DNA from: Dyadobacter jiangsuensis | GTDB taxonomy: Bacteria > Bacteroidota > Bacteroidia > Cytophagales > Spirosomataceae | DNA length: 24,000 nucleotides | NCBI RefSeq assembly: GCF_003014695.1 | Contig: NZ_PYAS01000001.1 | Span: 468,738-492,737 of the forward strand | Direction: 5' to 3' | Shown: positions 1-24,000 of the stretch, in pieces | Position numbering within the stretch: the stretch's first letter is position 1 | Layout of the letters: every line of letters starts with the position of its first letter | Notes under the pieces: model-generated | Told to the model about the DNA's origin: nothing | Seen by the model: the letters and a program-made list of their open reading frames with translations, nothing else | The model's database searches: none | Program-made: the position numbers and the translations under genes

Positions 1-365
1 ATCGGGCCACACCATTCATCGGAAATTGGAGAACAGAGCTAGCAGACTCGAGCCTGTTTACTTTTCAGACATTTTGGAAAATCGAACGAGGTGGTCCGAA
101 TATCGTCAACATCGCCACCACAGATAGCGTCGTGTCCAGAATGGAGGACTTTCTTCCTTCTTTTGCAGTTGAAACACAGGTGTATAAAGTAAGAATAGAC
201 GAATCCGACAACATGATACTAAATTATTCAAGAGCCAGCCCTAGCACAATTTTTATGTACGCGGGAACGGCAAGCATTGTTGACGGTAAGTTGATCGCCC
301 AAATTCAAGAAACGAGTGGCATCGATGGATCTAAATGGTCAAAGACGTTGGTATTGCACAGATAA
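1..365 (+). CDS. Hypothetical protein, C-terminal part (gene probably starts upstream of the window)
   Basis: Frame 3 is open from nt 3 to the TAA at 363-365 (about 121 codons without a stop). The 77-aa track ORF (132..365) is therefore probably only the tail of a longer gene. No family motif recognised. Confidence 0.5.
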   Translation, partial: RATPFIGNWRTELADSSLFTFQTFWKIERGGPNIVNIATTDSVVSRMEDFLPSFAVETQVYKVRIDESDNMILNYSRASPSTIFMYAGTASIVDGKLIAQIQETSGIDGSKWSKTLVLHR

Positions 366-378
366 ACTCCAAATCGGT

Positions 379-450
379 TCCGGAACATTATGAGCCTGGC
401 ACGAAAGTGCCATTGCGGTCGCTAGAATGGCCGAAATGCGGCGAAAGCTG
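379..450 (-). pseudogene. Frameshifted 5' remnant of a paralog of the 504..1172 lipoprotein gene (signal peptide plus lipobox only)
   Basis: About 70 nt at 379-447 align to 1081-1150 (the 5' end of the 222-aa gene) at roughly 80-85% identity by eye, with one missing A. The minus strand reads MSAFAAF then a stop. With the 1-nt gap repaired it reads ..FSAILATAMALSCQAHNVPEP, versus ..FSAILVTAMAFSCQDHHVPDP in the intact gene. No long minus-strand ORF follows. Confidence 0.4.
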
Positions 451-503
451 ACATTATTTAGTTAGGGCCATCGTCGTCTTGATCCACACAAATGAATTTC
501 CAG

Positions 504-1172
504 CTACTGAAGTCTCATTTGAACCTTGTATTTAAGCGTAGCTTCCGCTACATCCCTTACCAACTCATAGTTGTATGGCGGTGCCACCAGCATCTCCCAA
601 GCATTATAGTTAATAATGGGGCAGTAAATGTCGATATTTTCTTCCGGATAGGATTCAAAAGCCACTTGAGTCTCAAATGTTTTGGTCTCTCCGACCGCCC
701 AGGACGATATTTCCTGGAAGTACGCTAAGTCGTTTCTCCATTGTATAGGCAAGTCTATAACATCTCCATGCTCCGGATGTTTCCCTAGCTTAAATTGTGC
801 AATACGATATTTATTCCAATCGGTAGATGGACTATTTGCGATTCGTTTTACATAAACTTTCGTATTGAAAACGATGAAAACTTCTCCATCGTGACCTGTA
901 AGCGGTTGTACTCTCGCGGCATTTCCTCTTATTAGTTCGCCTTGCAAATGCTGGGCGTCGATCGTTTCAATGATTTGCTTGGTATTGGTTTTAAAGAATT
1001 CCACGCGGGTAACTTCGAATTCACAAGGCAACGCCCTGGGCGTTCCGTCGACCCGATTACAATTTGAGATGGGATCTGGATCCGGGACATGGTGATCCTG
1101 GCATGAGAATGCCATTGCGGTTACAAGAATGGCCGAAAATGCGGCGGTCTTGATTAAGGAGAAATATTTCAT
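504..1172 (-). CDS. Hypothetical lipoprotein
   Basis: 222-aa ORF. The N-terminus MKYFSLIKTAAFSAILVTAMAFSC has a signal peptide and a lipobox Cys. The gene is visibly more AT-rich than most of the window. No family recognised. Confidence 0.8.
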   Translation of the reverse strand: MKYFSLIKTAAFSAILVTAMAFSCQDHHVPDPDPISNCNRVDGTPRALPCEFEVTRVEFFKTNTKQIIETIDAQHLQGELIRGNAARVQPLTGHDGEVFIVFNTKVYVKRIANSPSTDWNKYRIAQFKLGKHPEHGDVIDLPIQWRNDLAYFQEISSWAVGETKTFETQVAFESYPEENIDIYCPIINYNAWEMLVAPPYNYELVRDVAEATLKYKVQMRLQ

Positions 1173-1572
1173 GGTACTGAGCAGTAAGGTTGATGGAAGT
1201 TACAAATTATAAGTAACTGACTATCAAATACTACTCGGGGAGGTGTGGCCTCTGTTGGGTGTAAAGACGCTTCCAGTGGTTCGGCTGTGTCGAGTTTTAG
1301 TTGATCTTTGATAGAAATTATCTGGCAACATTGATGAAGTACTTGCGCATTTTGGTTCGACTCGCACTTTGGATTTTTATTCTATCGGTGCTTGGCTGGG
1401 CCATCGTGCTTTTTTTACTTGTTTTCGGTGGTGGCCACCGAGCGCTTATTTTTGGTGGGTTATAGTGGAGTACGGGCTTTCAGGAGCCAGCTTTCCTTCC
1501 TATCTTCGGCGTCTTCATCAACATATTCACTTCCGTAGACTTTTAATTCTTCAATATATCTCAACATTTACT

Positions 1573-1980
1573 ATGACAAATTCCCGTCGTAAATTCATTG
1601 CAAGCTCTGTCACCCTTGCAGCAGGTGCTGCTGCGTCCGTAGCGGCCCCGGTTAGCCCGGAGAAAAGTAAGGCCCCTTTGGTGCACCACGTGTTTTTCTG
1701 GCTCAAAAATCCTGGCTCCGTGGCCGATCGGGACAAAATCATCGAGGGGTTGAAAACCTTGCGGAAAATCGAGGCCATCAAGGAGCTTCGTATCGGGGTC
1801 GTGGCCAGCACGGAGAAGCGGGATGTCGTCGACAACAGCTGGGGGGTGTCCGAGCTGATGTTTTTCGAAGATCTCGCAGGCCAGGCAACGTATCAGGATC
1901 ACCCCATCCATCAGAAATTCATCAAGGATTGCAGTCACCTGTGGGACAAAGTAATCGTGTACGACGCTATTGACGTTTAG
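1573..1980 (+). CDS. Dabb (stress-responsive alpha/beta-barrel) family protein with a twin-arginine signal peptide
   Basis: Internal ATG at 1573 gives MTNSRRKFIASSVTLAAGAAASVAAP (SRRKF Tat motif). This is followed by HHVFFWLK...GV..SW..(E)LMFFED...YQDHPIHQKF, typical of Dabb domains. The upstream 68 codons of the track ORF (from 1369) are W/F-rich and not protein-like. Confidence 0.85.
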   Translation: MTNSRRKFIASSVTLAAGAAASVAAPVSPEKSKAPLVHHVFFWLKNPGSVADRDKIIEGLKTLRKIEAIKELRIGVVASTEKRDVVDNSWGVSELMFFEDLAGQATYQDHPIHQKFIKDCSHLWDKVIVYDAIDV

Positions 1981-1987
1981 GGTGTTT

Positions 1988-2110
1988 GAAGGGGAGAAAG
2001 GGAGGAAGGGGAGGATGGAGGAAAGGGAAACCGCAATCAGCTTTATCCCTTTCCTTCTTTATTCCCTTCCTCCCTTTCCTCCCTTTCCTCCCTTTCTTCC
2101 CTTTCCTCCT
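1988..2110. repeat. Homopurine arm / homopyrimidine arm inverted repeat with a 9-bp tandem repeat; probable bidirectional terminator between convergent genes
   Basis: A ~43-nt near-pure purine tract (1988-2030, GAAGGGGAGAAAGGGAGGAAGGGGAGGATGGAGGAAAGGGAAA) is followed by a ~10-nt loop. Then comes a ~70-nt pyrimidine tract (2041-2110) with TCCCTTTCC repeated four times (2071-2106). The arms are complementary in several registers. The element sits between the Dabb stop (1980) and the receptor stop (2114). Confidence 0.8.
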
Positions 2111-2113
2111 TAA

Positions 2114-4732
2114 TTACCACTTAAAAGTAACGCTCGCGAGGATGTTGGCTGGCTTTTGCGGCGTGCCGTTGGAGTTCCAGTAATGCTCGTTGAGCAGGTT
2201 GTTGGCTTTGAGGGCCAGGCGGTACCGCGGCTGATCGTAGAAAAGCGACGCATTCACCAGCGTGTAGGCGGGTACTTTAAAGGTATTGGTACTCTCAAAC
2301 CAGGACGCGCCTACATAGTTGCCTCCCGCGCCGATGCCGAGCCCTTTCGCATTGCCTTTCAGGATGTAGTAGCTTGCCCAGATGTTGGCCACATGCTGTG
2401 GACTGTTGGCGAGCAGTTTTCCTTGCAATGCTTCGGCCGCTTTATCGTAACGGTTGTCGTTGTAAGCGTAGCCGGCCACAAAGTTCAGGCCCGATATGGG
2501 GTTGGCGATTAGTTCCAGTTCCATACCCTTGCTTTTTTGCGTCCCGTCCTGCACGGTAAAATTCTGGCTGTTGATGACCTCGGTGCGCGTCGAATTGGTG
2601 ACGGCGATGTTGTAGTAGCTGAGCGACCCGTTCAGTTTGTTGCGGATCAGGTCGAACTTGATACCTCCTTCCCATTGATTTCCAAATTGCGGTTTCAGGT
2701 TCAGTACCGTGTTATCGGGCTGGGTGACGGGCGCCTGGTTGACAAAGCCGTTCAGGTAGTTCACAAAAACCGACAATCGCTCCGGAATAGGCTGATATAC
2801 AATCCCCAGCTTTGGCGAAAGGGAGTTTTGGCTATAATTACCGGCATATTTGCCCGCGGCAACGGCCATGGTACCGTCGGTTGTGAAGCGGTCGAAGCGG
2901 AGGCTGAGCATAGCCATCAGTGATGGTGTGATATTGATGACGTCGGACGCATACACGCCGAAGCTCGTGCCTTTGTAGCTGGTGCCTACGAAACCCTGCT
3001 GCGAGGATCGTTGATTGAGCTTATCAGCGTTGAAATCGGGGAGGGGCTTGCGGATATTGACGGTGTCGTAGCGGACGGTTACCCGGTAGAGGTCATAGTA
3101 GTTCTGGTTGTAATCCGCGCCCAGCACGAGGCGGTTGCGCATGCGCCCGATCTCGAAATCGCCGACGAAGTTCTGTTGCAGCTGGATATTGCCGAAAGTT
3201 TCGGGCGTCTGGTTTCGGGCGGTGCGCGAAACAGTCGAGTCGGTCAGCATGGAGAATGTGACCAGGTAGAGGTGTTTGTAAAAGCCGTTGGAAAACAGGT
3301 AGTTGGTCTGAGATTTCCATCGCGAGGAAAGTTTGTACTCGATTTGCGCCTGCAAGTTGTACACGCCTACGGAGGCGTCGATGCCGTTGTTCAGCAGGGA
3401 TTGTTTGTAGCCCAAAGCGAGGTCTTTGAAATTGCGCGCGGTCACTTTTGATAACGAGCCGATGTTGAAGGTCGAAGTCGTATAGGCTGCCTGGGTAATG
3501 TCTAAGTCAACAAGGAATTTCAGCCGGTCGTTTACCTGGTACGAAAAGCTTGGGGCGATGGTGAAGTTTTTAGCATAACCCTGGTCCTGGAATGAACCCT
3601 CGGTCTGTCCGGCCGCATTGAGCCGGAACAATGCCGTGCGCTTTTCGTTCACGGGCGCATTCACGTCCACGGCTGCGCGCGCGAAGCGGTAACTGCCTGC
3701 GGTATAGCTCACTTCGCCGCCGAAGGTATCGTAAGGCTTTTTGGTAACGTAATTGAAAACTCCGCCAAAAGTAGCCGAGCGGCTGTTGCCGTACAGTGTA
3801 CCTGAGGGGCCTTTCAGTACTTCCACACTTTCGAGAATTACCGGGTTCATGGGGAGAATGGCGCTGGTAGTGAGTCCGTTGCGGACGCCGTTGAAGTTGG
3901 CAAAACCGCGTAGGGTCATGCCCTGCGATCCGCCGCCGGCCGAATTGGGCACGGCGCCAGGCACATTCCGGTACAAATCGGTCCGTTCGGTAACGAGCTG
4001 CTCCTGCATCAGCGCCTTGCCGATCACATTGTACACCTGCGGGTTTTCGAGGTTTTTGAGGGGCAGGCGCGCCACGGTCTCGGTTTCCTTTCGGGCAAAT
4101 TTGTTGACATTCCCGCTTACGATCACCTCACGCAGAGACTGGCTGTCCTCGTTCAGTAAAATGGGCGGGAAAACGGTCGTTTTGCCATCCTGGATGCTCA
4201 CTTCCACTTCCACAGGCGCATACCCGACCATACTTGCCACCACCGTTTGCGTACCGGCAGGAATATTGCGGATGCTGTATTCTCCCTCCTGGTCGGTTTG
4301 GCCGCCACGCGGAGTACCTTTAATTCTTACCGTTACTTCCACGGCCGGTTTCGCGTCAGCGGTGAGGACGCTTCCCTTCAAATGCCCCCTGGCTTCCCCT
4401 TTCGCGGGCCTGATGTGAATGCGCGTTCCCTGCACCTGAATGCCCCGTGCGTAATCCCCGAGCAGGTGCCCGAGCAAATCGCCCAGCGCGACGGCCTCGT
4501 AGTCGGGACTTACTGTACGTTGAGTGTCCATCAATGTGCTGCTGTACACGAATGTGCAGCCGGCCTGGTCTTCCAGCGCGCGTAACGCGTCGGCCACGCT
4601 CACCTGCGTGAGTTTCAGGGTAATGGGTTTGTCCAGGATCGATTGCTGGGCGTGGCTGACGCCGATTTGAACGACCAGCATGGCCGCGAGCATCCACAGC
4701 TTGCGGTAGCCGGATTGTAAATAAGAATGCAT
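2114..4732 (-). CDS. TonB-dependent receptor / transducer (STN domain, carboxypeptidase-regulatory-like domain, plug, beta-barrel)
   Basis: 872 aa with a signal peptide ending SHAQQ. The N-terminus has an STN-like segment (ITLKLTQVSVADALRALEDQAGCTFVYSS) and a CarbopepD_reg-like segment (LKGSVLTADAKPAVEVTVRIKGT..GEYSIRNIPAGTQTVVASMVGY). A plug follows (LRGF.. / ESVEVLKGPSGTLYG), and the barrel ends ..ASVTFKW. It lies directly downstream of the FecR and ECF sigma genes. Confidence 0.95.
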   Translation of the reverse strand: MHSYLQSGYRKLWMLAAMLVVQIGVSHAQQSILDKPITLKLTQVSVADALRALEDQAGCTFVYSSTLMDTQRTVSPDYEAVALGDLLGHLLGDYARGIQVQGTRIHIRPAKGEARGHLKGSVLTADAKPAVEVTVRIKGTPRGGQTDQEGEYSIRNIPAGTQTVVASMVGYAPVEVEVSIQDGKTTVFPPILLNEDSQSLREVIVSGNVNKFARKETETVARLPLKNLENPQVYNVIGKALMQEQLVTERTDLYRNVPGAVPNSAGGGSQGMTLRGFANFNGVRNGLTTSAILPMNPVILESVEVLKGPSGTLYGNSRSATFGGVFNYVTKKPYDTFGGEVSYTAGSYRFARAAVDVNAPVNEKRTALFRLNAAGQTEGSFQDQGYAKNFTIAPSFSYQVNDRLKFLVDLDITQAAYTTSTFNIGSLSKVTARNFKDLALGYKQSLLNNGIDASVGVYNLQAQIEYKLSSRWKSQTNYLFSNGFYKHLYLVTFSMLTDSTVSRTARNQTPETFGNIQLQQNFVGDFEIGRMRNRLVLGADYNQNYYDLYRVTVRYDTVNIRKPLPDFNADKLNQRSSQQGFVGTSYKGTSFGVYASDVINITPSLMAMLSLRFDRFTTDGTMAVAAGKYAGNYSQNSLSPKLGIVYQPIPERLSVFVNYLNGFVNQAPVTQPDNTVLNLKPQFGNQWEGGIKFDLIRNKLNGSLSYYNIAVTNSTRTEVINSQNFTVQDGTQKSKGMELELIANPISGLNFVAGYAYNDNRYDKAAEALQGKLLANSPQHVANIWASYYILKGNAKGLGIGAGGNYVGASWFESTNTFKVPAYTLVNASLFYDQPRYRLALKANNLLNEHYWNSNGTPQKPANILASVTFKW

Positions 4733-4859
4733 ACTTTTGAAAGAATGGTTAATTGATCACTCGATTGGCTGTCGACTCCGGCGTTCTGTCGCCAAACGCA
4801 CGCCGGAACAGCTCCACGGCTTGGCCGTGGGGTTTTTATAGTCTGTCAGGGGGCTTACG

Positions 4860-5825
4860 TCATTGGTAAATGGTCAGTTTTTTGTTTACAATCTTGTATT
4901 TGATATTCAGCGAGTAGGCCACGCTGTTCATCACGTTTTCCAGCGATGCATCTGCGAATGAACCGGTACAGCGGCGAGAGGCCAGTTCCGGTGCGGTAAT
5001 CACCACTTTTACGCCATACCATCTTTCCAACACGGGCGCGATCTCCGCGAGCGGCAGGTTATCGAACGTAAGCCTGTTGCGTACCCAGCCGAAATGTCCT
5101 TGCGCATACACGCGATCCTGCGCGAGCCGGCCATTGGCGTGATCGTAAATGCCGCGTTCATTGGCGGTGAGTATGAGATGAGACGTGCCGGAGCCTTTCG
5201 GAGCGAAGCGAACTTTTCCCTCGCTTACGACGAGGGTCACGCTGCTGCCCGGGTATGATTTGAGATTAAATGCAGTACCGAGTACGGTCGTGCGGGTGGT
5301 GACTGTGTGAATGGTAAATGGCCTGGTGCTGTCTTTGGCTACTTCGAAATAGCCTTCGCCGGTAAGCCACGCGGTGCGAGCCGTGTCGCTGAACCCGACC
5401 GGGTAGGTGAGCCGGCTGCCTGCGTTGAGGTATACGACCGTGCTGTCGGGCAGTAAAAAACGTCTGCGTTCACCGGTAGCCGTTTGCAGATACCGGTATT
5501 CGGTTTTCCTGCTTATTGTGGAGGCTGCAATATCTTTTGAGGTTAGCGTTTGCCGGAAATAATTCCAGGACGCGACCAGTAAAAGGCATGCAGCGACAGC
5601 CGCGAGGAACGGGTAAAGCCATGCAAGGCGGTTGTTTTTGGGTTCATTTGCTTTTCCCAAATCAAGTTTTTGCCAGATTTCGTCCGTTGCGGCATCTTCT
5701 TCGTCCTGCTCCGCATATTGGTCGAGGTCGTCCGTCGCGGCAAGCCATTGCGTTACGGCCAGGGCTTCATCTTCGGAACAAAGCCCCTGGTGGTATTTTT
5801 GCAGTAATTCGGGTGTAATGCGCAT
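4860..5825 (-). CDS. FecR-family anti-sigma factor / transmembrane sensor
   Basis: 321 aa. Cytoplasmic N-terminus (LLQKYHQGLCSEDEALAVTQWL), a single TM helix (LAWLYPFLAAVAACLLLVASW), and a periplasmic FecR-like domain (LPDSTVVYLNAGSRLTY..GEGYFEVAKD..PFTIHT). The C-terminal region (..LTFDNLPLAEIAPVLERWYGVKV) is typical of Bacteroidota FecR proteins. Confidence 0.9.
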   Translation of the reverse strand: MRITPELLQKYHQGLCSEDEALAVTQWLAATDDLDQYAEQDEEDAATDEIWQKLDLGKANEPKNNRLAWLYPFLAAVAACLLLVASWNYFRQTLTSKDIAASTISRKTEYRYLQTATGERRRFLLPDSTVVYLNAGSRLTYPVGFSDTARTAWLTGEGYFEVAKDSTRPFTIHTVTTRTTVLGTAFNLKSYPGSSVTLVVSEGKVRFAPKGSGTSHLILTANERGIYDHANGRLAQDRVYAQGHFGWVRNRLTFDNLPLAEIAPVLERWYGVKVVITAPELASRRCTGSFADASLENVMNSVAYSLNIKYKIVNKKLTIYQ

Positions 5826-5903
5826 GGGGAACTCGACGTGTACATGAGGTTAGTTCCATAACTCCCCATGCATCCCTAAACGACTTACCTGAAAAACCAC
5901 GAA

Positions 5904-6425
5904 TTATTCGAGCCCGCTCCGAAGCAATGCGATGCTCTTGCCGATATGGTACTCCACCGTTTTGACCGAAACCTGCATTTCCTCGGCGATTTCCCGGTTG
6001 CCCATTCCCTGCTCACGGCTGAGTTGGAAGATGCGCCGGGTAGCTGCCGGCAGCTGTGCCAGGAGGCTGGAAACTGTGCCGGAAAGTTGCTCGAATGAGA
6101 CCATTTCCTCCGTGGTATTTTCCTGGGCGGTAGCCTGTCTTCCGATCGCTTCGAGGTGTCGGTCGTGAATTGCTTTGTCGCGGAAGTGCCTGTTAACCTG
6201 CAATTTGGCGGCGCGGATCAGGTAATGCTCCGGCGAGGTCCTGATTTCCAAGTCGCCGCGGCGTTCCCAAAGCGTCTGAAAGATTCCCTGCACAATCTCC
6301 TTCGACTCCTCCTCATCGCGCAGGTAGGAGCAGCAAAGGCGGAAAAGTTTTTTGGCATACGTCGTGTACAGCATCTCGAACGATTGCTCGTCAATGGTAG
6401 TCAGCTGCGACGGACGGTTTTGCAT
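5904..6425 (-). CDS. ECF (sigma-70 family, group IV) RNA polymerase sigma factor
   Basis: 173 aa. Region 2 is recognisable (FRLCCSYLRDEEESKEIVQGIFQTLWERR). Region 4 has a helix-turn-helix (RRIFQLSREQGMGNREIAEEMQVSVKTVEYHIGKSIALLR). It lies upstream of FecR. Confidence 0.95.
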   Translation of the reverse strand: MQNRPSQLTTIDEQSFEMLYTTYAKKLFRLCCSYLRDEEESKEIVQGIFQTLWERRGDLEIRTSPEHYLIRAAKLQVNRHFRDKAIHDRHLEAIGRQATAQENTTEEMVSFEQLSGTVSSLLAQLPAATRRIFQLSREQGMGNREIAEEMQVSVKTVEYHIGKSIALLRSGLE

Positions 6426-6501
6426 TGCCTGTGGTGTAGCGCCGTTAGTGGCGGATTTTCGGCAAAGAAATGGCTTATTTAGTTTAATTACAAATTAAGT
6501 A

Positions 6502-7338
6502 TTATGGCCATTCGAGCTCACGGACTTCGCTGGTGGGTTTCAGACCGGGATAACGGGCCAATTGCGAGGCAATGAAGCCGAGGAGGTCGCGGGCAACGCG
6601 AGGTGGGGCGATGCTTTTCAGGTGCTTGCGCTTGCCGTTGAAATAGACGATCAGGGTAGTGATGGGCGAGTCGGCACCTTTGACGTCGCTGAACCGTAAT
6701 GCCCGGAGTTGGGCGTTTTGGAGTTGATCAATCAATTTATTGTAAGTATCGTCGTCGAGCACAGCCGAGTAGGTCCCTTTTCGCAGGTTTTTGTCGCCAT
6801 ATTCATTGCGAAAATGTACATAGAGATTTTGGGCGCTGTCGACCTGCAAGGATACGTAAGGGGCACTTCCACCATAAAACGAATGGTAAACCAGTTTCTC
6901 GAAGGCAATTGTCCGGTCTGTGAGAGACTCTTTTTTTCTAAGGGTAATGGAGGGTTTATCCCAAAAAAAGGCTTTTGAAAAATCGGATATCGGTTCCACG
7001 ACCAACTCGGAATCACTGCTTCTGACAATTTTCAGGTCGTAGCGGTCTACGTATTCAACCTGATTGTGGGTAGAAGACGTCGAGTATCTCGCCTGAAAAC
7101 TCAATGTATCGCCATGGATAAACAAATGGAAGAAATTTTCTTTCAACTCTCTGCTGCACATATAGTTGACCGACTCCGGTCCGGTGTGCAGGATTTCAAT
7201 CATTTCCAGCTGTGACGAAATCCAGATTCCCTTCAACTTTTCCGGCTGGGCAAAGGCAATGCTGCTACAAAGCAGTATGAGTGTTAACGTGGCGGCAATT
7301 CGGTGGCTAATCATTCGGGTTGTTGCTAAATTGACCAA
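6502..7338 (-). CDS. Hypothetical exported protein
   Basis: 278-aa ORF with signal peptide ..MISHRIAATLTLILLCSSIAFAQ. The start is either TTG at 7338 or ATG at 7314. More AT-rich than its neighbours. It has the same orientation as the ECF sigma gene and lies 76 nt upstream of it. No family recognised. Confidence 0.75.
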   Translation of the reverse strand: MVNLATTRMISHRIAATLTLILLCSSIAFAQPEKLKGIWISSQLEMIEILHTGPESVNYMCSRELKENFFHLFIHGDTLSFQARYSTSSTHNQVEYVDRYDLKIVRSSDSELVVEPISDFSKAFFWDKPSITLRKKESLTDRTIAFEKLVYHSFYGGSAPYVSLQVDSAQNLYVHFRNEYGDKNLRKGTYSAVLDDDTYNKLIDQLQNAQLRALRFSDVKGADSPITTLIVYFNGKRKHLKSIAPPRVARDLLGFIASQLARYPGLKPTSEVRELEWP

Positions 7339-7429
7339 ATGTATATAATTTATTTATATATATGTTTGAGATTGGAAGGAACATTTATTTTGACTTCATA
7401 CAACGATTGATGTCACCCTCTGCCTCTTT

Positions 7430-8704
7430 ATGCCAAGCCTGTGTCTCATGCGGCGACGGGTTTTATTTAGCCAATCAATGCGTCAACTTCTTCTTGTACT
7501 AATCCCGTTGGTGGCATGTGCCGCCCGGTCTTTTGCTCAGGACACTACTGCCGTCACATTTACGGAAGAGAATAGCCCCGTGGCAGAACAGCGGTTTATC
7601 GATCGTTATGAGAATGTTTTCATGACTAAAATCCCTACCCGAAAGATGTTCAAACTGGGTTATCTGGCGACGACTTACAACGGGCTCGGGTTCAATGCCG
7701 CGTTTGAGTACAAGGTTTTACCGGCTTTATCGGTGGAGTTGGCGCTCACCGGCCGGACCAACCGTACCGGAAACGCTATCACATTGGAGCGGTTCGAGCG
7801 GCAATTCAGCGGGAACAATCTGTTTGCGAGCATCGGAAGCCGGTGGTATTTTGAAATGAACAAGCGGATTGCCCGCCACCAAAGTGCCAATAATTTCAGC
7901 GGCAGTTATCTGGGGGTTGCGTATGAAAGGTCGCTGGCGGCCATTCAGAGTGACAGGCCGCGGGAGCATTTTAGTCTGGTCTACGGGTTTCAAAGCCGTT
8001 TTCTGGCCAATGGCTTTCTCGATTTCTCGCTGGGTGTCTACTATGCGAGTCCGTACTTGTCCCTGTGGGATAGGGGCGATCGACTGTCGTCGGGTTTTAA
8101 CGAGCGGAATGTCGTTATTGCTTCGCGTGCATTGCTTGGCCTCGCATTTGGGGATTGGAAACGGAGCGGCAGCGGGCCATTATGTGACGTCTTGCATTGC
8201 GACTATTTCGTGAAGCAGCATTTTAAAATCCGGTTACCGGAAGTGAATATCGGGTTAGAATCCCAGTCATTCCGTGCGGAAGCAGGCTATGAGCGAAAGC
8301 TGGGCAAGAGTCCGCTGTCGGTGAATCTGAGCGTTGGTAGTGAAACGGCCTTTTCTTCTTTTGAAATTCTGTCATCCATTACGGCAGTAGGCGAGGCGCA
8401 GATTCGCTGGTTTTATCTTCAAAAAAGCGAAGTGCGAAAGGGTAAGGCTTCGGACAATTTATCGGGGTTGTACCTGGGGCCACTATTTGCATATAACTAT
8501 TACCGGACCGTTCTCAGGGGAAGGAGCGCATTCAATACCTGGTACACTTCTGCGGGTATGATGGCGGGGTATCAGCAGCGTTTGTTCAATAAGCTTTATT
8601 TCGATGCTTCGGTCAGCTTTTCCGGCGGTAGCATGCGGGAAACCGTTTTCAGGGTTAACTATGCCGAATTACGGGCCAAGGCAGGGATTGGTTTTGCGCT
8701 TTGA
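7430..8704 (+). CDS. Hypothetical outer-membrane beta-barrel-like protein with internal duplication
   Basis: 424-aa ORF. The likely start is ATG 7478 (MRQLLLVLIPLVACAARSFAQ). The sequence shows alternating-hydrophobic beta-strand character and a C-terminus ..AKAGIGFAL. Two related segments are present (IGSRWYFEMNKR..NNFSGSYLGVAYE and AQIRWFYLQKSE..DNLSGLYLGPLFAYN). Confidence 0.7.
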   Translation: MPSLCLMRRRVLFSQSMRQLLLVLIPLVACAARSFAQDTTAVTFTEENSPVAEQRFIDRYENVFMTKIPTRKMFKLGYLATTYNGLGFNAAFEYKVLPALSVELALTGRTNRTGNAITLERFERQFSGNNLFASIGSRWYFEMNKRIARHQSANNFSGSYLGVAYERSLAAIQSDRPREHFSLVYGFQSRFLANGFLDFSLGVYYASPYLSLWDRGDRLSSGFNERNVVIASRALLGLAFGDWKRSGSGPLCDVLHCDYFVKQHFKIRLPEVNIGLESQSFRAEAGYERKLGKSPLSVNLSVGSETAFSSFEILSSITAVGEAQIRWFYLQKSEVRKGKASDNLSGLYLGPLFAYNYYRTVLRGRSAFNTWYTSAGMMAGYQQRLFNKLYFDASVSFSGGSMRETVFRVNYAELRAKAGIGFAL

Positions 8705-8718
8705 AAACCAATCCCTGC
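8681..8718. terminator. Perfect 15-bp stem hairpin between convergent genes (probable bidirectional terminator)
   Basis: GCAGGGATTGGTTTT (8681-8695), an 8-nt loop, then AAAACCAATCCCTGC (8704-8718). It overlaps the TGA of the 424-aa gene and lies 10 nt from the stop of the minus-strand 583-aa gene. A/T runs at the stem base give U-tracts on both strands. Confidence 0.7.
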
Positions 8719-8728
8719 ATGCTAATTC

Positions 8729-10480
8729 CTAATCCGCAATGCTGGACGAAGCCGCAAGTTTAATATCGGCATGCTGCCAGGACTTCTCAAATGCCGATTT
8801 GACTGCCTGTGCTTCGTTGTTTTTTTGTTTTTCCAAAGCATTGTACAGGCCGATCAATGCCCAGCCGTTTTTCCTCCACGTCAGGAGATCCTGCCGGTAG
8901 ACACGTTCCGCTTCGGCATTTTTTCCGGCTTTGAGCAGTACCGCACCGAGGTGGTGCCTGACGGAGAAAAACCAGTCGGGCGGCTCGTTGTAGTTGAGGT
9001 TATCTTCGAGGGCGATGGCCTCATTGAGCAGGGCGGCAGATTTGTCGAGCTGGTTTTGCTGCGCGGCGATACCGGCCGACAATACCTTGGAGGCGATTTG
9101 CACGAGATCCACGGAGGTGTTGATGTTCCATACCGTAATGTTTTTCAGCGTTGTGTCAGCGGCCAATGCGGCAAGCGACTTCATTTCTTCCTGCGCGTGG
9201 GGCAGGTCATGTTTGCCCAGAAACGCCATTCCCCTCGCGTAATGCCAGATTGCCTGCGGATAAATCAGATCGTTGCCCGGCTTGGGCTCGGCCAGGAGGG
9301 TATCCCACATCGAGAATTTTGTCGCTACATAATACGGGATAGTGTAATAATGCTGCAGCGTGCCCCATCCGGGCTGGCGCATCACTTCCTTCGCGGTGTA
9401 ATGCTGCACTTTCCGGGCAGCGAGCCAGGCCAGGTCGGAGTTGCCTTCAAGGGTGGCGGTAGCTACCAGGAAGTGGTAGTTGTGCGGGAAATAGGCGAGC
9501 GGGTAGGCACCTTGCGCGTGACAAGTGGTGATGTAGTTGCTGTCTGCCTCGACCGAACTTACATTGGAAAGCGACCCCAAATGATAATCGCCGGTATTGA
9601 TGTAAATATGCGACGGCATGTGGAGCAGGTGGCCTGCGCCCGGAACCAGCGAGTCGAGTAATGCGGCCGACGCCATCGCTTTTTCAGGCATGGCGGAAGC
9701 CTCCACGGCGTGTATGTACAGGTGATGTGCGCCCGGATGCCGCGGGTTCTTTTTCAGCAGGCTTTCCAGTACAGCGAGCAGCGTCGGCGTCCAGGATTTG
9801 GCGGCTTTCGTCTTTTTGTCGTACAAATCCCAAGGATGCAGGTCCATTTGCGCTTCGGCGTACAGCGCCCCGATGTCGGGATCGGTAGGGAATTGGTCGT
9901 ACACTTTTTTCATCGCGGCCGCGAACGCGATATCCAGCGGCGACCTGTCGGCAGGAGGGGTTTCGGTATACCGCGTGGTCAGTGCGCCGATCAGCGCCTT
10001 TTCTTTGGGGGTGCATTTGGCCGCCAGTTTTTGTCCTTTTTGAGTAGCCGCCCAGGCGCGCTGGAAATTGTCCGGCTCCATGCCCGCATTGTAATTAGGG
10101 CCCAGCACATAGGCATAGCCCCAATAGGCCATGGCGCAGGTCGAATCGAGGCGGGTAGCCTGGTAAAACGACCGGGCGGCCTCAGCGTGGTTGAAACCGT
10201 AGGAAAGCATCAGTCCCTGGTTAAAATAGGCCTGTGCCTCCGGACTGGAAGTGGTAATCTTGAAATCGATGCCCTTCAATCCGTCGAGCATGGGTGCCTT
10301 TTTGCCCGAACTATACCATTCGGCGTCGGTGGTTTTGGGATTGTAGCAAACCGTAATCCGCCCCGTAGTGTCGGAGGCCGGTTTTTCCGATTGCTCCTTT
10401 TTTTTGAAGCAGGACGAAAGGAGTACAATCAATGCGAGGTAACAATGGCCGTGCTTCATGAGCGTAGAAGTTTGAGTCAC
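8729..10480 (-). CDS. TPR-like repeat lipoprotein, function unknown
   Basis: 583-aa ORF. The likely start is the ATG at 10459 (MKHGHCYLALIVLLSSC, lipobox). The protein is all-helical and repeat-like (AQAYFNQGLMLSYGFNHAEAARSFYQA..; C-terminal ..LLKAGKNAEAERVYRQDLL..). It carries conserved-looking His clusters (HPGAHHLYIHAVE, GAGHLLHMPSHIY). Confidence 0.8.
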   Translation of the reverse strand: MTQTSTLMKHGHCYLALIVLLSSCFKKKEQSEKPASDTTGRITVCYNPKTTDAEWYSSGKKAPMLDGLKGIDFKITTSSPEAQAYFNQGLMLSYGFNHAEAARSFYQATRLDSTCAMAYWGYAYVLGPNYNAGMEPDNFQRAWAATQKGQKLAAKCTPKEKALIGALTTRYTETPPADRSPLDIAFAAAMKKVYDQFPTDPDIGALYAEAQMDLHPWDLYDKKTKAAKSWTPTLLAVLESLLKKNPRHPGAHHLYIHAVEASAMPEKAMASAALLDSLVPGAGHLLHMPSHIYINTGDYHLGSLSNVSSVEADSNYITTCHAQGAYPLAYFPHNYHFLVATATLEGNSDLAWLAARKVQHYTAKEVMRQPGWGTLQHYYTIPYYVATKFSMWDTLLAEPKPGNDLIYPQAIWHYARGMAFLGKHDLPHAQEEMKSLAALAADTTLKNITVWNINTSVDLVQIASKVLSAGIAAQQNQLDKSAALLNEAIALEDNLNYNEPPDWFFSVRHHLGAVLLKAGKNAEAERVYRQDLLTWRKNGWALIGLYNALEKQKNNEAQAVKSAFEKSWQHADIKLAASSSIAD

Positions 10481-10643
10481 AGATCATGTAGAAGGAAAGT
10501 ATCCCGCGAGGTGCGGTACCCGCAAATATAGAAAATATCGAACTGGTAATGAGTTGGTTGGAGGGTTTTTAGTGAACGGTTGATGCAGGTTTGTAATATG
10601 CCTGCAAAGAAGCAGGATGACTAACTCTGCATCTTATACGCTG

Positions 10644-11081
10644 CTATTTTTTCCTCCGATACTTGCTAATTCCTCCCAGGCACGACTTAATCGTCATTTC
10701 ATCCCCTGTTTGCGTAATGATCAGCTTCGGGCAAATGATGCAATCGACGAGCCTGCAATTCTCGTCGAAGGGGATGTCTTTCTGCGGTTTTACTTTAAAC
10801 ACCTTTCCGTTCACCTCGTATTCGGACGTGGCGCAGCAAGCCCCCAACCCGTCGTATAGCATTACGCCGTCGAAGCGTATCGAAAAGGCCCTTTGCGGTT
10901 CGTTGGTCATGTTTTTAATCACGGTAGAATCGCCTAACGTGTATCGGGTTTCCACCAAAAGCCAATCGCCGACGATGCCTGCGATCTCGGGCACAGGCTG
11001 TGGTTCGGGTTCTGCATTTTTATCGCGTTTGCAATAGGTAAATGCCAAAGAGAGAAGCAGGAGAAGTACAAGTCGTTTCAT
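10644..11081 (-). CDS. Small Cys-rich lipoprotein, function unknown
   Basis: 145 aa. MKRLVLLLLLSLAFTYC has a signal peptide and lipobox. A GDW.. motif follows the linker, and the mature part contains seven further Cys residues. Confidence 0.8.
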   Translation of the reverse strand: MKRLVLLLLLSLAFTYCKRDKNAEPEPQPVPEIAGIVGDWLLVETRYTLGDSTVIKNMTNEPQRAFSIRFDGVMLYDGLGACCATSEYEVNGKVFKVKPQKDIPFDENCRLVDCIICPKLIITQTGDEMTIKSCLGGISKYRRKK

Positions 11082-11165
11082 AATGTCACCAATTTATTAC
11101 TTAGATGCTTGTGACGGTAGAAACGTTGTAAAGTTGATAACACTCCACCCTGTTTTTTTGCCATT

Positions 11166-12971
11166 TTACGCTTCATTTTCGAAGCGTCGAATCCGATGGC
11201 AACGCATCAATTTCAAATGCCGCTGATGCTCCCGCACCATCTCGACACCATCCCTGAGCGTCATTTGAGGTGCCCCTTTTTTCGCATTTGCCATGCTGAT
11301 TTCAAAAAGTATTTTCCAATGCCGGTAAATCTCTTTCCAGGCGAAGAACAGCGAATGCTGCGGATCGTAGATGTGTGTCGGTTCGCTGGCCGCGCCGTTG
11401 AGTTCGATGATTGAGAAATGCTGTCCGGCTTCGAGTGCTTCCCAGCTTTTGAAGCGGATGTCGAGCCGCCCGAAATGGAAGCCGGGTATGCGCGCGCATA
11501 TCCGGTCGATCGCCTGTGTGAGCGCGGGGGTGATGCGACGGCTGAGGTCTATGAATTTCGCGCCGCGGCTATGGTTGCCGTAAGGGACGAGGCCGATTTT
11601 TTCACCCCTTGCAGGAACTGACCTTAACCGCTCGCCCAGGGACTCATGCAGGGCGGGGAGTTGCAAAATCGCCCGGTCGTCCTGCATCATCAGCGTCAGG
11701 ATGTCCGATGCGCCGTCTCCGGTGACGCTCAACAGCTCCTTCCCGACGATGCCCGAAATGTGTCCGCTTTGTTCGCCCGGCATTCGGTGATAGAATATGC
11801 CCGCTTCGTTCGGGTAGTCGATGTAGGGCTGCATGAGGAAATCGACCCGGCTGTGCAGGCGATAATCTTCGAGATCGGTTTCATTTTCCAGGAGCTTTAC
11901 CTGCACGCCGCGTTCGCCGATGTCGGGTTTAGCGATCAAGGGGAATGTGAACGAGGAGCGCTGTAACAGCATTTGTATTTTCTCCCGCGGAATGCCTGCC
12001 TCACACACCAAAGTTTCAGGGTACGAGCCCTTTGGCATGAGCGCGTAAATCCTGCTCTTACGTTCTTCGGCGAAGCCCGCATACCGCATCGAGGGGTTGG
12101 CCGCGCCGAAAAAGCAGATTGCACGCGCCTTTATGCTTAACCAAAGCCAGGCTGGTAGCGTGGGCGCATACACGCATTCCAACGGCCAGTATTCCCAATT
12201 ACGGAGGCGGATCAGAAAGCGCCTGGCCTTCCAGCGGAGGCTGTCAAATGCCATTTGCTCACCCGGCGGCGCCTCTGCCGGCCGGGAAACAAAAGTGGTT
12301 CCGGCGCGGAGGTCATGGTAATGCATGGCGGGCTCGGGGCCGGTCAGATCGACGGAAGTAACGCTCACGGTAGCTATTGCGTCGCGATGTTCATGACAGC
12401 TGTGGCTGGGATCGAACATAATGCCGTTTTGGGTGTGAAAATCCAGGATGCTTTCCCTGGTGACGGCGCTTTTGCCGTACCATTGTTGCAGCCTTTGCGC
12501 CCGCATTTGCCGTGCATCATCATTATACAGCGTCGCCGATGCCCATATATGCGGCTGATGGGCATCAAGTTCGTTCCGGTGTTTGCGGCTGCCGTCCCAG
12601 GTACAGCGCATGAGCCTGCCGTCTGTGAACAGGATCAGCGTAAAGGGTTCGATTCCTTCCAAAACCGTCGTTTCAAAACAGTCTGCCGGAGAAGACGCCT
12701 CCACGATTTCCAGCATTACCAGGCCGCGGCTTCTGTTGTACGAGGGCTTGCGTACATGATTTTTGAAGCCCCCGTTGAGCAGCACGGCCGCGTCGCGCCG
12801 GCCTTTCAGTGCAATCCAGGTGCCGCCAGCCTGGGCATCTTTCGGGTAGGTGAGCGAGGCGCCTGCGTGGCGGGTTGCGGGAGGCTCGGCAGGCGCACGA
12901 TCGGTGCGTTCATCCCGGTTGGATGTCAGGAACGCGCCTTTACTGGTCGGAATGTAGGTTACGGTGCACAT
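11166..12971 (-). CDS. Fusion protein: N-terminal NRDE/TANGO2-family domain plus C-terminal ATP-grasp ligase domain
   Basis: 601 aa. The N-terminus MCTVTYIPTSKGAFLTSNRDERTDR has Cys2 and the NRDE signature. A Pro/Ala linker lies near aa 230-240. ATP-grasp motifs are present: FPLIAKPDIGERGVQV (Lys348), FLMQPYI (aa 379-385), and GRLDIRF...FSIIELNGAASEP (Asp504, Glu523, Asn525). The start codon overlaps the DinB gene stop by 13 nt. Confidence 0.85.
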   Translation of the reverse strand: MCTVTYIPTSKGAFLTSNRDERTDRAPAEPPATRHAGASLTYPKDAQAGGTWIALKGRRDAAVLLNGGFKNHVRKPSYNRSRGLVMLEIVEASSPADCFETTVLEGIEPFTLILFTDGRLMRCTWDGSRKHRNELDAHQPHIWASATLYNDDARQMRAQRLQQWYGKSAVTRESILDFHTQNGIMFDPSHSCHEHRDAIATVSVTSVDLTGPEPAMHYHDLRAGTTFVSRPAEAPPGEQMAFDSLRWKARRFLIRLRNWEYWPLECVYAPTLPAWLWLSIKARAICFFGAANPSMRYAGFAEERKSRIYALMPKGSYPETLVCEAGIPREKIQMLLQRSSFTFPLIAKPDIGERGVQVKLLENETDLEDYRLHSRVDFLMQPYIDYPNEAGIFYHRMPGEQSGHISGIVGKELLSVTGDGASDILTLMMQDDRAILQLPALHESLGERLRSVPARGEKIGLVPYGNHSRGAKFIDLSRRITPALTQAIDRICARIPGFHFGRLDIRFKSWEALEAGQHFSIIELNGAASEPTHIYDPQHSLFFAWKEIYRHWKILFEISMANAKKGAPQMTLRDGVEMVREHQRHLKLMRCHRIRRFENEA

Positions 12972-13465
12972 TGCGCCTGGCGGTATCGGATGGTGGAACT
13001 GGCTACTCCGAAATTCTCCGGCAGTTGCACGGCGGCGAGCGCCCGGATGCCGATTTTCATCAAAGCCATATGATGCACCGCATGTTCAAGGTTGTAAACC
13101 AGCTCCCGCTCATAGTTGGTGGTCACCTGGAAGCCGCTATGGCTGGCCTCGGTGGCGGTTGTTAACAGCAGCATTTTGTTCTCCTTTTCCAGCGCAGCTG
13201 CAATCCCGTGCAGGGTAGTTAGCGCCAGTTCCCGCTGGTGTTCAATGGCTTTATCGCGTTGCCTGGCGTCGTAGTTCACACGGCCTGTCCGGTAACCGCG
13301 GTCGAGCTCGATGAAGAACTCGATCACGTGGCGTACGTGCCCGCCCAGCGACGCGCCCGAGAGTACGGGCAAGCTGCGCCCATACTGCTCGTCGGACAAT
13401 GCATCGAGCATTGTGCCGATCTGCGCCAATGTGGCTTTAATTGATTTTGTTAGTTGCCTGTTCAT
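12959..13465 (-). CDS. DinB-family (four-helix bundle, His-triad) protein
   Basis: Internal ATG at 13465 gives 168 aa starting MNRQLTKSIKATLAQIGTMLDALSDEQY. His motifs GGHVRHVIEFF and LEHAVHHMALM fit the DinB/DinB_2 metal site. The longer track ORF (to 13615) would overlap DoxX. Confidence 0.85.
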   Translation of the reverse strand: MNRQLTKSIKATLAQIGTMLDALSDEQYGRSLPVLSGASLGGHVRHVIEFFIELDRGYRTGRVNYDARQRDKAIEHQRELALTTLHGIAAALEKENKMLLLTTATEASHSGFQVTTNYERELVYNLEHAVHHMALMKIGIRALAAVQLPENFGVASSTIRYRQAQCAP

Positions 13466-13526
13466 TTCGTTGATTTTGGAATAGGACAAAAACAATGCCC
13501 GGTTTTTTGAAGATTGGGGTTTACGT

Positions 13527-13949
13527 TTAATCGCGGGATTTGACGCCCGAAATGCTGCTGCGATGCCAGTACACGAGCACCAGGCAGGTAATGAGTACAA
13601 CCAACGCCATAACAAAAAGCTTGCCCGAGTCGTTTAGCACCACGATCCCCAGGCGTGTGAGGTGCATAAAGACGGCGCCGGTCATCACGCCGATGCCGAT
13701 CAGCGCGCCGTAGGCGGTAGTGCGTGGGATCAGAATCAGAACGGAGGCGATCAGCTCCAATACGCCTACGAATATACGTCCCCAGGGCTCCATACCGACG
13801 GTCGAAAAGATGTAAACGGATTCGGGTGCGGCGGAAAATTTGAAATAGAGGGTTTGCAGCATAATCACTGCCGCTGTCAGCCGCAGCAACCACGACCACC
13901 CCGGATGTGTTTGCGGTTTCATCACTCCTTGTCTTTGATTAGTGGCCAT
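13527..13949 (-). CDS. DoxX-family integral membrane protein
   Basis: About 131-140 aa with four hydrophobic segments (e.g. WLLRLTAAVIMLQTL.., IFVGVLELIASVLILIP, YGALIGIGVMTGAVFMH, LFVMALVVLITCLVLVYW), typical of DoxX. The likely start is ATG 13922, which shares one nt with the upstream gene's stop (TGATG). The alternative start at 13949 would overlap that gene by 28 nt. Confidence 0.85.
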   Translation of the reverse strand: MATNQRQGVMKPQTHPGWSWLLRLTAAVIMLQTLYFKFSAAPESVYIFSTVGMEPWGRIFVGVLELIASVLILIPRTTAYGALIGIGVMTGAVFMHLTRLGIVVLNDSGKLFVMALVVLITCLVLVYWHRSSISGVKSRD

Positions 13950-14362
13950 TGTATGTCTGCTTTTTCGATGAATTCTTCCCGTTTTTTCGACCAGTTGTTT
14001 CTGACTTTCATATTATAATTGAAATACAACTTGTTGTCTGTGATCGTCCAGGTTTCTGCTTCGGTAGGCGCTTTGTGGCCCTCGGAAGTCCCGTAGGCGC
14101 AGTAGCCGCCGTACTGCGGCACATACATCTCGGGAGCGGCCTTGAATGCGTCGAGGTTGGCGCGGGTGGCGAACAGCCAATCGGCGTCCTTGTAATGGTA
14201 GGAAAGGCTATCGGCACCTTCAACGGGTCCGGCGTCTTTGAAAAATGCCACGACGTCGTAACCCTTGATTGCCTTTCCTTTCGGCGCGAAAATTTCGGAT
14301 TTCTGTGCAAATGTTACCTGGGCCGCGAGCATGAATGCGGCAACGAATAGGACTTTGTTCAT
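13922..14362 (-). CDS. YHS-domain family exported protein (paralog 1)
   Basis: 146 aa with signal peptide MNKVLFVAAFMLAAQVTFAQ. Family motifs are IKGYDVVAFF, Y..ADWLFATRANLDAFKAAPEMYVPQYGGYCAYG and KLYFNYN. Confidence 0.85.
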   Translation of the reverse strand: MNKVLFVAAFMLAAQVTFAQKSEIFAPKGKAIKGYDVVAFFKDAGPVEGADSLSYHYKDADWLFATRANLDAFKAAPEMYVPQYGGYCAYGTSEGHKAPTEAETWTITDNKLYFNYNMKVRNNWSKKREEFIEKADIQWPLIKDKE

Positions 14363-14377
14363 TGGTAATTCGAGTTT

Positions 14378-14845
14378 TTAAGGTACAAACTTCATCCAGT
14401 TACGGTCGGCCTGCGTTTTCAGGCGTGCCTCATCCTGGTTCCAGCTTTTGAGGGTGTTGTTGAAGAACTTATTATAAAACAGGTAGAGCTTTGCGTCCAC
14501 AATTTTGAAAGTCTCCGGGTCGATCTCCACCTTTTCGCCTTTCTTGCCCATGGCATAAGCGCACCAGCCACCGAATTGCGGCTCGTATCGGACGGGGTTG
14601 CGCAGGAACTCGTCCTTATTTTGCTTGGAAGCAAAGCGGTAGGTAACCCCGTTGTGGTTGGCCGAAAGGTCCTTTTGGCCAACCACGGCCTTGTTCATGG
14701 TGAAATAGGCCACCGGGTCGTAACCCTGTATCGCGAGGCCGGATGATTCGAGGTTATACTGTTTTTTCCGAGTCTCTGCATGCTGCGCGAAGACGGTGCC
14801 CGTCACCAGCAGCAGAAGCAACAGGATATTGATCTGGCTTTTCAT
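14378..14845 (-). CDS. YHS-domain family exported protein (paralog 2)
   Basis: 155 aa with signal peptide MKSQINILLLLLLVTGTVFAQ. Motifs are IQGYDPVAYF, GVTYRFASKQNKDEFLRNPVRYEPQFGGWCAYA and KLYLFYN. It lies 15 nt upstream of paralog 1. Confidence 0.85.
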   Translation of the reverse strand: MKSQINILLLLLLVTGTVFAQHAETRKKQYNLESSGLAIQGYDPVAYFTMNKAVVGQKDLSANHNGVTYRFASKQNKDEFLRNPVRYEPQFGGWCAYAMGKKGEKVEIDPETFKIVDAKLYLFYNKFFNNTLKSWNQDEARLKTQADRNWMKFVP

Positions 14846-14847
14846 GG

Positions 14848-16173
14848 TTATTGCAATGTCACTTTAATGATATTGTTGATCGCCGGAAGCGTCGTGAACT
14901 TGTTCGGGTTGGGGACGGGCGCGATGGCTTTGCTCTCATTCAATGGTGTGCCTGCCAGATTGAATTGCGTAATGCCCGCGCCGGGGAACTGGTCGATGGC
15001 CGTGCCGTTATCATATAATCCGACAGCCCCCGAAATATCGCCGCTGGCATTACCGTCGATATCGTTGCCACTTGTAGCAAAGAACCAGTCGTTCGAGAAG
15101 CCGTACATGGTCGCAATGGCGATGCGGTCGCCGGATGTAAGCGTGAGCGGTTGCGAAACTTTGCCGCCTGTATTCCCGCCGATTTTCGGCAATAGCACCG
15201 TGCTCATCGGTTCTTTGAGGACGTATACATTTTTAATGCCGGCTTTCATTTTCAATGCGGCAGCCAGCACGTCGGCATTTCCTTTTTGTGCAAGTTCTTT
15301 CAGGCCTTCGCCGCGGTCATTCTCGCCGGATTTGAAAAACGGATTTTCATTACCGTTGTAAACCACCACCAATACCGGTGAAAGTGGCGTGAAAATGCCG
15401 GTTTGCGAGGCCAGCCAGGTACTCATCGGGGCATTGTCGCCGGCTTCGGCGATGGGGGTCAGTGCATCGGTGGTGGCTTTGCCTTCGGAATAAACGGGTT
15501 CGGGAAGCAGCAGGTTACCGCCTGCCACGTAAGAAATGGCCCATACGCCGGGGCTGAAAGGCGTCTCGTTGGCGGTGCCCCCCGACTGGTTTTTAATCGT
15601 AATGGTAAACATCGAGCTGCCGTCATAGGCCAGGGAGACGTTCATGAGCTGGGAGGCAGGCAGGAATGCATGGCCATAGTCGTCCATTCCCGTTACTTCC
15701 TTGATATTGCGCGGCGTGGCTTCGGCTGTACCCGGGTGCGTTACGCCCATGCCGGGCGCCTGGTTCACGCGGGAGCCATTGTCCCAGAGTTTGATCTGGG
15801 TGGAAACGTCGCCCGTAATAGGGGCACCATTGTCGTCGTACAGCCTGATCCCCGGATTGGCAGGGGCAAAGAAAAGGTCATTGCTCCATCCGTACATGGT
15901 GGCGAAGGTAAGGCGCTGGTTTTTGGCGGCTGAAAACGAGAAGGATACCGATTGGCCCGGCAATATCACGGGCGGCGTGCCGGTTCCTTTGAATGTGCCC
16001 GATTGCACAAGCGGTTTGGCGTCGAGGACGTTTTCAATGGTAAGGGTTTTGGCGGTCGGCTGCGGGTCGTGGTCGTCGGTGCAGGCTCCGAAAATGAGGG
16101 CCGTCAGCGACAGCCCGAGTAGTGATCTGATCATGTCTGTTTCCGTTTTGAATCGTTGGATGATGCAAAGCAA
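14848..16173 (-). CDS. Lipoprotein with two spondin_N-like repeats
   Basis: The likely start is ATG 16134 (MIRSLLGLSLTALIFGAC, lipobox). There is an internal duplication (TFATMYGWSNDLFFAP..IRLYDDNG..NQAPGMG and IAIATMYGFSNDWFFAT..VGLYDNGTAIDQFPGAG). FSPGVWAISY and PFFKSGE..GEGLKELAQKGNADVLAAAL resemble bacterial spondin-domain proteins; that assignment is from memory. Its stop is 2 nt from the next gene's start. Confidence 0.75.
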   Translation of the reverse strand: MLCIIQRFKTETDMIRSLLGLSLTALIFGACTDDHDPQPTAKTLTIENVLDAKPLVQSGTFKGTGTPPVILPGQSVSFSFSAAKNQRLTFATMYGWSNDLFFAPANPGIRLYDDNGAPITGDVSTQIKLWDNGSRVNQAPGMGVTHPGTAEATPRNIKEVTGMDDYGHAFLPASQLMNVSLAYDGSSMFTITIKNQSGGTANETPFSPGVWAISYVAGGNLLLPEPVYSEGKATTDALTPIAEAGDNAPMSTWLASQTGIFTPLSPVLVVVYNGNENPFFKSGENDRGEGLKELAQKGNADVLAAALKMKAGIKNVYVLKEPMSTVLLPKIGGNTGGKVSQPLTLTSGDRIAIATMYGFSNDWFFATSGNDIDGNASGDISGAVGLYDNGTAIDQFPGAGITQFNLAGTPLNESKAIAPVPNPNKFTTLPAINNIIKVTLQ

Positions 16174-16272
16174 CCAACACGGTATCCCGGCAGCGTCACG
16201 GAATTATAACAAAAGTATCACAGCGGTATTCCGCGCTGTTTTATTTGTAAACTTTGCAGAAAATCAGCGGAT
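16135..16272. promoter_or_regulatory. Divergent control region between the spondin-YHS-DoxX-DinB-NRDE operon and the two-component system genes
   Basis: 138-nt gap between divergent starts. On the minus strand there is an exact TAnnTTTG match (TACTTTTG, about 16217-16210), the Bacteroidota -7 consensus, about 76 nt before the ATG. A near-match, AAACTTTG, lies on the plus strand about 17 nt before the regulator ATG. A 10-bp direct repeat CGGTATCCCG / CGGTATTCCG (about 16180-16189 and 16224-16233) flanks the -7 box. Confidence 0.45.
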
Positions 16273-16977
16273 ATGGACACCAAAAACGTGTTGATCGTCG
16301 AGGACGATACCAACATTACCGAATTGCTTTCGATCCACCTTTCGGACCTGGGATGCAAGGTGGTCTCAGAGAAAAACGGGCAGAACGGCCTCACGCGGGC
16401 GCAAGACGAAAATTTTGACCTGATCATACTTGATGTGATGCTGCCTGGCCTGAATGGAATGGAGATATGCCGGAAAATCAGGCAGGCCGACCGGCAGACG
16501 CCCATCATGATGCTTACCGCGCGTTCGGAGGAAATAGACAAGGTAATGGGCCTCGAAACCGGTGCCGACGATTACCTTACCAAGCCTTTCAGCGTGCGCG
16601 AGTTTATTGCACGGGTGCGGGTGATATTCAGAAGAAGTGAGGAGAAGGCACGTTACGCGGCGCCGGTGCCGCAGCTGATCCGTATTGCAGGGCTGGAAAT
16701 CGATATGGACAAGCGCAAGGTAATGCTGCACGGCGAACGGCTCGATTTATCGCCGCGTGAATTTGAACTGATCGTGCTGTTGGCGTCGAATCCGGGGAAA
16801 AGTTACAGCCGCAAGCAGCTGCTGAGTCTCGTGTGGGGCTACGATTTCGAGGGATACGAGCATACGGTCAATACGCATATCAATCGGCTGAGAGGAAAAA
16901 TCGAGGCCGATGCTTCCAATCCTGTATTTGTTTTAACCACCTGGGGCATCGGCTACCGGTTTAACGAAGATCTGTGA
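16273..16977 (+). CDS. OmpR/PhoB-family response regulator (receiver plus winged-helix DNA-binding domain)
   Basis: 234 aa. Receiver motifs are VLIVEDD, DLIILDVMLPGLNG, IMMLTA and KPF. The C-terminal winged helix reads LSPREFELIVLLASNPGKSYSRKQLL..VWG..Y....TVNTHINRLRGKIE....VLTTWGIGYRF. Confidence 0.95.
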   Translation: MDTKNVLIVEDDTNITELLSIHLSDLGCKVVSEKNGQNGLTRAQDENFDLIILDVMLPGLNGMEICRKIRQADRQTPIMMLTARSEEIDKVMGLETGADDYLTKPFSVREFIARVRVIFRRSEEKARYAAPVPQLIRIAGLEIDMDKRKVMLHGERLDLSPREFELIVLLASNPGKSYSRKQLLSLVWGYDFEGYEHTVNTHINRLRGKIEADASNPVFVLTTWGIGYRFNEDL

Positions 16978-16978
16978 A

Positions 16979-18445
16979 ATGTCAGTAAGAACCATCGGGG
17001 GTAACCTTCTCTTCTGGAAAATAAGCGGTGTTTTTACGAGCCTGCTGATCATCCTCGGCATCATATTCGTCATGATCGCCTCCCGGTTTTCGAAGTCGTA
17101 TTATATGACAGCCCACCAACAGCTGTACGGTGGAATCGCGCAGCACCTGGCCACATTTACCCAGCCCATTAAAAATGGCAAGCCCGATACGACGGTTACG
17201 CACGACATTATCCATTCCACCATGGTCGCGAATCCGAGCGTAGAAGTATACCTCCTCGACACGCTCGGGAACATTACCGACTACGTGGTGCCCCAGGCCT
17301 CCGTACAGATGAAGCGGGTCGATATGGCGATCGTGCGCGAATGGCTTGCCTCGGATGCCGGTAAACCCATGGGCGATAATCCGAAGCATCCCGGCGAAGC
17401 CAGTATTTTCTCGGTGGCACCGGTGCTGGAAAACGGCGTGAAGGTCGGGTATGTGTACGCGGTGCTCGCGAGCGAGACCCAGAAACAGATTCTCGCCTCG
17501 CTGACCGACGACCTGAATTTCAGGCTGGCTGCCTACATTTTTTTCGCTGCATTGCTTGGGGCGTTTGTCGTGGGAATTGTCACATTCTTTCTCATCACCG
17601 ATAGCATATGCAGCATTGCCGGCGTCGTGAAAAGGTTCAAGGATGGCGATCACGCTGCACGCGTGCACGGGTATGCGACGGGGAACCTGGGCGTACTAAC
17701 CTCCACATTCAACGACATGGCCGATGTGATCGTCGATAATATCGAAAAGATCACCGCCACCGACCGGCTCCGGCAGGAACTGATCGCCAATGTTTCGCAC
17801 GATTTACGGACACCGCTTTCGATTATGCAGGGGTACGTCGAGACGATGATGATCAAAAAGGATACGCTCTCGGAGCCGGAGAAGGAGCGGTACCTGGCTA
17901 TTGTGCAGGAAGGGACCCGCAAGCTTTCGGGGCTGGTGGACCAGTTGTTTCAATACTCGAAACTGGAAGCGAATGTGGTGTCGGTACAAAAAGAGGTATT
18001 TCCCCTGGATGAGCTGGTTTCGGACATCCTCAGCTCGTACCAACTGAAAGCCGACGAGCGGGGCATCCGGCTCTCGATGGAAACCGTTCCCGCCCTGCCG
18101 CCCGTTTTTGCCGATATCGCGCTGACGGAACGGGTGTTCCAGAACCTGCTCGACAATGCTTTCAAGTTTACCCCGGAAGGCGGGCAGATTACCGTACGCC
18201 TCGAAGACTCCGGTAAAGGGATCAAAATCCGGGTTGCCGACACAGGAGTAGGTATTGCGAAGGCTTACCAGGAGCAGATTTTCGAACGCTACAAGCAGGC
18301 GGAAATGTACCCGTCGGGGCAGAAGGGCGCAGGCCTCGGCTTGGCGATCGTTCGGAAAATACTGGAATTACATCAAACCACGATCGAGGTAGTCAGCGAG
18401 AGTGGGAAAGGTGCTGCTTTTGAATTTGTCATGCACCGGGCATAA
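16979..18445 (+). CDS. Sensor histidine kinase (2 TM helices, periplasmic domain, HAMP, HisKA, HATPase_c)
   Basis: 488 aa. TM1 is VFTSLLIILGIIFVMIA, followed by a periplasmic segment of about 150 aa and TM2 LAAYIFFAALLGAFVVGIVTFFLI. Other motifs are a HAMP domain, H-box ANVSHDLRTPL, N-box LLDNAFKFTPEGG, G1 VADTGVGI and G2 GAGLGLAIV. The ATG is 1 nt after the regulator's stop. Confidence 0.95.
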   Translation: MSVRTIGGNLLFWKISGVFTSLLIILGIIFVMIASRFSKSYYMTAHQQLYGGIAQHLATFTQPIKNGKPDTTVTHDIIHSTMVANPSVEVYLLDTLGNITDYVVPQASVQMKRVDMAIVREWLASDAGKPMGDNPKHPGEASIFSVAPVLENGVKVGYVYAVLASETQKQILASLTDDLNFRLAAYIFFAALLGAFVVGIVTFFLITDSICSIAGVVKRFKDGDHAARVHGYATGNLGVLTSTFNDMADVIVDNIEKITATDRLRQELIANVSHDLRTPLSIMQGYVETMMIKKDTLSEPEKERYLAIVQEGTRKLSGLVDQLFQYSKLEANVVSVQKEVFPLDELVSDILSSYQLKADERGIRLSMETVPALPPVFADIALTERVFQNLLDNAFKFTPEGGQITVRLEDSGKGIKIRVADTGVGIAKAYQEQIFERYKQAEMYPSGQKGAGLGLAIVRKILELHQTTIEVVSESGKGAAFEFVMHRA

Positions 18446-18459
18446 TATTGGCTGGGAAA

Positions 18460-18530
18460 CGTTGCCGCGCAAGCGTTGCCCGACAAAGGTTGCCCCGCAA
18501 GGGTTGCCGGGCAACGCTTGCCCCGCATAA
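18460..18530. repeat. Five tandem ~14-bp GTTGCC(N3-4)GCAA units forming a nested hairpin; probable terminator of the kinase gene
   Basis: The units are CGTTGCCGCGCAAG, CGTTGCCCGACAAAG, GTTGCCCCGCAAGG, GTTGCCGGGCAAC and GCTTGCCCCGCATAA. GCAAGCGTTGCC (18469-18480) is perfectly complementary to GGCAACGCTTGC (18510-18521). It is followed by ..ATAAATTTTTA, and the array starts 15 nt after the kinase stop. Confidence 0.6.
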
Positions 18531-18593
18531 ATTTTTACGTTTACTTTAAGCGGCTAACGGGAGCGCATTGTAAAGGAGACTAAGCTGATTATT

Positions 18594-20441
18594 GTGAAAC
18601 AAGCGACCATTAAGAAATTTCGCTCATTCCTGAAATTCAAAAGGGGGCTGACTGCGTACAGTTTAAGAAAGTTCAAACTCTATGAAGTCATTGTCTTTTG
18701 GCTTAAAAGCATCCTTACCCGGTCGCAGTTCCTGATCCTATCGGGGATATTGGTGGGATGCAGTGCTGGATTGGCCGGTGTGGTCTTAAAATCGCTGGTC
18801 CATGCCATTCATCACCTGATTACCCACAAGGTCCATTTCGAAACCCAGATTTTCTTTTATGCGGTGTTCCCCTTCCTGGGGATCGTACTCACTTCCCTTG
18901 TCGTTGTCCTGTTCTTCGGGGGCAATGACCGGAAAGGCATACCTGCCATTTTGCACGAGATCGCGCAGAATTCCAGTATCGTGGCTCCGGTAAAAATGTA
19001 CTCCCAGGTGGTGCAAAGTGCTATAACCGTGGGGCTTGGGGGCTCGGCCGGTCTGGAAAGTCCTATTGCGGTAACCGGTTCGGCGATCGGATCCAATTTC
19101 GCACAAACCTATAAACTCGATTACCGCGAGCGTACTTTGTTGCTTGCCGCGGGCGCCACGGCGGGGATCGCTTCGGCATTCAACGCTCCGATTGCCGGGA
19201 TGATGTTCGCTGTCGAAATACTGCTTACCGGTGTGGTGTTCACCGATTTCATACCGCTCGTACTGGCTGCCGTCTGCGGCAATGTGCTTTCCAGAATGCT
19301 GCTCAATGAGGAAACCCTTTTCCATTTCAGCAGCCGGCACCCGTTTAACTACCATAATCTGCCCTTTTACCTTGTGTTGGGCGCATTGTGTGGACTTTAT
19401 GCCCGGTATTTTGTGGTAATCGGGCATCAGGTCGAGCGATTTTTTGGCAACCTGAAAGGCGGAAGGTTAAGAAAAGCCATGATCGGGGGCGGGATGCTGT
19501 CGGTACTTTGCGTGTTGTACCCACCGTTGTTCGGGGAGGGTTACGAAACCGTCAAGGCACTGGTCAACGGGCAGGTGGGGGAGTTGATGGAAAACAGTTT
19601 TTTCGGTATCGTCGGCGGGCAGCGGTGGGCGGTTGTGGTGTTTCTGACGATTGTTTGCCTCCTGAAAGCATTTGCCAGTTCCATCACCATTTTCAGCGGC
19701 GGTAATGGCGGTAACTTTGCGCCGTCGCTTTTTGCAGGCGGTACCCTCGGATTTGTATTTGCATTATTCTGCAACTTTATCGGCATTTCCGATGTACCCG
19801 TAGCCAACCTGGTGCTGGTGGGGATGGCGGGCGTCATGAGCGGCGTGCTTTATGCCCCGCTGACGGCCATATTTCTTATCGCCGAATCCAGCTCGGGATA
19901 CGACCTGTTTATTCCCCTCATGGTGGTAGGCGTGATGTCGTTCCTGATCTCCAAATGGTTTTCTACCATTTCTCCCGATTTGCAAAGGCTGGCCGATGAG
20001 GGCAAAATATTCACCCGGGAACACGACCGGAACCTGCTTTCGCAGTTGAATACCCTGGATTTCATCGACAGGGACGTGCCCGTCGTGGACATCGACCTGC
20101 CATTTGAAAATTTCGTTGATGCATTGCATGAAAACAGCCATAACCACCTGGCTGTGGTGGACCGTAATGGTATTTTTCGTGGGATGATCCTCGTGAAAGA
20201 CCTCTATCCCTACCTTTTTGCAACGGGAGAAGTTGCTGGCTTATCGGTAGCGTCGTTCGTACGCCAGCCGCCGGCGACCGTCGGGGAAAACGAGCCCGTC
20301 GCCCGGATTGTGACCCGATTTGACCAAACCGGTTCCTGGCATTTGCCGGTCGTTGATCCTCAGGGCCGTTACATCGGTTTTATCGCAAAATCGAGGTTGC
20401 TCGATCGTTACCGCAGCTTGCTTCAAGCGCATTCGGGCTGA
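18594..20441 (+). CDS. ClC-family chloride channel / Cl-:H+ antiporter homolog with C-terminal CBS pair
   Basis: 615 aa. ClC motifs are KGIPAI (GSGIP position), GGSAGLESP (GREGP position, Glu retained), AFNAPIAGMMFAVE, GGNFAPSLF and SSGYDLFIPL. The C-terminus is CBS-like (VVDRNGIFRGMILVKDL.. / LPVVDPQGRYIGFIAKSRLL). The GTG start at 18594 is the only in-frame start before the first TM region. Confidence 0.9.
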   Translation: MKQATIKKFRSFLKFKRGLTAYSLRKFKLYEVIVFWLKSILTRSQFLILSGILVGCSAGLAGVVLKSLVHAIHHLITHKVHFETQIFFYAVFPFLGIVLTSLVVVLFFGGNDRKGIPAILHEIAQNSSIVAPVKMYSQVVQSAITVGLGGSAGLESPIAVTGSAIGSNFAQTYKLDYRERTLLLAAGATAGIASAFNAPIAGMMFAVEILLTGVVFTDFIPLVLAAVCGNVLSRMLLNEETLFHFSSRHPFNYHNLPFYLVLGALCGLYARYFVVIGHQVERFFGNLKGGRLRKAMIGGGMLSVLCVLYPPLFGEGYETVKALVNGQVGELMENSFFGIVGGQRWAVVVFLTIVCLLKAFASSITIFSGGNGGNFAPSLFAGGTLGFVFALFCNFIGISDVPVANLVLVGMAGVMSGVLYAPLTAIFLIAESSSGYDLFIPLMVVGVMSFLISKWFSTISPDLQRLADEGKIFTREHDRNLLSQLNTLDFIDRDVPVVDIDLPFENFVDALHENSHNHLAVVDRNGIFRGMILVKDLYPYLFATGEVAGLSVASFVRQPPATVGENEPVARIVTRFDQTGSWHLPVVDPQGRYIGFIAKSRLLDRYRSLLQAHSG

Positions 20442-20510
20442 TTTTGCCTTTGTTTAAAAGAATACTTTTTTAACTTGCCAGCCCTGTATTTCTCACCAGA
20501 ACCACGTGCT

Positions 20511-21086
20511 ATGGCATTCAACAGATACCTTTTTGCTACCCTCGTCGCCCTGAGCCTGCTGAGCGGCTGCCAGGACAAGGAAAGAGCCCACGAGCTCGAC
20601 GTACGCGAGCAGGGCATACTTGCGCGCGAGAAAGAATTTGCGATTAAAGAAGCTGACTACCAGTCGCTTATGCGAATGCGCGACAGCCTGCTGACCCGGA
20701 AGGACACGGCGGTTGTAATCCAGCGCTGGCCCGAGGAGATCGCCGGGATCTGGGCGGGTAAGTCGGTATGCCGGGAGTCCAATTGCAGCGAATATGTGAT
20801 AGGGGATCTGCGTTCCAACACCTGGGAATTTGTAAGTGACTCCACCGGGCTTTATACCCGTGTGATCAATAACAACAAGGTAGTCAGGGTGTATTCGGCA
20901 AAGTACGATAGTACCAGCATCCAGCTCCATTATACCAGCGACTCGTCGGCCGCGAAGAATATGGAAATGAATGTGGAATTGACCCGTGATAACAAGAATC
21001 TGATCAAGGGAATGCAGACGACAGCCATCGACAAATCCTGCACCGCGAAATTTTCCATTGAGCTAAACCGCCTAACCAACCGCTAG
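20511..21086 (+). CDS. Hypothetical lipoprotein
   Basis: Internal ATG at 20511 gives MAFNRYLFATLVALSLLSGC (lipobox). A charged helical segment follows, then a beta-rich domain. Its TAG stop is immediately followed by the ATG of the antiporter gene (TAGATG). Confidence 0.75.
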   Translation: MAFNRYLFATLVALSLLSGCQDKERAHELDVREQGILAREKEFAIKEADYQSLMRMRDSLLTRKDTAVVIQRWPEEIAGIWAGKSVCRESNCSEYVIGDLRSNTWEFVSDSTGLYTRVINNNKVVRVYSAKYDSTSIQLHYTSDSSAAKNMEMNVELTRDNKNLIKGMQTTAIDKSCTAKFSIELNRLTNR

Positions 21087-23216
21087 ATGATGACGCTGCT
21101 CAACCTCCACATCGGCAGTTTACCGATCGAGGATCCGGTATTGAAGTTTCTGCTCGAACTGATCATCATTCTGAGTGCGCCGCTGCTGCTCAATAAGATC
21201 AAAGTTCCGCATTTGCTGGGGCTGCTGATCGCCGGTGCCGTGGTAGGGCCCAACGGCCTCAACCTCCTTTCCCGCGATAGCAGCGTGGTGGTAACCGGTA
21301 CCACCGGCCTGCTTTACATTATGTTCCTGGCCGGGCTTGAAATCGATATGGGCGATTTCAAGAAGAACATGGGCAAGAGCATCACATTCACCGTATTTAC
21401 ATTTGCCGTTCCATTCATTTTAGGATTGCTGGGAGGCTATTATGTGCTGCATTTCTCGATGCTCACCTCGGTGCTGTTTGCCAGCCTCTTTTCTTCGCAT
21501 ACGCTCATTGCCTATCCGATCGTGAGCAAGATGGGGGTGGCCAAAAACCTCTCCGTCAATATCACCGTCGGAGGAACGATGCTGACGGACGTGCTTTCAC
21601 TGCTGGTACTGGCTGTGGTGGTGGGGATGACCCAGGGAGAGGTAAACAGCGCATTCTGGCTCCGGCTGGGACTTTCCGTGGCGGCATTCAGCCTCACGGT
21701 ATTATTTGTGTTCCCCATCATTGGAAGGTGGTTTTTCAAGAAGGTCGATGACAAGATATCCCAATACATATTTGTGCTGGTGATGATATACCTCGCGGCG
21801 GTGCTGGCTGAACTGGCCGGTATCGAGGCTATTATCGGCGCTTTTTTTGCCGGTCTGGCACTCAACCGGCTCATCCCGCACACTTCCGCGCTGATGAACC
21901 GCGTAGAGTTTGTCGGTAATGCTATTTTCATTCCTTTCTTCCTGATCAGCGTAGGTATGCTGATCGACTTTACCGTGTTTTTCAAAAGCCTGGAAACGCT
22001 GATTGTCGCTGCCGTAATGCTCGTGGCGTCTATTGGCGGGAAGTACCTGGCGGCGGTGTTTACGCAAAAGACATTCCGGCTGACGAAGGATGAAGGGATG
22101 ATCATTTTCGGATTGAGCTCGGCCTCGGCCGCGGCAACGTTGGCGGCGGTAATGGTCGGTTATAACATCATTCTTTCCGAAACCGAGAGTGGGGAGCCGG
22201 TTCGCTTGCTGAGCGAGCATGTGCTCAATGGCAGTATTTTGCTGATCCTCATTTCCTGTACGATCTCGTCGTTCGTCTCGATGTCGAGCGCGGCGAAGAT
22301 TGCCGAGGCTGACAATGAGGCAACGGCGTCGGGCGCGAATCCGGAAACCGAGAATATCCTGATCGCCGTCAACTATGAAGATGCGGTAGAAAAGTCGGTG
22401 AACCTGGGTTTGCTTATTAAGGCCGGGCATAACAAGGACCGGCTGTTTGCATTGAATGTGATCAACGATGAAAAGAATGAATCGTCCGTCAGGAATGCGG
22501 AAAAAACGCTCCACACGGCGGTAACCCTTGCTGCGGCAGCCGACGTGCAGATCCGGCCGCTGACCCGGTACGACAGTGATGTGGCTACCGGCATAAGTAA
22601 TGTGATCAAGGAGCAGAAGATCACCGATCTGATCGTCGCTTTGCAGCCCGGCAAAGGTTTGACTCCGTCGTTTGTTTACAATCTCACGAATGGCTATTTG
22701 CAGAATGAAAATGTGAATACGCTGATTTACCACGCGGCCCAACCTATTTCAACCATTAAAAAATACATTGTCCTGATTCCTCCTAAAGCGGACAAGGAGC
22801 CCGGCTTCTTCCATGCCCTGCTGCGGGTATGGAACATCGGAAAGTCGTCGGGCTCGGAAATGGCATTCTACGCCAGTGCGCCGATCATCAGCATTATTGA
22901 AAGGGTAGCGGGCAAATCGGCCATTGAGCTGTCGCTGCACACGATCGACTACTGGGGAGAGGCCGAGCAGGCTGCCGTATCGGTTGCGGCCGATGAGGGG
23001 CTGATATTGTTCATGGCCAAACGCGGAATGGCGTCGTTCTTCCCGCGTATGGGCCAAATGCCTGATTTCCTGAACCAACATGCGCTGGAAAACACCTTTT
23101 TGCTGATTTACCCATTCTCGCAACAGAATGCGGATGAAACCGAAAAGCGGTCGGTGAGCAATCACGACGATTTTGTGGAGATCAGCCGGATGATCGGCAA
23201 GATGTTCCCGGGGTAG
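21087..23216 (+). CDS. Cation:proton antiporter (Na+/H+ exchanger superfamily) with a large C-terminal cytoplasmic, USP-like domain
   Basis: 709 aa with about 12 hydrophobic segments. The N-terminus is typical (..PVLKFLLELIIILSAPLLLNKIKVPHLLGLLIAGAVVGPNGLNLL) and LAGLEID is present. The C-terminal ~300 aa is soluble, with two ILIAVN../YIVLIPP.. beta-alpha units resembling tandem universal-stress-like folds (guess). Confidence 0.9.
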   Translation: MMTLLNLHIGSLPIEDPVLKFLLELIIILSAPLLLNKIKVPHLLGLLIAGAVVGPNGLNLLSRDSSVVVTGTTGLLYIMFLAGLEIDMGDFKKNMGKSITFTVFTFAVPFILGLLGGYYVLHFSMLTSVLFASLFSSHTLIAYPIVSKMGVAKNLSVNITVGGTMLTDVLSLLVLAVVVGMTQGEVNSAFWLRLGLSVAAFSLTVLFVFPIIGRWFFKKVDDKISQYIFVLVMIYLAAVLAELAGIEAIIGAFFAGLALNRLIPHTSALMNRVEFVGNAIFIPFFLISVGMLIDFTVFFKSLETLIVAAVMLVASIGGKYLAAVFTQKTFRLTKDEGMIIFGLSSASAAATLAAVMVGYNIILSETESGEPVRLLSEHVLNGSILLILISCTISSFVSMSSAAKIAEADNEATASGANPETENILIAVNYEDAVEKSVNLGLLIKAGHNKDRLFALNVINDEKNESSVRNAEKTLHTAVTLAAAADVQIRPLTRYDSDVATGISNVIKEQKITDLIVALQPGKGLTPSFVYNLTNGYLQNENVNTLIYHAAQPISTIKKYIVLIPPKADKEPGFFHALLRVWNIGKSSGSEMAFYASAPIISIIERVAGKSAIELSLHTIDYWGEAEQAAVSVAADEGLILFMAKRGMASFFPRMGQMPDFLNQHALENTFLLIYPFSQQNADETEKRSVSNHDDFVEISRMIGKMFPG

Positions 23217-23317
23217 GCAGCCCGGCTGAACCGTACAAGCAAGTAATTTGAGCCGTGGAGGAAATCGGCCCCGAGCGGCAATGGGTCATCTTTGCATTGT
23301 TAAAATCAACAAAAAAG

Positions 23318-24000
23318 ATGACCACGATAACCAAAATGAACCTGGGCCAGAACGGCCCGCTTGTTTCCAAACTCGGATTAGGATGTATGCGTATGTCACC
23401 TGTCTGGGGAAGTACGGCCAGCGACGAATCCGAAAGCATTGCTACCATTCAGGCTGCATTGGACAAAGGCATTAATTTCCTCAATACCGGAGATTTCTAC
23501 GGAGCCGGGCACAACGAATTGCTGGTGGGCAAAGCGATCAGGGGCCGTCGCGACGATGCATTTATCAGCGTCAAGTTCGGGGCTGTTTTTTACAATAATC
23601 AATGGCTGGGGTTGGACTTGCGCCCGATAGCGATTAAGAACTTCATCAACTATTCGCTGGTGCGGCTGGGGATAGATACCATCGACCTCTACCAGCCATG
23701 CCGCCTCGATGGCAGCGTACCGGTGGAAGATGTGATCGGTACCGTGGCCGACCTCATTGCGGAAGGCAAGGTCCGTCACCTGGGCGTTTCCGAAATCACC
23801 GCAGCCCAATTGCGCCAGGCGCACAGCGTCCACCCGGTAACCGCGTTGGAAATAGGCTATTCGCTCGCCGACCGCCAGATCGAAAGCGACTTGCTGCCGA
23901 CGGCGGAGGAACTGGGCATTGGCGTCGTAACTTTTGCCAATACCGCCGAGGGGCTCCTCACCGGCGAGATGAAAGCGCCGCTTCCGGCAGGCAGTTACCA
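23318..24000 (+). CDS. Aldo/keto reductase, 5' part (runs off the window end)
   Basis: My own translation from ATG 23318 is MTTITKMNLGQNGPLVSKLGLGCMRMS....AALDKGINFLNTGDFYGAGHNELLVGKAI...IDTIDLYQPCRLD...GKVRHLGVSE.... This carries the AKR hallmarks GLGCM, DTA/GDxYG, LYQxH/C and GxSN/E. The frame has no stop up to nt 24000, which is why it is absent from the ORF track. An alternative start is the ATG at 23336. Confidence 0.85.
   Translation, partial: MTTITKMNLGQNGPLVSKLGLGCMRMSPVWGSTASDESESIATIQAALDKGINFLNTGDFYGAGHNELLVGKAIRGRRDDAFISVKFGAVFYNNQWLGLDLRPIAIKNFINYSLVRLGIDTIDLYQPCRLDGSVPVEDVIGTVADLIAEGKVRHLGVSEITAAQLRQAHSVHPVTALEIGYSLADRQIESDLLPTAEELGIGVVTFANTAEGLLTGEMKAPLPAGSY

Follow-up and report, generated by a model that had tools for sequence, protein, structure and literature searches.

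The window, that is, the whole 24,000-nucleotide stretch of Dyadobacter jiangsuensis DNA that was analyzed, contains six minus-strand genes that face a divergently transcribed OmpR-type regulator and histidine kinase across 138 nt. The features are as follows.

11166-12971, minus strand: NRDE and ATP-grasp fusion, 601 aa (PF05742; fold)
12959-13465, minus strand: DinB-fold protein, 168 aa (fold; DinB_2 in homologues)
13527-13922, minus strand: DoxX-family membrane protein, 131 aa (Pfam DoxX_2, DoxX)
13922-14362, minus strand: YHS2, 146 aa (NF041384)
14378-14845, minus strand: YHS1, 155 aa (NF041384)
14848-16134, minus strand: spondin-like lipoprotein, 428 aa (NF038123)
16135-16272, no strand: divergent control region, 138 nt (conserved block)
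16273-16977, plus strand: OmpR/PhoB-type response regulator, 234 aa (Pfam Response_reg, Trans_reg_C)
16979-18445, plus strand: sensor histidine kinase, 488 aa (Pfam HisKA, HATPase_c)

The window matches Dyadobacter jiangsuensis, and an NCBI record has a protein 100% identical to the fusion. Re-derived coordinates reproduce the junctions given in an earlier note on this DNA: 2 nt, 15 nt, a 1-nt overlap (TGATG) between YHS2 and DoxX, 61 nt, and a 13-nt overlap between the DinB-like stop codon and the fusion start. The divergent regulator and kinase with their shared control region are likewise as that note described them. Profile and fold searches confirm its family calls for all six products, the DinB-like protein at the superfamily or fold level only. 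The three products to which it ascribed lipoprotein or signal peptides are the spondin-like protein, which has a lipobox, and, by inspection, both YHS proteins.

The spondin-like protein matches NF038123 in three stretches (212.6 bits versus a cut-off of 40; 6.4e-63) and has two internal repeats. The Cys18 lipidation site in its lipobox, LIFGAC, is its sole cysteine; the Cys-based character proposed for the periplasmic proteins is thus confined to the two YHS proteins. These two are 33% identical paralogues that score 141 and 144 bits against the NF041384 cut-off of 70 (E-values of 1.5e-41 for YHS1 and 1.7e-42 for YHS2). The RefSeq name "YHS domain-containing (seleno)protein" in the earlier note is correct (NF041384; PMC13188914); in some relatives within this known selenoprotein family, Sec takes the G-x-C position. 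Each protein has a single cysteine, Cys95 in a GGWC motif in YHS1 and Cys88 in a GGYC motif in YHS2. The G-G-x-C motif is invariant in the YHS alignment, and the classical GYCPV is replaced by GYDPV or GYDVV. Both signal peptides end in FAQ, predicting export. Both paralogue types are conserved in different lineages, and locus L106 encodes them as a single fused protein. The DoxX protein scores above the Pfam cut-off for both DoxX_2 (30.8 bits) and DoxX (26.8 bits), and its hydropathy profile shows four hydrophobic segments, three of them strong and the fourth weaker. No conserved cysteine was found in the window protein or, by inspection, in its homologues.

The 168-residue protein falls below the Pfam cut-off for DinB (20.7 versus 23 bits; 4e-4), and DinB_2 matches 34 of its 41 homologues. 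The top Foldseek matches of its AF2 model (pLDDT 91.4) are all DinB, YjoA, YizA, YfiT, MDMPI, or MST proteins at TM 0.57-0.63, with weak E-values of 2.5e-3 or worse. Its invariant residues are H43, R45, H46, E49, Y65, R68, R70, R120, E121, H128, H131, and H132. In the fusion (AF2 pLDDT 87.8), an N-terminal NRDE/TANGO2-type Cys-Ntn hydrolase domain (approximately aa 1-232; nt 12276-12971) is followed by a C-terminal ATP-grasp ligase domain (approximately aa 245-590; nt 11202-12239), with an aromatic, moderately hydrophobic helix pair (WEYWP) just ahead of the latter. The first domain matches PF05742 (36.2 bits versus a cut-off of 22.6; 9.7e-9) and resembles isopenicillin N acyltransferase, TANGO2, acid ceramidase, NAAA, and bile salt hydrolase in Foldseek. 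No Pfam ATP-grasp model matches the window fusion, and the second domain is assigned by fold only, from its resemblance to GshF, cyanophycin synthetase, and Ddl. Invariant residues of the fusion include M1, C2, T3, V4, R19, D20, E21, K348, P349, D350, Q381, E389, D504, E523, and N525. The NRDE motif thus has an invariant Cys2 and R-D-E, with a nearly invariant Asn18, and the ATP-grasp residues K348, D504, E523, and N525 are invariant in distant family members as well. With its catalytic residues kept and its folds matching amidases or acyltransferases and ligases, the fusion is predicted to be catalytically competent.

The ATP-grasp domain is part of a large family in which the longer proteins usually also contain, as fusions, membrane translocator-like domains (VTT or LysE) and hydrolases. 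Among 34 longer representatives, 28 carry a VTT/DedA-like domain, three an N-terminal LysE domain, and 13 an alpha/beta hydrolase. In the protein P0414, an amidase and a ligase are fused again, together with an alpha/beta hydrolase and a VTT domain, and a WEFWP helix directly follows the last TM segment. Neither the fusion nor the DinB-like protein of the window has a hydrophobic 19-mer. Because the family is habitually fused to translocator-like domains, a point missed in the earlier note, a membrane or export role is at least as likely as a soluble cytoplasmic one.

Conservation was assessed in 102 seeded related loci, and the called-gene tables of seven further loci were also inspected. Outside Spirosomataceae, 29 of the 45 informative loci combine YHS, DoxX, DinB, and the fusion, arranged in eight gene orders and drawn from three further classes (Sphingobacteriia, Chitinophagia, and Flavobacteriia), with proteins only 40-58% identical. 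A gene arrangement that recurs in dozens of loci at this level of identity is far beyond chance, and these 29 loci show the co-occurrence of at least four of the six families for which the earlier note proposed to look. In 73 of 77 loci, the gene immediately upstream of the fusion is the DinB-like one, whose 13-nt overlap is kept in 73 of 74 junctions; a DoxX gene also lies upstream in 48 of 61 loci, and DoxX and DinB overlap or abut in other genomes. DinB and the fusion occur without YHS or DoxX in 10 of the 45 loci, and L106 has YHS, DoxX, and DinB without NRDE or ATP-grasp. The constant core is therefore the DinB-like, NRDE, and ATP-grasp set, with YHS and DoxX as a frequent second arm. Amidase and ligase are fused across loci of four classes and split into adjacent genes in Flavobacterium. 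A LysE gene lies directly downstream in 28 of 62 non-Spirosomataceae loci, and the order DinB, amidase, ligase, exporter is conserved. Neither a LysE nor a VTT gene is present in the window operon or anywhere in the 24 kb, so a common member of the cluster is missing here. As a conserved neighborhood, the proposed unit stands; the full six with the two-component system are the Spirosomataceae edition, found besides in a few unassigned metagenomic contigs.

The accessory genes vary. Among 49 informative loci, 14 have a spondin gene upstream of the fusion, but once the Dyadobacter/Larkinella genome loci are set aside the count is only 2 of 37; in L026, L027, and L031, the gene occupies other positions. 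The spondin-like gene is a lineage-restricted accessory that, like the two-component system, was added mostly in Spirosomataceae. Elsewhere, the additions are DM13 "electron transfer" proteins, YceI (about eight loci), or an exported CGPC thioredoxin-like protein. Alpha/beta hydrolases, peroxiredoxin-like genes, rhodanese, and nitroreductase adjoin some loci, and TonB-dependent receptors adjoin some clusters. A CoaB-like gene (cysteine-ligase family) lies inside a Pedobacter cluster at one locus only.

Regulation varies as well. In the 138-nt control region, a conserved block, GTGATACTTTTGTTATA (16205-16221, minus strand), contains a Bacteroidota-type -7 box, TACTTTTG (16210-16217), a putative promoter element. 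The motif G[TG]GATAC, a candidate binding site, is repeated at 16215-16221 and 16182-16188. The region is 138-140 nt long in 12 Spirosomataceae loci, and even the distant metagenomic locus L024 carries the block unchanged. The response regulator (Response_reg, 1e-29; Trans_reg_C, 1e-25) reaches none of the NCBIfam equivalog cut-offs. Every complete Dyadobacter/Larkinella locus has it next to the cluster, as do L024 and L035. The kinase has two TM segments and a periplasmic loop. Among NCBIfam models, only that of the heavy-metal sensor family, TIGR01386, aligns with it over the full length, and membership was rejected at 124.5 bits versus a cut-off of 292.55; the regulator scores 191.9 versus 279.2 bits against its heavy-metal family. 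Elsewhere, the regulators are ECF sigma factors or Crp regulators. In 10 loci, the neighbor of the ECF sigma factor is a small protein whose motif, C-x(23-26)-H-x3-C-x2-C, resembles that of zinc anti-sigma factors, with sub-threshold zf-HC2 matches.

We propose, at a probability of roughly 40%, that a ligase/amidase pair at the membrane and an envelope redox arm are linked by an amide compound; here, we infer all of the chemistry, which way the electrons flow, and what the compound is. Family knowledge and the accessory genes make a redox or thiol function plausible: S-transferases that use bacillithiol or mycothiol belong to the DinB superfamily, one of whose Bacteroidota members makes N-methyl-bacillithiol (PMC6336425). 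The first arm would lie at the cytoplasmic membrane face, where a DinB-fold metalloprotein would be translationally locked to the NRDE amidase and a membrane-proximal ATP-grasp ligase. The ligase would most likely build an amide-linked compound, probably bearing an amino acid or a thiol, and the amidase, with its N-terminal Cys nucleophile, would cleave the same kind of bond. In many lineages, the LysE-type exporter would move the product to the outer side of the membrane. The second arm, in the envelope, would comprise one or two exported single-Cys YHS proteins (Sec in some relatives) and DoxX, joined by a variable partner, which is spondin in this window and DM13, YceI, or a thioredoxin-like protein in other lineages. 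This arm may act as a redox relay, coupled to the membrane or to the quinone pool, that uses, or is serviced by, the exported compound. Expression would be set by a lineage-recruited envelope or stress regulator, here the divergent two-component system. Because L106 lacks NRDE and ATP-grasp and 10 loci lack YHS and DoxX, DinB is the shared hinge of the two arms. Several observations count against this two-arm proposal: export in Dyadobacter is unaccounted for, with no LysE or VTT gene in the 24-kb window; DoxX has no conserved Cys; the DinB support is weak in both Pfam and Foldseek; the zf-HC2 matches of the putative anti-sigma proteins are sub-threshold; the envelope arm is absent from those 10 of 45 loci, so the first arm can work alone; and the likeness to acid ceramidase, NAAA, and bile salt hydrolase, together with the VTT fusions, fits a lipid substrate equally well.

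Such a substrate is the basis of a somewhat unlikely alternative, in which the ATP-grasp enzyme adds an amino acid or similar group to an inner-leaflet lipid or carrier, LysE or VTT flips it, and NRDE or an alpha/beta hydrolase removes the group, with YceI, DoxX, and spondin handling the lipid product rather than thiol redox. YceI is an isoprenoid/lipid-binding family, and its presence in about eight loci agrees with this scheme, as do the helix pair ahead of the ATP-grasp domain and the VTT/DedA-like (28/34) and alpha/beta hydrolase (13/34) fusions, DedA proteins being described as lipid flippases. In structure, the NRDE domain has lipid-amide hydrolases and an acyltransferase that depends on acyl-CoA as its neighbors; for TANGO2, binding of acyl-CoA has been reported (PMC11867700) and a substrate derived from fatty acids proposed (PMC13044924). 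However, the translocator within the Bacteroidota cluster is LysE rather than VTT, and the LysE family exports small molecules; genes for acyltransferases or lipid synthesis do not recur in the cluster; the enzymes with the most similar ATP-grasp folds use soluble carboxylates of amino acids or peptides; and neither the invariant DinB partner nor the single Cys/Sec of YHS is given a role. Thiol-conjugate detoxification is unlikely. Here, the DinB-like protein would conjugate a bacillithiol-type thiol to an electrophile or quinone, NRDE would cleave the conjugate, ATP-grasp would salvage or re-ligate a fragment, and LysE would export it, while in the envelope YHS and DoxX would deal with that toxicant. 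DinB-superfamily S-transferases, together with conjugate amidases and export, form an established pathway, and Bacteroidota contain N-methyl-bacillithiol (PMC6336425). The conserved order from DinB to exporter, the hydrolase, peroxiredoxin-like, rhodanese, and nitroreductase neighbors, and the CoaB-like gene fit as well, although the last is within the cluster at a single locus. Against this scheme, DinB membership is at the superfamily level only, from which thiol-transferase activity is not predictable; no conjugate amidase is known to be an NRDE protein; and there is no obvious need for a ligase.

Homeostasis of copper or a similar metal, with YHS proteins as periplasmic metal chaperones, a metal-sensing kinase, and enzymes that make and export a metal-binding compound, is quite improbable. 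Pfam describes YHS as a putative copper-binding domain of P-type ATPases and matches it weakly here, DinB proteins bind metals, the kinase aligns end to end with TIGR01386, and TonB-dependent receptors are among the neighbors. However, Asp replaces the classical YHS/TRASH cysteine of GYCPV, leaving a single Cys; the kinase and regulator score far under the heavy-metal cut-offs; and the 102 seeded loci show no recurrent gene for a P-type ATPase, RND efflux pump, multicopper oxidase, or CopZ, nor does one appear in the called-gene tables of the seven others. It is very improbable that the NRDE domain traffics heme to envelope electron-transfer proteins. In eukaryotes, DM13 domains are found together with DOMON domains that bind heme. 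The bacterial TANGO2 homologue HtpA of Shewanella is reported to be a heme-trafficking protein (PMC10470608), but heme binding by TANGO2 is reported to be non-specific and its role is contested (PMC13044924, PMC12782551). The invariant Cys2/NRDE constellation and the fused ligase argue for an enzyme, and no cytochrome or Ccm genes are found in the loci. That the genes form no functional unit, being two or three unrelated small operons that are merely neighbors in Dyadobacter, is already disfavored and has an equally slight chance. The 61-nt DoxX-DinB gap could hold a putative internal promoter, spondin and the two-component system are lineage-restricted, and the first arm stands alone in 10 of 45 loci; the co-occurrence of four families in 29 of 45 loci, across four classes and eight gene orders at 40-58% identity, and the overlapping or abutting DoxX and DinB genes elsewhere argue against it.

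The earlier note knew of no described pathway with this composition, and our search agrees: no paper on such a pathway or cluster was found in the literature searched. This widespread Bacteroidota gene cluster around a TANGO2-type amidase and an ATP-dependent ligase is apparently undescribed, and it offers a bacterial handle on the function of the human disease protein family TANGO2. In comparison with known systems, DoxX differs from DsbB-like thiol oxidases in having no conserved Cys, and a role as such an oxidase is therefore ruled out. The logic of a lipid-modification cycle would resemble that of an MprF-type aminoacyl-lipid synthase/flippase combined with a hydrolase, and the mercapturate pathway is the model for thiol-conjugate detoxification.

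The cluster consists of six minus-strand genes faced by a divergently transcribed two-component pair, with the following extents in the ORF listing (window positions):

14848-16134, minus strand: spondin-like lipoprotein
14378-14845, minus strand: YHS1
13922-14362, minus strand: YHS2
13527-13922, minus strand: DoxX
12959-13465, minus strand: DinB-like protein
11166-12971, minus strand: NRDE+ATP-grasp fusion, 601 aa
16273-16977, divergent from the six genes: OmpR-type regulator
16979-18445, divergent from the six genes: histidine kinase

The junctions along the cluster, read directly, are 2, 15, -1 (TGATG), 61 (the DoxX-DinB gap, 13466-13526) and -13 nt, and 138 nt separate the regulator/kinase pair from the six-gene set, which bears out the arrangement described in the earlier note. 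Inspection and hydropathy agree with the export and membrane signals it had listed. The spondin-like product has a lipobox (LIFGAC), YHS1 and YHS2 have signal peptides, and the hydrophobic segments of DoxX mark a multi-TM protein; no hydrophobic segment was found in the DinB-like protein or the fusion. The family assignments held, that of DinB at superfamily level: the spondin-like, YHS, DoxX and NRDE assignments pass profile cut-offs, whereas those of DinB and ATP-grasp are not made by Pfam and are instead backed by fold. The fusion product is 100% identical to an NCBI protein of Dyadobacter jiangsuensis (Cytophagia, Spirosomataceae).

Gene neighborhoods were compared at 109 loci (18 from genomes, 4 from genomes or assemblies via specific homologues, 80 metagenomic and fusion-seeded, and 7 YHS-seeded), scored by tblastn and de novo ORF clustering; the counts rest on the first 102. 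The DinB-like gene lies directly upstream of the fusion in 73 of 77 informative loci, and DoxX and YHS neighbor it in 48/61 and 42/57, respectively. Outside the Dyadobacter/Larkinella genome set, YHS, DoxX, DinB and the fusion occur together in 29 of 45 sufficiently flanked loci, which confirms that at least four of the six genes co-occur. Chance adjacency of the genes is therefore a less likely explanation, as the frequency of this co-occurrence, the eight gene orders in which it is found and the 40-58% protein identity among these loci rule out mere adjacency. Named genomes with the cluster belong to Sphingobacteriia (Pedobacter, Olivibacter), Chitinophagia (Chitinophaga, Flavitalea) and Flavobacteriia (Flavobacterium, Arenibacter). 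The proposal that the six genes form one unit stands for the YHS/DoxX/DinB/fusion set, whereas the spondin gene and the two-component system are lineage-restricted. Spondin is found upstream of the fusion in 14 of 49 informative loci and in 2 of 37 outside the Spirosomataceae genome loci; in L026, L027 and L031 it lies downstream or on the opposite strand, adjoining a YHS gene.

Several accessory genes recur with the cluster. The fusion is followed immediately by a gene for a LysE-type exporter in 28 of the 62 non-Spirosomataceae loci, and YceI, DM13 (an "electron transfer" domain) and small outer-membrane-barrel-like proteins also recur; LysE, VTT, YceI and DM13 were looked for across the window, and none was found. 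In one metagenomic locus (L024), spondin and YHS1 flank a gene for an exported thioredoxin-like protein with CGPC. Flavobacterium splits the fusion into an NRDE protein of 236 aa and an ATP-grasp protein of 344 aa, in the order DM13, barrel-like, YHS, YHS, DoxX, DinB (with the same overlap), NRDE, ATP-grasp, LysE. The split cluster in L103-L105 and L107, at about 5160-10790, includes Crp and a ~290-aa barrel-like protein; just upstream in L107 are two peroxiredoxin-like genes, a rhodanese and a MarR-nitroreductase-YceI set. Locus L106 has a YHS-YHS fused protein with DoxX and DinB in the absence of NRDE and ATP-grasp, and ten loci have DinB and the fusion in the absence of YHS and DoxX. Judged from these gene contents, the cluster is composed of two arms, DinB-like/NRDE/ATP-grasp and envelope YHS/DoxX, with the DinB-like gene common to both.

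Individual loci depart further from this plan. In Dyadobacter alkalitolerans (L017, 8057-10531), the operon has been lost naturally; a truncated regulator (aa 105-234) and a piece of the fusion (aa 415-592) are left, separated by a resolvase-like ORF and two small ORFs. In Pedobacter sp. PAMC26386 (L021, 7773-9071), a stand-alone CoaB-like gene (PF04127, 2.4e-62, phosphopantothenate-cysteine ligase family) and a barrel-like gene lie between YHS2 and DoxX; the CoaB-like gene is in the cluster in this locus only and is notable because of reports tying TANGO2 to CoA metabolism. The flanks of the window (2114-6425, 8729-11081 and 18594-23216) encode an ECF sigma/FecR/TonB-receptor set, a CLC chloride channel containing CBS domains, an Na+/H+ exchanger, a 583-aa TPR lipoprotein and a 145-aa lipoprotein. 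The two lipoprotein genes are kept beside the cluster only in some Dyadobacter, and none of the flanking genes recurs with it outside that genus.

The N-terminal half of the fusion matches the TANGO2/NRDE profile PF05742 over aa 15-130 (36.2 bits; cut-off, 22.6), as do all listed homologues, and the NRDE domain is N-terminal in every fusion found. Among 43 homologues, M1-C2-T3-V4 and R19-D20-E21 are invariant and N18 nearly so; the roles of the Cys after the initiator Met and of the N-R-D-E motif are taken from a published account, which also describes the amide hydrolase/acyltransferase activity of human TANGO2 itself as unproven (PMC13044924). In the AF2 model of the fusion (pLDDT 87.8), Foldseek relates this half to isopenicillin N acyltransferase, TANGO2, acid ceramidase, NAAA and bile-salt hydrolase, all within the four-layer alpha-beta-beta-alpha Ntn fold (2x1d, 9bwa, 8sv7, 3gvz, 5u7z and 6dy3, E 2e-8 to 9e-7).

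The C-terminal half resembles the GshF ligase domain, cyanophycin synthetase and Ddl, and its ATP-grasp fold is recovered against 3ln6, 7wae, 7ta5 and Ddl structures at E 1e-9 to 1e-6 (Foldseek). Fold comparison was needed because sequence searches against the PDB failed or were marginal: the fusion gave nothing as a single sequence and marginal ATP-grasp matches as a profile, and the DinB-like profile gave no real match. No Pfam ATP-grasp family (RimK, ATP-grasp_3/4, Dala_Dala_lig_C and others) matches the fusion at E <= 0.01, its NCBIfam ATP-grasp matches are weak and local, and RimK matches are sub-threshold in some distant relatives. K348, P349, D350, G352, G355, Q381, E389, R502, D504, E523 and N525 are invariant in the 43 homologues, and the equivalent nucleotide/Mg-binding residues (the Lys of K-P-x-x-G and Asp/Glu-x-Asn) are invariant in 34 distant fusion proteins. 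With C2, R19-D20-E21, K348, D504, E523 and N525 all invariant, both halves look catalytically competent.

An exhaustive search of 1.84 billion representative proteins returned 5,800 relatives, 1,529 of them at E <= 1e-30. Most match aa ~250-590 only and stand alone, with lengths of ~340-365 aa; only about five representative clusters are full NRDE fusions. Among the best 150 relatives, 34 are longer proteins, with a VTT/DedA-like membrane domain in 28, an alpha/beta hydrolase in 13, an N-terminal LysE domain in 3 and the combination TANGO2, alpha/beta hydrolase, VTT and ATP-grasp in 2. Proteins P0414, P0438, P0481, P0368 and others exemplify these longer forms, which mostly have VTT/DedA-like domains, often with an alpha/beta hydrolase, and sometimes LysE; P0414 begins MCTV...NRDE, and the W-E-[FY]-W-P helix of its ligase domain directly follows the last TM segment. 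Across these proteins, the ligase family thus recurs in combination with a membrane translocator-like domain and with a hydrolase, the latter having either of two unrelated folds. The strongest new mechanistic clue is that a ligase and a hydrolase may act on the same kind of bond at the membrane, together with export or flipping. A literature search found no paper on ATP-grasp fusions to VTT/DedA- or LysE-type membrane domains, and the analysis brings this large family to light.

The DinB-like protein scores below the Pfam cut-offs for both PF05163 (20.7 bits vs 23) and PF12867 (16.2 vs 24.8), and a DinB_2 match at E < 1 is obtained for 34 of 41 homologues. The best PDB matches of its AF2 model (pLDDT 91.4) are nearly all DinB-fold proteins at TM 0.5-0.63 (Foldseek), among them YjoA, YizA, YfiT, mycothiol-dependent maleylpyruvate isomerase and mycothiol S-transferase. 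H43, H46, H128, H131 and H132 are invariant in the homologues and are candidate metal ligands. Function differs among members of the DinB superfamily.

Of 74 junctions between the DinB stop and the NRDE start in the 102 seeded loci, 73 show an overlap of exactly 13 nt. The overlap, ATGTGCAC(A/C)GTAA (12959-12971 in the window), is kept across proteins that are 40-50% identical and persists where NRDE and ATP-grasp are separate genes; equivalent junctions were noted in L001-L102, L103-L105, L107 and L109. A conserved Cys three residues from the DinB C-terminus was considered as a modification site and rejected, because the overlap with the Met-Cys codons that open the next gene dictates this residue. 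In L106, both the DinB overlap and the C-terminal Cys are missing.

Both YHS proteins belong to NF041384 (NCBIfam, 141.1 and 144.2 bits vs 70, E ~1e-41 and ~2e-42), and the RefSeq name given in the earlier note, "YHS domain-containing (seleno)protein," is correct. This family is among the listed selenoproteins, with a GxU motif (PMC13188914, PMC1976440). The YHS core is retained and resembles the adenylate kinase 9 repeats, and the usual YHS Cys (GYCPV) is replaced by Asp. The sole, invariant Cys lies in a C-terminal GG[WY]C motif, at the Sec position of the selenoprotein relatives; among 38 YHS sequences, G92 and C95 do not vary and G93 hardly does. With only this one Cys/Sec, the proteins may act in redox or covalent catalysis and would need an external partner to do so. 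The idea of Cys-based envelope proteins survives for YHS, with its single invariant Cys, but not for the spondin-like protein, whose only Cys is the lipidation site and which is thus not itself a thiol protein. A split YHS match in L039 was entertained as a Sec (TGA) form and rejected, as the gene is an internally deleted hybrid. At 5900-6200 of that locus, a YHS1-type N-terminus is joined to a YHS2-type C-terminus and the GGxC segment is lost, probably by recombination or deletion.

DoxX passes the cut-offs of both DoxX_2 (30.8 bits vs 26.3) and DoxX (26.8 vs 23.6) (PF07681 / PF13564). The spondin-like protein matches NF038123 in three stretches (NCBIfam, 212.6 bits vs 40, E 6e-63), and nothing in Pfam matched it. 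It has two internal repeats (14848-16134) that share ATMYG[WF]SND[LW]FFA. An acidic run, TDDHD, directly follows the lipidated Cys and resembles the surface-export signal of Bacteroidota lipoproteins; the protein may thus be displayed on the cell surface and not lie in the periplasm. In a Dyadobacter MAG (L007, 8094-9056), spondin is cut to residues 1-64 and 376-428 and YHS2 to 116-146, with the rest of the cluster intact, which suggests that both are dispensable. TANGO2, spondin and DM13 are domain types known chiefly from animal proteins, and versions of this one bacterial cluster bring them together.

Dyadobacter, Larkinella and metagenomic loci L024 and L035 have the two-component system of the window beside the cluster, and other regulators are found elsewhere: an ECF sigma factor next to a small protein with the motif C-x(23-26)-H-x3-C-x2-C in 10 loci, and a Crp-type regulator in about 11, plus Flavobacterium. 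The small ECF-adjoining proteins (L013-L015, L021, L026, L027, L031, L034, L047 and L088) have 87-115 aa and no TM segment; their Cys/His spacing is that of zinc anti-sigma factors, of which the redox sensor RsrA is one, with sub-threshold zf-HC2 matches (E 0.005-0.1).

In 12 Spirosomataceae loci, the spacer between the two transcription units is 138-140 nt long, and the block GTGATACTTTTGTTATA is invariant, the distant L024 included. Within it lies a putative Bacteroidota-type -7 box, TACTTTTG (16210-16217), with the consensus TAnnTTTG. G[TG]GATAC occurs twice in the spacer as direct repeats, 33 nt apart, as a candidate regulator-binding site only. A sigma-70 promoter scan scored barely above shuffles; the model is not applicable to Bacteroidota promoters, and the scan was therefore not used for or against internal promoters. 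Rfam gave no RNA family over the whole window, and the control region is thus not explained by a riboswitch or leader. The inverted repeat at 16220-16239 was dropped as a conserved hairpin or palindromic operator, as its arms, compared by eye, lack covariation across species.

The best-supported reading, to which we assign a probability of about 40%, is a stress-regulated two-arm pathway that joins a ligase/amidase pair to an envelope arm. In this mechanism, a DinB-assisted ligase/amidase pair at the inner membrane face would build and turn over an amide-linked compound, which LysE would export in many lineages. In the envelope arm, YHS and DoxX, joined by electron-transfer or lipid-binding partners that vary, would use that compound, and lineage-specific stress regulators would govern the whole. 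The compound itself has two candidates. A thiol-bearing small molecule would agree with the S-transferase precedent of DinB, with the LysE exporter, thioredoxin-like protein and ZAS-like regulators, and with the occurrence of N-methyl-bacillithiol in Bacteroidota (PMC6336425). A modified lipid would instead agree with the VTT fusions of the ATP-grasp family, the lipid amidases among the structural neighbors of NRDE, YceI among the accessory genes and the acyl-CoA binding reported for TANGO2 (PMC11867700).

Two further explanations are less likely than the two-arm pathway. One is a metal homeostasis module; the regulator and kinase of the window score below the heavy-metal (CusRS/CopRS type) NCBIfam cut-offs (191.9 vs 279.2 and 124.5 vs 292.55). 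The other is heme trafficking, which figures with acyl-CoA binding and Ntn hydrolase activity in the dispute over TANGO2 family function (PMC13044924, PMC10470608, PMC12782551). We rate the cluster as a stress-regulated operon for envelope redox or detoxification that includes a bifunctional ligase/amidase. We consider it possible but somewhat unlikely that the cluster is a new envelope pathway in which a TANGO2-type Cys-Ntn amidase, a membrane-proximal ATP-grasp ligase and a DinB metalloenzyme cycle an amide-linked thiol or lipid metabolite that is handed across the membrane to single-Cys/Sec YHS and DoxX. The absence of a described pathway of this composition, as claimed earlier, is upheld by a literature search with the family names in combination, which found no description of the cluster and no paper combining these families.

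The finding is of value mainly because it places the disputed TANGO2 family, and also YHS and DoxX, in a bacterial context that can be tested. TANGO2 loss causes severe human metabolic disease, and the bacterial fusion is a tractable system for finding the family substrate; its catalytic residues are invariant, a ligase is fused to it, a DinB enzyme is locked on and its neighborhood is conserved. A conserved context is now assigned to two large families of little-known function, the YHS (seleno)proteins and DoxX_2 proteins, and the cluster suggests an uncharted stress-regulated link between cytoplasm and envelope in Bacteroidota. If the new-pathway reading is true, the fusion would give TANGO2 its first enzymatic substrate and pathway context, and one ancestral bacterial process would link the "animal-type" TANGO2, spondin and DM13.

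Small membrane proteins of the DoxX clan are paired with extracytoplasmic redox proteins in Mycobacterium tuberculosis DoxX-SseA-SodA, archaeal DoxDA thiosulfate:quinone oxidoreductase and MauE/MauD. The cluster has the same kind of membrane protein with putative extracytoplasmic redox partners. However, its DoxX partners are YHS proteins; rhodanese, superoxide dismutase and DoxA are absent from the cluster and a MauD-type partner from the window, and DoxX alone is in common with the Mycobacterium and Acidianus systems. Genes for SseA rhodanese, SodA and DoxA are neither present in the window nor recurrent in the 102 seeded loci, and a rhodanese lies near one Flavobacterium locus only. With BstA/YfiT, MST and the Mca/Bca route, the cluster has in common a DinB fold and its conserved His residues, a likeness confined to the superfamily level. 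The mercapturate-type order of transferase, amidase and exporter agrees with its gene order, whereas the known amidases of that route are not NRDE proteins and the route has no ligase.

The GshF C-domain, cyanophycin synthetase G-domain, Ddl and RimK are the best structural matches of the cluster ligase, with marginal sequence profile matches, and share its ATP-Mg Lys and Asp/Glu/Asn. Unlike these enzymes, the cluster ligase family has its own N-terminal aromatic helix pair, and most of its longer members include a VTT or LysE membrane domain. Known TANGO2/NRDE proteins (human TANGO2; Shewanella HtpA; PDB 8sv7, 9bwa and 3gvz) have PF05742, the fold, Cys2 and the NRDE motif in common with the fusion but are stand-alone proteins of ~250-280 aa, whereas the cluster version shares its chain with a ligase and is locked to a DinB gene. 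In architecture, the closest analogue is the E. coli glutathionylspermidine synthetase/amidase GspSA, whose amidase Cys is redox-sensitive. The GspSA amidase is CHAP rather than NRDE/Ntn, the ligase families differ and GspSA has no DinB, YHS, DoxX or LysE partners; the likeness is one of architecture only. In GspSA, a Cys-nucleophile amidase at the N-terminus and an amide ligase of ATP-grasp type at the C-terminus make up one chain, the two halves act on the same bond of a thiol metabolite, and the domain order and logic are those of the NRDE+ATP-grasp fusion.

Follow-up and report, generated by a model that had tools for sequence, protein, structure and literature searches.

A TANGO2/NRDE domain fused to an ATP-grasp ligase in Dyadobacter jiangsuensis and its conserved genomic association with a DinB-superfamily gene

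What does a TANGO2/NRDE-family domain do when it is joined, in a single polypeptide, to an ATP-dependent ligase? TANGO2 deficiency is a severe human metabolic disease, and for the molecular function of the family there are competing proposals, namely heme trafficking, binding of acyl-CoA and Cys-Ntn hydrolysis. An initial annotation of a 24,000-nt stretch of the genome of the soil bacterium Dyadobacter jiangsuensis (GCF_003014695.1, NZ_PYAS01000001.1:468738-492737; hereafter, the window) had proposed such a fusion at 11166-12971. The 601-aa open reading frame (ORF) is present there, on the minus strand, which had been left unstated, and its product is 100% identical to the D. jiangsuensis 'NRDE family protein' at NCBI. 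Its parts are:

11166-12971, minus strand: NRDE-ATP-grasp fusion ORF, 601 aa, stop codon 11166-11168, N-terminus MCTVTYIPTSKGAFLTSNRDERTDR
12276-12971, minus strand: TANGO2/NRDE Cys-Ntn domain, aa 1-232, from Pfam, Foldseek and the alpha-beta-beta-alpha order in the model
12966-12968, minus strand: codon (TGC) of Cys2, putative N-terminal nucleophile, invariant in 22/22 sequences of alignment A1 and in 21/21 split NRDE genes (A3)
12909-12920, minus strand: N18-R19-D20-E21, the NRDE signature; R19, D20 and E21 invariant, N18 in at least 90%
12240-12275, minus strand: variable Pro/Ala-rich linker, aa 233-244, containing Met240, in gapped, unconserved alignment columns
11169-12239, minus strand: ATP-grasp ligase domain with N-terminal helical module, aa 245-601, from profile search against the PDB and Foldseek
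12093-12197, minus strand: aromatic segment 'WEYWP...W.WLS.KARS.FFF..ANP', aa 259-293; W259, E260, W262, P263, W275, F288 and N292 invariant
11928-11930, minus strand: codon of K348, the ATP-binding Lys of the 'KPDxGxxG' loop, invariant and aligned to 'vvKP.iG' of CphA2/GshF
11397-11405, minus strand: E523-L-N525, the Mg/ATP-binding 'E-x-N' motif, with D504 upstream, invariant and aligned to 'iiEiN' of CphA2

The N-terminal half was recognized by the Pfam TANGO2 model (PF05742), with 36.2 bits for the whole protein and 39 bits for the half alone (cut-off 22.6), and 21/21 related N-domains matched the same model (best E = 8e-18). Foldseek matches to the N-domain comprised human TANGO2 (9bwa, E = 1.5e-8, TMt 0.57; 8sv7, TMt 0.59), the bacterial NRDE protein 3gvz (TMt 0.65), 2x1d (E = 1e-8), and, by protein, isopenicillin-N acyltransferase, BSH and acid ceramidase, while the secondary-structure order of the model was alpha-beta-beta-alpha, of the Ntn-hydrolase type. 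The domain thus shares with the known family members (human TANGO2, CV2077 (3gvz) and HtpA) the Met-Cys start, the NRDE motif and the alpha-beta-beta-alpha Ntn fold, although at about 230 aa it is only about 15% identical to human TANGO2, and the Pfam match spans only the first half of the model. M1-C2 was invariant in both A1 and A3; the Cys2 position and the NRDE signature had been noted in the initial annotation. N18-E21 aligned with N25-R26-D27-E28 of human TANGO2, and R25 and R82 with the human residues Arg32 and Arg88, the pair that binds a sulfate close to Cys2 (PMC13044924). The domain has a predicted fold of the Cys-Ntn amidohydrolase/acyltransferase kind, and its candidate catalytic residues are all in place (Cys2, N18-R19-D20-E21, N66-G67, R25 and R82); removal of Met1 would expose Cys2. 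Cys-dependent hydrolase or transferase activity is not established even for human TANGO2 (PMC13044924). Membership of the class-II (Ntn) GATases was rejected: none of the 21 N-domains matched any GATase family, even at E <= 10, and no GATase was found among the top 50 Foldseek matches.

The C-terminal half required a different approach. The whole fusion protein gave no phmmer match to the PDB, and separate profiles had to be used for each half. Profile A4 then matched CphA2 7ta5 (E = 7.3e-9), 8fxh (1.2e-8), GshF 3ln6 (1.4e-6), CphA1 7lg5 (5.2e-6) and Ddl 3r23 (4.7e-4), and Foldseek agreed, with CphA1 7wae (E = 2.8e-10), 7ta5 (1.4e-9), 3ln6 (2.8e-9) and Ddl 3lwb (3e-7). Since none of the Pfam or NCBIfam ATP-grasp models reached its cut-off on the fusion protein (RimK, 14 bits against 21; NCBIfam, 13-18 bits), membership rests on profile and fold evidence; a distant family member, P0200, did pass the RimK cut-off (23.7 against 21 bits). 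Both families were therefore detectable in the separate halves, TANGO2 by Pfam and ATP-grasp by profile and fold. The ATP-grasp motifs that had been picked out from the sequence are real: K348 (IAKPDIGERG), Q381 (QPYI), D504, E523 and N525 (ELNGAASEP) were invariant in 96 homologues, and were retained in distant stand-alone ligases. The domain is accordingly a true ATP-grasp domain, classed by profile and fold as a predicted carboxylate-amine ligase of the cyanophycin-synthetase/GshF branch with its putative ATP/Mg site intact, and the ORF product as a predicted bifunctional cytoplasmic enzyme.

In CphA and GshF, the reaction is the addition of an amino acid to the carboxylate of a peptide. 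Three features of the G-domain of CphA1/CphA2 and the ATP-grasp domain of GshF recur in the C-domain, namely the Lys loop that binds ATP, the Mg site E-x-N and a 'GDG.ST' lid insert, but the C-domain lacks the Mur-ligase-like M domain and N domain of CphA and the gamma-glutamylcysteine-ligase domain of GshF, and an aromatic helical module (WEYWP) replaces the usual Rossmann-like pre-ATP-grasp domain. It is not a cyanophycin synthetase (TIGR02068): the score of 18.1 bits falls far below the cut-off of 850, the alignment covers only aa 418-527, and the M domain is absent. The family to which it belongs has 2,768 representatives at 50% identity and no Pfam or NCBIfam model of its own; its members are mostly stand-alone, the other fusion partners being LysE, VTT/DedA and alpha/beta-hydrolase domains. 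The aromatic segment at aa 259-293 is the strongest Wimley-White interfacial segment of the fusion protein, and in other fusions its counterpart lies directly C-terminal of the LysE or VTT membrane domains, making it a candidate membrane or translocator docking surface. A transmembrane anchor at aa 259-290 was rejected, as the maximum Kyte-Doolittle value was 1.19 and the character of the segment is interfacial only; no transmembrane helix was found anywhere in the fusion protein.

The two domains are joined by the Pro/Ala linker that had been described at aa 230-240, and this was borne out both by the gapped alignment and by the AlphaFold model (pLDDT 91.8, pTM 0.72), in which aa 231-240 or so (SRPAEAPPGE; mean pLDDT 59) form the sole internal stretch of low confidence. 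The linker coincides with the stop/start junction of NRDE and ATP-grasp genes that are split in other genomes. Met240 had been suggested as the ancestral start of a free-standing ligase, and the position fits, since stand-alone ligases start about 15-25 residues ahead of the invariant WEYWP motif, but the residue itself varies among fused orthologues and it was rejected as a conserved internal start.

Fused and split architectures were compared in the best-scoring 80 Bacteroidota loci of at least 575 species genomes, a possibly biased sample, which with the window gave 81 sequences. Fusions made up 23/81 (22 loci and the window), adjacent separate NRDE then ATP-grasp genes 47/81, and ATP-grasp genes alone 5/81. 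The survey for unfused neighbours was thus strongly positive among these best 80 loci, and the Rosetta-stone interpretation of the initial annotation holds. In many relatives an in-frame stop and 3-18 nt separate the two genes, and since one such junction consists of an in-frame stop, 9 nt and an ATG, fused and split forms are interconvertible by a single substitution. Full-length homologues of the fusion formed more than 120 clusters at 98% coverage, with identities down to 49%; the fused forms are a coherent clade, and an uninterrupted ORF of about 590-620 aa occurs in independent assemblies, complete chromosomes included, of Dyadobacter, Chitinophaga, Pedobacter, Mucilaginibacter, Puia, Larkinella and others. 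Such recurrence is well outside what chance would produce; conservation across so many genera excludes an assembly or frameshift artefact, and the fusion is no one-off. At the five ATP-grasp-only loci no NRDE remnants were found within 6 kb on each side, so in these lineages NRDE is either dispensable for the ligase or encoded elsewhere in the genome. The gene order DinB, TANGO2, ATP-grasp was also present in Verrucomicrobiota (a Puniceicoccaceae genome), as well as in LysE-fused and four-domain variants; the Verrucomicrobiota ligase is fused to VTT/DedA and alpha/beta-hydrolase domains. Since the NRDE and ATP-grasp activities are either fused or encoded side by side across Bacteroidota, and are neighbours in Verrucomicrobiota too, they probably belong to one pathway.

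Other genes of the same strand lie upstream of the fusion in the window:

12959-13465, minus strand: DinB-superfamily gene, 168 aa from an internal ATG (the mechanical ORF extends to 13615), from orthologue matches and invariant His
12959-12971, minus strand: 13-nt overlap of the DinB stop and the NRDE start (ATGTGCACCGTAA), read directly from the sequence
13527-13949, minus strand: DoxX-family membrane protein, Pfam DoxX_2/DoxX above cut-off, in 53 of the best 80 loci (of at least 575)
13922-14362 and 14378-14845, minus strand: two paralogous secreted YHS domain-containing (seleno)proteins, NCBIfam NF041384, 144 and 141 bits (cut-off 70)
14848-16173, minus strand: Spondin-domain protein, first gene of the same-strand cluster of the window, NCBIfam NF038123, 212 bits

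The start/stop overlap with a DinB gene, already reported for this locus, is real and measures 13 nt. Among the best 80 loci of at least 575, a DinB gene lay immediately upstream on the same strand in 67, and in 61 of these 67 the spacing from the DinB stop to the next start was -13. The window protein scored 20.7 bits with Pfam DinB, just under the cut-off of 23, while 12/17 orthologues matched DinB_2 (best 4.6e-10) and profile A5 matched the DinB-like structure 3dka (E = 0.008). A single orthologous subfamily serves all architectures, and H43, H46, H128, H131, H132, Y65, R68 and R70 were invariant in 17 orthologues from three of them; the His residues are a putative metal-binding set on a four-helix bundle. 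The DinB-superfamily protein is a predicted metalloprotein and, by genomic context, the third near-constant member of the module, probably translationally coupled through the conserved overlap. To our knowledge, the corresponding step in every characterised DinB case is thiol transfer or C-S chemistry; DinB-fold proteins with non-thiol functions also exist.

The remaining neighbours are less constant. The YHS (seleno)protein family occurred in 52 of the best 80 loci (of at least 575), a LysE gene lay immediately downstream in 26 of the best 80 and is absent from the window, and YceI was present in 18 of the best 80; DM13, thioredoxin and DUF1223 were also encoded nearby in Bacteroidota. There is also a divergent OmpR/histidine-kinase pair, a candidate regulator of the 11166-16173 cluster. 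The Spondin-domain gene occurred at only 6 loci of the sample, all of the fused type and the window included. The Bacteroidota module appears from its YHS, DoxX, DM13, YceI and thioredoxin neighbours to sit in a redox-flavoured operon. As YHS and DoxX genes are absent from the Verrucomicrobiota locus, this may be a lineage-specific co-location. The four-domain variant was adjoined by an OlsF-like bifunctional acyltransferase and a TMEM164 protein, a lipid-enzyme neighbour found at one locus and encoded on the other strand. Genes for cytochromes or for heme maturation were not seen in the loci. A promoter/terminator scan did not delimit the operon; the sigma-70 consensus is unsuited to Bacteroidota anyway.

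Comparable combinations of enzymes are known. In ergothioneine synthesis EgtA is a carboxylate-amine ligase, EgtB a DinB-fold metalloenzyme and EgtC an N-terminal-Cys Ntn amidohydrolase that removes a transient amino-acid carrier, and by analogy the ATP-grasp, DinB and NRDE proteins would represent the same three enzyme types. However, EgtA is of the GCL type and not ATP-grasp, EgtB has an FGE-sulfatase domain in addition, EgtC belongs among the Ntn proteins of class-II GATase type whereas the present domain is of the TANGO2 type (0/21 GATase matches), and no EgtD or EgtE equivalents were seen in the module. A second parallel may be drawn with the MST/Mca and BstA/Bca detoxification routes, whose DinB protein is likewise encoded together with an enzyme that hydrolyses amides and, in many cases, with an exporter. 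There, DinB-fold thiol S-transferases are followed by a conjugate amidase, export and recycling, and an ATP-dependent ligase re-ligates the carrier once it has been released (PMC10950700). Mca and Bca differ in being LmbE-type zinc amidases, MshC and BshC are not ATP-grasp enzymes, and the thiol link of the present module is putative. Within the literature searched, no description of NRDE or TANGO2 with ATP-grasp was found (the ATP-grasp amidoligase survey of Iyer et al. 2009 may list the family), and nothing relevant on a DinB/DoxX/YHS association; the TANGO2 papers do not mention ATP-grasp or DinB, the Lipocone paper has ATP-grasp solely in an unrelated operon, and the HtpA paper (PMC10470608) holds no relevant fusion or neighbourhood information. 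The covalent or operonic tie of the N-domain to an ATP-grasp ligase and DinB, which sets it apart from TANGO2 and HtpA, is thus undescribed in that literature.

The reading we prefer, and to which we give about even credence, is that the conserved module works on an amino-acid (possibly thiol) conjugate by ligation, modification and then cleavage, in a process linked to export. That order is the most likely one, since making and hydrolysing one and the same amide bond would amount to a futile cycle. The ATP-grasp domain would couple an amino acid to a carboxylate at the expense of ATP, through an acyl-phosphate intermediate, the DinB protein would act on the ligated conjugate, and the NRDE domain would hydrolyse or transfer the amide-linked group, releasing the product or recycling the carrier. 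The product would then be handed to a membrane translocator (LysE or VTT/DedA), which in many lineages is fused or adjacent to the ligase. It is plausible that the NRDE chemistry would be amide or thioester hydrolysis or transfer on the substrate or product of the ligase, as first suggested. More tentatively, DinB, NRDE and ATP-grasp may, together with a translocator of the LysE or VTT type, constitute a previously unrecognised three-enzyme pathway of at least two phyla that makes and exports a new amide-linked metabolite (e.g. a low-molecular-weight thiol of a new kind, a thiol conjugate or an amino-acylated lipid), with the TANGO2-type domain as a true Cys-Ntn amidohydrolase/acyltransferase acting on the ligase product.

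The alternative that survives best, although we consider it unlikely, is a membrane-lipid head-group modification or turnover resembling that of MprF. At the inner leaflet, the ATP-grasp domain would join an amino acid to the head group of a lipid or an N-acyl amino acid (or work through such a head group), VTT/DedA or another membrane partner would translocate it, and the NRDE domain or alpha/beta-hydrolase would trim or recycle it as an N-acyl-amide hydrolase/acyltransferase. Ligase fusions to VTT/DedA and alpha/beta-hydrolase domains would suit such a scheme, but the LysE-family partners are small-solute exporters and not lipid flippases; the invariant aromatic interfacial segment ahead of the ATP-grasp core points the same way, yet the fusion is without a transmembrane helix. 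The nearest structural relatives of the N-domain (isopenicillin-N acyltransferase, BSH, acid ceramidase) use N-acyl amides or acyl-CoA, acyl-CoA binding has been reported for human TANGO2 (PMC11867700), and fatty-acid derivatives have been suggested as its substrates (PMC13044924), whereas the nearest ATP-grasp relatives ligate soluble peptides. YceI, which is lipid/isoprenoid-binding, recurs in the best 80 of at least 575 loci as counted above, and the OlsF-like acyltransferase and TMEM164 protein stand beside the four-domain variant, but only at that single locus and on the opposite strand, and lipid modification offers no obvious role for DinB.

A mechanism like that of class-II amidotransferases is improbable. 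The Cys-Ntn domain would hydrolyse an amide donor (e.g. glutamine) and pass ammonia or an amine to the ATP-grasp acyl-phosphate, for which asparagine synthetase B (Ntn and synthetase) and carbamoyl-phosphate synthetase (GATase and ATP-grasp) are analogues. Asparagine synthetase B has the same order, in which the Cys-Ntn domain stands at the very N-terminus and an ATP-dependent synthetase follows, and all Ntn-type amidotransferases that we know of (PurF/GlmS/AsnB) require this order; the invariant Asn-Gly of 'LLNG' is reminiscent of the oxyanion motif in class-II enzymes, and the pTM suggests a reasonably defined two-domain arrangement in the model. The family assignments nevertheless favour TANGO2 throughout, to the exclusion of class-II GATases (GATase_2/4/6/7 included) both in the Pfam comparison and among the top 50 Foldseek matches, and the synthetase is an ATP-grasp enzyme instead of a PP-loop ATPase, with nearest relatives that take amino-acid nucleophiles and not ammonia. 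In addition, the halves are encoded separately in most lineages, the ligase occurs without NRDE in five, and the DinB partner would go unexplained.

Far less probable is that the NRDE domain carries heme (or acyl-CoA) without being an enzyme, serves the redox proteins of the operon and is fused to the ligase for co-expression only. Such a carrier role was proposed for Shewanella HtpA and TANGO2, the bacterial homologue being reported as a heme-trafficking protein (PMC10470608), and the Bacteroidota operon does encode periplasmic redox or electron-transfer-type proteins, but the pairing of NRDE with the ligase and DinB persists without the YHS/DoxX genes, and neither cytochrome nor heme-maturation genes were seen in the loci. 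The heme role itself is disputed (PMC12782551), crystallography found only non-specific heme contacts (PMC13044924), and the strict invariance of Cys2, R19-D20-E21, N66-G67, R25 and R82 favours catalysis over heme carriage. Finally, a lost stop, frameshift or mis-assembly that joined two genes in the D. jiangsuensis genome, which the short junctions of split relatives would allow a single error to mimic, is effectively refuted by the recurrence of the ORF in more than 120 clusters and many genera as a coherent clade.

Returning to the ligate-modify-cleave reading, extrapolation of any substrate to human TANGO2 is uncertain, given the low identity of the bacterial domain. The NRDE/ATP-grasp pair, fused or adjacent in at least 575 species genomes, is strong guilt-by-association support for NRDE domains being enzymes that act on amide-linked amino-acid conjugates, and Dyadobacter, Chitinophaga, Pedobacter and Flavobacterium are tractable bacteria in which to search for the substrate. 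The work also delimits an uncharacterised family of ATP-grasp proteins, with about 2,800 clusters at 50% identity, kin to cyanophycin and glutathione synthetases and repeatedly linked to membrane translocators, and gives a specific DinB subfamily a defined genomic context. Should the three-enzyme pathway be true, the TANGO2 family would gain its first assignment at the level of a pathway, one open to experiment, and this would favour an enzyme over a heme chaperone.

The 601-aa ORF that the initial annotation described as a fusion of an NRDE/TANGO2 domain to an ATP-grasp ligase is real:

Window 11166..12971, (-) strand: fusion ORF, 601 aa, start MCTVTYIPTSKGAFLTSNRDERTDR

It was 100% identical to an NCBI Dyadobacter jiangsuensis protein labelled "NRDE family protein", and nothing more; a few automated UniRef names ("D-alanine--D-alanine ligase", "Tubulin-tyrosine ligase family protein") point to its second half. 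Pfam placed aa 15-130 of the whole protein in TANGO2 (PF05742; 36.2 bits, and 39 bits for the N-terminal half by itself, above the cut-off of 22.6 bits), in agreement with the earlier domain call, and all 21 N-domains tested matched this family. Foldseek matches of the N-domain in the PDB included isopenicillin-N acyltransferase (2x1d, 1e-8), human TANGO2 (9bwa and 8sv7), and the bacterial NRDE protein CV2077 (3gvz, TMt 0.65), as well as bile-salt hydrolases and acid ceramidase. The invariant residues were M1-C2-T3-V4, R19-D20-E21, R25, N66-G67, and S81-R82-G83. By profile alignment, N18-E21 corresponded to N25-E28 of human TANGO2, and R25 and R82 to Arg32 and Arg88, the arginine pair reported in a 2026 crystal-structure paper to bind a sulfate some 10 A away from Cys2 (PMC13044924). 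Given the low similarity to human TANGO2, any transfer of function to the human protein is tentative.

Family models recognised the C-terminal half weakly (RimK, 14 bits vs a cut-off of 21; cyanophycin synthetase, E = 5e-4), so the motif-based ATP-grasp call needed independent proof, which came from fold, profile and residue conservation. An AlphaFold2 model built from 96 homologues was confident (pLDDT 91.8, pTM 0.72), the only low-confidence stretches being aa 231-240 (the Pro/Ala linker) and the C-terminal tail (aa ~591-601). Foldseek matched the C-domain to PDB structures of cyanophycin synthetase G-domains (7wae, E = 2.8e-10, and 7ta5), the GshF ATP-grasp domain (3ln6), and D-Ala-D-Ala ligases. 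A profile that combined the window C-domain with ligases occurring naturally as separate genes and with distant stand-alone members matched CphA2 (E = 7.3e-9), GshF (1.4e-6), CphA1 (5e-6), and Ddl (5e-4), and a "GDG.ST" lid insert is common to the C-domain and these matches. K348, Q381, D504, E523, and N525 were invariant in the 96 full-length homologues, and in distant family members all were again invariant except Q381 (at least 90%). The fusion is a member of both the TANGO2/NRDE family and the ATP-grasp superfamily. Its C-domain resembles, in fold and profile, the G-domain of CphA1/CphA2 and the ATP-grasp domain of the bifunctional glutathione synthetase GshF; the protein is not a GshF, and its identity as a cyanophycin synthetase was rejected (18 bits vs a cut-off of 850). 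In place of the usual pre-ATP-grasp domain stands an aromatic segment:

aa 259-293: WEYWP...W.WLS.KARS.FFF..ANP, invariant

This is the strongest interfacial segment of the fusion, is not a transmembrane helix, and comes directly after the membrane domains in membrane-domain fusions; we infer a candidate docking role.

A relative was present in at least 575 genomes (scan, one genome per species). The 120 top homologue clusters, which include Dyadobacter, Larkinella, Chitinophaga, Flavitalea, Pedobacter, Puia, Sediminibacterium, and others, were all 555-624 aa, nearly all with 98% query coverage and with identity down to 49%; an assembly or frameshift artefact was rejected on this conservation across many genera. 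Mechanical ORF calling in the best 80 of the at least 575 loci, plus the window, gave the following architectures:

Fused: 23
Two adjacent genes, NRDE (~242 aa) followed by ATP-grasp (~350 aa): 47
ATP-grasp alone: 5
Truncated or disrupted: a few

Judged by these arrangements, which include unfused neighbouring genes, the fusion is a Rosetta stone, as first proposed, and not an artefact. The intergenic gap in split loci ranged from -53 to +117 nt, and frequent junctions were a 4-nt overlap or an in-frame spacer of 3-18 nt. At one split locus (L023), the junction reads TAA, 9 nt, ATG, in frame throughout, so that a single stop-codon substitution would interconvert the two states. In a rough ligase-domain tree (neighbour-joining only), split forms were basal (Saprospiria, Cyclobacteriaceae, Flavobacterium), and most fused forms made up one clade, with 4/5 ligase-only forms nested within it. 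Met240, previously suggested as a possible ancestral ligase start, does mark the position where stand-alone ligases begin (~15-25 residues before WEYWP), but the residue itself is not conserved.

The upstream DinB gene overlaps the fusion, as had been noticed from the sequence:

Window 12959-12971, (-) strand: DinB/NRDE overlap, ATGTGCACCGTAA

The DinB stop overlapped the start of the next gene by exactly 13 nt at 61 of the 67 DinB-adjacent loci, a conservation that implies translational coupling. The overlap is dual-coding and constrains the sequence of both genes: ATG-TG of NRDE Met1-Cys2 dictates the DinB C-terminal Cys codon TGT, while the DinB stop TAA falls within Val4-Thr5. This Cys was present in 63/67, and its apparent conservation may simply follow from the NRDE start, or vice versa. 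The DinB proteins are a single orthologous subfamily, in which H43, R45, H46, Y65, R68, R70, R120, E121, H128, H131, and H132 are invariant; Pfam DinB_2 was matched by 12/17 (best E 4.6e-10), the window copy falling slightly below the cut-off. Ligase-only genes of Parachryseolinea (L050) and Dawidia (L051) start with MRTV(T/A) and keep the 13-nt overlap:

L050 5965-5977: ligase-only start overlapping DinB
L051 from 5989: ligase-only start overlapping DinB

MRTV(T/A) is a relic of MCTVT after in-frame internal deletion of the NRDE body, Cys2 having become Arg via T>C, which is synonymous in the DinB frame.

All-against-all clustering of adjoining ORFs in the same best 80 of at least 575 loci, plus the window, gave these partners:

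DinB-like gene (~166 aa): 67 loci, immediately upstream, same strand
DoxX: 53 loci, upstream, same strand
YHS-domain (seleno)proteins: 52 loci, upstream, often two copies
LysE-type exporter: 26 loci, immediately downstream
DM13: 23 loci, upstream
YceI: 18 loci, upstream
Crp-type regulator: 16 loci, variable position
Thioredoxin: 13 loci, variable position

The window itself carries:

13922-14362 and 14378-14845, (-): tandem secreted YHS domain-containing (seleno)protein paralogues, NCBIfam 144 and 141 bits
14848-16173, (-): spondin-domain protein, first of the same-strand gene cluster
16273-18445, (+): OmpR-type response regulator and histidine kinase, divergent from the spondin gene
10644-11081, (-): 145-aa lipoprotein without family match, downstream of the fusion
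8729-10480, (-): 583-aa TPR protein, downstream of the fusion
2114-6425, (-): TonB-dependent receptor (872 aa, CarboxypepD_reg), FecR-like anti-sigma and ECF sigma
18594-23216, (+): ClC chloride channel with CBS domains (615 aa) and Na+/H+ exchanger-family protein (709 aa)

Both YHS paralogues contain a GG(W/Y)CAY motif; the Sec/Cys variants implied by the name of the family suggest a redox role in the periplasm. The OmpR-type regulator and kinase are candidate regulators of the operon. Other loci do not share the lipoprotein or the TPR protein as conserved neighbours, and the window has no LysE exporter such as lies downstream at 26 others. The receptor/FecR-like/ECF trio is typical Bacteroidota trans-envelope signalling, apparently unrelated to the fusion; the channel and exchanger, downstream of the two-component system, have no evident link to it. 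Some loci carry extra copies beside the conserved genes, an additional ATP-grasp paralogue (L032, 3210-4253) and a duplicate giving two DinB-like ORFs (L012).

A C-domain-only search of 1.84 billion representatives returned 2,768 clusters at E <= 1e-3, of which 1,145 reached E <= 1e-30. The majority of the family is stand-alone (~350 aa), and the other architectures were:

LysE + ATP-grasp
VTT/DedA + ATP-grasp
Alpha/beta-hydrolase (ABH; +VTT) + ATP-grasp
ATP-grasp + MORN repeats
TANGO2 + ABH + VTT + ATP-grasp, 1,121 aa

The hydrolase-VTT forms originate from Verrucomicrobiota. A Puniceicoccaceae genome has the order DinB, TANGO2, [ABH-VTT-ATP-grasp], another locus has DoxX, DinB-like protein, TANGO2, [LysE-ATP-grasp], and the four-domain protein is preceded by DinB_2. 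By these repeated contexts, the trio of DinB, NRDE and ATP-grasp is a module conserved across at least two phyla; the membrane translocator and an extra hydrolase vary. At the four-domain locus (L081, 5551-8209), the gene adjoins one for a TMEM164-family protein and one for a bifunctional acyltransferase of 608 aa, whose domain content (PF19576/PF01553/PF13444) is OlsF-like, the only direct lipid-metabolism neighbours seen.

The comparisons showed that each domain keeps a complete candidate catalytic set, that gene arrangement couples NRDE and ligase halves genetically to each other and to DinB, and that the ligase is repeatedly tied to putative exporters or translocators. Very probably, both halves are enzymatically active and serve one DinB-linked pathway. 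If a ligase and a hydrolase acted on one bond, they would cycle futilely, so the economical reading is ligation, a DinB step, then cleavage. The ATP-grasp domain, like its CphA/GshF relatives, would attach an amino acid by way of an acyl-phosphate intermediate, the DinB metalloprotein would process the conjugate, the Cys-Ntn domain would remove or transfer the amide-linked group, and the product would be exported last. Ergothioneine synthesis employs the same enzyme types: the ligase EgtA, EgtB with a DinB domain, and the Cys-Ntn amidohydrolase EgtC. So does mycothiol/bacillithiol detoxification, where a DinB S-transferase and a conjugate amidase are followed by export and carrier recycling (PMC10950700). 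The redox-flavoured Bacteroidota operon (YHS with Cys/Sec variants, DoxX, DM13, thioredoxin, DUF1223) is compatible with a thiol-related product but no proof of one, and a thiol-conjugate version of the pathway is a tentative possibility.

Somewhat less likely is lipid head-group modification with MprF-like logic, to which the VTT and ABH fusions of the ligase, the acyl-amide substrates of N-domain relatives and, at one locus, the OlsF-like neighbour point. An AsnB-like amidotransferase is improbable: class-II glutamine amidotransferase families were matched by 0/21 N-domains, and membership of that class was rejected. A heme or acyl-CoA carrier lacking catalytic coupling is more doubtful still, and an artefact is hardly credible.

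Full-text searches, which did not extend to the ATP-grasp survey of Iyer et al. (2009), found no paper connecting NRDE/TANGO2 with ATP-grasp. The DinB-linked ligase and Cys-Ntn pair is rated not as a categorically new system but as an uncharacterised ATP-grasp family inside an uncharacterised three-gene module.
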